Shown here piece by piece: positions 1 through 64,000 of a stretch of 64,000 nucleotides of DNA (within the stretch, counting starts at the first letter, position 1; each line of letters begins with the position of its first letter). The stretch lies in NCBI GenBank assembly GCA_963924565.1, contig OZ004609.1:27342001-27406000 (forward strand). The letters are read 5' to 3'. Both the position numbers and the translations under genes were made by a program. The notes under the pieces were generated by a model, which searched no databases, was not told the origin of the DNA, and was given only the letters and a program-made list of their open reading frames with translations. The stretch is from Ascidiella aspersa. Lineage: Eukaryota.

Positions 1-224
1 ACACCGTCCAAAGAAAAAAACAAAAAACATTAGTATTCAGTACACACCAAAAACCCAAAGAACGAAGTCGGTTTTTGTTTATTTGAGGGACTTCAAGGGT
101 TTACCTTTCTATATTATCACTGATGCAAACAGTTTGTGATTTTGTTCTTTAAAACTTCGTGCTGTTACACTACGACAGTTTGAAAACAGTTTCGCCATCA
201 AACACCGTATATTGTGTTTATTAG

Positions 225-1323
225 TTTCGAGGAAGACCTAACCTGGATGATCGGACCTCCCAAGTCGATTATGGGTCACATCCTTTACTGGTACTTCCGG
301 CTTTGTTGGCTAATTATCTCGCCAGCCATTCTCATTGCGGTGACCGGTGCATACCTCTACACCACCATCGTTGGGGTTTTCGAGTATCCCGGCTGGGACG
401 GCGATGTAAGTATTCGCGGAGTTTCAAATAGAAAGGAAAAATATATATTAAAAAATAAGTATTGGTTGGTATGTTGCACGGTATAGGTCTATCTGCAGTA
501 TGCACAGGTGAAAAGCGATTTGGCATCTGGAATCTCGCCATTGAATTGCCCTGCGTTTCAATTTGGTGTTTAACGCCACACAGTTGACAAATTGGATTTT
601 CCTGGCCCAAGCCTATATGTTGACATAATAAGGTTTGGCCCCTTTGTTACATGTGGCCTTCTGTTTGCTTCCGTCTACGTTTCTCTGAATAATTTTGATG
701 ATCCGTGCGCGGACAAATTGCGGTTTGTTGGGAGTGGTGAAATGTATTTCAGCTACCGAAATGCATATGACCATATGTGTTTAGCTTAGGCACGCCAAAT
801 CGAATTATAAAGGTCAATAGGTCTTGCCGCATTTTTCCGCCGCATTTTTCTTAACTCCGTCAAGCTCATATACCTTTCGGTCTTAATCAAACTAATTCAT
901 ATTATAAGTACTAAGATAAATATATTTCGCCAAAAAGATATATTTTCGCTAAAAAGATCATCTTCAGTCTCTTAAATCGAATAAATTAAAATAAAAAAAT
1001 TAGGACAGAAACAGTTTACAGAATGTGTTCATTTTTCTTGAAGGGCGATATCTTATTTATAAATATTAAGTTTGTCATCCATTTACGTTTACTCTATTTT
1101 TTGTGTGCAGGGATCCACGACGACCTTGCCCTATCCTTGGTTCGCCATCTTGGTCATCGTACTGCTTATCGTGCTGCCCTGCATCTTCATTCCCATCAAA
1201 TGGATCTACAGCTGGATAAAGTGCCGCTACTTCGGAGGGGAAGAGCCCAAGGGCCTTCTAGTCGACAAGGACTGGAAGAAGTTCTGGGGCCACATGGCCT
1301 TCTGGAAATACAAGCCCGAATAA
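225..1323 (+). CDS. SLC6 sodium/chloride-dependent transporter (amino-acid/B0AT-like), last two coding exons; 5' part lies before the window
   Basis: Exon 225-405 (ttag|...GAT|gtaagt) encodes FEEDLTWMIGPP..YWYFRLCWLIISPAILIAV..YPGWD (TM11 region). Exon 1111-1323 (gcag|) encodes GSTTTLPYPWFAILVIVLLIVLPCIFIP (TM12)...KPE*. The 181-nt penultimate exon has the same length and phases as exon 11818-11998 of the downstream SLC6 gene. Confidence 0.88.
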
Positions 1324-3950
1324 AGCGCATGATCACATGTGCGCTTCTGATTGGACGCGTCGCGCGGCAAAGAGATTGTCTTCTCTTTTTTCTGTCCGCT
1401 GCGGCTGCCAATCTCATGACTCAAACTGCACTCATCAGGATGACGAACGCAGTACAACCGTGTTTGGAAATCTGGCCGTCTGCCATCGGAAATTAGTTAT
1501 TCATTCCTCGTGTAAGCCTCTTACTGTCTCACGAGCATTTCGCTACACATTAACTGGGTCGGGTTGTTGTTTGCGACATGTTTGTTGGATGATCCTCTGA
1601 CAACATTTAATTAGCTATTGTGAAATAAGTTTATTTTTCATTTATTTAGTTTTACGCTTCGGTTGCATTATTGGCCTAGGTAGGGGTATATTGGTGTTTT
1701 CTCGCACTTTCTATTGTTTTGAAATGAGTATTAAAGTAAAAATATTACTGCGACTATGTTGTTTAGATATCCATTTTCATTACGTTGCCCTGCTTTTACT
1801 TGTAGAAGATGAAAGCCATGGGCGCCAGTAGAAGTCAACTGTTTGACAACTAACGCATTAAAATATATCCAATTTTGATTTGAATTTTTTTGGAAACAAT
1901 AACGTCCATATGAAGCGTTTAAAGATGATTCATACCGGTTATCAAACTTCTGCGGGCGCCCTTGTACATATTTGTCCGACGTTCGAGTCTAACTTTATTT
2001 TACTGTACCTCATATCGGTGTCAGCGTGCCAACTGCGAATGGATATTAGATTCCATCACGTGAAATGCGACAATAAAACGTTGTAAATTGCGACGGGATC
2101 CGTCGGTCAACAAGTTTACGATGTAGTGTGCCCTGAACTGCAGGCCGTCAAACGAAAATGTCCTGTTTTTCTGCGCGCGCTCCTCGCCAAAACCACTCCC
2201 AGATCATTCGTCTTCTTTTCGAGTCAAACAGGACAAAAGAAAAGTTTTCCCAAACTTCTCACAAAACCTCGCTGTGCCAACATCATAAAAAATTCCCGAT
2301 GCCTAACTATGGTGTTTAGGCAAACAGCCGAGATGTTTATATTCGTGCTGCCGTATCGCAACCCACCTTAGAGCTAGTTGTCAGCAGCTTGCGAATATAC
2401 TCTAATTTGATACAGGTTGTTGTTGGTTTAAATTTTATCGCGTTTACGTCAAATTTGCACAGTTGGGTAATATATATGGTGAAATTTTTACTATGGAATA
2501 AGAGACTGTTAGTCGTCAGTTCAACACTTGCAAAGAAAACGGGTCTTTTGGATTAAAAACTGTATTTGCTTTATATTTCAGTTTGGTTTACAAATAAATT
2601 AAAACCATTAAATAATAAGGTACATGTTTGTAATGTCCGACAACGTCAAATCACAACCGATACGAGAACCAGCTGTCAGTACGATACTTTAAAATAGATA
2701 ACTATATACTCCCAAAAATTTAGGCCATGGTATAACAAACTCAGCTTTAACAAAAAATACTTTGTACTGGTCCAAACACAAGTTAAATCAGCTTAAACAA
2801 CGTTAATATGCGAACACAATTTTGTTTTCAGATGATTGTTCCGATAAACGGTATCGTCTTGTTTATAGGTATTATAGATTTAACATGTGTCGGAAATAAA
2901 TAGAAAGCCGTTTTACAATTTCCAGGTGAACATTTGATTACGAAATTTATGGAAGGAGACAAAAGTACATTTGAGTTATTTCCAATATGTGACAGTCTTT
3001 TATGCGTGAAACAGCACACTAAAAAATCCGCCTAAAAACACTAAAGAAGTCAGCTTGAAGGTATCGTAGTTTTAAAATTAGTACAAATCACTGCAATGTA
3101 TCGACACCGGGATTATGGTGCTATATATTTTTTGGCTGTTCATAGGACATCGTTATAGATTGTCGTCTGGATGTGGCCACACACCTAACGACACACGGCC
3201 CTTAAACTTTTGTAATAGATTACGAATATAACAGTAACCAAGGGCGGATAGTTATCAAGGCGGGTCCGGGATTTTTATTTGGGCGTGGCATGAATTTTTT
3301 TTTGTTATAACGTCACAAAAGCTACGTCGTAATATAACGTCATAAAACAACTAATATCAAAAGCACTAGAGGTTTTTCAGCGAAGTCGTACGTTAATGGC
3401 AGCAGAATTAAGTCTAATATCACAAAGGTCTAAGTTGGCAAAACTTTTAATATAAAAAGGCACGTGATGCAAGAAATTACAGCATTCGTAGTTTAATTTA
3501 ACGAAAATTGCACTTTATGTTTTTTACGTTAACACGGCGTGTAACATACTGTAGTATACATGGCGTCTTAGGGATGAATAGATTTTTTTTTTTCCATTTA
3601 TATAGTGAAAGTTAGAAAAAATATAGTTTTTAGGGCACGACCTAATGCTCCTATATAGATCCGCCTTGAACGTTAGTATATTGGCTTGAAAGTGTTTTCG
3701 CCTGGTTTCGGATCCGAAACGGCGCAACATTGGCGAGACATCGCAACGAGTTCGAAAAAACATGTTGTCGTACAACCTTACGTCATTTGCTCTTAACACC
3801 CATAACGCATTCCTCACTAATGTGGTTTTGTTTAAACTGTATAGAGTCTTTACCCGTTACCTAATCAAATAGGGTCGGTGCATCAGATCTTGGTAAAAGC
3901 ATCAGCGACGGATTAAAGTATACGGAGAGAATATACGTCACCGCTACGTC

Positions 3951-6900
3951 ATGACTGCATCGCAAGAGGAGGAGCGCCCTCAGTGGGACAACAAGGCCCA
4001 GTTTTTGCTCACCTGCATCGGATTTGCGGTGGGCCTCGGGAACGTATGGCGATTTCCCTATCAACTGCAGAGCAATGGTGGAGGTAAGAAGTGCTGTTTT
4101 CATTTTTAAACAGCAGTTAGAACATGGGTTCTTAGTCTGTGGGTCAAGGCCCCTGTTGGACCACATGAGCGTTTAAAGGTGGACCACAAAGCATTTGGAA
4201 AATTGTAAAGTTGGTGAACATTATAGTGTTATTCGTTGAATTCTTTAGTTCATTTTACAGTACATTCTCAACTCCTCAAAGGTTCGCATTAATAATTGCG
4301 TTATGTGTAGGTTAGTTTAAATATTCTTCTTTTTTCACATTGTGAAGTTATTCTTAATTTCTTACACATTACAGTTATGTAACCAATTTAAGCAGAACTT
4401 TATAAAGTAAGCCACATAATATTTTCAAAACCAAATAAGAACCCATCCCTGAGTTAGAATGTGATAAGGAATTTTTATAGTTAAATTCGAGGTGGCTAAG
4501 CACTTGTCGCCTGTTAAGTACCTTGCGCACAACATGGCAGTTTTCCAATAAAACGGATATCCATTGAAAAAATATCGGCCGTGTTGAAATCTATACAACT
4601 GATATTGCTTTGATCCTTTGAAGTCGACAAGATAACTTGTATTAAAGTGAGACAAAAGAAACATTTGCAAAAACCAATTTAAACACCAATGCCCCTCATG
4701 CTAACCATTTTTCTAGTCGCCGTTTTTTATATAAAAGGAACGTTTTGTTTAAGAGACGAGACCGTTAACGTTTTTAGGTATAAGTTCTCAATAGACGCCA
4801 TATTTAGGCAACTAGAAATTACAGCATGTTACGTTTCTCAATTATGACTTTTACTTTTTTCTAATTCAGTGAGGAAGAACTAAAACTTTCATCTGACAGG
4901 TGCCTTTCTAATTCCATATCTGATCATGTTGGTATTCGAGGGCTTCCCACTATTGTACCTTGAGCTGGCAGTCGGTCAATGGCTGAGACAGGGAAGCGTT
5001 GGCGCCTGGAAAAAGCTGAGCCGATACATGGTCGGTAAGTTGCCATCAATAACGCCTTTTTTGCAGCCGATAACACTGTCAGGGTGAGTCGGTTGACAAA
5101 ATACATCGATGTTCGTTAACATGCTGGGATGGCTGAATACCGTTATCTTAGTAGGTTTGCCTCTGCCAATAGCGTCCCTGTTGAGGCCTATTATAAAACA
5201 AGCCAAACTTGCATTGAAAGTTGTTCCAGTGAAGAAACTGATCTTTCTATTTGAACGAAACATCTTGTATATATCTTATTCGAACAACAGATCATATATT
5301 TTTGAACATTGCGTTTATTTGTCAACCTAGCCCACCTGGAGGTGTATCGACACATGTCAGGGGTAATGTCGATACATACGTGCACAGTAACATATTTCTG
5401 TCAAAAAGCGTCGCTCGTGCTGGCAATACAGCTATTTGAATAAATAAATTTAATGGTAGTGTTGGATGCTAGCTTTGCTGTTCATTGAATACTTAGCACT
5501 TAAAACTACCACCTTATTGACGACATATCGACATTTGTTAAACTGTATAAAGTAAGCAAAATTGACTGCTATTCTATCCAAAATCAATTACGTCAGTACC
5601 ACGAAAGGTGAAATAAACAAATCTTCAGGCTGAAACCTGCAGAGGCCATGTGAACTACAATATTAGGCCTTAAATGGTGACTTAAGAAGTGCAATTATAT
5701 TTTATGGTGTCTAAAAATCGTTGCATTGGACTACTATAATTAAATGAAATTCACACAATAATTTAGTGTCGGATTTCTACCAATACCAACTTAGTTTCAA
5801 ACGAATAGCAATGCCAACACCTGATGATACCCGGTATCAGCTTCGATCCGATATTACGCGACATTCCTTGTACCTTTCCGTATATTTACACAAAGAAGTT
5901 TAAGTGTGCTTTATATGCGTTTGCGCAGGTGTCGGTGTTTGCAGTTTGTTCGTGTCGTTGCTGGTCGGCATGTTCTACAATACGATCATCGCCTGGTGCA
6001 TTTGGTACCTCTGCAATTCCTTCCAGGTAAAGGCAAAACGCGAACAACGAATTCATGGCGCAGTAAAAAGGGACGCTGAATTTACGAGAGCAATGAACCT
6101 CCCAATATAAAGCAGTAAATTGGCGCAATAAAAAATTGCCATTACTTTGGAAACTGCATGTTAAACTCTTTAAAGAGCACATTTATTTAAACAGGCCCTT
6201 AATTATACATAAAATAAAATCAACCCACTATCAGAGGGGAACACAGGTGCCTTGGAATTTCTGGCCTTTTTAACTACGTAAATGCAAAATGTTTAGCGTC
6301 AGCGCTTATGTGGCTAGCCTACATTTCTGATGTCCTTTTTCAGCCCAAAGGTGTCATGCATCTCATCGTACCATTCAAAATAAAAGTTTGGCCGACTTAT
6401 AGTATATAAAGGCGTTTTTTCGCTTTGTGCGAATCTATAACTTTGTAATATAGCCTTTGTTTCGAAAGTAACACTTTTCCAACCTAATACAAAAAATAAA
6501 CAAACTGTGTGTTCTTAAGATTACTTTCTTATGGCGGCGCCACGTTTAGTTGTACCTTTGTGACGACACGTTTTGACGTAACATTGTGACGTTACTTTTG
6601 CGACGTCATGTTTTTACATAAAAAACGTAAATATGTGACGCCATATTAAAAAAAATTTAAATCGCACCCCTCACAACCAAAAATTGTAGATCCCGCGCCT
6701 CTCAACGCTGATAGGCAACCTCCAATCACAGAGGAAAAAACTCCTTTAACTTTTGACAGGAGCCGCTTCCGTGGAGCCGGTGCCCGGTGAACGCGACCGA
6801 CAACACATCGTACGTGGCCGAGTGCAGTGCATCGTCCAACACCGAGTACTACTGGTACCGCGTCTCCCTCAACATCTCGCCCGACATAGCCGAGGCCGGT

Positions 6901-9900
6901 GAAGTCCAGCTTCATCTACTCGCAGCACAGGTCCTCGCCTGGCTCATCGTGTGCCTCTGCGTCATTAAGGGCATCGCGTCATCGGGAAAGGTGAGTGAAC
7001 CCGCTTTGTCCGACCATGCGCCTATTCTTGCCGTAGTGTTTGCACGGCGCATCGCACGATTTCGGCAGGCTATAAATCAGCAGCGAAAATATATAGAAGG
7101 TTTATTGTCGCCCTGACGCTGCCAAGGCGCGGTGCTCCCGTCGGACTGAAAAACACGGCATCCGGCCCTTTTCTGGCTTAAGCCTTCTTTGTGTTTCGCA
7201 TCATATGCGACACGAAATAATAAAATTGAATTTTTGCTCCACAACCCGGTACTGCCTCATTGGCAACACACCCCCAAAGGTTCTAGGCCCTGAAAAAATT
7301 GGCAGGCAGCCCTCTTAAAAGCATATCAGGTATTTCAAGTTAGGCTGGTAGTGTGAATGAGCATTTCGAAGTAATTGTGATTTACTGCATCCCGAATTTT
7401 TTTTTTGAATTTTTAACGCCATTCCTGTATTTGTATTATCCACATATCGTGCTTTAATATGTTTTCAGTGCTCTATAATGTCTATTAAGGATATATGCAA
7501 TGAATAACTCCAAAAGCGTAAAATCCTTCTCGGCCTATTTTTAAAAGCAATTTACGTTGCGACCAATGACCAACAGCAGAAAAAAGCGACCGTTGAAAAA
7601 ATCGTTTTGAGCGTTGGCTCACACGAAAGTCAACAAAGGTGTGGAAAAATTTATTAAAAACTTAGAAAACTATTATGACAGGTTTGAACCATAAAAGTAC
7701 TGTGATGACAACGCACACAAAAAGCACAAAAATTTAGGTTAATTATTAAACGAAAACTGCCCTGCCACAGATGACAAAGCAGTTGGGATAATAGAAAGAG
7801 AAAGGAGGTTTCCATTTTTAGGAGCTTACCTTAAGGAACAGTTTGGCAGGAGATCACCGATAACATTTTTAGTGTTTATTACCACTGTAAACAACCCTTT
7901 TCGTTTAACGTCATCCGGCGATAGTCTGGATTTATTTAGTTTTCGCCTTCAATTGGACAACATTTCCCGGGGCTCGTCACATTTATGTTTTTATTTTAGG
8001 AAAATAACGTTGGACCTCTGAAGCTATTTCTTTAGGTGATGTTTATTTACCAATAGCTGTTAAACCAATTTGGCCATTTTTTCAAACAAGCAAATTATTT
8101 CAAAACAGTCATGTTGTCCAAATTGATGATAGACTTTATTTATCTTTTTAAAATTTTTTTAAAATATACCATAACAAATGGTAGGTTTTGACAAACGTAT
8201 CTGGAAGTTGACTTTTATTTCCCAAACTTGCTCCCCTGAATTGGCAAAGCAGCTGGCGTAAAACCTAATTAAATATTGGAAACATGGCCATAAATACGTA
8301 TACTGATTCTTATAAATAGAGTCGTGCAATGTGAAATTTGGTGGAATAGCACTATAACAAACATCTTCAAAAAACATTAAACATTACACCCTAAACAAAT
8401 TGAGGCATAAATTTAATAGTACTTTTTTGTCATGTTTAGGTGGTGTACTTTACGGCAACATTTCCATACGTGGTGATGTTTTGTTTTCTGATTCGCGGAC
8501 TAACCCTTCCTGGGTCCAGCACCGGACTCTCCTACCTATTTAATCCGGACGTAAGTGCTATGTCTCCACCTAGCGACAAAAAATATGTATTGGGTTCGCT
8601 GTTTAACGATAAAAAAACCTTGCCATTTACTACGCTTAGTTAAACGTTAAAAAAACACTCGAAGCCAAGACATTTAAATTGCTAGTACATTGCGAGATTA
8701 CCACCCCCTAATTAGCCTGTTGTAGGGAATAACACATTTACTGCAATAAAACCAAGAAGGCCGATCAATTTGGTTAAAGTCGGTTATGAGCTTATCAAGG
8801 CCTGGTTAAGTGACACCGAAGTAAAAACATAATCTAAAACATGCATTTTCATTTCTGATAGACGTTTCTTTCATGCACGCCCAAACAAAAGCAGCCAGCA
8901 GGCTACAAACTGCCAATTACCGTAAAGAATGAAAAACGTGTCAGATCTCTTTATTTCTGTGGCGTTTAACACAGGCGTTTAAAAATGTTAGGCACATCAG
9001 CAACGAGTAACCTATCCGCTTTTTCACCAGCTGAGCGTCCTGTCCGATCCGCAAATTTGGCTAACGGCGGCTACGCAGATATTCTTCTCGCTGAGTCTGG
9101 CCTTCGGCGGCATGATCGCCTTTTCGAGCTACAACAGCAAGGACAGTGACGTGGAGCTGGATACTGCCATCGTGTGCGTCACGAACAGCGTCACAAGCTT
9201 GCTGGCCAGTGTCGTCATATTCTCTGTACTCGGCTTCAAGGCGACCGTCGACTTCGAGGAATGCGCCAACCAGTGAGTTTGGCAGGTTTTTATACCACAC
9301 AATGAAGTAAAACATAAGTGCCGGCTGTTTATTGGTCTCATAGAGGTAATAATACCACCCGTGTTGTTGTTTTTTCAGAAACATTCAGACCATGCTTGAC
9401 CACTACGATTTACCGGAGGGAAACATTACGCTTGACACCTACCAGCAGTTTCTTGACGACAACAATATAACGATCGTCGACGGGGTGCACACCCTGCTAG
9501 ATATGCCCGAGTGCAGTGTCACCAAAAATTTGGATAACGTAAGAACCAATGCTCTTAGAGTCTAGACTCTAGAGTCCTAAAATACTCTAGACTTAGCGTA
9601 CAAAAAAGGTTTCAATTCACAAATTTAGGCGTGTCTTCTACAATGCGCGAAAGTAAGGCTTTTTTAGTTTTGTGCCAGTTAGCCAGAATTGTAATGACTC
9701 AAGTCAATGACTTAACTTGTGGTTTCCAGCCTAGGGGTCGCCCTCCATAGGGGTCGCAAGCGGTTTTCAGGGGGTCGCCGTCTACTGATAAAAAAAATTT
9801 ACAACAAAACGAAATACAATGTAAACTAAAAATTTAGCAGTTGAAGAGCAATGCCACCTCCAGCCATGGCATTTATACACAATTGAATCCTCTATAACAA

Positions 9901-12640
9901 TATTTTTCCCTATAGTCTATGCACGGATCTGTCAATGTCAAAGTCAAAATGGCGAATTAATCAACATCATCTTCAGTTATGTTAAAAGTGTGTATCGAAA
10001 CGTCCGTTTTAAGATGATTCGATTTACTTAACGTTTTTGACTTTGGCATTCCTGACTAAGTAACATATTTCCCTATTTAAATGATTCAGAGGAAAACGAT
10101 ATTATATAAAAACACAATATAAAAATTACTGCTATAAAAATCATTTAATCTTGAGTAAGATGACTTTAATTTTAGACTTTAAAACCTTGTATGAATTCTT
10201 ATTGGTTTGTTAAGGTATTTTACAAGATTACGGCAGCCAATTTTTTGTTGCTATCACGTAACCACATTTTTGGTTTTGAGGATAAAAGATTCTTATGACA
10301 GAAATAAACCTTAAGCCTTTTACTTAGTTACTTATATAGCGTAATTTCGGTAATTCTTTCCAATATTTAATACCTGTTCAGAAATTTAAACATTTTGCAA
10401 AAGGTAAAAAGATTTATTCTGATTTACGTGTTATACGCCAAAATTGGAGGGTCACGTATGTCATCAAAAACTGGAAAGAGTGTCGCGACAACAAAAAGAT
10501 TGGGAACCATTGATATATCCTCTTTTGTTTGATGACCTTTGGCCGATTAACCAAGTAAGAATTCCTCGCACAGAATAGAAAAACACCGCAAAATAGAAAT
10601 GGCTCCATCTTATTCAAAGCCGTAAAGCTAATATAAACCCTTTTCAGGGTGCGTCGGGAACCGGGTTGGCTTTCATTGTTTTCGCCGACGCCATCTTGGA
10701 AATGCCGGGGTCGCCGTTCTGGGCGATTCTCTTCTTCCTGATGCTGCTTACGCTGGGTCTCGACTCCATGTTCGGCAATATTGAGGGCGTCCTCACTCCT
10801 CTTAATGATCTCGGTCTCACCAAAAGGTTCAGGAATGAATACGTCGTCAGTAAGTTTTCGCAATATTTTAGCTTGTCGATTGGTGCTCCAATAACGCGTA
10901 GCACATATGTCATACAATTGCTTAGAGCAGAGTTTCGCAACCATTTAAAATGTCTCACTGAGACAATATTAAAATTTTGCCTGTGGGAAACTTGTATTTA
11001 TGTACGTGGTGGTAATTGAATGAATTGGTTATCGTCCGTATTTGTCGTGATGGTGAAGAAACTATTTTTAAAACCCCTTCTTGCCTTTTAATCTATTTTC
11101 ATGCCTGATACCCGGGTTTTCAAACATGCAGCCTATATAGCGTTTAGATTAGTCATTATCTTTGTAGTGTACTGGCATTTTAAAGTGGTATTTTCAAAAT
11201 AAATTTTTGATTCAAAAAATAATACAAGATCAAATATTTAAAAATATATAATTCGCTCTAGTGAAATCGTTTATCTTTTTTATAAAAAAATATTTAAACA
11301 TTTATCCTTTAACAAAACAAATAATTTTGATCGTGCATTTAATTTTGATTTTACCACATTTTATACTGGTTTTAATTTTTTGTTTTAAAATTCAGCCTAT
11401 ATTTGTAGTTGGAATTATAATTTTTTCCTTCCTGGTGTCTTTGACGTTTATCATACAATCCGGCAACTACTGGCTGGATATTTTCAACGAATACGCTGGT
11501 TCGTTGCCACTCCTTATCATTGCCTTCTTCGAGCTGATTACGGTCGGATGGATTTACAGATACAGCAAGTAAGCCAAACGCATTTAGAACAGGCTATGCT
11601 ATAAATAAACATAATTATTGCAACAAAATTTGGACGTTTCATTTTTTACGTATGTTGCTTGTTTTTTGACAAAAATGCCGTGCAGGGCTTTAACTTACGT
11701 TGACTTCACTGGGCGCTCATGATTAAATTCGACTGAGCAGTTTTCCTTTAACTTTGACAAATTTGCATTATCACAGGGATTTAAAAGAAAATTTTTTTTA
11801 CCAATCACCTTTTTTAGTTTTGAAAGGGAACTGCGCGCTATCTTACCACCACGAACCGGAATAGTTCGTAAAGCATTGGGTTGGTTCTGGTGGGCGACAA
11901 TTCCGATCATCAGCCCATTGCTACTCTTGGCTGTGTTTATCTATTATCTTTACGACATTGCCACGAAGCCTTCATCTTATTCAGCGTGGCAACCCGAGGT
12001 ATGTCGTAAATAGTTATTTACAATTCAAATTAGTAATTAAAGCACTATTTCGATTGAATAATAGTGTCTCGAGTCTAATTTTCTATACAATACATTGTAT
12101 TTTCAGGGCGGCTACTAGTTCTGTATCAAATTAAACAAATGCTGCATCAGAAATAAAAATCAATATCGATAGTAAACTCGCTTACCTGATTGACTTTTAG
12201 CTGATAATATTTGGCATTATAAGTTATAAGTATAGGCTAACTGCATCTAATCTTTCATTGTGTTGTCTCAGAACAATGTTACGCAGACTTTTTCAAACCG
12301 CAAAACTTACATGTTTTTTATTCAAACACCGAGTTATTTTTAACAGGGAATGAACGTGGTCAAGCCTTTTCCCGAGTTCGTGGTCGGCGTCAGCGCCCTA
12401 ATTACTCTGGTCTGCACGATTTGGATTCCGATCGGCGCCCTGTACGAGCTGGTAAAGTATCTAATGCGTCGCAAAAACCCGACCAGTGCATTACGGATGG
12501 ACGCAAACAACGGACAGCCAGCCGAAGTTCAGAGTAAAGACGTCGGAATCTACAACGAAAGCTTCCAGGGCAGGGCAAGCACCAAACCGCAGACCAGCTT
12601 TCAGTCGAACGAAAAAGACATACCCTACATTGACCAGTAG
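3951..12640 (+). CDS. SLC6 neutral amino acid transporter, SLC6A18/SLC6A19/SLC6A20 (B0AT/SIT1)-like, 11 coding exons, ~648 aa
   Basis: Exons 3951-4083, 4900-5034, 5929-6026, 6760-6990, 8440-8550, 9031-9272, 9379-9538, 10648-10849, 11409-11568, 11818-11998, 12347-12640; all GT-AG and in phase. SNF-family motifs: [99 protein letters not shown]. The long Cys-flanked EL4 insert (ECANQ...ECSV) is typical of the B0AT/SIT subfamily. Confidence 0.93.
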
Positions 12641-13049
12641 GGTAACGGGCCAACTTGCAAAGCCCACATCATGTTTTTCTCAGCAAACCAAAGACGACAG
12701 AAGGCATTTTCTATAGCGTACAAAACGAGTCAGCTGTTTTTACGAACCCTTTTTCAGTTTCATTGTTGTGATGGAACTCGTGAAATAGATCATTACATAA
12801 TTTCGATTTGCGTTTTGTAAAGTTGTAGATCAACTTGTGACTTAATACTTCTCGGTTAGGGTTTGTTGCTTCTGATAAGGTTCCCAACATTCGGTTTAAG
12901 AAATACAACAACATGTCCCTCAGCTTATGATATCTTTCTTTGTGCCCTTTGTTTTGTGACGTTGGCCTTGTGTTTACGTAATATACAGAATCTTCATATT
13001 GTAAATATAGTACACTGAAAGCCATCGCAGATTCACCGAATCTGTAGAC

Positions 13050-13137
13050 CATGCAAGCAGGGCAGACTAGAAAAACTTCGAACTCAGGACCTCCGGTCAA
13101 GCCGGGACCGTCGCTCTACCAACTGAGCTATGCAGGC
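13050..13137 (-). mobile_element. tRNA-derived SINE-like head (Pol III A/B boxes), truncated
   Basis: Minus strand reads GCCTGCATAGCTCAGTTGGTAGAGCGACGGTCCCGGCTTGACCGGAGGTCCTGAGTTCGAA. It contains an A box/D-arm (GCTC..GAGC), a 5-bp anticodon-like stem (CGGTC/GACCG) and B box GAGTTCGAA, but no T-stem closure or acceptor 3' strand. A related copy lies at 28991. Confidence 0.7.
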
Positions 13138-13248
13138 TCAGAAGGGAACGAGTCGAGAAACAACCATACGCCAATGCTTACTCACTCTGTTAGTACAAGC
13201 AACTTCATGGTTGTTTCTCGACTCGTTCCCTTCTGAGCCTGCATAGCT
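13126..13248. repeat. Perfect 42-bp inverted repeat (hairpin) with 39-nt loop
   Basis: 13126-13167 AGCTATGCAGGCTCAGAAGGGAACGAGTCGAGAAACAACCAT is the exact reverse complement of 13207-13248. Confidence 0.95.
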
Positions 13249-13523
13249 AGATCTCAGTTGTTAACACTCATATGTGTTGACATATGTTTCATTGTATATT
13301 GTAACTATAGTTCTTTGTTTACTTATGTGCTACTTTGTATGTAGATGTGATTCAACAGTTATTATTTAAATAAAGTATGAATCTTGCACGTCATTTTAAA
13401 TGTATAACCTTACGTCTTCAAGATTCAAACTCATTCCAATGCCGCATTCAGACCAATAGAGAATTTTAGACAAACATTATATCACTTTTCAATCAATACA
13501 ATTCGGATTTTTACGCTGTAGAT

Positions 13524-14120
13524 CAGTGGTTCTTAACCTTTTTTCAGCCGCGCCCCCCTTTGGTAATTTTCTCATGCCTTGCGCCCCCCTATGAAAATAT
13601 TTCGACATTTTGCAATTAAATATCACTGAGAAAACAGGAAAATAGTGAAGGGTGTCGTTGGTCGCGCGAAGCGCGAAATACTTTGAGTTTTATTTGGTCG
13701 AATTGGCTAAACTGCAACCGAAGAGGCGTTTCACATTGGGCACTCAACAAATTGCGCGAGCTCGACACATTGATTTTATCGAGCTGATTTTGACAAACGT
13801 GTTGCGAGGGCATTAACTCCACAGTTGTAAGAGTTATGATGTCGAGCGCAAAAAATGTCAAGCGCAAATATTAAACATTGCGTTACCGTGTTTCAAAAGA
13901 TGTAACGACACACAATACAACGGCAATATTGCAAAAACAATATAGTTTTTGCAGTTTTAATGTTAAAGTTGGCAAAAAACAGAGTTTGTATGTAGGAATT
14001 ATGCCTAACCCAAACGAAACCATTAAAATCACTGCAAAAAGTTAAAATATTGAAGTCGAGCTCGCGCCCCCTTAGAATTCCTTGGCCCCCCCCCCCCCCC
14101 CCCCCCCCCCCATGTTAACA
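13524..14120. mobile_element. hAT (Charlie-like) MITE, right terminus lost; contains a C26 homopolymer
   Basis: Left end CAGTGGTTCTTAACC is near-identical to the terminus of the intact element at 59351. GCGCCCCC subterminal motifs occur at both ends, with a poly-C run at 14086-14111. No right TIR or TSD was found. Confidence 0.55.
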
Positions 14121-14273
14121 TACAACTTCGACATTTGACTATCAGCTTATCATAAATAAAAATTGACATTTTAAGCCTTGTATTGCCCATTGTTGTTGCT
14201 TGGTATGACATAACAATAAGGAATGTTTGCCTGAGTTTAATTTTTGTAAAATACGAAATTCAGCAAAAATATA

Positions 14274-17200
14274 ATGAGAGACCTGAATATATCTGCGCGT
14301 ATATTTTTCAACGAAGAAGACCAGCTGAACGTGGACATATGGGGGCAACTCGTCACCATATTTACCGTGTTCGACGTCATGATGATTTACGTTATTATGT
14401 CGTTTTTAGCTGTCGTCAAAGACATAAAATGGAACATAGAGGTTTGTTTAATTTTTTTCTATTAAGTCGTTGAAATAACAGCATTATAAACAGTATAATG
14501 TTTGGTTTGTAATTTTAATTAATTCACAGAATTAAGATATTTAAAAAAATGTTTATCAATGTTGGTACCTGAAAACTTTTTTGTAAGATCCTACAAATTG
14601 TTTTAAAAGAGTTCTAGTATGAATCAGGTACTAATATTTATTTAAAAAGAAAAATAATGGCCATTGTGCCAAACACCAAAAAATATTACGGAAACAAACT
14701 GGTGGTATTACGTTGAATTGAAAAACACTCAAAAGCAGGTTGGTTGAATTATTTTAGAAAAGGTAAAATGTTACCTGTCAGACTGTAGTGTACATGTCTT
14801 AGTTTTGTCATCTATTTCCCAACGCAGTTTGTTAGGTTAATTTGACCGTTTTGATTGGCCAGATTGTGCTACACGTTAAAATAACTCATACATATTTTTC
14901 TTGAATATACGAATCACACTAAAAAAGCTGTTCAAAAACGTAATTGTCAAGTTAATTTTATGATCCTTAAACTACCGTCCATAAATGATTTTCCAGGAAT
15001 CCACGAAACTTATTTTAAGTTCAATAACTAATAAATTATATAGAAGCCAGACAAAGACATACATTTGCATTGAAAACGCACCGGAACATACAGATCTCTC
15101 TAATGTGATGATAACCGATTTTTGCGCTGCAAACTAAAGTCGTTGAAAGCATAGTTATGCTGAATTAACGAAATGTATATTAAATCCGGCAAACTGGCAA
15201 TCTGCACGTTGAGTCGTCGAGGCAGTTAGTCGTGCCCCAATGTCCCCCATCATGTGGCAACATACAACGATGATAAATCATTTAACAGTTAATTGTGAGC
15301 AGTAAATGTTATGCATATGACTACCGATTTGTAGGTTGGGGCAATTTTAAAACCGTATTTTTTTTTCTTGTTTTACCAGCATATGGGTCCTTAAGATTTA
15401 TGAAACGAAAGGTGTCCGTCAGGTGAAAAGGTTTAAAGATCACTTGTCTAGCGCTTGTTTGGGGGGGCATGACAATTTTTTTAATGGGGTGACGCCAAGA
15501 AGTTCGTTCAAAATGTGACGTCATAAAATTATATCTAAACGTGACGTCATAAAAAAGTTACGTCATGAACACCACACAGTTGGTTTATTTTGCTAAATTG
15601 AAGATTGGACAGATGTTACCTTCAATACAGAAGCTACAACGATGTTATAGATTCTCATTTCTGACATGACACAAAACCTCCTTATATCGTTTAAGTTGTC
15701 CAAACTTATATATTGAAAATAAATTCGTCTAATTCTAAATAAAGTGATCAGGTGGCAGGATATAATAATATATAGTGCCACCTGATTTTGGAGGGAAATA
15801 AAATAGATATATTAAATAGATTCTCGCGGAGCGCGAAAATTTTTGGCATTTTTGTTTAAAATAGGCAAAAAATACAGTTATGGGCCTTGGCCACTTTTAA
15901 ATCCGCCCGGACACTTGTAAAATCTGTCCGCTCACTTGTAAACGCAATATTTTTGTTCCAGTGTCAGCCAGCGTTCCTACCCAAGCGGCCGCCGCGTGGC
16001 TTCCGGCTCTACGCCATTCTACTGGAGACGGGCGCGAGTCCGGCGGGCGGCACAACGTCACGCGTCTTTCTGCGCATGTGCGGCAAGCTGACTACGTCAC
16101 CGGCATTCACACTAACCTGCACCAGCGAAGACCGCAAGGGCGGCAGTCGACGACTGTTCGGCAGCAACAACAAGGACCTGTTCATTGTCGCGCTGCCGCA
16201 CTACCTCGGCTCGATCGAGGCCTTTGAAGTGGTGAACGACCGTCGCGGCGAATGCCCACCCTGGTAAGTCAATAAGGCAAAACTCAAGATAAATAAACTA
16301 ATTTATAAAACCAATTGCTCAGTAACAAAAATCATTTCAAACAAAGTCATTGGTCATAAAGATTTAAGTCGAGTTAAGCCATTTGGCCGGAAGTCAATTC
16401 AAGTTACTTTTCCCAAAAGACTAAGTCAAGTCACTTGAAAAACAGCGTCTAGTCAAGTCATTTGAGAACAGTGACTTAAGTCATGTGGTTGACTTAATTC
16501 ATTACAACACTGCTCCCACCTATCGTAGGTTTAATTTTTAAGATATGTGTCAGTTTGCACACAAGATCGATGTTGTATAGGTTTATACGTTTTCGGATAA
16601 GGCAGCATGCATTTCTGGTACTGGTTTAAATTTGTCGTTGTGTAGGCCCACGCTTTGGCCGTTGTGACCCTGTTTAAACAGTGAAAAATTGTTCGACTCA
16701 AGACATTTCGATAACTGACAATTCAGACAGCAAAATGAAATCGCAACACTCAGTTTGCAAATGGAAATCATAACATTTTTCGCTATAAATCGAATAAATG
16801 TATTAGCCCACTTCGTATTTTGTATCGGCAAAATGATATTTATATAAAGCGTAAGGGTATAAGCCAAATATGAGCACGGTTGTTTCAGGAAAGAAAAATG
16901 AACACGGTTGTTTGAGGAACGCCGGGCCGGTAAAAGGCATAAAAATAGTTTGATCACCCCTGACGTATTCAAAAAGCCGCTTTGTCGTACTGACGCATCG
17001 TACTCCGTCTTTTTCGCAGGTTTCTGCGCAGCATTCGAGTAATGTGCCTCGACAACCGTAAGTGCTGGAAGAGCAGGGTGGGCGCCTGGTTGCGTGGAGA
17101 CAAGACGCCCTACCGCATTAGGGCAGACATGATCGGCGCGCTGAGCACCAGAAACTACCTCGTTAAGGTTATACAGCAGAACCACAACTGGCTGTTTCCT

Positions 17201-19806
17201 TGGTACAGGTAAGTCGGCAAAAAACTTTTGCGCGGGATTACAAACTCTAAAGGGTCGATAAGGCTTGGACGTACGTTTTCTGATGCTTTTAAACCAAAAA
17301 AACTAAATTTGGTAATAAAACCTTTTTTCCGTAAGGTATAATGACGTGAAATATATTTTCGATATTTAAAACAGTGCTGCGGCGTCAAGTCCGACTCCCG
17401 AGCTTCGAGTCCGACTCCGGCCAAATGTTCGATTTCGCCGAGTCCCGATTACGGCTCCTACTATACTGCCTGTATTTCACCCATTTACGTACGGTAACTA
17501 AACCAAGGTAGATATTCAGCAATCCACCCCTAGGGAATCAAACAACTCATGTACATACAATACATGGGTGGAAAACATTTCCCTTTTGCTATTCGATCTT
17601 TACAATTTACCGTGTGGGGCCTTCATAGTTTTAAATTTGGTACTGCGCATGTCGGACTCGGGATTCGGGTAGTCTTTCTCGAGTTCCGAATCCGACTCCA
17701 GCAAAACAAACCAACTCCGGAAAGTCTCGATTCCAACTCCGCAGCCCTGATTCAAAACTTACCTACAGTTTGAATACACTTTAGGCCTACTGGACAAAAA
17801 TATGTTAGCGCTATTACGAAAACAAAACTTTCGTTCCTTAATTGACATTTCCTTTATAACGTAAAAAATCGAAGCGTTGTTTTTAAAAACAAGCTTAAGT
17901 TCAACCTGCACACAAAACGATTAAAAGCAATCAAATCAGTTGCATGGCCTTTGTTAACAACATTATGCAGGCGTTAAAATGTTTTTAGATATTTGTACCT
18001 CTAACCTGAACTTTGATTTGTGGAGTTTTTATACCATATGTCGTTCTAAATATCTATATATACATTTCCAACAACACTTTACAGTATGGTGAAAATACAA
18101 GGAAAATATTGCTTAACAATGCTAAGAAAAAAGTGTTTGATAACCCCTGCCAAGGCATTTATTTCGACCTAAACCAGCGTGTTTGCGTCCACAGAGCCCT
18201 GGGCTCGTCGTTCACGTGCTTCCAGCGAGTGGTCATCCACTGGACGGCGACCAACGCGGCACTGACCATCGCGCATTTCATGTCCTACAACCCGGAGAAG
18301 CTCTTCAACATCACCGAGGGCAAAGTGGCAACGCCCATCTTCAACGCCAACCAGGTGGTGGCCGCAGGTCTGGCGGCCGCGGCGGGCGGCGTCCTGACCG
18401 GGGCGGTTCTGCGCATTGCGGCGCGTCTGGCGGCCGGGGGCACAAAGTGGACGCGCGTGGACGACAAGGACGACTTCGCGCACCTAATGGAAGGACTACA
18501 GTACGCGGACGGCGCTGTAGTGCGCGCACCGGTCGTCAACGAAGATTGTGACGCGCGGTACCGGCTCACGCCGCGCCAGATACGCGTCCTGCACGAGATC
18601 ACGCGCTGCGGGGAGGAGGCCTGCCATGGAAAGGACATGCTGAACAGGCCCGAGTGCCCGCCGGAGAAGTCGTGCGCCTTTCGGACGGAGCGCCCAGTTG
18701 TGCCAACGAGCTCCGAGAGCGAAGCGCCTGCTGATCAGGTCCTTGAAGAAAATTTGGAGCAGAACAAGGATGCGAACGGCGCTTCTACTGATTCTGACAC
18801 AGAATCAAGTGCGTCGCCGCCAGAGCAGGATCGCGGCTATAGATACAGCATACAGGTCGGAATGAAGGATTTGTGGAACAAAACGTTGGGAAGCATCGCG
18901 ATGGCTGAGCCCAACGAGTCGCACGAAGACCCGGCCAATGATGTTGAGCAAACCAACAGCAACGCGCCGCTCCCTTCACAGCGGCTACGCAAGTTCTCCG
19001 CGAGGAAACCGCCCAAAACCAGGAAGGTTCAAAGGTTGAACAACGTGGTCCCGTCGGTGTCGGCTCGCGTCGATTCTTCAACCTCGCTTGAATCGAGGGT
19101 GTCCGGCGGCGATCGTTCAAACTTGGCTGGGGAAGGGTCGAAATCGGGCGGCGACGCGTCCAACAAATTAGATCGTGGGGAAATGCACGAGTACGACTCC
19201 CTTTCTGAGGGCGAGTCTGATCAGGAGATAACCACTCGATCTGCCAAGACCGAGGCCGAGCTCGACTTGATAAGAAGACCAGCGGATGTGTACGAGACCG
19301 CTCCGAATTGGGACGATCAGTTTAAGGTCTGGGTCCAAAGCACAGTAGGCGGCGATGAACATCACAGAGCCCTTTTGGAACGGTACGATTGTACCATCTT
19401 TCCGGCGGGCTGCTGCTTCAGCAAAAACCATGAGACGGTTATAACTGGGGCCATTCAGAACTACGTAAACGAAGAAGAGCACGCCCCGCCTGGCCAAGTT
19501 CTCTTTTCAGGCCTTCCAACAATGCTGGCAGGTTTGGTGGCACTTCTAGGACTAGTGATCTCCTTCGGTGGCGTTGGATTTGCGATTTACCAGCGCTTTT
19601 TCTTGCCGAACTCAGACTCTCTTATATTTCTGTATATAGTCTTGTTAGTTCTCGTGTTGCAACCAGTCCTTTCCACAGCCGACGCAGCCAGCTGGGCTTT
19701 TGCTGCAACGTGGGCTCGAAGAAGAAGGGTGTTGCAAGCAAGAAAAGATATTGCAAAGATGTTGTACGATGATGGCTGTACAGTTACTACTGATCCAAGT
19801 ATTTAG
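14274..19806 (+). CDS. Polycystin-1 (PKD1/PKD1L)-related membrane protein: TM1 + PLAT/LH2 + TM2-TM5 only, ~756 aa, 4 exons
   Basis: Exons 14274-14441, 15962-16263, 17020-17208, 18195-19806 (GT-AG, phases consistent, 2271 nt). TM1 (VTIFTVFDVMMIYVIMSFLAVVKD). PLAT signature YAILLETG...GTTSRVFLRMCG...LFGSNNKDLF...LGSIEAFEVVNDRRGECPPWFLRSIRV...AWL. PKD1-family motif HNWLFPWYRALGSSFTCFQR. Two hydrophobic segments, a long low-complexity loop, then LPTMLAGLVALLGLVISFGGVGFAIY...IFLYIVLLVLVLQP (TM4/5) and stop, with AATAAA at ~19820. The first exon and start codon are the least certain parts. Confidence 0.78.
16330..16512. mobile_element. Fragment of a dispersed element with CAAGTC/GACTTG subterminal repeats
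   Basis: Dense AAGTCA/GACTT motifs ending in ...TTACAACACTG. Similar motif clusters occur at ~9690-9720, 20100-20230, 25755-25945, 36755-36850 and 49990-50090. Confidence 0.5.
17372..17749. mobile_element. hAT-like MITE with GACTCC subterminal repeats (intron of PKD1-like gene)
   Basis: TIRs CAGTGCTGCGG / CCGCAGCCCTG; flanks ATTTAAAA / ATTCAAAA (7/8 TSD match); many CCGACTCC/GAGTC motifs. Confidence 0.72.
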
Positions 19807-20433
19807 TAATAATTTTTCAAATAAACAATTACACAATTCACACTGTCTTTTATTATTGTTATTGTAAGCTGTTCCTGTCTCGTTTCGGATAAACAATTTA
19901 TTTTTATTATAATTTCTTTCAGGACATCTACCATAGCGTGGTTAATATCGGCGAATCGTCATTAAAATGCAAACGAAAGTTTCATCGAATTGAAGCATTC
20001 CTTATGGACGATACTTTTTCAACTTTTTTACGAATATATCTTACGGATGGCGACGTCATCAGTTTTTCCTTAACGTCTTTTCTAAGATTTGTTACAGGCT
20101 TTTGGAATTGACTTGCTCTAATTACGACATAACTGGGACTTTATTTGTTATTTATGCAAGGAGACTTGACTTGGATTTAAGTTATTTTACAAACGCTTGA
20201 CTAGGACTTACGACTAGTTTACAACACGTAATAATACGTTATGGTAAACCGCTATATGTACATAAAAAAAATTCATTTTCCAAAATAGTTATGGTAAAAT
20301 GGGTGGTTTGAAAAATTATAGAGTTTCTTTTCACTAAACAAAACCAAGGGAAATATCACAATATTCATTTATTAGTTGCAAAAGCAACTATAAAATGCTC
20401 ACAAACAAATAATAACCACAAATGGTAAAACAG

Positions 20434-21015
20434 CTACTTCTTTTTCAGTTGACTTTCCTCAAGCATTTTCTGTTTTTTTAATTCCTTTTGGATTTCCGCT
20501 TTTTCTTGTTGTTGTTTTAAATACTTTTCATATTTAACAGGGTTTATGTCCCGCACCACATGAACCCCCATTGTCCAACATTGGTGAGTAATAAGCTCGC
20601 ACATTTCTTTCATTGAAATACTGCGATATTTTAAATTGTCCTCCTGCATTTTCACCTTGGCTATTTCGTAAACATGTTTGTAAGTAATTTTGCCACTGAC
20701 ATAATAAGATCGGAAGCCACCCTTCGCAAGGCCAGCTGCCTGGAGAATCAAATAAGACTGACTCGGCTCACGCAATTCAATCTGAAAGCGCTTGCCCTGC
20801 ACATGTATTCGCACAGGTATAGGAATGCCAGGCTTGTAGTCTTTGGTTAAATTGTTAAATTCCTCAACAAACTTGGCAGCAGGCAAGCCATAGGAACCTA
20901 AGGTACTTCCAAGTGGGGGCCCAGTTGTTGCGCCACCACTGGGTATGATTGCCCTGATGATATTGGGGTGAAATATTTTCTTGACTTGTTGGGTAGTCTT
21001 GCTAAGCTTAGACAT
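20434..21015 (-). CDS. MRPL11: Mitochondrial ribosomal protein L11 (uL11m), uninterrupted CDS, ~193 aa
   Basis: uL11 motifs IIPSGGATTGPPLGSTLGSYGL, YKPGIPIPVRI, GKITYKHVYEIAKVK. ATG at 21015 (MSKLSK...) is preceded by an acceptor-like ttcttattaacag; the ORF track's start at 21021 is a TTG. Confidence 0.92.
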   Translation of the reverse strand: MSKLSKTTQQVKKIFHPNIIRAIIPSGGATTGPPLGSTLGSYGLPAAKFVEEFNNLTKDYKPGIPIPVRIHVQGKRFQIELREPSQSYLILQAAGLAKGGFRSYYVSGKITYKHVYEIAKVKMQEDNLKYRSISMKEMCELITHQCWTMGVHVVRDINPVKYEKYLKQQQEKAEIQKELKKQKMLEESQLKKK

Positions 21016-22700
21016 TGTCAAATTTGGCTGTTAATAAGAATAAGCAGTGAAAGACAATAAGTTAGAACCAGTTTTCTACATGTCTAGAATATACCTAAAT
21101 GAACAAAACATTGTTTCATTGACTACTGCAACTCAGAGTTGTTTTTTATCTTTACCAGTACCACAAACACTATATGTTTTAATCAGAAAATGATGTAAAT
21201 CCCCTAAATAATTCATGCATAAAAACTGTCGGCTAAGTATTAATAGTTATGAGTGAGATGCAATAAACCATCAACTCATGTATTGCATTATAAATAGCAT
21301 GGTAAGTTACATATTAAATTTACAAAAAAATAACTTTAAACTACAATTAACAGACTAACAAGTTTGTCATAAACACCAGGGGTTTCAAAAGTGTAAAACA
21401 AACGTTTTATAAATTGCAGTTAATATTGTTGGTTCAATTTTGGTCAGGTAAGGCTTAAAAAAATAGATCATGGCTGATGTAAATGAAGAGACATTTTTCT
21501 ATAGATTTTAGAGGACCAAACAATACACAAAGATTGGGTCTAAGGAAAATAACCAAATATAGATTAATTTAGGCAATTTTTTTTATAGATTTTGCACAAA
21601 AGACCTACTACTTAATTATTGGATAGACATTTTTATATATATGCAGTTCATTGAGGCCGAAATGATGTACCAAAGGCCCATGGTTGCTACAGGACTGAAA
21701 ACCAAAAGCTTTGGTGCACATTGTGCGCATAACGTGAACTAGGGCAAAATATCCACCTTAGAATTCAGTAGTACATTTTGGAAGAGACAATTTGCCCAGC
21801 AACTCGTTTTTTTGAAGTTCGGTAACTGATCCATTTCCAATATATGGAAGAATGAGCCCGTCTCTGAAGTCTAAAATTTAAAGTTCGGCAAACAGCTATA
21901 GAATGAGCTTGCAACTAAGAAGCTCCTTCTTGCACTACGCCTTAGCTCACAGTGTTGAAAGAGTTATTCAATAATGCACAGTGTGTGGGTTAGGTGTCGG
22001 CTTGTCGCTTAGTTTTTTAGTGAAGGTGGGTCAATTATTAATATTTAATAATATTTGCACACTCCGTGCACATTCTTCGAGCATAGTTGGCCGTAACCCG
22101 TAACTTATAAACAAACTAATTAAAAGCTACACGCTATGCATTAAATTACAACTTCAACTTAAATGTACAACCTGTTTTAACGCAGGTGGTCTTATCACGT
22201 CGGTTAATCAATTACGTACCAACACTCTGGAAACTAAAAAGTTATATTCACTATGGCCATAACCATATTCTTTCAAATATCGTTGTAAATATTTACCGTG
22301 TACATTTTTCTGGGTACGTTTTGCCTCCTACAGTTGACGTATCATCGTCAAAATATCGCATGTCAAAGTCCATAGAAATTTTCTATAGAAACTTTGTCGC
22401 ATGTGTTTGAAATCAGCAGTTGAATATTTTTCAATAATGTTTCAAACCTTATATTTTTATGAATAAATCGTTTTAAATGATTTTGTTAAATGCTAAAAAA
22501 ATTAATTTATATTTCAATAGGCAAATAGTTTTCCATTGTATTACAGAAAAATTTTTAAAACCGATTCCTTTGGTGCGGATTATTATATTTTTATAAGCAA
22601 TGTTTTCTCGTATAAACTTACGTTAAAGCGGTTCGTTTTTAGTAAGAAATTGTTATGATTTGGTATGAAACGTCTAACATATCTAATTAGTAACCAAATA

Positions 22701-22906
22701 AGCGCTGGTCAAGAACCCTACAACATTTTCGTCCGAGGGTTTCTATTGCTAACATTATTTGGGAATTGGGTTAGGGTACGAGTTAGTGTTTGGGTAGTCA
22801 AATTATTATTATCATTATATTTATTGTCCCACATCATTTCTCACTTTCATTTTTGACAAACTCGTTTCGTGACAGTAAAAAAGTGGTAGGATTCTAGACC
22901 AGCGCC
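22701..22906. mobile_element. Merlin-like MITE with internal GGGTTAGGG module, between MRPL11 and MRPL36
   Basis: TIRs AGCGCTGGTCAAGAACCCTACAAC / GTGGTAGGATTCTAGACCAGCGCC; flanks ACCAAATA / ACCAAATG (7/8); internal TTGGGTTAGGGTACGAGTTAG shared with the elements at 34876 and 46262. Confidence 0.7.
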
Positions 22907-23043
22907 ACCAAATGCACTTTACTCTTCTCTGAAATTCAGCAGGCCAGTCGGTTATTGTATAATGACTATTGTGTTTGTGCTGTGATTCCGATTAAAGTAC
23001 AAAAGTATTTTGTTAGAAATACTTTTATTCTTTAAATCCAAAT

Positions 23044-23418
23044 ATGATCGTTGGACGACTGTTAACCACCATTCGTCAAAGTTGGCTTAAATCCATGCCT
23101 ATTCCCAGGATGGCTAAAGCCACTCAGACGAGAATTTTGGAGCCTTACGGCGCCGCGTTGACAATCCTTCCCTCGGCAGGTTTGAAGCGGCACAGTGCGG
23201 TGCACCGACGTTGCCCCGATTGCCGGATAACCCGGATTAAAGGACGCTTGGCCAACGTGTGCGAAACCCACCCAAGGCACAACCAGCTGCAGCAAAACTT
23301 TGACCGCAGCAACCAGCGTTTTCACAGACCGTATGCTTTTCGATGGCTTGATCCTTTTGACAAAAAGTATGGAGCACCGCGGCACTGGGACCGCTACTTG
23401 AAATCTTTTGAGAAATAA
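23044..23418 (+). CDS. MRPL36: Mitochondrial ribosomal protein L36 (bL36m) with N-terminal targeting-like peptide and C-terminal extension
   Basis: LKRHSAVHRRCPDCRITRIKGRLANVCETHPRHNQLQ matches the bL36 zinc ribbon (CxxC...C...H). The N-terminus is Arg-rich and acid-poor, like a mitochondrial presequence. Confidence 0.88.
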   Translation: MIVGRLLTTIRQSWLKSMPIPRMAKATQTRILEPYGAALTILPSAGLKRHSAVHRRCPDCRITRIKGRLANVCETHPRHNQLQQNFDRSNQRFHRPYAFRWLDPFDKKYGAPRHWDRYLKSFEK

Positions 23419-24286
23419 CGTATTTATCCCAAGCGTCTGGTTGTCGCGCCACCGACTTTAGGCATTATTCATTGAAGGGTTTTGTATTTGAAACGCTTAA
23501 ACATTGCAAACAAAATAATAAATATTTGAAATCAAGTGTGCAAGAACAGCAAGCATATAATGCGTTGAGTGGTGTTTGGCTTACTAGGCAACTTTTTCAA
23601 TTAGTATATTTGCAGCACACTTTTCCATTAGCGCCATAAACCTTTTTTATACAAAAACAGAAACTCAGTTTAAAATTAGGCACAGTGTAAGAAAACAAAC
23701 TCAGGTAAACCAACTAAACAGTCAGCAGATAAGAAGATACTTTTGTTCTTTTTCCCGCCAACACTAATCAAAGGAATTTAATTTAAGGGAGGATGTCCAT
23801 CACAGCATAACAACCAGTTTGCATTCTGTGGCAGTGCACACGCTTTTTTTCCAAAGAAGTTGTGCACATCTGAATTGGTAAATTGAATTTGGTAAACGCT
23901 TAAACTACGAAAAAAAGCCAAATTGTGGTAGGATTTCCAACCCAAGGTGTGCAAAAACATAATTGCACACCTACCACCTCAAAACTTGGTACTGCACACC
24001 AGATATGTCAGCCCAAAGTGCCATGAAATGCAGAACTGGCATCACAGTTTACTGAAGAACATAAATTTAGCTTACAACCCACAAACTTTAATAAACTGAT
24101 GCCAGTGCAATGTTAGCCAAATAGAGAAAACTTGCTTTCATAATTTAATTAATTTCACAGTATACCTGAAACAAATATTGCAAAATAAATTATTTCCAAA
24201 AAGCACTGACCAATATCCAAGAGTTGCCCGGCCAAAACACAACAATAAATGAATAACGAGTTCGAAAAACAGAACAATAAAAAATA

Positions 24287-34011
<9,725 letters not shown>

Positions 34012-34875
34012 CACTTTAGATGAGTCATTAATGCACTATTGTAGCTGTGGACCATATATATTTCGTATAAAACACTCCACACACTTGGTAATGTTTAGTG
34101 TTCGAGAAAGCAATCCTGTTTATTAATCTAGGATGAATAGTGAAATCTTATTTTCAAGATTGAAAAGAGGCTATCTACCCGACTAACCAAACAGTTTAGT
34201 TCACAGTATAAACACTAATGGGTGTATGCATAATATGCATAGTTGCATACCATAATTTAGTTGTGTAAAATAATTATTTTAATAAAGAATGGGTGTGTAC
34301 CCCAGTCTGGTAAGTATGACGGATCTCACGGGTGTATGGCTGAAAATATAAGGGTGACCGGGTGCAACAAAGGTAAAAAAAATGCACTTCAAATTTCTGG
34401 TGGACTTTATGATTTTCTGATGCACTCTGTATTGCATATTTTCCACTGCAAACGTATGCTGCACAAGGGTATTAGATATTTGGGTTGCACTTCTAAAAAG
34501 TTGAAAAAAAATCTTGGTGCACTTGCCATACTTTCCAGTGGTGTGTACCTGCTACTGAATGCAGCCTGGATTTCAAGGAAGTGGCCATTTGCCGGTTCGC
34601 TTGAGTATATGCATACAACCATTGGAAATTATACATTGATTGGGTTTAGGGTTGAGGTAAGCATTTGGGTTGATGTGGTGGAATCATTAAATTCAATTGC
34701 CTGAGTTTAGTATTATTGCCATGATTAACTGCCTCATTCAGCTGACATAGCAACTTGCCCTGATTTAACTTCCAAGGGTGTCAAACAATGATTACACAAT
34801 TAAAAAAGTTGTTCTATAAGAACCCATGCAATATGCATTTTACTTGTTTTATATTTATATGTTGTATAAAAAGGG

Positions 34876-35190
34876 GGCGCTGGTCTAGAATCTTACCACA
34901 ACGCACATTATTTGGGTTATGGTGCTGGTTAGCTTTTGAATTGGGGTAGGTCAAGTATTACTATTAAATAATAAATATAACAATACTTGACCCACCCACG
35001 CAAACCTGCACCCTAACCCAAATATTGTGCGTTGATATAATAATTGTTTCAACACATAACGAACTTTATTTGGGTTAGGGTGCAGGTTAGCATTTGGAGT
35101 TGGGTAGGTTAAGCAATATTACTAATTAATAATATTTGACCAACGCTTACCTGAAAACCGACACCCTAACCCAAATATTGCGTGTTAAAA
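34876..35190. mobile_element. Merlin-like element with two tandem palindromic GGGTTAGGG...CCCTAACCC modules; right TIR missing
   Basis: Starts GGCGCTGGTCTAGAATCTTACCAC, nearly the same TIR as at 22906. Two successive inverted modules follow: TATTTGGGTTA(T/G)GGTGC...ACCCTAACCCAAATA. Confidence 0.68.
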
Positions 35191-38100
35191 CTATAAGTTG
35201 TGTAATACATTTACAATAATACAATTTGACGAGCTTATAAATTAAAAAACAACTTAACGTTTCTATGAAAAACTGTATTTATCATTCACTGTAGCAGAGC
35301 GTGACTTTATACAACCAGTAGGCGACGCTGTTCGAATAAATTACTCTCACTATTGTCGTTGGTTTTATTAAATTCAAAGGTTAATATTAATATAGGTAAG
35401 ACAGGATTGAAAATAACCCATTTAAACCCGCTGTAACAGTGTATCTTATAAACAAAAAATCGTGTCACGTCTTTACTATTAACCATTCCAAAACCTTTTA
35501 TTCTGCGCTGCGTTTCACCTATTAAAACTTCATGCGGCAATTTATATTTTATTATATAGTAATATAAAGATCATTTTGTGTTAAATTTGTGAACGCCTGT
35601 GTGAGCCAGTCTACCAATCGTGTTTTTTAACATTAAGTTTAGACGAAATTTCAGAAAATTGGTAAAACCAACATCATTCACTTATATCAGTAGTTTCCAA
35701 CTGGGTGTCATTTTTATAGCTCAAATGCGCTTAGAACAGAGGCGCACAAAACAGGTTTGAATCTTCCAAATAAATTTAACTATCTGTTGAATGTCTTTTT
35801 TGATGTTACTTTGCCAAATAGGTATATATAATCATGGATAAAGAGGTACAATTCTTTAAACGCTGATCTCCAATTGTATTGTACTTTTTGTCTTCTTTTT
35901 GAGGGATGAAATAATAAACGAAATTGCGTGGTGTTCTTAATTACTTTTGTACGGCGCCGCATCGAAACATAATTTTGTGACGTGACGTTTTAAAGTTACT
36001 TCGTAAAATCACATTTGTCCAAACTGCGGCCGTTTGGGAGCACGTGTGGACTACTTTTTAGCTCAAGCACAACATTTAAAAAACTGCGTACGTGGTACCA
36101 AAATTGAGGGAACACCGATGACAACTCTATGGGCATGTCGCTCTATATTTATTCTATTTTAGTTGCATTGATGGGTGAAATACAACGCTTTTGCTTTGGA
36201 GCCGCACTCGGGACACGACGTTTTTGATAAATTTGGAGAGAGTCGGGCTTGAGTCGCTTGCAACCATAAATTTAAGTTGTGTTGATGTAATGATGCGCTT
36301 ACTGGGTATCGAATTTGTCGTTCGAATGTTGGTCTTTCATTTTCGAACGTTTTGGAAAAGGTCTGCTCTGTGTTTAATATTTTTCCATAAGCTGTAATTC
36401 TAGATCACAACATGTGATGCACAGTTAAATATGTTTATTCGTAATAATTTTACAAGTCGGTTGTACTGTCATAAAGAATGATACTCGATTGTAACGAAAA
36501 TACAGATTTACAAATACGAAAAAGCGAAAAGAAATCAAGATATATTGTGCTTGCATGAAGTAAGGTCGTCAAAACACTTAAGAACCCTTATGGCCATAAA
36601 AAGGGACAGTAATGTACAATTGCAATATGGATGTTTGATCAATCGCGTGAAATTTTAGCTTTGCATAAAGTAGCAGTGTTAACAGGTAGGTTTGTTATTT
36701 GATAAATCATCTAAGTACAAATTCGTTTTACAAATACAAAGTAATATATCAGCACCAAGTCAAGCTCCATTTCAGTCTAAGGTCATAACCATCACAAGCC
36801 AAGTTTTGTCTGAATGACTTAAGCAAGCCTTTGGTCCAGCTGATTTAAATTACAGTAATGCAATCTAAAATCGTGGACCTTGAACAGCATAACACCAAAA
36901 AAGGAAACAATTATAACGCAAACAGCTTTGAAGTGAATCATAGTAATCCGCTTTAAAAAATTGCGAGTTTCAGGCGGGGAATAAGAGTTAAAATGCACCA
37001 GTTGGCGAAACAGTTATTCTCTCTATTTATTGAATAATATATTTTCATTTCCAAACCTTAAATTAAAAAAAAAATGATTTGATTTAAAATAATTTATTTC
37101 ATTTTCTTAGAAACGTTAATTTTCAGGCTTTGCCCTAACGGTTAATTAGGCTTTGTCCTTACAGTGTAAAATGCGCATAATAACACTTGCAAAATTGTCG
37201 AACAACATATTTAAAAAAATACTTGGAAGAGCATAATACTTCACTAAAGATTTAAAATTAGGTGTTCGACTAGCGTAATTGGATCTAAGTATACTATTCG
37301 TTATTAAAATAACACTCTTTCATGTACAAGCAAATGTAAAATCTTTTTCTGGTCATGTAAGAAACTATATATTAAATTGAAGAGAAAATTAATAAAAAAG
37401 ATATTATAAAAGTTACAAATTATGAAAATCACGAATGTGAGCATAAAATAGAGTCTAACAAAAAATACTTATCTAAAGCCTAAGTGCATGAGATAAGGCA
37501 TGTTGAGAAATCACGTAAATTATAAAAGGAAATCCCTATATACGTCATGTCATGGCGAGGCACAATGTAACACTGCAAAGTCAACAGTTTAAGGTACATT
37601 TGAACGTAACACAAATTACAAGATAACAATATGACATGGCTACGGTAAACGCAGTTACAATAATAGTCCTCATTCATTTTGAAAAATCTTTACAGTCTTA
37701 AATTGGATGAAAGGTACTCACGGTCGCTATTCCATGCCTCACACCGGCACACATTCCCTTTACACAAAAGGTGTATTAGTGTAGAGCAGTGGTTCCCGAC
37801 GGGAGCCGTGGTACGCTGGGGTGCCAAGATACTATAAAAATTTACCTGGATTTCTAGTTTAGCTTTTTGTAAGCTTTTTGATATTCAGTAATGTGATTTT
37901 TATTCGGTCTATTGTGACATTTTACTAAAGCACATGGCAAAAATGCTACCAAGGGTGCCACGAACTAAGCATAGTTTATATAGGGGCCGTACGCTCATAA
38001 AGTTCGAGTACCAATGGTATCTGAATCGAAAAGTAAATTACAGAAAGCGTATTGGACGCTAGAGTTTACAGGCTTTACCGCATGCCGTGATTATCGCCGG

Positions 38101-38258
38101 CGACGCAGCAATGCAATCCAAGCGACCGATCAGTGATATTGGCAGATTGCAGACGCGCCATAACACACAGAATGACGAAAAACACATTTCGGGATTCGAC
38201 TACTCTTATTGGTTGGGGCAGGTTAGGCAAACCCTCAAAGCGGTTTCATCCGGGTACG

Positions 38259-41200
38259 TTATTGCGTCGCCGGCGTCGAGTGGTCCATTAAAGGCTTTCG
38301 TTCGTCGCTTTCCGAATCTTCGCTCCTTGACTTGCGTGTACAGTGCCTCCATAGCCTCTGCAGCAGTCGCAGGCCCAGCTAAAGGCAAAATATAACGTCG
38401 GGCGTTAACTAGGGACAGCTTGTTTGTCCTCTGCGACAGTTAAAGAATCCATTTTAAAGGCCTTTTTAGGAGACACGAGGAGTTGCAGTGACGACAGGGG
38501 TCAGAAATCCAAAAAGGGGGTGTCCCGAATTGTCAACAAAGGAAATTCCCTTATTTTCCGTCACGTTAATATATAATGACGTCATAAAATAGTGACGGGT
38601 ATGACGTCATAAAAACATTTATTTTAATGACGTTAAAAATAGGAAAAAACTATAATCAGAAAGAGCCAATGAACATTCAGAAAAAGCGAACCTTATGATG
38701 CAAAGAGAACACGTGCGTACTCGACACTTCTGGCGGGTGCCAGCTGCGAAACCGCTTAGTGTGTAATCGTTACCTTTAGGCGAAAAACTAAACCACGACA
38801 GTAAAATATGTGTGAATAATTTTAGTAGAATCATAATTCGACTTTCAGAAGCGCAGTTTGCTAAGTTTCATGCAAAGGACTACGCTAAATTACAAGCACA
38901 TCTTTCGCCAACTGCAATACTTAACGAAGATTGTTTTTCCCAGGTGTTATTATGCCACGATTAGAGCAACATCTGCGCGGACTGTGTGCCAAGTCAGCTA
39001 AAATATAAGCTGCGGTTGATGGAAAATAAGTTGTGTCAATTGCACACTAAACAAGCGCTCTTAAAATGTGCATTTCGAGGAAAAAATGGCGACTTTTAAA
39101 CGCGCACGACAGACATATCTGCTTCAGTTAAAAAATGCCATTCCATCAAATATTTCTGCAGACAGCGAACCGCGAGGAACATTAGCTGCGCCTAACCTCA
39201 CGTTTTTAGAGAGAAAAAATAAAGGTTTGACTTGGCGTTATCAATTTTCCTCGAACACACAGTTGCTATTAGCGGACCTGAACGTATAACTAAAAACAAA
39301 AATTATCCTGCGTTAACGGTCGACCGCTGTGCAAACAAGAGACGAAAAACGCCGGTTTGTGCTTGTGGTTTCGCATTAGCATAAGACGCGAGACCCAATT
39401 GCATCAAAAAAAGCTAAATCCTGACAAATCGACAAAATCACTTACAAATAGGAGAGTCCGAACCCCTAAAACACCGTGTGCTAGTGAAAATTTTCCAGCA
39501 CTAAACTAGTCAAAAAAATACGTACATCACCATGGCAGTTTACCTTATATGCTTAGATGTTGTGCTATTTTTGTAAACTTTTGACAGGCGTAAGCGCTTT
39601 TATTTCTACCACATATTTTCAGAAAAAAGAGCGGAAAAAAAGAAGAAAAAAATTACCAGGGTTAGGCAGAGAACCGAACAAGCACTGCAAGCGCCCTGAA
39701 AGGACATGGACTCGACCAGCACCCCTCCAAGCGTCGGCCCAGCAATGTCGCCCACCGAGAAGGCCATGTTCCACAGGCCAGATACCAGGCCGTACTGGGC
39801 AAGCACCGATTCATGCAGCTTAAGTTCACTGAAATCGAGAAAGCAAAGGTTCATATACACAGGCCGGAAATTGTAGCAATTATCGAAGGCAACTTCTTAA
39901 AACACACTTGTATTTTACCCATTTTACTAAACGTGGTCATGTTGTTTCAGGTAAATGTTTGTGGCAAGCCGAATTTACTGAAAATGTGTTGCGGTAAAGG
40001 CCCCCATAATTAGGATAAGATGGATTGGTTCTGTTAGGCACATTGAATGGCACGAGACCACTATTTTCAACATAAATCTTGCAATACAAACTAAGATTTA
40101 AAGTAGTTTTATAAATGCATAACCTGCTTCGAGCGAAATATTACCCAAATATGTGTTGGTCGATTTGCAACTTATTGACAGGCGAGAGATTCGCTCTTGT
40201 TCAAACAAAAACGCAACGAGAAACATGCCATTCACATGCGTTTCAAGAACTTTGCAAGCCGCAAACGAGAGCAGCGGATTTGTGACAAAGGGCCCAGTCA
40301 TGATAAGAGCACTGCATTCTCGCTACAGTCCAGCAATGATAATTTAATATAAAATAATGGACTGCATTTGGACGATGCAAAATACTCCAAATAAACCCGC
40401 TTTTTTTCTACCACTTATTATTTCCAAATCGCAAGTTGCACATATAATATATTCATCGGGAAAATAAAGCAGGCCAGTGTCAACTGGTCATGGGTTGAAT
40501 GGAGGACAAAGTCATAACTAACAAATGCAGTCGGTAAACAAGGACAACCCATTAAGTAGTGTGCTGTATGTCGCATATGTTTTGGCAACAAGTATAGCCA
40601 TGTCGCATTCTAGCACAATGCTTGGGCCGAGCAATAAAGCAATAAAAGATTTCACACGGATGTCCGCCCGCGAGGCCGCCACCCACGGACACGGTTTAGT
40701 TATTATCAAGCTATAACGGAGACTCATTAACACACACGGTGCTTTGATGTACCAGTGCGGGAAAATTTGCTCGATCAGCGGTACGATGTGCGCACGCGCG
40801 GTGCAACTGACACGCTCGATTTCGTAACTGGCGATTTGTTCCGTCAGCAAAACTTGCACAAGGTAGAATCTGAAATTAAAACTGTGACGCGGCGTGCTTG
40901 GGTGGGGCGAAGGTGAACACGATTGCGAAACGTGAATACGACTATTTCGAAAGCGTACCACGATTATTGGAATTTTCAAGAGGCATTGGGGTATGTTTCG
41001 CAATAGAGAAATAAATGAGCTTGGTATGTGTTTCCACAACAGAATCTTGCCCTCCATCAGAACACATAATGCCACTGATAAAAGTTCCAAAATTTAATAA
41101 TAGCTTAAGAAGCGCACCGCTTCGAACAAAAATCAGTCAGCAAGGTCTTAAACTTTTAATGTAAATATGCATTTCGCCATATAAATAAATGGCACAATCA

Positions 41201-44200
41201 GTTTCTCCTAATTCGAATGAATCTATATAGTTTATCTCATGAATTCATTCGAGATTTTGCGATGACGTCGTATACCAGCCGACGACAAAAACGCCACACT
41301 TGTTACTTAACGGCATTTTATCGTTAATTTATTTTTTAAATGAACTTTCTAAACGAGTTTATGTCACTAAAATTGAAGCAAGTGCTTCATTTGGGGCACG
41401 GTCTCACCAAACTACGGCAATCGGTTAATATTATTAGCACTTTATTAACAGTGTTTGTCAGATGCAAATCAACGATAAACTTGAAAAACAAATTTATAAA
41501 GATTTTTGGAAACTATTTTTTGTTTTCTTCGTTTAATAATAATTAAGATAACGAAGCTGGACACAAAATTTCACATCCGTTCCGCGATTTTCAATCTTTA
41601 CAATTATGCATCCGTTTATATGAAAAAAATTACGGCGACCCTCGATTTAGAAGGGCACTCAGGAATACGCCCGGTCTTGGTCGCTGTTCGTTAAACGAGC
41701 TTAACGGGCCCTTACTTTGCCGCGAGCAGCATCTCATTGTAGGTCGGCATCAGAGCAGCGCCGCAAAACGATCCGTTCACTATCGCGGCAACGAAGAGCA
41801 GCCAGAGCTTTTGGTGGCCCCAGCCAAGCAGCGTTTTGAAGAACTGTACCGGGCCGACAAGTGCCATTCCGACCGCCATCCCGGCCATTCCCGCTTCCAT
41901 CAGGTAAGAGTTGCGCCTGCCAAACAATCAAACTTAAACAACATCGCTTTCGTGTTATGTTTGGGCTTTATATCTGTCGGTCTAAGGCAGTGTTTCTCAA
42001 ACTTTTTTCGCGGCGACACAAGTATTAAGTGAGGTATAACAGCAAAGCTTTGGCGAACCAATTCTCTTCGTTAAACTTTTCAATCGACTAAAAATAAGTC
42101 ACTAGCAGAACTAATTTGGTTCAAATCTGATTTAGGACCAATCTCAATTATTCTAACGAAATAATATACTGCAGTGGGCGACCCAAAAAATTAAACAGCA
42201 ACCCAATTTGGGTCGCGACCCACTGGTTGAGAAACACTGTTCTAAGGTGAACAGAAAATGCTGAACTAAATTAGGTCTAGGTGTCATAACGAGGGTAAAA
42301 TCGAATCTAAATTAGTCTATTTTTTTTAATTGTGCTACAAGGGCGTATCCAGAAATCTAAAAAGGGCGGGGGTACGAATTTTTAACTTAGTGGACTCCCC
42401 GTTTTTCCGTCTGACGTTAATAGCGTCATAAAATAGTCACGGGTATGAAGTCATAAAATGGTGATTGTAATGACGCCATAATTAAATAAAACGCAAATCA
42501 AAAACCGTCCATTAACGTCCAGCAAAAGCGAAATTTTAGACGCAAAGCGAACACGTGCGTCGTCAACAATACTGCCAGGTGGCAGCTGCAAAACCGCTCC
42601 ATGCAATCGTTAACTTTAGGCGAGAAAGTAGACCTAGACCTTGAAATATGTGTGATTTATTTCGGTAGATCCATGTACGGGACTAGCTAAATTACAAGAA
42701 CGTCTGTCGCCACCTGCAAAGGAACATCAGCTGCGCCCAACTCAACGTTTTTAGCGAGAAATTACGAAAACCGCTTGATTTATTGTTTTTAACTGTCAAA
42801 CACACTTGCTAAACAGCCAACCAGAACAAATAAAGATAGAGAAAAAATCCTGCGTTTACTGTCGACCAGACAAGAAACGAAAAACGGCGTTTTGCATTTG
42901 ATTTCGGTTTCGCATTAGCGACGCGTGACCTAATTACATTAAAAACATTGCCGCTTAGGACGATGAGACAAAAACGATAATATCACTAACGAGAGGGGGG
43001 CTGGATACGCCACTGATGTGCTAGAACGTACGGGCCCAATGTGGTCGCATTTGCTTTTGATAACTTCCCATACTTGAACTTTTCCCTGTGAGATTATCGC
43101 TCTACTTAAGAAAAAGTTCATTAAAAGAGAACCAGTTAAACGCAATTGTTTATTCGGAATGGTTTAATCAGATTTATAACACATTGCAAAAGCGGCCAAC
43201 ATGCACAAAAATATGTATAAAAATAAAATCTGTAATTGTTCTAAACTTGGTCAGTTTGTCGATATATTATTGTCTCATAACTTCTAAGTTATTGGCCTTT
43301 GTAACAGATGTGATAAAAGTCTGAATTGTGTGTTCACCTAAAAGTTTTAAGGACCTTAAAAACAACGAGATATTTTTTATTTTTAAAGGTCATACTTATA
43401 ACTACCCTTACCATTTGTCAGCTACAAATCCCCAGATAGGGGTCATTCCAGCGTAAAATACACTGCTTACAAGGAACACAACACCAATCATCACTGGATC
43501 CAATTGAAACTTAATTAAAACAAAATATGAGTTTTTATTTTTTCAAGTTACCATTCATAATGATCTAACTATTATAAAAAAACTCTCCACCCTTGCAGAA
43601 AGTATACGTTTTTACATCACCACTTATGGCTTGTTACAAAATAACAGTATATTAAAATGAGGCAACTAGCCTTAAGTCCCAGTGGTATAAACATGAAACT
43701 AAAATTAACCAGACGATAAATACAATACCAATAATAAATTTCTTAAAAGAGCCACTTGGCAACAGGTTTTCATAGGATGCATGGTCAAGCTAAGATTTTA
43801 TTTTTGGCCTGGTCACCTTTATTTATGAAACACTTACCTCTTCAAACAAGTATTCGGACATGTTAGCAGTGATAAAGCTGTTCACAGTGAACACAGCTAC
43901 AATAATCAAAAACGCAATGCAGGCACTGGAGTGACGCAACAAATAGATTGGCCAAACTGATGCTGATGAATTTTCCACTATTAAAAGAGAAATTATAACA
44001 AAGATTAACAAATGGGGAGTTAAACATATGTACAAGCGGTTGTGAATAAATTAAAACAAATAAAAAATTATAAAAAAATACACATATTTAAATCATATAA
44101 ATTTATATGTACCAGGAACATGTGGAAGAAATTTCCAGCACATTATCAACAGGAGTACTTGTACAGCACCTAGTACCATAAATGGGGTGATATAACCACC

Positions 44201-45621
44201 AGCCTGGAGTAAAAAGAAAACAGTTCGTTGAGAAAATGTCTGTTAAATTTTAGAAATAACTCAAAATTTTTTGATGTAAATGTTTGTTAAAAAACAACAC
44301 TTACTTCATACAAAGTACCTCCAATTAAAGGACCAACCATACCCCCTACACCAACAAGGGCCTCCGAAAGACTTAGCACTGTGATTGCACGATCGTTAAA
44401 CTCTTGGAAAACAATTGCAAACATTGCAGTAAAGGCAGTGTTACTGCCAAATCCCATCAGGGACCGTGAAGCGATACTCAGCACGAAAAACGGTGTTGGA
44501 GCCATTTTATCAAGAAATCTATACACATAAGATATACATTTTTGATTAGATATAAAATTTTATGGAAATAAAATTTATGACTTATCATCAATTCTAGTCA
44601 AATGCATTCAGTTTTGTTTTATATAGCAATGATATAACATCCATATTGTACTTTTACAGTTTTATATAATATCTTACCCAAAACATATGAGAGACCCTGC
44701 ATTCCAAAACATACCAGCAAGCACACAAAACTTTGCTCCAACGCGAACAAGCTAAAGAAATATTTAATATTTTCACCACCTTTATAAATGTTTTACATTT
44801 TATGTTACATCAGCAAATTAAATCAATCTTAACTCACCACACTTCCAATAACTAATGATGCCACGATTCCGCTAATTGAAAATGAAGAAAAAATTAATCC
44901 AATTTGCATTGGGGTAAGGCCTTTGTCAGCAGCCTGAATATAAACAATTATTATTATTCAAGCCAATCAAGTGTTGTTACTATAATTTTGCATGTGTACT
45001 ACCTACCACAACAGGATAAAAAGGAGCGATAGCTGAATATCCCATGATATCATTAAGTGATAGCAAAACCAAAGACAAAAATACTTTAAATTGTCTTTTT
45101 GTATATCCACAGATGAGTTTTTCTTTCTTTTCAGGTAAATCTTCATCATAAACCTGAAAATTTCAAGATGGAAAATAACAACCATGGGTTTCGCATATAT
45201 ATAAAATGTACTTTACCGTATGTGCACAGTCATCATTTGGCTTTACTGTTTCGCTTATTTGTTGGTACTGTTGGCAACCTTCACCATTTATGTTTATTGA
45301 ACCAACGCTTCCATATCCCTCTGAAGAAGCTTGAAGGCAGCTATGTGTAGGATAACTCTGTGAAAAATTATCATGGTCTCTTTGTTGACTTTGATAATTT
45401 TTACGCAACGAGATGGAGTTTGAACGCCGAAATACAGGTGCAATCTTTTCGACTGATGCACTTAAAGAACTGTTACGCTTCTTTTTCTGCTTTGGGATAC
45501 TAATAGTTACTGATTTTGAAATGTCATCGGGAAATACATCCGCAGATTCGCCGTTTTTGTTATCCTCTGAATTTTGTAAAAGAGGTTCAGCCAAATCATA
45601 ATCTTTGTTTATTACATCCAT
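38259..45621 (-). CDS. SLC18B1: MFS-type transporter SLC18B1-like (vesicular polyamine transporter family), 11 exons, ~585 aa
   Basis: Minus-strand exons 45621-45217, 45153-45007, 44933-44838, 44751-44678, 44518-44305, 44203-44113, 43977-43838, 43509-43412, 41916-41716, 39828-39657, 38378-38259. Motifs: YSAIAPFYP, VGAKF, FGFLD, EALVGVGGMVGPLIGGTLYEAGGYITPF, WGFVADK, YGLVSGLWNMAFSVGDIAGPTLGG. C-terminal acidic dileucine-type signal ERKPLM. Confidence 0.85.
38495..39480. mobile_element. Second, longer, degenerate copy of the 42338 MITE family (intron of SLC18B1-like gene)
   Basis: Colinear similarity to 42338-43015, e.g. GTCATAAAATAGT.ACGGGTATGA.GTCATAAAA, GAACACGTGCGT, CAGCTGC.AAACCGCT, GCTAAATTACAAG, TCCTGCGTT, GGTTTCGCATTAGC. 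Confidence 0.72.
41988..42239. mobile_element. hAT (Charlie-like) MITE
   Basis: TIRs CAGTGTTTCTCAA / TTGAGAAACACTG; flanks GTCTAAGG / TTCTAAGG (7/8). Confidence 0.8.
42338..43015. mobile_element. MITE with 8-bp TSD and GACGTCATAA internal repeats (hAT-like)
   Basis: TIRs CAAGGGCGTATCCAG / CTGGATACGCCACTG; flanks TTGTGCTA / ATGTGCTA (7/8). Related copy at 38495; related ACGTCATAA-rich fragments at ~3255-3350, ~6560-6700 (reverse) and ~15460-15570. Confidence 0.8.
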
Positions 45622-46261
45622 GTTTTTTAACAAACTTGGAATTATAAAATGGTGCTATGGCTTTTAGATAAAGATTTGAGCAAATTTAATAATATTCATT
45701 TAACACAATCCAGTAATTATCAGAAATGCACAGATTCCTTTTCCTGCATTTAAATAATTCTGTTCAGTTTTTAATAATTTCTATTTTAAGATACGGTCTA
45801 GTGAAGTTACCAAAAAATTGTCGTTTTTGGCAAATTTATCGCCCTATCTTGGCGTAGGATTTCAGCCGAAAAACTTATGGCTACAAATTATGGAATGCAG
45901 TCAGGCCTCCAGGTAAGCCCCGGCTGCCCCACTATAAAATTTTCAGAGTGTAGTATCTACAGGAGATATGTTGTTACTAAACTGAAATGTTCGCACAAAT
46001 CTTGTATTGACTTTAGTTATCCAGTGCACACACGCAAATATATCAAAATTCTGAAACGTGTATTACTATTTTTCAGCCATATTAGCATTTAATTGTTGAT
46101 GAAGATTTATCACTGAAATGTTAACGATATAAACTACTACATAGTACATACTCTTTAAGTAAATCTGGTATGTATATCAAACCAAAATATAAACTAAAAA
46201 TACCAAATTTTGGTCAACAGAAATTTTAGGTCGTGAATATTCTTTAAACGTAACTATATTG

Positions 46262-46532
46262 GGCGCTCTTTCACTATTGTACGTGAAAAGTTATGCAAAA
46301 AAAAAAATAATAATTCCGCATACCACAACGCATATTGTTTGGGTTAGGGTGCAGGTTAGCGTTTAGGTGAGGGTGGGTCAATTAATATTATGTTTATTAT
46401 TAATAATAACTTGAACCACCCTCAACCAAACGCTAACCCGCACCCTAACCCAAACAATATGGGTTGTGGTAAGCGGTATTTAAAGAAAAAAATTTTTTTA
46501 TTAATTTTTACGTACAATAGTGAAAGAGCGCC
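46262..46532. mobile_element. Near-fully palindromic Merlin-like MITE (GG...CC termini, perfect 8-bp TSD) with telomere-like motifs
   Basis: TIRs GGCGCTCTTTCACTATTGTACGT / ACGTACAATAGTGAAAGAGCGCC; perfect TSD CTATATTG at 46254-46261 and 46533-46540; inner arms CATATTGTTTGGGTTAGGGTGC.GGTTAGCGTTT / AAACGCTAACC.GCACCCTAACCCAAACAATATG. Confidence 0.88.
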
Positions 46533-46993
46533 CTATATTGTTCGCTTAAATCTGAATAGAAACGAAATTAAAGCCATTACTATGCTTCCAAAACAACATG
46601 GTTAATATCTCCGTCGTGAGTCAGTCTGAAACTATTCAAGACACAGCTGGTTTGCCTTACTTGTAATAAACACTTAGTGCGTCTGCAACCCACAGTGTAA
46701 GTGTTAACTTATTATTTTGCAAAGGTTTTTATAAATTAAATTTTGATAAAAGTTTTACAATTCTAAATAAAAACATTAAAACGAATACCACATAAAGTGT
46801 GCATAAACAATTACTTTGTTCGTCCTGTGAAAATGAAGTAAGAATTTTGAACAATTTTCTATGAATTATTGTATAAATAGAAGAGACGCATATCAAATGG
46901 TACCAAATGAAACCAAAACGTACCGAGTGAAACTCGTGAAACCATTATTGAATACCGAATTGTTTTAAAAAATAGCAGTAATTTGAAAAATAT

Positions 46994-47285
46994 CAGGCAG
47001 TCGAACCGTTTGACTTTTCCGGTTCAGGTTCGGTTCGGGTTCAACCATTTTTTCGGAATCCGGTTCAGTTCCGGTTTCGGTTCGGGGAAATTTATAAGTT
47101 TTGGCTTTCAAACATGGCGTAACTTAACTCTGTAAAATACAAGTTGTGACGTCTGCAGAGTAAACCGCTTTTATTACAGGTTCGGTTAAGGTTCATATTC
47201 ATTTAAATTATTCGGTTAGGTTCCGGTTCGGGTTCTTGAAATCTTACAAAAAACGGTTCAGGTTCGGTTACTGTTCGACTCCCTG
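46994..47285. mobile_element. hAT-like MITE with GGTTC subterminal repeats (short copy)
   Basis: TIRs CAGGCAGTCGAAC / GTTCGACTCCCTG; perfect TSD AAAAATAT; high similarity to 53587-54182. Confidence 0.88.
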
Positions 47286-49087
47286 AAAAATATTGATTGC
47301 TTCCCCAATGACTGCGAAACCTGGTCAGCCAACAGTGGAGCCGTCAGCAACGCTTACTACCTATGACCCCGGATGGAACTTTTGGTTTTCTACTAGGGAC
47401 GTATTTTACCCAGGCCCTAGCTAGTAGAAAAGCCTAAAACAGCCACAAACAAATTTAAATTTTTGCGAATTCCGATATTTACATACCGTATTGGTCTTGA
47501 ATCGGTATTATACCACCCTGAACAAAAAAATCACAAAATAAACAACGTATCGTTCGGTTATGCTAGAAGCCAAAGTAGGCTATGTATAGTCGAATATTTA
47601 AGCTGTTTCACGGGCGTGGTTTCCGCACATAAAAATGTCGCCGTTAAAATTCGAACCGACCTAACCGTTTTATAACTGAAGAAAAAAAAGAAACAAATTT
47701 AAAAACTTATCAGACCGATATAAACTTTTCAAGGCGTTGAATAAAATGTGCGCATTTCAAAGATGAATCGATCTTACTAACGGATACATTGTGGCATAGT
47801 CAGAATGAAACAAAATGTTTTTCTCAGAAAATAAATACATATATTTTTTTCCTCATAACACGCTGTAGCAATTGGTAAGATATATTCACGTAAAATTATC
47901 TCTGGGTCAAACGACAAGAGAGCTATAATTAACCCTGGCTCTAAAGTCGGTATTTAAAGATTCTCATTTTCAATTATGTACACGACCTTATTGTCGCGGA
48001 ATATCTTCGCGATAAATTCGACTTTGGTAGTATACCATTTGGTATCATTTAGGCTGTTAACTTTCGGTATTCAATACCACCCAATACAATAATTGATATA
48101 TACCACTATATACATGCTGCTTAATCGTTAAATAATTGTGTATATTTTTAAGCCAAAGGGCAATATCAGCTGGGCCGAATAGCATTTTGACTTAAAATAA
48201 TGAGGTTATTAAATTAAAGGTAAAGAGAAAAGTTAGGCTTGTTTTATTCGTAGTGTGAAATAAGTTTTAGCGCTGACATTTATTTTGTGATAGTCAGTAA
48301 AAGTCTATTTCTTTTCATGCATTTTTTATGTTTAATGTGTATGATAGTTTACCTATTGGCTTACTGCTCTACACCACCTTATAAAAAAATGGTTTTAAAA
48401 CATGACAACTTTTTTATTTGGAATATCAGGCTGAATGTACGAATTTATCTGGTATATAACTTAATCCTGGACCAACCGACATAAATCATGTTTAAATGCA
48501 AAATGTCATTCATTAATTAGAAGAATGGCTTTTATTACTTAGAAATTATATTTGGAAACATTGTAATAGATATAAAAAATAAAATTCCGTTGGAGTTGGA
48601 TTACGGATTTTAACAGCGTCGTTCACAACATAGAAATCAGCATAAAAATTGCACAACCTGCAGAAATCAAAATTACGTTTAAGGAGAAAAAGGTATTTCT
48701 GGGAAATTGCGTTAATCAAAGCCCTTGTAAAGCAATTTGCGTTTTGGGAAATGTAGATTTTTATTTTGTCATAAAGCTCAGCTTTCTCTAGCGAATTTGA
48801 ACTATTTGTTTTGGTTGTATTTTGTAAGTTAGCCACTGGTTGACATCGAAAACCAACGTAGATTCTACAATTTTGCGCGGAATTAGGCGAATACTGGGTT
48901 ACAATTTACGTGGTATGTCCGCGGGCTTTAATTACGTAACTTTACAACAACACTTAATTATTACTTCCCCTAAAAAATATTTGTCACTAAAGCTTTAGTT
49001 TTAAACGGACTTCAGCCATGAGATCGAAATAAGAATAACATCAACGTCAAAATAAAGCGCAGTTCGGAATAAATCCAAAATACGACT

Positions 49088-49895
49088 TAGGGAGAAGGCG
49101 GGGCAAAACGTTAATCTTTAGGGATAAATGCTAATTTTCTTATAAATTTAAAAATTTAAAAAAAGTAGGCCGAATCACACAAGAAAACCAAAAAAGCACT
49201 GTATACGTAAGTATAGCACTGCATCAATATAAGAGTTTATGCTTATAAATAGGCCGTACATAACAGTCCAACTCATATGTATTAAAATCAACATCAATCG
49301 ACCTTTTTTTTTACAACAGTTCTTGTTAAAATTCCTGATTGGGTGACCTTCCTGCAAAAATGACCTAAACGTAAAATAGTGATATATTGGGTAATTTTAT
49401 ACCAGTTCCAAAATGTCTTACTAAAAGGCTAATTAAAAGACAAACAGTTAAGGTTTTAAGTTGAGTTACAGTAGTAATAACGGACTAAGTTGAGTTACAC
49501 TAGTAATAACGGACTACCTTGTGAGGGGCCCGTTTTGCCCCGTTCAAGGGTCCGTTTTGCCACAACACTTTGTATCGCATGAAACCCTAATTTTTTTTTA
49601 ATTTATAAACTTAAAAAGTCCAGCTGTCTCAGATTATTAAACAGGTCCTTAACCACAAATTATTTAGCAAAAAAGTAACTTCGCCTTTACGTAACAAACA
49701 CATAGTTTTACTGTGCTATCCCTATATCTAGCCCCCTAAAAACATTTTCTCCTCCCCCTGGTGGTTTGTGCAAAATCAACTCTGCCTAGTTTTTGGCCTC
49801 AAACGTTTTTCGGCCTTCACCGTTCAGTTAGAAAATATTGACTCTGGCAATTTTCGTTAACGAGAAAAGTGTATAGGCTCCGTTTCGCTTCCCTA
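49088..49895. mobile_element. Possible Tc1/mariner-pogo-like non-autonomous element containing a 29-bp tandem duplication
   Basis: TAGGG...GGGGCAAAACG at the left, CGTTTTGCCCC internally and CCGTTTCGCTTCCCTA at the right. TAAGTTGAGTTACA(G/C)TAGTAATAACGGAC occurs twice at 49457-49514. Confidence 0.4.
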
Positions 49896-50375
49896 ACTAT
49901 AATAGTCGTAAAACCTTGTAAATCGCAATGTCCTAAATCTGTGTATTATAGAGTGTTATTATTTTATAGATAGGCTACTATTTGTTTGAGGACCGTGACG
50001 TGACTTGTATGTATGTTTATTATGACAATGAATTGGATTGGGACCTTTCTTGGGTAGCTATAATGACTTTACTTGAACTTGACTTGCTGCTTGTTAAAAG
50101 TTGTTCTAGAAATTTTCAAAAGTCGTTTTACAAATTACTTCTTAGATTGTTTTAGGAATAACATAACTGTTGATTTGTTATATTTAGATCCAGAGAAAAC
50201 TGTATATCTACTAGCTTTATAAAATTACGTAACTACGTTAAATGATTCCGAATTTTTGTCGAGCATGATATACAAAAAATACGAGTTTGAGTAGCACACG
50301 TTTCCGAGATATAATAAAATGGTTTGACCTCTGTATTGATTACCTGGAAATCATATACGTCACCCTAACAGCGGA

Positions 50376-50844
50376 AATGCGCAAAAAATGTGCGCGAAAT
50401 TTAAGATGCCTTCAAAAATGTGCGCAGTTTTTTTAGAATGTGATCACATTTTAAGATAGGTAATGCGGGCACAATTTGATGAAGCTTCTTCTAACTGTTT
50501 TCCTCTTACTCTTCAACCTTTAACTCTAACTCTTCCCCACTAACTCTACTTTCCTACTTCTTGTTCTCCTAATCTTCTCCTCTCACTCTTGTCTTTTCAT
50601 TCTACTCATCTACCTTTTTCCATTAGGCCTACCTATTCTCTAATTATTCTCTTCTTACTCTTCTTCTCTAACTCTTCCCGCTTCCAACTCTTCCCCTCTA
50701 ACTTCTTCCTCTATCTAAATTCTAAACTCTTCTTTTAATTAATACTCAACTCCTCCTCCTCATTCCAAAATGAGGGCACATTCTGGAAAAAGTGCGTATT
50801 TGTTTTAAAGCATTTTTCAATGTGCGAACACTTTTGCGCACATT
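50376..50844. mobile_element. Foldback-type element: ~80-bp imperfect inverted arms around a pyrimidine-rich (ACTCTTC) tract
   Basis: Left arm AATGCGCAAAAAATGTGCGC...AGAATGTGATCACATTTT versus right arm AAAATGAGGGCACATTCT...GCGAACACTTTTGCGCACATT. Centre ~50490-50760 is strongly C/T-biased on the + strand. Confidence 0.6.
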
Positions 50845-52690
50845 GTGCAAAACAACGCCACGTCCCCTGTTGTGCTCACAGCCGAAAATAATTGTTATTG
50901 TTTTGTTGCAAAACCGCCCAACGGCTGTACTGCACAACCTCAATATGTTATTTTTCGACAGCCTCCGTCATATTCCCTGCTTCAGCACAACTTTTATTAA
51001 ATACCCAATTTAAAGTAAAAATTTTGATACTTCACTGTTGTTGACACGCAATCAGCGTACAGCAACTTCAATTTTCGTTAGTGAAAGTTATAGTAACGAT
51101 TTAACAGAAATAGAAAAATATACTTGATTGTCAATTTACCATTAGGGTGTTTGGACCACCTTAAAAAAACATCAATTAAAAAACTTAGCTATATTACAGA
51201 AAAGGTCAAATAAATTGTCATCAGTGCTACTTCCCTTGTGAAATCGATTACCAACCAAAAAGGATTAAAAAAATACACAACTAAAAAAACAGCAGGCAGA
51301 AATGCCGCCCTTTGCATCGCGCATTGAAGTAGCCCACTCGAATCGAGACAAGCGTTACTGGTGGCCCTTGTTTGACCCGCAGTATAGGGTAAAGACTGAC
51401 TCAACATTGAACAACTATTGAAAACAACACGCGATTGTCATTTGAACCTTCCCATGGGACATTCAAATTTCAAACAGACTACACCTAGAAACAAAGCATT
51501 CTTCCTACAATTTGGTTTGTCATATTGAAGTAAGAGATAACCTGAACGCATAAAGCCATTGTGACGCACAGCCAGCAGTAAGAAATGCCGACGTTTGTAG
51601 TTATAAGTGCGCATTTCATTTCCTCATTAAGTCCTACAACGTTAAGGTATATAAGCGTTAGCAGAAAAAAGGCCTAGCATCAAGAATATAATCAGTTTGG
51701 ATGCGCACAAGCTAAGCGCAGTAAATACTCCCAGGCAACTTTTTTATTTTGTTATTGTGCATCAGTTATTTTACCCATGTAGTTTAAGGTAGTTCAGCGG
51801 CAAGCAAATTCGAAAGATATTGTATTTATGCTAAAACCTTTTGCAGGAATCTTTTTTAAACTGATGTTATAAACAGTACCCGACCACATTTTTTAGGATC
51901 CAACAAATACTATACAGCTGTAGAAAGAAGCGTAGGCCAAGGCAGACTGCTACCCACGCATCGTACTGAACAATTTCGAGATGTTAAGTTAAGCAATAGC
52001 AGTTAGCTTTTTACGAGATTCATTGGCATAAACTTTAGTAATAGTTTCAAATGAGCCACCATTGCGTTTAAATGAAATTTTGCTCACAGGTAAAATCATA
52101 CTATTTTTTTGGCTGTTTTAAGGCCTAGCATTTTACATAACGATATGCCATATATATTTTTGAGACAAAAGTTATCATTTTTAGGTAGCGTTTTTCTGAA
52201 CTTTGCAATGTAAAGATACAGCAAGTATAACGAAGTTAAATTCACAAGAAATGATTCCAGCTTAGGGTAAGCAACTTGTTTAACTTGCAAAATTGAAAGC
52301 AACTCATCGAAATGCGCCACGCTTACAACATTAACGAGTTTGCCAAGCAAGTCGCCTATACTTGAACAGCATTTTGTCCGCCACCTGAGCATTTGATTAG
52401 GTTACCCGGTCTCAGGATATGGAGATTTTTTAGTGAGTATATTTCTAGGAATTTAATATATATATTTTTTTAATTCTAGGAATTTAATGTATCGTTTTGT
52501 TATTGTGAATTTGATTTATATTTAGTGTCAACTGGCGGTATATAGTTTTTGTGCAGCACTCTGTTTGATGGTACGACGAAAACATCGTTAAAAACTTTGT
52601 ATACTATTTTTGTTTTTAGAAAAGTTTGATGTATAACTCCAATTAAAACATCCGGTTGACTATTAGGGTGTAACTATACATCATTAGCAA

Positions 52691-55600
52691 ATGTGTGGCC
52701 AAGTTGTGGCAGGCGAAAGCACTATAAGCACTCACAATGGCTGGGTGACGAAAGAAATATCCATGACAGGGAAGACTGCTATAGTTACGGGCTGTAATTC
52801 AGGCATCGGTTATGAGACCGCCCTGGATTTTGCTCGACGAGGTGCAAGAGTGATTCTGGCCTGCAGATCTGAAACGAGAGCGGAAGATGCCAAAAGAACG
52901 GTTAGAAAACAACTGTGCACTGTTAATTCTTGAGTTTCTGCTGAAAATATGTATAAACAGTTTTCAGTTTAAGCTGTACTCAGCAGTTTGAGCCTTCACA
53001 GATAAACGGCGGACGAGATATCATTAAGCACTTCCGGTGCACGACATGACTCGCTATACGTCATGAATTTATTTTATAATTGCCAAGCTGATAAAAACAT
53101 TGTAAACGTGTTTGCTTGGCGTGTTTCATCTCGGCCACTTGTCTGAATCTTTTTAAATGAGCCAAAGGGCACTTTAGTTTTTTTTTTTTTTTGAAATGCC
53201 TGCACTTCACTACGAAGGAAATTTATTTTTTTGCGTGGTATATTCTTAATGGCTGGTCTCTAAAGATTTTTACCACAATCATTTTAGTCTGTTTCAACTT
53301 ATTTGGTAAAACTAAGCGATTTACTGTACTTAAACAAACAAACAAACAAAAACTCACACCACTAGCAGACTTGAAACCGCGAAATCATCGAAATAAATTT
53401 GACGAGAGCAAGTTCATTTTACTAGCACTGTGACAATTTTTCCGTACATTATTGTTTATTTCGTAACAAATGAATTTTACATTGCTTTTGTGTCTTTACT
53501 GGCTGCAACTACACTTACTGTAGTCTTTCTTATTTTATCTACTGGCATGCTTACACGCGCTTGTTGACCCAAAAAGGTATTTGAGCCAGGGAGTCGAACC
53601 GTTTGACTTTTCCGGTTCAGGTTCGGTTCGGGTTCAAGGATTTTTTCGGAATCCGGTTCAGTTCCGGTTTCGGTCCGGAGGAATTTAAAAGTTCCGGTTC
53701 AGCTCCGGTTCGACCATCGCTATTTCAAAACCGGTTCATAAAGTTCCGGTTCAGATACAATATAATTTGCGTTAAATCTCAAAATGTGGGTCGATAAATG
53801 TAGAGAATAATGTTTGAATTGTAAGTCATTTAATCTAAGTTACGTGACGTATTAAAAAAACAGCAACTTATTATTGAAATATCTAAAAAAAATAGAAAAT
53901 CAACGATTTTTTTATTTAATATTCATATATTTTTCATAAAATTTCGAATATGGCGTAACTTGACTCTGTAAAATAGAAGTTGTGACGTCATACAGGAGCG
54001 AACCGCTTTTATTTACAGGTTCGGGTTCGGTTAAGGTTCAGCTACTTTCAAATTATTAGTTTCAGTTCCGGTTCGGCTCCCTAAAATCTTATAAAAACCG
54101 GTTCAGGTTCGGTTACGGTTCGGATAAAATTGACCCAAAACCGATTCATAAAGTTCCGGTTCGGTTACGGTTCGACTCCCTGATTTTAGCTGCATACTTG
54201 TATGGAAAAATATAGTAAAGTTATGCCTCTCAACTAAAAAAAAACGTGTTTTGTCTTTCGATTTCATTATTTTTAAGTGGTACGTCATACATGTAGATAA
54301 GTCGAAAATTACGCTGCCTAAAAGTTTGCGAACCCCTGCCTTGGCGGGTGATTCTATGTTAGGCAAAATCGTACTAATAACCAATACCACTTTTAGATTA
54401 TAGATGCAACTGGGTGCGAAGAGGAAGGGCTGTTAGTGCGCTGCTTGGATCTCTCGTCTTTCGCGAGTGTTACAGAGTTTGCGAGGCAAGTAACCGATAC
54501 GGAGGAAAGGTTGGACGTCCTGGTGAACAACGCAGGTTACAAAATGTGCATAATGTTGGGATATATGCCAGTGCCTGGACTTGTGCGTTTGTTTGTGGGT
54601 AAATTTACGTTTAGAGCCTGTGCATTCACCTGTGTAAACCACTTTAGAAGGGTTGTTCCGGGTACCTATATTTCCCTCTCAGGCTGTTTTTAAAACAAGG
54701 AAGTGAAATCAAGATATAACCGCGTCGGTCTAAGGTTTATAATAATACTTTGCTAGTTGGTAAACACTATTGCGCTCTGTTATAGCAAAACAAATGTCAA
54801 TACAAGTAGGCTAAATTCACAACTGCTGCAAATCAACAAAGGATGTGGAGTAGCAGTCGTACTCTGAACTCGAGACTCAATTAGGGCGGTTTATTTAAAA
54901 TGTGATTCTCGTTGAACTGTGATATATCACAACTGCTACCATTCAACGATCAACGAAGGATGTAGAGTCGCAGCCTTACTCTAAACTCGAGACTTAATTA
55001 GCAATTAGGTCGGTTTATTAGCTTGAATTGCTTTCCGGTGTTATTTTCTCGGTTGAGTCGGACTCCAGTTGCTTTAAACGGCCTTCACGGCCCTAGATTT
55101 AAGCATTAAAATGAATTTAATACGCCTCCATTGAAGCGACGCTCCTTAAAATCACCCATTCACCAAACATTTTCTAACAGATATTAAATTTCAGGTGTGA
55201 TGATGTGCGCCCAGTCGGACACAGAAGACGGATTTGAAACGCATTTGCAAGTCAATCATCTCGCGCCCTTTCTCCTCACTAATCTGCTCTTAGGTTTACT
55301 AAAGGTCAGTTGTAAAATAATATATATGAGCGGTAATGGTGCGATAATGGTTTTTATTGTTGAAATTATAATGGGAAAGTAGTCCACATATATTATGTTT
55401 AAAAGGATAATAACTAGAAAATTTACTATAATTTGCAATTCGTTAGCGGTGTTTAAGGATTATTTGTTAGCATTGTTTAGTTTACTAGATCAATACAATG
55501 GTTTTAACACAACGGATCCTCTGCAACACTTAATTTTTGTCGTGGGAAAATCATTGGTGCTTTTTTTACAGAATACAAAGGGTTTATTAGGCGTTTTTCC

Positions 55601-58600
55601 GGTATAGAGAAAACAATATTAGGTTCTATATAAAGAAGTAAAATATCCTTAGAATTTTATCCTGGTGATGGTGGCCTGTGAAACCTCGCGAAAGCCAAAC
55701 GGTTATATGCTAACGGTAATAGAGGACTAGATTCAAGAATAACTGTTTAAAGTAAAACATTTTTCGCAATAATTTAAGTTAGCGAACTAATCGTATGCGA
55801 CCGTAGCTTACGACAAAATTCCATTTCATTCCAATTAATTGTTTTAATTAGGTGTTTAAGGCGCAGTCTAACCTTTTGTCGTTGGTACCGTGTTTGGAAT
55901 ATTGTTCACAATGCAGCTGCTTTCAGGTTGCATTTGGTTAAAAACAGAAACAAAAACAGTTTTCTTTCTCTTTTCAAAGTTTTACGATTCACGCGCGTTA
56001 CCTGGTTGTCGCGCAATGACCCGACGGATAAAATTAGGATCGGTAACATTGCTAACAACACCACACCATACTGGGCCGTTAAACAACAGATCTTGTTGAT
56101 CAACATAAAATAGAAGAAGCTGCTGGAAGGAGAACAATTGTCTCTATCTAATTAATTTAACGTATTGTCTAAAATAGCCTTAACCTATTTTATGTAGATG
56201 CCTTAAGGCAGGGGTGGCCAACCAATCAGATGCCAAGAGCCGCATTTGTTATTTAGTTAACCGCTAAGAGCCACACCTTACTTACACAACTGGAACGAAA
56301 TGAATGGGCCTAACACTCCATTTCTTATTCACTCCACAAAGCAATCGCGCAAAGCGCTTAAAAAGTGCCATTATTTCGTTAAATAGATAAAAATTTCAAT
56401 TTAGAAGAAGGAGACGCGACGCATTGATTGAAAAAATACACATTTCTCGATGTAATATCGTACATCAATATATTTTGGGCATATATTTTTTTATCTCGTT
56501 TCAAATACAATGGCAAACAGTCTGAGTCGAAACCGACAATAACCCATAACTTAACCAAAGGAAATGGCAACCAAATCGCAAGTGCAACATAAACGTAAGA
56601 GCCGCATATAACTAGGTGAACAGCCGCATGAGCCGAGTGTTGGTCACCCCTGCCTTAAGGGCTACCAAATGCATTCGCTTGTTAGCTTTTTGTTTCCACG
56701 CAGGCTTATGGCTTCCACACGTCTGTGGCAATCGTTTTCCCTGGAGAACTGTTATGTTATCAGCGCGTCTATAGCCCACTTCCTTCGTCATATCACACGC
56801 ATAGGCTGCCTAGAAATTGGTTGCCAATGTGTGAAAGTCGCGTTGCTAATATATAATAATGTTTTTTTCAAATAAAATCTTCAACTTAAATGATTTTTTA
56901 TTCATTCGTTGGTCATATTTTTATCGAGCCGCGCATTTAATAAAACTTTATGTAGGCAGCCTGACAAAAGTTCATTTCAATAAATTATTTTCGGGGTTCA
57001 TAAGGCTTCTGGGTAACTTTAAACATCCGATTAGGGCCTACAATTTTAAACCCGAGAAACTCCTTACATCCGATGCTCTATAAGTTTGGGAAACATGCAG
57101 AAAAAAGCGTCAGATATCGGCGTGCCTTCAGTTTACAGAAAAACTCGTTGGAAAGGTGGCAAATCGGAACAAAAATCAACTAATGATGTATCGATTAGGA
57201 GGTTATATAACGGTCATGTTCAAATGGCGGATCGCGATCCGGATCCGGATCTTTCAGCGTTTTGTGCGGATCTTCTAATGTAGTCTTAAAAAAATAAACT
57301 TTCTACAGTGTTTTCATGTGAATACCAATTGTCAGTGTTAATAAATTTGTAAAAAATCAAGCATAGAACGAGACTCCCAAATGCTAATCTTTGTGAGTGT
57401 TTGAGGATATCAGTCAGCGACAGAAAGCCCCAATTCGATGCTATTGTAAGACCTGACCTAATGTCTAAAAACAGGGATCGGTAACCCACGGCCCGCTGGC
57501 CGGATACGCCACGCCAATGTAATTCATTCGGCCCGCCGCCTCTTTGACAAACTAGATACGAGTCCATTTCAAATGCTTTTTGACTATTTTAACTCGTAAG
57601 TGCGAAACCTTTTCCCGCTTCGCGCGAATCATCTTTCTACGTCCGGCTTGTTTACGTTTTTAGATGCGGTCTTTTGAACTAGATCAGCGCTTTGTTACCG
57701 TTAACGGAAAACGCGTTAAAAAATGTTGGACATATATTTTTTAACATTTTGTTTTTTCGGCAATGTAATAAAAACTTGCAAGAAATTTAAAAGAAATGCC
57801 GGTATACCTAAAAAATCGCGCTCGTTTCGCTCGCCACGTGCGCCCTGACTTACACACGTTAAACAAACACTAAACAAGATTAACTATTAAACTTAACGCG
57901 TTTACATAAATCAAGCACCACAAAAATTAAAGCGTGTCCAATATGTTTACTATTCGTATTTGGTGGATCATCATGTTGTCAGGTTTGGCTGTGGTGGATC
58001 ATGGAACAAATCATTTGAACACCCCTGTTATATATGTTTGTCAAAAGGCCGACCCCGAAATCATCCAGTATACGCAGTGTGAAAAACGAACAACTGCACT
58101 GGCCAACATATAAGACTTCCACTTGTACGTGTAGAGTAGATCGATATTTTATTTTCACGTTTGTAAAGGTTTGAAAGGAAAACGCAACGAAACGTAGAAC
58201 TTAACGTGTAGGGTGACGAAAGACCTGAAGGTTACAATGTCAGCCACCCTTTAAAACACGATAGACTGTATAATATATACTGCGAAAAAAACAAATCAAA
58301 ACACAACAATTATAACAATGGTAGAGATCGACCGATATCAATTTTTTGACCGATATCGACACCTTATTGTTTACAATTTTGTCAACCGATAACCGATAGC
58401 GATACCGATTTGTTTATATAACTGGGAAATGTTCAAAACTCGAAAAATTAAAAATAAAATCCAACATTTTATAATGCATTTCAACAACAACATTTTATAA
58501 ACATTTCAATGACATTTTAGTTTATATACCTTTATTAATCAATTATAAACTATTATTTTGCATATTAACTTGGCATGATCCTAAAGCCCAATTTTTTTTA

Positions 58601-61048
58601 TCAAAAAATGGGTAAATTGTTTGTTGTACAAAAAAAACAAAATTATATTTTCGAACTAAAATATCGTAACAGCTACAAAAGCGTCCACTTTTACAAATTG
58701 TAGCGCAGCGCACCGAGCCGCATCGTGGTGCTGTCGTCTGTTCTGCACTGGGGCGTTGGCGACGTGTGCTGGGACGACATCAACCTGCGGCGAGACTTCG
58801 ACCAGACGAGTGCCTACTACCAGAGCAAGCTCATGAATATTTTATTCACGCGACAGCTGGCGGAAGTGTTGCGAGGTGGGATGCGCTTGCTTCGCGATGA
58901 CATTTTGAGAATCTTTTAACTCTTAGACTACTATTTTTCTTGGTAATGCGTTATCAGTTATTCAAGTCGTTTTTAATTCTTGTATGATTATTGGTTAATT
59001 ATTTCCTTGTTTATTCTTATTTAACCTGACAAGGTTTATACATTCGTTAGGCGAGCACAGCATTTAACTTTGGGGCGCTAAATAAACTGAATTTTTATGT
59101 GGCCCGGGTTTAGCAACGCGATATGTTAAAACCTTTTAATTACCAAACCTTGTATTTCATTCTGATACCCGATATTTGGGGCAACCAAAATGACGTTATT
59201 ATAATGGTCACACCAGCCCAAACTGGTCAAATTGTGAGGTTTTCCGCATTGTTAGGCAACAAATTGGGAAAACATTGCTTTAGTAAACAACTTAGTTACA
59301 ATTATAGTTATTATGCAATTTAAAAAAATGTGAAAAACAATTGTTTAGATCAGTGGTTCTCAACCTTTATGTACCGGTGACCCCTTTATGATGATTTCAA
59401 ATGGTCGCGGACCCCTAACATATTTCTTGTGTCATATCTGCGTTTAATTCTTTTTAGTAAATCAGTGTGTCTGGCTAGTGCACCTTGTGTTGAGTAAAGT
59501 AACACACAACACAACACCAATTTATTTTGTGACACGTTTAAGTGATTTCTACTGCTGAATCGCCGAAGCAAGTCTTAAAATGTTGGCTGTGTTTTTGACA
59601 ATGCTAGACGTCATCTTTTACAATGATAGCATAAACCAAAGTCCAGTAGGCCTACATATGAACTGTTAATTTTACCTTCCATTTTACAATCTATTGTGTT
59701 ACATCACAATGGAAGTATTCTGTCACACTCGATGTGATTTACAGCATATTTCACTGTGATTTTATCCCTTACCAAGATTGTGATTAGGCATGTTATCAAG
59801 CGTTAGTTATTTCCTAGCGTTAATTAATTTAATAATGGTATATTTATAAGTTTTCGTGGACCCTCTGAAAACGTTTTGCGGACCCCCGGTTGAGAACCAC
59901 TGGTTTAGATCGTAAATCATAGCTAAAATGTTCAAATTAATTTGGTATCGGATGGCCATCGATACCACTCTAGTATCGGACAAGTACCGATACTACCACA
60001 TAATATCGGGTTTCGGCGCCGATTCAATATTATCGTACATCCCTAACCAGAATACCGGAAGACTATACACGTCAAGCCAAATAATTCTTGATTTCTTGGC
60101 AAGCAATTTCTTGATTTTCTTGACAACTAAAGGAATTTCTTGATTTTTTTGACAACTAAAGCAAGTTTTCCATTGCAAATGCACATTTTCTCGAGTCCAG
60201 AGATATAAAGCTACAAAAGCAAAAAACACAGTCACCAAATTTTTGTACTTATACACTCACTGCAAACCAACTTCATCTTTACAATAGGAAAAAAAAAACA
60301 CCAAAAACAAGTTCAGTAGTCGATTTAGTGCAGAAAATTGTTTACTAGTGACGCTCTTGAACTTTCGTTTACTCTTATACACCCCTTTTGGTTGGTTCAC
60401 CCCTGCAAAAATTGTACTCACCTGATTAAGAAACACTGGCTTAAAACACTCAATAAATTTGGGTTTTTGGCGTCACAGGAAGCGGCGTGACAGTTTTCAG
60501 CGTGCACCCAGGAATAGTGAAGACCAACCTGACGCGACATATCGAATCACCCACTGGTAACCTGCTGTGGAAGTTCATCGTTCTCTTTTCTGACTTGCCT
60601 CTCGTTCGCCGACTGACCTGGTGGGACAGTACTCGCGGGGCGCAGACCAGCATTTATTGTTCGATTGCGCCCGAGGTCGAAGATCAGTCGGGAGAGTACT
60701 TCAGGTAAGCGGCTGTAGTATAAAACTTAAAAAAAAATATGCTGGTACATGTGTATGGTTTTGTAATGGACAACAAAATCACAATGCACGATGAAGTATT
60801 AAACGGACCAGATTGATTTAGGTCTTTATTTGAGTCGATGGAAAATACGTGAGCTTGTGTATACTTGAGCACAATAATTTGTATTTTTGTCTTCATTCTG
60901 TAACCGTATCTTTTTATCTAATTTCAGCAATTGCAAAGTGAGCCGACCAAGCAGGGCTGCGCAAAGTGACAAATCTGCTCAACGCCTGTGGGAAATCAGC
61001 GAAGAATTGACCAAACTAGACGAACGACTGCGTTCGATAAATAGCTAA
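52691..61048 (+). CDS. Retinol dehydrogenase 11/12/13/14-like short-chain dehydrogenase/reductase, 6 exons, ~325 aa
   Basis: Exons 52691-52900, 54397-54535, 55195-55304, 58704-58875, 60479-60704, 60928-61048. Motifs: [18 protein letters not shown] (TGxxxGxG), [45 protein letters not shown], catalytic [32 protein letters not shown]. Confidence 0.92.
53587..54182. mobile_element. hAT-like MITE with GGTTC subterminal repeats (long copy, RDH intron 1)
   Basis: TIRs CAGGGAGTCGAACCG / CGGTTCGACTCCCTG; flanks ATTTGAGC / ATTTTAGC (7/8). Confidence 0.88.
56209..56652. mobile_element. hAT MITE (RDH intron 3)
   Basis: TIRs CAGGGGTGGCCAAC / GTTGGTCACCCCTG; perfect TSD CCTTAAGG; GAGCCGCA subterminal repeats. 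Confidence 0.9.
59351..59902. mobile_element. hAT (Charlie-like) MITE (RDH intron 4)
   Basis: TIRs CAGTGGTTCTCAACC / GGTTGAGAACCACTG; perfect TSD GTTTAGAT; GGACCCC subterminal repeats. Confidence 0.92.
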
Positions 61049-62220
61049 CGTTTCTGTTTACCCAAAAACTTAAAAAACTCTGACGACTCTAACGTACTTT
61101 AAAACTAGGGCTACCATATGTCCTTTTTTCAAAACAAATTCTCCGGGGACACTGAAAAATTACGAAATGTCTTTCTTTTAACATTTCACCTTTCGTGTCT
61201 ATCATTTTACCAGAATTATATTTTTATGTAACTTTTTGGTATGGCACTCAAATTCATTTGAATGGAATGTTTTTAATTTGGCGACAGAATGAGTTCCATT
61301 CATTTTGTTCTGATTAAAGTTTTGCTATCAAAAATTATTCAAACGACATAATTTATGATGTACAATTGCCAAATAACTCTTCCTCGTTTTTGCTAAAATT
61401 GTTTATAAAAATTGTCCTCTTTTTTGCCATGAAAATATTATGTTAGGCCAAGGATAAACCAACAAAGTGCATATTTCCAAACCCATGATCGACATCTTGC
61501 GGTAATGGGATATCTTTGGCAAACTACGTCAGCAAAACGGTGGGTGTTTAACCTTATATTCTCGCGACCCCGTTTTCAGCATTCGAAAACTTAGGCGACC
61601 ATAGGTGTAGCCAGGGATGGGGCGCACAGGGGCCATGGTTCCCACCAAAAATTTATAAATATCGTACTCCTAATAATTTGTTTTGCAGCATTTTTGCACC
61701 AAAAAATACGCACTATTTATCAAAATTAAGGTTTAAGCATAGAGCACTATGGCTTAAGCCTCCATTTGCGTTATTACGACTCTATGTTGCCACAATAAAC
61801 AAAAATGTATTATGCGCTAATGACGTAAAAATGAGTTAAGTAAACCAGCAAGAAATAAGTGGCTCAAATGTAGATACATTTATGTTTATGTATGCACTTA
61901 TACCGCGAGGAACAGGTTGAGAACGACTGGTGTAAAAGAAGGGCGTGTTTTTGAGTTCCATAAACTGTAAAGCTTTCTAAATCTCGTCCAAATACAAACT
62001 GGTTTTCCCTTAACGCTGGCAATAGCAAATCAAAAAATACCCAATGGCGAAAAGTGATTTTATTTATGCCTGGAGCAAATAACAATGTTTTGGAAATTAT
62101 CAAAAGCGGAGAAAATAGACAGGCAACTTGTCAGTCACGATACGAAATATTTATCGTTACATAAATTTATAAATCGGGGGCGTTAAACCTGCGGCCTTCC
62201 AACCGCCAAAGCCTCATAAG

Positions 62221-62794
62221 CAATGCTCCCTCTAAGGTGCGTAAAATTTGCTTTTGCGCACTTACATCGTTCTCAAATTAAAACTCAAATATGTTTACTA
62301 TTTTGTCACAACAGTTTGAGCATTTCGCATTGGTCATTTTTTCGTTGATGTTTATAGCTAAAAGCAAATAAACAAATCAAATCCGCATTGACGATTGTGA
62401 CATAATAAATTACTTTGTCTAATCGGCTGTGTATATTTTTTTATCTCACGTAGAATTAAATGTCTACTCAGAAAATTAAAGAAAAAATAAGTTTAGAACA
62501 GTGCCGAACACAGCAGTGGAGTGTTTGACAATAATTGGGATCATGAAACCGAAGTGCATCTTTTAGGACGAAAATTGTTGACATTACCTTTGCGCATTTA
62601 TAACTTCATTGCAGTGGCACGTGCAAGTTTGTTGAAAATATTTGTTTCATGACGTCATCTTTAGAATTTTCACGCCTCGCCCCAATACAAAAAACAATGA
62701 TTTGGCGCGTGCCCCTGCAAGCGCAGCAGGAAAATATTCTTGCGCACTACAAAAAATATTTGCGCAGGAGAAAATTTTCTTAGAGGGCACACTG
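62221..62794. mobile_element. hAT-like MITE, apparently nested in another element
   Basis: TIRs CAATGCTCCCTCTAAG / CTTAGAGGGCACACTG; perfect TSD CTCATAAG at 62213-62220 and 62795-62802. Confidence 0.85.
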
Positions 62795-64000
62795 CTCATA
62801 AGCGGCCCCCAAAAAACTCTTTTAATTGGTTAGTAGCCTATTTATTGATGCTCGTGTATTTCAAAAGAGGAACAGGGCCACCGTGCTATCTGAACTCCAC
62901 TAAATCAAAACTAAACAAACTGCCATTGCATTTCGAAGTGCATCTTGTCAGGTCTCTTATAGATATATTGTACATTCTAAAATTCAACATAGCTCCGCTT
63001 TCAATAAAACAAATTACAGCGCAGTACAACGCGTCTCACAAGTAAGACGTTCGTCGTTCATATCGTTGTCTAGTTTGCAGTAGAATGCGAATGAAACTAA
63101 CGCCCATGAAAAGCAAACGCGTTGGAAGATTAACTGGTCAGTTAACGAGCAGGACGCACGGGAAAGCGAAATATGCCAGAATGTTTTTACGACGACTTTT
63201 CGATTGAACACGTTAAATAACAAAATTAGATGCTCGCTATCGACACTAGTTAGGATAGCACACTATTGTTTTAACCATCACCTTTATTTTGAATTTAAAT
63301 GGGGGCTTAAAAACAGATGTAATTTAGGTTTACTACACATGATATGTTAAAAGTATTTCAAATGTTTTTTTAGTATTAGTTCCAGTTTGTATAATGAATT
63401 TCAAAAGCCGAAAAGTTTCGACATGATCTTGATTAAGACGTTTCGATAAGAGCTTTTATTCACTTCAGTTAACGAAACGTCACTTTTAAAAGGTGGGACG
63501 CAATTCGCTATAATTCCTTTTCTAGTAGGTTTCTAGTAGGAGCATCAATTTTGGCTTACAAATTATCAAGCTACATTACAGATCGGTAGCATAGTTTGTT
63601 CAAATCTCGCAAAAATATTGCGTCAAAATGTATACCAGAATGTTTCAACAGAAGACTTTAAACCGCGTACTAGTCGTTTGATCCCTTAATTATATTCTGT
63701 ATTAGAGTAGACAGCTGCTGTTATTAGTGTGACTCGCTTCCACTCTAGTTACATTAGTTAGGAGCAATTCCCTTTTCATGGCGCAAATACTATTATTGTC
63801 TGCAGTTTGATGGCAGTTGGCTGAAAACAATGCAGATTTATTATTTATGATATTTGTCACATTACACAATACGATACAAATTAATAAGATTCGACTGTAT
63901 CTGCAACAAGGGTATTTCAAATACAACACTACGGTTACCGATAGGACGACAACTGGCACTACAGATTCACAAAAAGGCGATAGATTTCACAATCCGACAT

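Follow-up and report, generated by a model that had tools for sequence, protein, structure and literature searches.

A complete, conserved ascidian gene encodes a free counterpart of the S1-PLAT-S2-S5 membrane unit of polycystin-1

Mutations in polycystin-1 (PC1) cause most cases of dominant polycystic kidney disease. A locus in the ascidian Ascidiella aspersa raises the question of whether the N-terminal membrane part of this protein can exist as a gene of its own, and what such a protein might do. The window analyzed here is a stretch of 64,000 nt (contig OZ004609.1 of assembly GCA_963924565.1, positions 27,342,001 to 27,406,000, forward strand), for which a first-pass annotation had proposed a four-exon open reading frame. 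We rebuilt this gene model exactly. Four exons between 14274 and 19806 on the plus strand, as are all features given below (14274-14441, 15962-16263, 17020-17208 and 18195-19806), join to 2271 nt, corresponding to 756 codons and a TAG stop, and all three introns are bounded by GT..AG. Spliced, strand-specific RNA-seq reads of the same species label, taken from run X3, which represents about 6% of one data set, supported each of the three introns, with 14, 4, and 15 reads for the exon 1-2, 2-3, and 3-4 joints, respectively, all in the orientation of a plus-strand mRNA. The AATAAA polyadenylation signal noted after the stop was located at 19820..19825, 14 nt past the stop, and exon 4 was found as a single copy in the genome.

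Exon 1 (14274..14441), whose donor carries the 14 spliced reads, encodes the start codon, an N-terminal tail of 22 residues that bears an N-I-S sequon (14286-14294) and the conserved block R-I-x-F-x-x-E-[DE] (14295-14321), and TM1 (14340-14417). Homologous exons were found in loci L001, L003, L004, and L005. Exon 2 (15962..16263), with both splice sites confirmed by reads, contains the linker that follows TM1 together with the first three quarters of the PLAT domain; it shares 66-83% identity with its counterpart in four other genomes and aligns with the PLAT domain of orthologue P0002, which passes Pfam PF01477. Exon 3 (17020..17208), joined on its two sides by 4 and 15 reads, supplies the final PLAT strands, an amphipathic linker helix, and an H-x-W...W-Y motif (17183-17206), and it aligns to the segment between PLAT and S2 of PC1. 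Exon 4 (18195..19806) encodes the S-x-F-T-x-x-Q-R motif with TM2 (18205-18288), TM3 (18355-18435), a cytosolic loop, TM4 (19513-19599), TM5 with an R-R-R-R anchor (19612-19728), and a short tail ending in TAG. The HxW...SxFTxxQR motif that had been noticed at first is present as H-N-W...S-S-F-T-C-F-Q-R, spanning 17183-18228. As for the predicted five-helix topology, hydropathy picked out TM1, TM3, TM4, and TM5, whereas TM2 is weakly hydrophobic and was recovered through the model of an orthologue, in which it forms a confident helix (pLDDT 86-94).

The loop between TM3 and TM4 is about 360 aa long. Its earlier description as low-complexity turned out to be too simple, since several blocks within it are conserved across species. 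A juxtamembrane block right after TM3, R-V-D-D-K-D-D-F-x-H-L (18454..18489), is near-invariant among orthologues. A conserved His/Cys-rich block, H-x3-C-x4-C ... C-x5-6-C (18589..18675), may be a metal-binding or acylation site. The block preceding TM4 (19192..19386), comprising Y-D-S-L-S-E-x-E-S-D, K-S-A-R-T, R-R-P, A-P-x-W, and H-H...R-Y, is the most conserved part of exon 4 across all 14 homologues, and its acidic serine cluster Y-D-S-L-S-E-x-E-S-D is a candidate CK2-type sorting motif.

The HMM scan that was expected to return PLAT without GPS, REJ or PKD_channel did so in the orthologues. For the three orthologues available at full length, PF01477 was the sole Pfam family; with a cut-off of 23 bits it scored 29.1, 27.5, and 38.1, at residues ~82-230, directly behind TM1. 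The separate exons of the window gave no PLAT call; exons 2 and 3 each hold a part of the domain, and neither part scored by itself. GPS was absent from every full-length orthologue at E-values up to 1, and the tail ahead of TM1 in the window has only 22 residues; REJ, PKD-repeat, lectin, and PKD_channel (PF08016) families had no match in the window exons or the orthologues. The proposed lack of a GAIN/GPS/REJ ectodomain and of a six-helix channel half was thus borne out by orthologues carrying PLAT only, and by stops flanking both ends.

In a sequence search of the Protein Data Bank, PC1 was the sole match, with E 2e-8 when one sequence was used and 4.3e-11 with a profile of three, and the alignment runs from TM1 through PLAT into S2. 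Language-model neighbours fell into PKD1L2 and PKD1L3 clusters. Sequence similarity to PC1 was undetectable in the TM2-TM5 region. The superposition on PC1 TM1-5 that had been suggested as a check was carried out with the AlphaFold model of the Ciona orthologue, which aligned directly to PC1 residues 3071-3623 with Z 14.6. In a scan of 48,161 chains, PC1 was the top hit, residues 39-701 of the model matching PC1 3074-3610 (S1 to S5) with Z 13.6 and an rmsd of 3.4 A over 186 residues, while the runner-up, with Z 8.2, covered PLAT only. The TM helices of the model have pLDDT 80-94, but its mean pLDDT is 58 and its pTM 0.54, so that homology of TM2-TM5 to PC1, resting on a model of moderate overall confidence, should be regarded as probable. 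With PC1 alone at the top of both the sequence and the fold comparison, the first identification of TM1-PLAT-TM2-5 as the PC1 N-terminal membrane unit was upheld: the gene encodes a five-pass membrane protein of ~750 aa, homologous solely to the S1-PLAT-S2-S5 part of PC1.

The truncated architecture is conserved in related species. Single-copy orthologues of 739 aa in Ciona intestinalis, 773 aa in Clavelina lepadiformis, and 800 aa in Styela clava come from three independent, intron-aware annotations, and four further contigs carry the gene. These orthologues are labelled in databases only as "uncharacterized" or "PLAT domain-containing". The three contigs examined for splice sites keep their intron positions, with conservation seen in L001 and, for the donor of exon 1, likewise in L003, L004, and Ciona. 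Exons 2 and 3 of the window share 65-76% identity with the PLAT region of orthologues; across genomes, exon 4 shows 30-38% identity compared to 66-83% for PLAT, and conservation extends to the TM helices and their junctions. Interspecies comparison gave pN 0.13-0.23 against pS 0.71-0.98, at which synonymous sites are saturated, and variants within the species comprised 8 synonymous and 5 non-synonymous changes. Strong purifying selection acts on the PLAT exons. This, together with its expression, agrees with the earlier view that the gene is not a pseudogene; it is complete, expressed, single-copy, and conserved among ascidians.

At least four ordinary PKD1-like genes with PLAT and channel are present in the same genome, and the gene is therefore an extra, reduced paralogue. 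We believe, with a probability of roughly 0.8, that it is a reduced PKD1-like paralogue that supplies a free S1-S5/PLAT unit. Its origin would be a PKD1-like paralogue stripped of both flanks before the split of the three ascidian orders. The short N-terminal tail would lie outside and probably be N-glycosylated, PLAT and the long TM3-TM4 loop would be cytosolic, and the Arg cluster would keep the C-terminus inside. Such a five-helix protein would not conduct ions and would act as an accessory or adaptor: PLAT may dock on acidic inner-leaflet lipids, the acidic serine cluster and Cys/His block of the loop may serve sorting or partner binding, and the S1-S5 bundle may pack sideways on TRPP-type channels, either PKD2-like or PKD1-like, thereby tuning their folding, trafficking or gating. 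The mechanism in itself, a non-pore accessory or adaptor subunit of TRPP-type channels, is put forward tentatively, at somewhat less than even odds. It would parallel human PC1 without S1-S5, which still makes a channel with PC2, with reduced current and surface protein (PMC6832002).

The protein may instead be an autonomous membrane-lipid or trafficking protein, possibly of endomembranes, in which the helices merely anchor PLAT and a regulated loop, and which acts without any polycystin channel, either by sensing or organizing acidic lipids or Ca2+ or by bringing in cytosolic partners. PC1 pairs with PKD2 through its channel half, at the fourth pore position, and through its C-terminal coiled coil. 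The protein described here contains none of the known elements for this pairing, which argues against an accessory subunit and for an autonomous protein. A non-exhaustive search likewise found no PKD1-type channel half, whether adjacent or evidently orphaned, that would make this a split polycystin. PLAT is also the most conserved part, and the acidic-serine and Cys/His blocks of the loop are conserved. However, the helices and their junctions are conserved too, and the modelled PC1-like arrangement of S1-S5 appears to exceed the needs of a plain anchor. We therefore consider a purely autonomous role unlikely, while giving it appreciable weight beside the accessory-subunit reading.

It is highly improbable that the unit belongs to a longer PKD1-like transcript with distant or tissue-specific ectodomain or channel exons. 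In the ~6% of the RNA data set examined, where a rare upstream junction might be hidden, no spliced joint led out of either gene end, exon 4 included; RNA depth rose from ~0.5 at 14100-14299 to 12.8 at 14300-14499 and was ~15 in exon 4 up to the end of the stretch examined. In the window an in-frame stop comes 24 nt ahead of the ATG, and five genomes have such stops at distances of 6-75 nt. An AG dinucleotide (14262..14263), 10 nt before the start codon, could be taken for the acceptor of an upstream exon. Trans-spliced leaders are common in tunicates, and this AG is better read as a candidate trans-splice acceptor for a non-coding leader, as suggested by the abrupt rise in RNA depth and by a CAG that the window, L003, L004, and Ciona (L005) all carry in the 25 nt leading up to the ATG; L001 has no such CAG, and no leader-bearing reads occurred among the loose ends listed for run X3. 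The part before TM1 comprises 20-70 residues in orthologues, and between the upstream gene and the ATG there was no room for ectodomain exons in the window or in Ciona, in line with what had been noted for REJ/GAIN/GPS exons. The upstream neighbour is not constant, being a plus-strand SLC6 (SNF family) gene here, as first annotated, and an ML-domain gene ending 764 nt before in Ciona. Downstream, the convergent MRPL11 CDS reported ~630 bp away ends at 20434, 628 nt past the stop, and this neighbour is kept in three further contigs and Ciona, 0.4-6 kb downstream across genomes. Among 1.84 billion representatives, at least 14 exon-4 homologues were found, none above 802 aa, and the three intron-aware annotations agree with this size. 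In every one the stop comes close behind TM5, at 10-35 residues in most and ~70 in one.

That the protein lacks any specific kinship with PC1, having gained PLAT independently and come to resemble S1-S5 by chance, is likewise very hard to credit: exon 4 alone matches no polycystin by sequence and helical bundles can score Z near 13 by chance, but among PDB PLAT proteins PC1 alone was matched, and the alignment exceeds PLAT both ways, reaching back over TM1 and, by way of the W..W.R...S.FT..QR motif, on into S2. In the fold comparison PC1 follows the model in order from S1 to S5 and scores 5 Z units more than the second-best chain, and a long cytosolic loop lies between helices 3 and 4, which we take to be the topology of PC1.

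A conserved, expressed gene consisting of exactly S1-S5 and PLAT argues that this unit folds and works alone. Ciona is a genetically tractable chordate with routine use of knockouts and reporter genes, and together with the small size of the protein this makes structure, lipid-binding, partner, and knockout studies feasible. Channel function together with PC2 needs only the last six helices of PC1, and what S1-S5 does was called open by the authors (PMC6832002); the gene thus offers a natural means to study a part of a kidney-disease protein whose role is unsettled. A broader proposal, which we hold as speculative and rather doubtful, is that S1-PLAT-S5 is an autonomous module and that the free ascidian gene acts in trans on the delivery or gating of TRPP channels. 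A trans-acting TRPP subunit, if true, would give a first handle on the role of the PC1 N-terminal membrane domain.

Compared to that domain in the PC1/PC2 complex (PDB 6A70, 8Z6B and related entries), the gene product has the same order of elements: a short, outward tail of stalk length, S1, a cytosolic PLAT, the W..W.R...S.FT..QR motif, S2-S3, a long cytosolic loop, and S4-S5. Unlike PC1, it lacks a GAIN/GPS cleavage site, an ectodomain of REJ, PKD or lectin type, a TOP domain, the S6-S11 pore half, and any C-terminal coiled-coil or G-protein tail; it measures ~750 aa compared to ~4300 in PC1, and its loop motifs are family-specific. Soluble single-PLAT proteins such as plant PLAT1 and PLAT-enzyme fusions such as lipoxygenases and lipases have the PLAT beta-sandwich in common with it (Z 7-10 for the Ciona model against lipoxygenase and lipase PLAT domains), but they are not membrane-embedded and none was matched by sequence in the PDB.

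Within the PKD1 family, s-Themis-A, the sperm self-sterility receptor of Ciona, is PKD1-like with LH2/PLAT and five TM helices and without a PKD channel (PMC9265791, PMC7018956), and the gene shares this type as defined in PMC9265791. In contrast, s-Themis-A is hypervariable and retains a large hypervariable/REJ/GPS ectodomain, whereas the gene here is strongly conserved and has a 22-residue N-terminal tail. s-Themis-A also holds a v-Themis gene, antisense, within its first intron, while here no signal of such a partner was seen: intron 1 contains short ORFs only, and no minus-strand RNA was found over it in run X3 (first-mate-on-plus depth 0). The sea-urchin SpREJ1 and SpREJ2 are PKD1-family proteins with 1 or 2 TM and without the large TM/channel region (PMC1934368); they are truncated C-terminally only and defined by their REJ/GPS ectodomain, and the gene here is the reverse, a membrane unit without an ectodomain. 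Losses of the channel half are thus already known in the PKD1 family, while we did not find a combined loss of ectodomain and GPS described in the literature, and the ascidian gene extends the known modularity of the family by this loss.

The gene model was rebuilt from the raw sequence of the window, which contains no N bases, and consisted of four exons on the + strand at 14274-14441, 15962-16263, 17020-17208, and 18195-19806. With a length of 2271 nt (756 codons and a TAG stop) and GT..AG boundaries at all three introns, it is the same 756-aa model that the first-pass annotation had proposed. When RNA-seq reads labelled as coming from the same species (run X3) were mapped to 13900-19890, they were spliced at exactly the three predicted joints (14, 4, and 15 reads), and all spliced pairs in this stranded library had their first mate on the minus strand, as expected for a + strand mRNA. 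RNA depth remained at ~15 as far as 19890, and no joint leading out of exon 4 was present among the X3 reads over 13900-19890; an AATAAA signal lies at 19820-19825 (+). At the 5′ end, depth rose from 0.55 at 14100-14299 to 12.8 at 14300-14499, which places the transcript start near the ATG. A CAG is located at most 25 nt 5′ of the ATG in 4 of 5 genomes and, together with the abrupt RNA onset, suggests putative trans-splicing of a non-coding leader onto the transcript. Trans-splicing of non-coding leaders is common in tunicates.

The neighbouring genes, confirmed by Pfam, were those claimed earlier: an SLC6 gene (SNF family, +) upstream with its stop at 12640, and a convergent MRPL11 (Ribosomal_L11_N and Ribosomal_L11, -) whose stop lies 628 nt past that of the gene under study. 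There are apparently two tandem SLC6 genes (+), at 214-1323 and 3951-12640, the first represented by C-terminal exons at the window start and the second, which the Pfam check covers, opening with a typical N-V-W-R-F-P-Y exon (3951-4109). A perfect inverted repeat of 42 nt with a 39-nt spacer occupies 13126-13248, in the stretch from the SLC6 stop (12640) to the gene start. Very high-copy repeats were observed at 13900-14099, 16300-16499, and 17300-17900 (DNA word depth of 3,000-92,000 vs ~100-140 in the flanks), the latter two inside introns 2 and 3; RNA reads over these repeats came from both strands, many with loose ends.

Pfam searches of each single window exon gave no match, since the PLAT domain is split across exons 2 and 3. 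In three full-length orthologues, PLAT was the sole family above threshold, directly after TM1, and GPS, REJ, Polycystin_dom, and PKD_channel were absent, bearing out, at the level of the orthologues, the expectation of PLAT without GPS, REJ, or PKD_channel. When the Ciona protein was searched against all PDB sequences with phmmer (E ≤10), only polycystin-1 (PC1) chains were matched (E 2e-8); other PLAT proteins, including lipoxygenases and lipases, were absent from the matches. The alignment spans the end of TM1, PLAT, the linker, and the W..W.R(P)..S.F(T/S)..QR motif that opens S2, the second membrane helix of PC1. A profile of three full-length sequences (A2) improved the match to 4.3e-11 and reached into S2, whereas a profile from another family alignment (A1), mostly of last-exon fragments and with its N-terminal columns dropped, gave noise matches only. 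In the ESM Atlas, the language-model neighbours were PKD1L2 and PKD1L3 clusters that scored 0.90 and 0.85.

TM2-TM5 alone showed no detectable sequence similarity to polycystin-1 in the PDB profile search, and the fold was therefore compared. AlphaFold2 models of the Ciona protein had a mean pLDDT of 56-58 and pTM of 0.46-0.54 with a disordered loop, and the five TM helices scored 80-94. We take the PC1 structure to have been released in August 2018, after the training cut-off of AlphaFold2, so the Ciona model is probably independent of it. A Foldseek search with the first of the models gave low TM-scores (0.11-0.15) and a mixed list of lipoxygenases and polycystin-1 entries. VIA-align on the Foldseek candidates resolved this mixture, with twelve polycystin-1 entries ranked highest; the best of them (Z 14.6, rmsd 4.0 Å, 206 residues) aligned model residues 36-714 with PC1 3071-3623, compared to Z ~10 for PLAT-only matches. 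A second scan of 48,161 representative chains, independent of Foldseek, also ranked polycystin-1 first (Z 13.6, rmsd 3.4 Å, 186 residues; model 39-701 with PC1 3074-3610); the next chain had Z 8.2, and only two chains reached Z 8. The matched PC1 residues correspond to S1 to S5; the PC1 stalk spans 3049-3074 (PMC9171645). Thus the superposition on PC1 TM1-5 suggested by the first-pass annotation succeeded with the orthologue's model, and the gene product is homologous to the N-terminal membrane domain of PC1. Chance resemblance to PC1, to which the sequence-level silence of TM2-TM5 might point, is highly improbable against this first rank in both comparisons.

Ahead of TM1 stands an N-terminal tail without a signal peptide, 22 residues long in the window and 20-70 residues long in its relatives; most species have an N-I-S/T sequon in it, and it also contains a conserved R-I-x-F-x-x-E-E block. 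TM1 is flanked by acidic residues on its N-terminal side and by basic ones on its C-terminal side; these flanks and the sequon fit a predicted N-out signal-anchor, similar to the post-GPS stalk in PC1. In this orientation, PLAT, the TM3-TM4 loop, and the Arg-rich C-terminus would face the cytosol, as their PC1 counterparts do. The long loop described earlier at ~330 aa is indeed present, at ~360 residues, but the label of low complexity did not hold, as several conserved blocks were found in it. A nearly invariant R-V-D-D-K-D-D-F-x-H-L block stands just after TM3, a His/Cys-rich block and a V-P-x-V-S-A-R block are also present, and a long conserved block before TM4 opens with an acidic serine cluster, Y-D-S-L-S-E-x-E-S-D, which may resemble acidic sorting signals of the CK2 type.

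At least four loci in the same genome carry PLAT and PKD_channel collinearly on one strand, 9-19 kb apart (C1:32.87-32.88, C1:18.97-18.99, C2:33.72-33.73, and C2:33.88-33.90 Mb, by numbered chromosome or contig), which are PKD1-like genes of the ordinary kind. The stand-alone gene thus adds a reduced member to the family rather than replacing one. PKD_channel matches were also found at C3:17.4 Mb. The search for an orphan PKD1-type channel half took in nine PKD_channel loci; none was found among those characterised (the four PKD1-like genes, C8:21.88 Mb, and the ambiguous C4:14.72 Mb), with C9:13.35, C3:17.44, and C8:20.94 Mb lying outside this set. The locus at C8:21.88 Mb was rejected as an orphan half because it is an intronless ankyrin-repeat TRP channel: its 804-codon frame (G000:C8:21878453-21880867, +; 1454-3868 of the extracted stretch L006) matches Ank_2, Ion_trans, and weakly PKD_channel, and is not a polycystin. 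Two clusters of many PLAT-matching exons, G000:C1:23654930-23686209 (-) and G000:C4:30022407-30067403 (+), are probably LOXHD1-like multi-PLAT genes.

Having no pore half, the protein cannot conduct ions. When human PC1 lacking S1-S5 was combined with its PKD2 partner PC2, a channel still formed, with reduced current and surface protein, and the authors declared the role of S1-S5 open (PMC6832002). Our preferred reading, with a probability of roughly 0.35-0.4, is that the protein would serve as an auxiliary or adaptor subunit outside the pore, with PLAT seated on the inner leaflet and the S1-S5 bundle packed against TRPP-type channels. The main rival, in which this pore-less protein would act autonomously in lipid sensing or trafficking, is only slightly less probable.

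When exon 4 was compared exhaustively with 1.84 billion representatives by phmmer, 14 proteins were matched in total, the longest of at most 802 aa. Orthologues were found in Ciona intestinalis (XP_078482713.1, "uncharacterized protein LOC144743273", 739 aa), Clavelina lepadiformis ("PLAT domain-containing protein", 773 aa), and Styela clava (LOC120333411, 800 aa), one species from each of the three ascidian orders; most of the remaining matches were last-exon open frames on contigs. Word-indexed searches with a full-length orthologue (P0002) and profile A2, length-limited and among 8000 candidates, gave no homologue outside ascidians. The gene is single-copy in its own genome, where no close paralogue was found. 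All four exons were collinear on three relatives' contigs (L001, L003, and L004) and on the Ciona chromosome, and exons 3 and 4 alone were matched on L002 at the threshold used. Every splice site of L001 falls at the same codon position as in the window, and the exon-1 donor position is also kept in L003, L004, and Ciona. Homologues end 10-35 residues past TM5 in most cases and ~70 in one, and convergent MRPL11 is next downstream in four genomes besides the window. A proteasome-type AAA ATPase gene beyond MRPL11 is syntenic in two relatives (L001 17094-18389, L002 21330-21650). On the 5′ side, each of the five genomes has an in-frame stop 6-75 nt ahead of the start codon. An incomplete gene model, with exons hidden further upstream, is very unlikely, because the upstream neighbour varies, being SLC6 in the window, whereas in Ciona it is an ML-domain gene whose end lies 764 nt upstream of the start; such exons are hard to reconcile with this difference.

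Between genomes, the PLAT exons showed non-synonymous differences of 0.13-0.23 vs saturated synonymous differences of 0.71-0.98, the latter probably inflated by G+C-rich exons in comparisons with AT-rich orthologues. Since synonymous sites were saturated in 9 of 10 pairs, dN/dS, with counts pooled over exons, could be computed for just one pair, in which it was 0.066; the proposed check in relatives thus revealed purifying selection on the PLAT exons. G+C content is 52% in coding exons and ~35% around them (18001-20000 vs flanks). Variants within the species, from reads and contigs, comprised 8 synonymous (including the stop codon change TAG to TAA) and 5 non-synonymous, with none disrupting the frame. 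The gene is functional. Two polymorphisms were present in the RNA individual: 19601 T>G, carried by about half of the reads, replaces F with C in the short linker between TM4 and TM5, and 19806 G>A changes the TAG stop to TAA in 4 of 14 reads.

Databases label the orthologues uncharacterized, and the searched literature held no description of a protein without both the ectodomain and the channel half. Three family-defining features are absent from the gene product, namely the GPS, a REJ or other ectodomain, and the eleven TM helices with the channel. Ciona s-Themis-A has HVR, REJ, GPS, and LH2 domains together with five TM helices, with no channel half (PMC9265791, PMC7018956), and REJ1 and REJ2 of sea urchins, which possess one or two TM helices, likewise lack the channel half (PMC1934368). 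While all three retain the family-defining REJ/GPS ectodomain, the gene described here has no ectodomain, GPS site, or channel half. Channel-less proteins of the PKD1 family are thus already known, and this gene goes beyond them in dispensing with the REJ/GPS ectodomain as well.

Follow-up and report, generated by a model that had tools for sequence, protein, structure and literature searches.

Merlin MITEs in the genome of Ascidiella aspersa mostly adjoin the 5′ ends of genes, probably because insertion by the transposase favors promoter DNA that is open and AT-rich, at broadly expressed, body-methylated genes. The copies have defined terminal inverted repeats (TIRs) and 8-bp target-site duplications (TSDs), share an end with a full-length partner, are biased toward CpG borders and gene 5′ ends, and have inserted recurrently at the same spots. 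This evidence comes from standing copies and not from new insertions, and selection and targeting are mixed in it. No report of a promoter bias in Merlin elements was found in the literature searched. The elements were recognized in a window of 64,000 nucleotides, the whole stretch of DNA analyzed. The initial annotation had proposed either a promoter-targeting transposon or a co-opted cruciform, telomere-protein-binding or methylation-boundary module; the first branch was supported at independent loci outside the window, on another chromosome.

Merlin/IS1016 transposons have GG...CC TIRs and TSDs of 8 or 9 bp, and hAT elements have 8-bp TSDs and CAG/TAG ends. The elements described here are non-autonomous Merlin MITEs: short, non-coding, uniform, bounded by TIRs and present in high copy number, with GG...CC ends and an IS1595-type partner that rule out membership of hAT. 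TIRs begin with 5′-GG (GGCGCT) in both the Y and the T5 family, base 1 being changed from G to A in one window copy. An exact TSD of 8 bp flanks 65 of 80 copies, and each other length from 4 to 12 bp accounts for at most 2 of the 80. In the C1 set, 43 of 53 two-ended copies have an exact 8-bp TSD and 7 have one mismatch; tandem and one-ended copies are left out of these counts. Genome-wide, the Y TIR has 483 + 476 exact matches and the T5 TIR 1176 + 1193, with none for the reversed controls. Extrapolation from 17 copies in 800 kb gives about 6,600 copies in the genome (95% range 3,800–10,500). Young copies diverge from their consensus by 3.0% without excess CpG decay (p = 0.31), which places them on the unmethylated side of the border and makes them younger than it. 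Where a single family had been described, the G-rich arm is found with no fewer than two TIR types, and in other repeats as well; the inner module is indeed common to copies with different outer TIRs.

The window contains a young Y-ended MITE at 46262–46532 (GGCGCT...AGCGCC), 271 bp long and palindromic over its whole length, with a G-rich inner module at 46313–46480, a computed hairpin energy of −102.8 kcal/mol, and 94–96% identity to the best 39 other copies. Its left TSD, CTATATTG at 46254–46261, recurs exactly at 46533–46540. A T5-ended MITE occupies 22701–22906, 138 bp 5′ of the MRPL36 ATG, between TSDs that agree at 7 of 8 positions (ACCAAATA/ACCAAATG, at 22693–22700 and 22907–22914). 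Both duplications are as the initial annotation claimed. The inner inverted module that it also described is present in the 46262–46532 copy, while the T5 copy has one arm only. The right end of the latter is identical over 30/30 bases to the end of transposase-bearing elements. Contigs from the spliced run X3, which cannot fix a start, cover 22624–22904 and resume at 22939, and this copy possibly lies within the MRPL36 5′ leader. A decayed inner module with no recognizable TIRs is found at 21969–22108 (nhmmer, 75 bits), about 0.9 kb upstream of the MRPL11 5′ end. Two older copies are fused at 34876–35187, with a left T5 TIR and modules at 34892–35036 and 35055–35187 but neither a right TIR nor a TSD; related contigs, with loose ends, run on into a T5 TIR past 35047–35053. 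The piece at about 34640–34680, once assigned to the family, comes from a different repeat, whose start is near 34577 (34577–34700, plus strand); this fragment has a related G-rich arm and lies in a spliced 5′ exon of the zinc-finger gene (X3 contig alignment, 34399–34781). The motif GGGTTAGGG occurs 6 times in the window versus 0.18 expected, a number reached in 0 of 100 shuffles. Sequencing reads at the copies are dominated by repeat reads and reveal no empty sites.

A copy is found at the 5′ end of all four CpG-poor genes of the window. MRPL11 (CDS 20434–21015, minus strand; Pfam L11_N and L11) has RNA reads that stop at 21094, and MRPL36 (CDS 23044–23418, plus strand; Pfam L36) follows. 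A C2H2 zinc-finger gene at 23500–34781 (minus strand, from Pfam and a spliced contig) has its likely ATG at 34011 and a gene body with a CpG o/e of 0.16–0.81; an SLC18B1-like MFS gene lies at 43000–45621 (minus strand; Pfam MFS_1; likely ATG 45621). The 3′ limits of both are approximate. Pfam bears out the four original gene calls as MRPL11, MRPL36, C2H2 zinc-finger and MFS, the name SLC18B1 resting on a weak top PDB match of an MFS exon (E 3.6e-4). A weak Tyr-DNA_phospho match on the first SLC18B1-like exon was treated as noise. CpG steps are present at the window copies, and the distances to the ATGs (641 bp to 45621; 0.6–1.2 kb to 34011) agree with those first given. The hAT MITEs reported from introns fared differently, as the three hAT-like MITEs matched by TIR pattern in the window are in CpG-normal DNA.

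Judging from sequence, the MITEs are likely mobilized by Merlin transposases of this same genome. The autonomous partner of the T5 family, expected by the initial annotation, was found; it combines the T5 TIR with a DDE_Tnp_IS1595 transposase and supports the Merlin identity. One full Merlin of about 13 kb (C4:2195647-2208625) has an exact 8-bp TSD and TIRs of about 990 bp, and each of its tips carries the T5 24-mer; a second T5-ended full element (C7:15305970-15321317) likewise has an exact TSD. The transposase of the former is an open five-exon frame of 300–302 aa, its exons joined by enumerating GT-AG sites, with D147, D211 and E245/247 and a match to PF12762 (DDE_Tnp_IS1595) above the cut-off. 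Another Merlin (C4:14666494-14677459) has ends that resemble the Y TIR at 18/22 positions without matching it exactly, and no TSD; its last exon is 66% identical over part of its length, and a stop interrupts the exon that matches. The best PF12762 matches on the small contigs C11 and C52 have no family TIR and were treated as unrelated, possibly bacterial.

Half of the young C1 copies (30/60) sit on a CpG step when 2-kb flanks are compared, versus 5% of random sites. With 1-, 3- and 4-kb flanks the counts are 22, 22 and 15 of 60, versus 8, 7 and 7% at random. On the comparison with hAT elements that had been proposed, only 1 of 32 hAT-like MITEs sits on a step, as do 12 of 172 other repeats; 6 of 16 T5 copies do. 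Ten of the 60 young copies are flanked left and right by CpG-normal DNA, 2 lie inside CpG-poor bodies and 28 at neither a border nor a CpG-poor domain, whereas CpG-normal DNA holds 21/32 hAT-like MITEs and 117/172 other repeats. Selection by exact TIR undercounts copies in methylated DNA, which cannot account for the scarcity in CpG-normal DNA (17% vs 64%). In these counts, copies less than 2 kb from block ends were left out, 1 of 61 listed C1 sites was dropped (6 kb from another), a tRNA array was excluded, and the 16 T5 loci were chosen from paired TIR matches, with a few skipped. The reverse test on unbiased blocks, a weak one, places 7 of 17 old copies near an edge (p = 0.006); by edge type, it finds a copy at 2/10 5′ edges vs 1/11 3′ edges, numbers too small to separate the two.

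Standing copies are enriched at the 5′ and not the 3′ ends of genes. Of 30 border loci, 6 have no exon; at 23 of the remaining 24, the exon on the CpG-poor side is directed away from the copy, versus 26 of 65 at random borders, although the coding model placed some exons on the wrong strand. The nearest host ORF with a Pfam hit is directed away at 18 of 20 Y loci (p about 0.0004) and 7 of 8 T5 loci, transposon ORFs being excluded from this tally. The first ATG lies at a median of 852 bp from the copy (n = 17). For 19 of the 60 young copies, no exon was predicted within 4.5 kb. The claim that copies occur only beside 5′ ends survives as a strong bias and not as a rule, in view of the copies in CpG-normal DNA and of one cluster that lies upstream of an HMG-box gene at a distance of 2.4 kb. 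The distribution is not random relative to borders and 5′ ends.

In the mechanism that we favor, the 5′ bias would arise at insertion, and chromatin would be the feature recognized. The CpG-poor stretches would be methylated gene bodies, and the genes of the target promoters broadly, likely germline-, expressed. Old and young families would strike the same few hundred bases, so that copies pile up and nest. Such nesting could also reflect self-targeting, in which the transposase binds resident copies at their ends or modules and integrates next to or within them; the present clusters would then have grown from a few founding insertions at promoters. Reconstructed empty sites do fall inside an older family copy in 13 of 73 cases (5% cover at 200–700 bp, p = 6e-5), five of them at an identical 8-mer of the T5 TIR in different host subfamilies; another module lies within 5 kb at 43 of 60 loci, and the autonomous C4 and C7 copies each have a MITE at 0.4–0.6 kb. 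Rice MITEs are described as self-inserting, Castaway and Gaijin nesting frequently in their own kind (PMC5172404, citing Jiang and Wessler 2001), but these are other families, from plants, and the portion of that source cited does not mention repeated use of one TIR 8-mer. Self-targeting is nevertheless unlikely as the main cause: the border bias is unchanged where no old copy lies within 1 kb (8/15 vs 17/35), the T5 site agrees in part with the palindromic preference that non-nested target sites show in general, and the promoter location of the first copies is left unexplained. Very unlikely is unbiased insertion followed by selection or instability that purges long palindromes except near promoters. 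Targeting and selection are mixed in standing distributions, as the cited part of PMC7337890 notes, and the near absence of young copies from CpG-poor bodies would fit, since a 271-bp hairpin could harm pre-mRNA there. Yet it is chiefly in gene-poor CpG-normal DNA that copies are lacking, where other MITEs sit freely, promoters should be the costlier site, and the full bias is already present at 3% divergence.

Two further readings turn on the G-rich module, a palindrome in which each arm consists of roughly seven degenerate, TTAGGG-related hexamers in a row. A telomere array is ruled out, with one TTAGGG in 95 of 150 arms, none in 51 and two in 4. A host telomere-repeat or G-quadruplex factor might bind the inverted module, which would then act as a promoter or methylation boundary, with copies near genes being kept. 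The module is common to families with different ends, its consensus arm matches a G-quadruplex pattern, each CpG-poor window gene has its copy, one of which may sit in a 5′ leader, and nematodes offer a precedent: the cited sections of PMC9757741 describe C. elegans CERP2/CELE2 as MITEs co-opted as germline promoters through motifs in inverted repeats, with motif need and HIM-17 binding demonstrated. There, most motif pairs are in closed, non-promoter DNA, whereas here the majority of copies, including young ones, lie close to 5′ ends. Young copies give no sign of motif constraint: changes affect 2.8% of G-tract bases, versus 2.0% of other G/C bases and 2.2% of the GGGTTAGGG core. Co-option is very unlikely: no copy is present at 42 of 49 borders or at 8 of the 10 classed as 5′, a third of the older arms (51/150) have no intact TTAGGG, and young copies postdate CpG loss. 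Another GGGTTAGGG repeat lies in plain CpG-normal DNA in 5 of 6 cases, not at borders, and in Ciona, in the part of PMC3827831 cited, a promoter alone did not set body methylation. The second branch of the initial annotation finds no support here, although single old copies may have acquired such a role. Alternatively, though this too seems improbable, the module could serve as an address label, binding a host factor that would tether the transposition complex to housekeeping promoters. This would explain its retention across families with different ends, and why module-less full-length elements lie off borders (0/5 transposase-bearing copies scored as border sites, with other repeats in the flanks and one flank short). 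If true, targeting would be set by cargo DNA and not by the transposase. An origin of the module in an autonomous element was rejected, with no match in the C4, C7, C2, C6 and C3 elements at up to 4–5 mismatches per 20–24 bases. The best reading is that the module is cargo; insertion into open promoter DNA needs no host role for it.

The elements share 5′-GG TIRs, an 8-bp TSD, DDE_Tnp_IS1595 and internal tandem repeats with the Merlin superfamily (IS1016/IS1595-related) as described in the cited part of PMC8101967. They differ in that the autonomous TIR region of about 990 bp, with 382-bp units, exceeds the 24–462 bp given there, and in that the MITEs bear a G-rich module not found in the autonomous partner. 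In concentrating at 5′ ends and in hotspots they resemble the "precision-targeting" maize Mutator and Drosophila P element, which, in the sections cited, insert at the 5′ but not the 3′ ends of Pol II genes and at hotspots (PMC7337890, PMC13228492). The superfamilies differ, and those data are de novo insertions that peak within 50 bp of the TSS, whereas here they are standing copies at a median of 852 bp from the ATG, with the TSS mostly unmapped.

If targeting holds, Merlin would be a further, unrelated superfamily with precise 5′-end targeting, and its rule, promoters of body-methylated, broadly expressed genes, would be sharper than that of Mutator or P. One genome combines an open transposase frame with two MITE families and thousands of copies, which makes Merlin target choice directly testable; use as a promoter-trap is also conceivable. 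The copies would mark housekeeping promoters in an unannotated genome, and thousands of insertions at such promoters would be a source of regulatory variation.

All five pieces that the initial annotation assigned to one palindromic family are present in the window, and each of the six occurrences of GGGTTAGGG in the whole window (0.18 expected) lies within these pieces. The copy at 46262-46532 forms a 271-bp near-perfect palindrome (DNA fold -102.8 kcal/mol) with the proposed exact 8-bp target-site duplication (TSD), and its terminal inverted repeats define type Y. The copy at 22701-22906 retains its 7/8 duplication; its ends differ (type T5, like Y with GGCGCT-type termini), so the single-family claim does not extend to it. 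Two older, fused copies make up 34876-35187, and the supposed copy at 34640-34680 is part of another repeat with a related arm. Pfam bears out the MRPL11, MRPL36, zinc-finger and MFS exons, and CpG observed/expected (o/e) is indeed ~0.2-0.6 across most of these genes and near or above 1 in most other window DNA. RNA reads for MRPL11 stop at 21094, and spliced RNA contigs carry the zinc-finger gene out to 34781 and MRPL36 to 22939. Two window copies lie within ~100 bp of transcribed sequence, as delimited by contigs that cannot fix the transcript start.

Other features share the window. The 3′ ends of MRPL36 (+) and the zinc-finger gene (-) seem to abut or overlap (22939-24396), one spliced contig spanning both. 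A 598-aa GC-rich open frame at 18010-19806 (+) has a strong coding score, no Pfam match and same-strand RNA reads at 19500-20100. Another MITE-like repeat, with units GGTTCGGTT/CCGGTTCAG, occurs at 46994-47280 and 53579-54180, and a duplicated stretch with TGACGTCA repeats (38574-38917 and 42418-42719, 3.8 kb between) has a second MFS-like exon close by (39609-39896).

The element belongs to Merlin, as proposed, by its ends, its 8-bp duplication and its T5-ended autonomous partner. Within the 308.6 Mb of assembly searched (window at G000:C3:27342001-27406000), exact end matches number 483+476 for Y and 1176+1193 for T5, with 0 for reversed-sequence controls. The TSD is 8 bp in 65/80 copies, and none of the other lengths tested exceeds 2/80. 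A family search of the genome returned 10 IS1595/Merlin-domain matches, several terminating in T5 sequence with 30/30 identity to window 22877-22906. Two full elements, of 12,979 bp on contig C4 and 15,348 bp on C7, are T5-ended with an exact 8-bp duplication. The former has inverted ends of ~990 bp containing 382-bp tandem units; its transposase frame is open across five exons and encodes 300-302 residues, including four N-terminal cysteines, D147, D211 and E245/247. These features agree with how PMC8101967 defines Merlin. Y-like ends (18/22) occur on another, more distantly related Merlin, but it lacks a duplication. Full-length copies (C4:2195647-2208625, loci L205 and L042; also on C6, C2, C3 and C7) have in common an LTR-retroelement fragment and a hAT-like MITE inserted upstream of the transposase; their number of 382-bp units varies, every unit ending in a TIR-like 24-mer. 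IS1595-type matches on the small contigs C11 (L046) and C52 (L047) are unrelated to the MITE ends and possibly represent bacterial sequence within the assembly.

Along the initial 28.7 Mb of a different contig, 60 of 61 listed Y sites were scored for placement, with 5 kb on each side, against 16 evenly spaced 50-kb blocks. Borders, where o/e is <0.7 on one flank and >0.9 on the other, coincide with 30/60 Y copies for 2-kb flanks, versus 159/2944 random points (block bootstrap 3-8%); the other copies divide into 18 intermediate cases, 10 flanked on either side by CpG-normal DNA and 2 within CpG-poor DNA. With 1-, 3- and 4-kb flanks the counts are 22, 22 and 15 of 60 (background 7-8%). hAT-like MITEs (1/32) and other repeats (12/172) occupy borders far less often than Y copies (Fisher p = 1.7e-6 and 4e-12), and T5 loci do so in 6/16. 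Of 13 scorable older copies within the background blocks, 3 are at a border, 9 are intermediate and 1 lies outside; the six all-CpG-normal blocks contain none. A ~100-bp tRNA-like repeat has 285 copies in CpG-normal DNA (blocks L110-L189; for instance within the C1:26.2 Mb block). In Ciona, as PMC3827831 describes, genes with stable and maternal expression have methylated bodies, and methylation mostly spares promoters, intergenic DNA and tissue-specific genes. Because of this pattern, the CpG-poor stretches are read as probable methylated housekeeping-gene bodies.

Exon orientation, taken from a self-trained coding model with some strand errors, places the copies at gene 5′ ends: the exon closest to the copy on the CpG-poor flank points away from it at 23/24 oriented border loci versus 26/65 random borders (22/25, 22/23 and 14/16 at other score cut-offs). 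Pfam over 129 candidate ORFs identified host genes at 20 Y loci, the nearest match pointing away in 18, as it does at 7/8 T5 loci; the median distance between a copy and the ORF's first ATG is 852 bp (n=17, including one distance taken to the ORF edge). Matches at the Y loci include TSSC4, Roquin, U1-C, DnaJ, Spc25, HSP70, CDC50, DCAF15 and a biotin/lipoyl protein, and Pfam-matched neighbors are presumably mostly housekeeping genes, an HMG-box gene being an exception. At L059 (C1:3.82-3.83 Mb), a single-exon HMG-box gene, likely a developmental regulator, has six clustered module copies 0.2-2.4 kb upstream.

Young copies diverge from the consensus by 3.0% and show no excess CpG decay (30/1549 vs 88/5625, p=0.31). 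This suggests that they occupy the unmethylated flank and inserted when the flanking bodies had long since lost much of their CpG. Insertion sites are rich in A and T and show a slight preference for palindromic sequence. Nesting within an older relative affects 13/73 copies, 5 of them at one same 8-base site of the T5 end. The border bias is the same without an older copy within 1 kb (8/15 vs 17/35), so the stacking of copies suggests a shared hotspot, perhaps together with a degree of self-attraction. The inner G-rich module, a degenerate run of ~seven hexamers per arm, recurs in Y, in many of the T5 subfamilies and in two or more further repeats, and none was found inside full-length Merlin elements. 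In a third family of ~600 bp (L018, L095, L007, L093, L029, near the central copies), two module arms stand back to back, a tail-to-tail arrangement by comparison with the MITEs, and the ends differ.

The initial annotation offered two readings, a promoter-targeting transposon or a co-opted telomere-protein or methylation-boundary module. The latter fares badly: borders do not need a copy, 42/49 having none, and a host function for the module is opposed by G-tracts that are unprotected from change in young copies and by another GGGTTAGGG-bearing repeat that lies in plain CpG-normal DNA in 5/6 cases. Selection alone could produce such placement but explains it poorly, since gene-poor DNA tolerates other MITEs yet is without Merlin MITEs. 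The border bias, away-pointing genes and late arrival of young copies fit the former reading; insertion targeted to the promoter side of borders would account for placement, timing, copy-free borders, unprotected G-tracts and the gene-poor DNA deficit.

De novo insertions of Mutator and P peak at TSSs, not gene ends (PMC7337890; PMC13228492); the gathering of standing Merlin MITE copies at gene 5′ ends resembles this. CERP2/CELE2 have a similar anatomy, but the co-option evidence outlined for them in PMC9757741 is absent for Merlin MITEs. A literature search that took in Merlin, MITEs of ascidians and MITEs bearing TTAGGG, and that covered few subscription journals, found neither Merlin promoter targeting nor the present MITE family. 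The element and its placement are real; Merlin membership is of a known kind, and promoter targeting by Merlin is the part for which no report was found. Transposase-bearing copies occupy borders in 0/5 cases, which counts against a simple version of targeting. Long insertions may be purged from promoters; alternatively, the G-rich module itself may help targeting.
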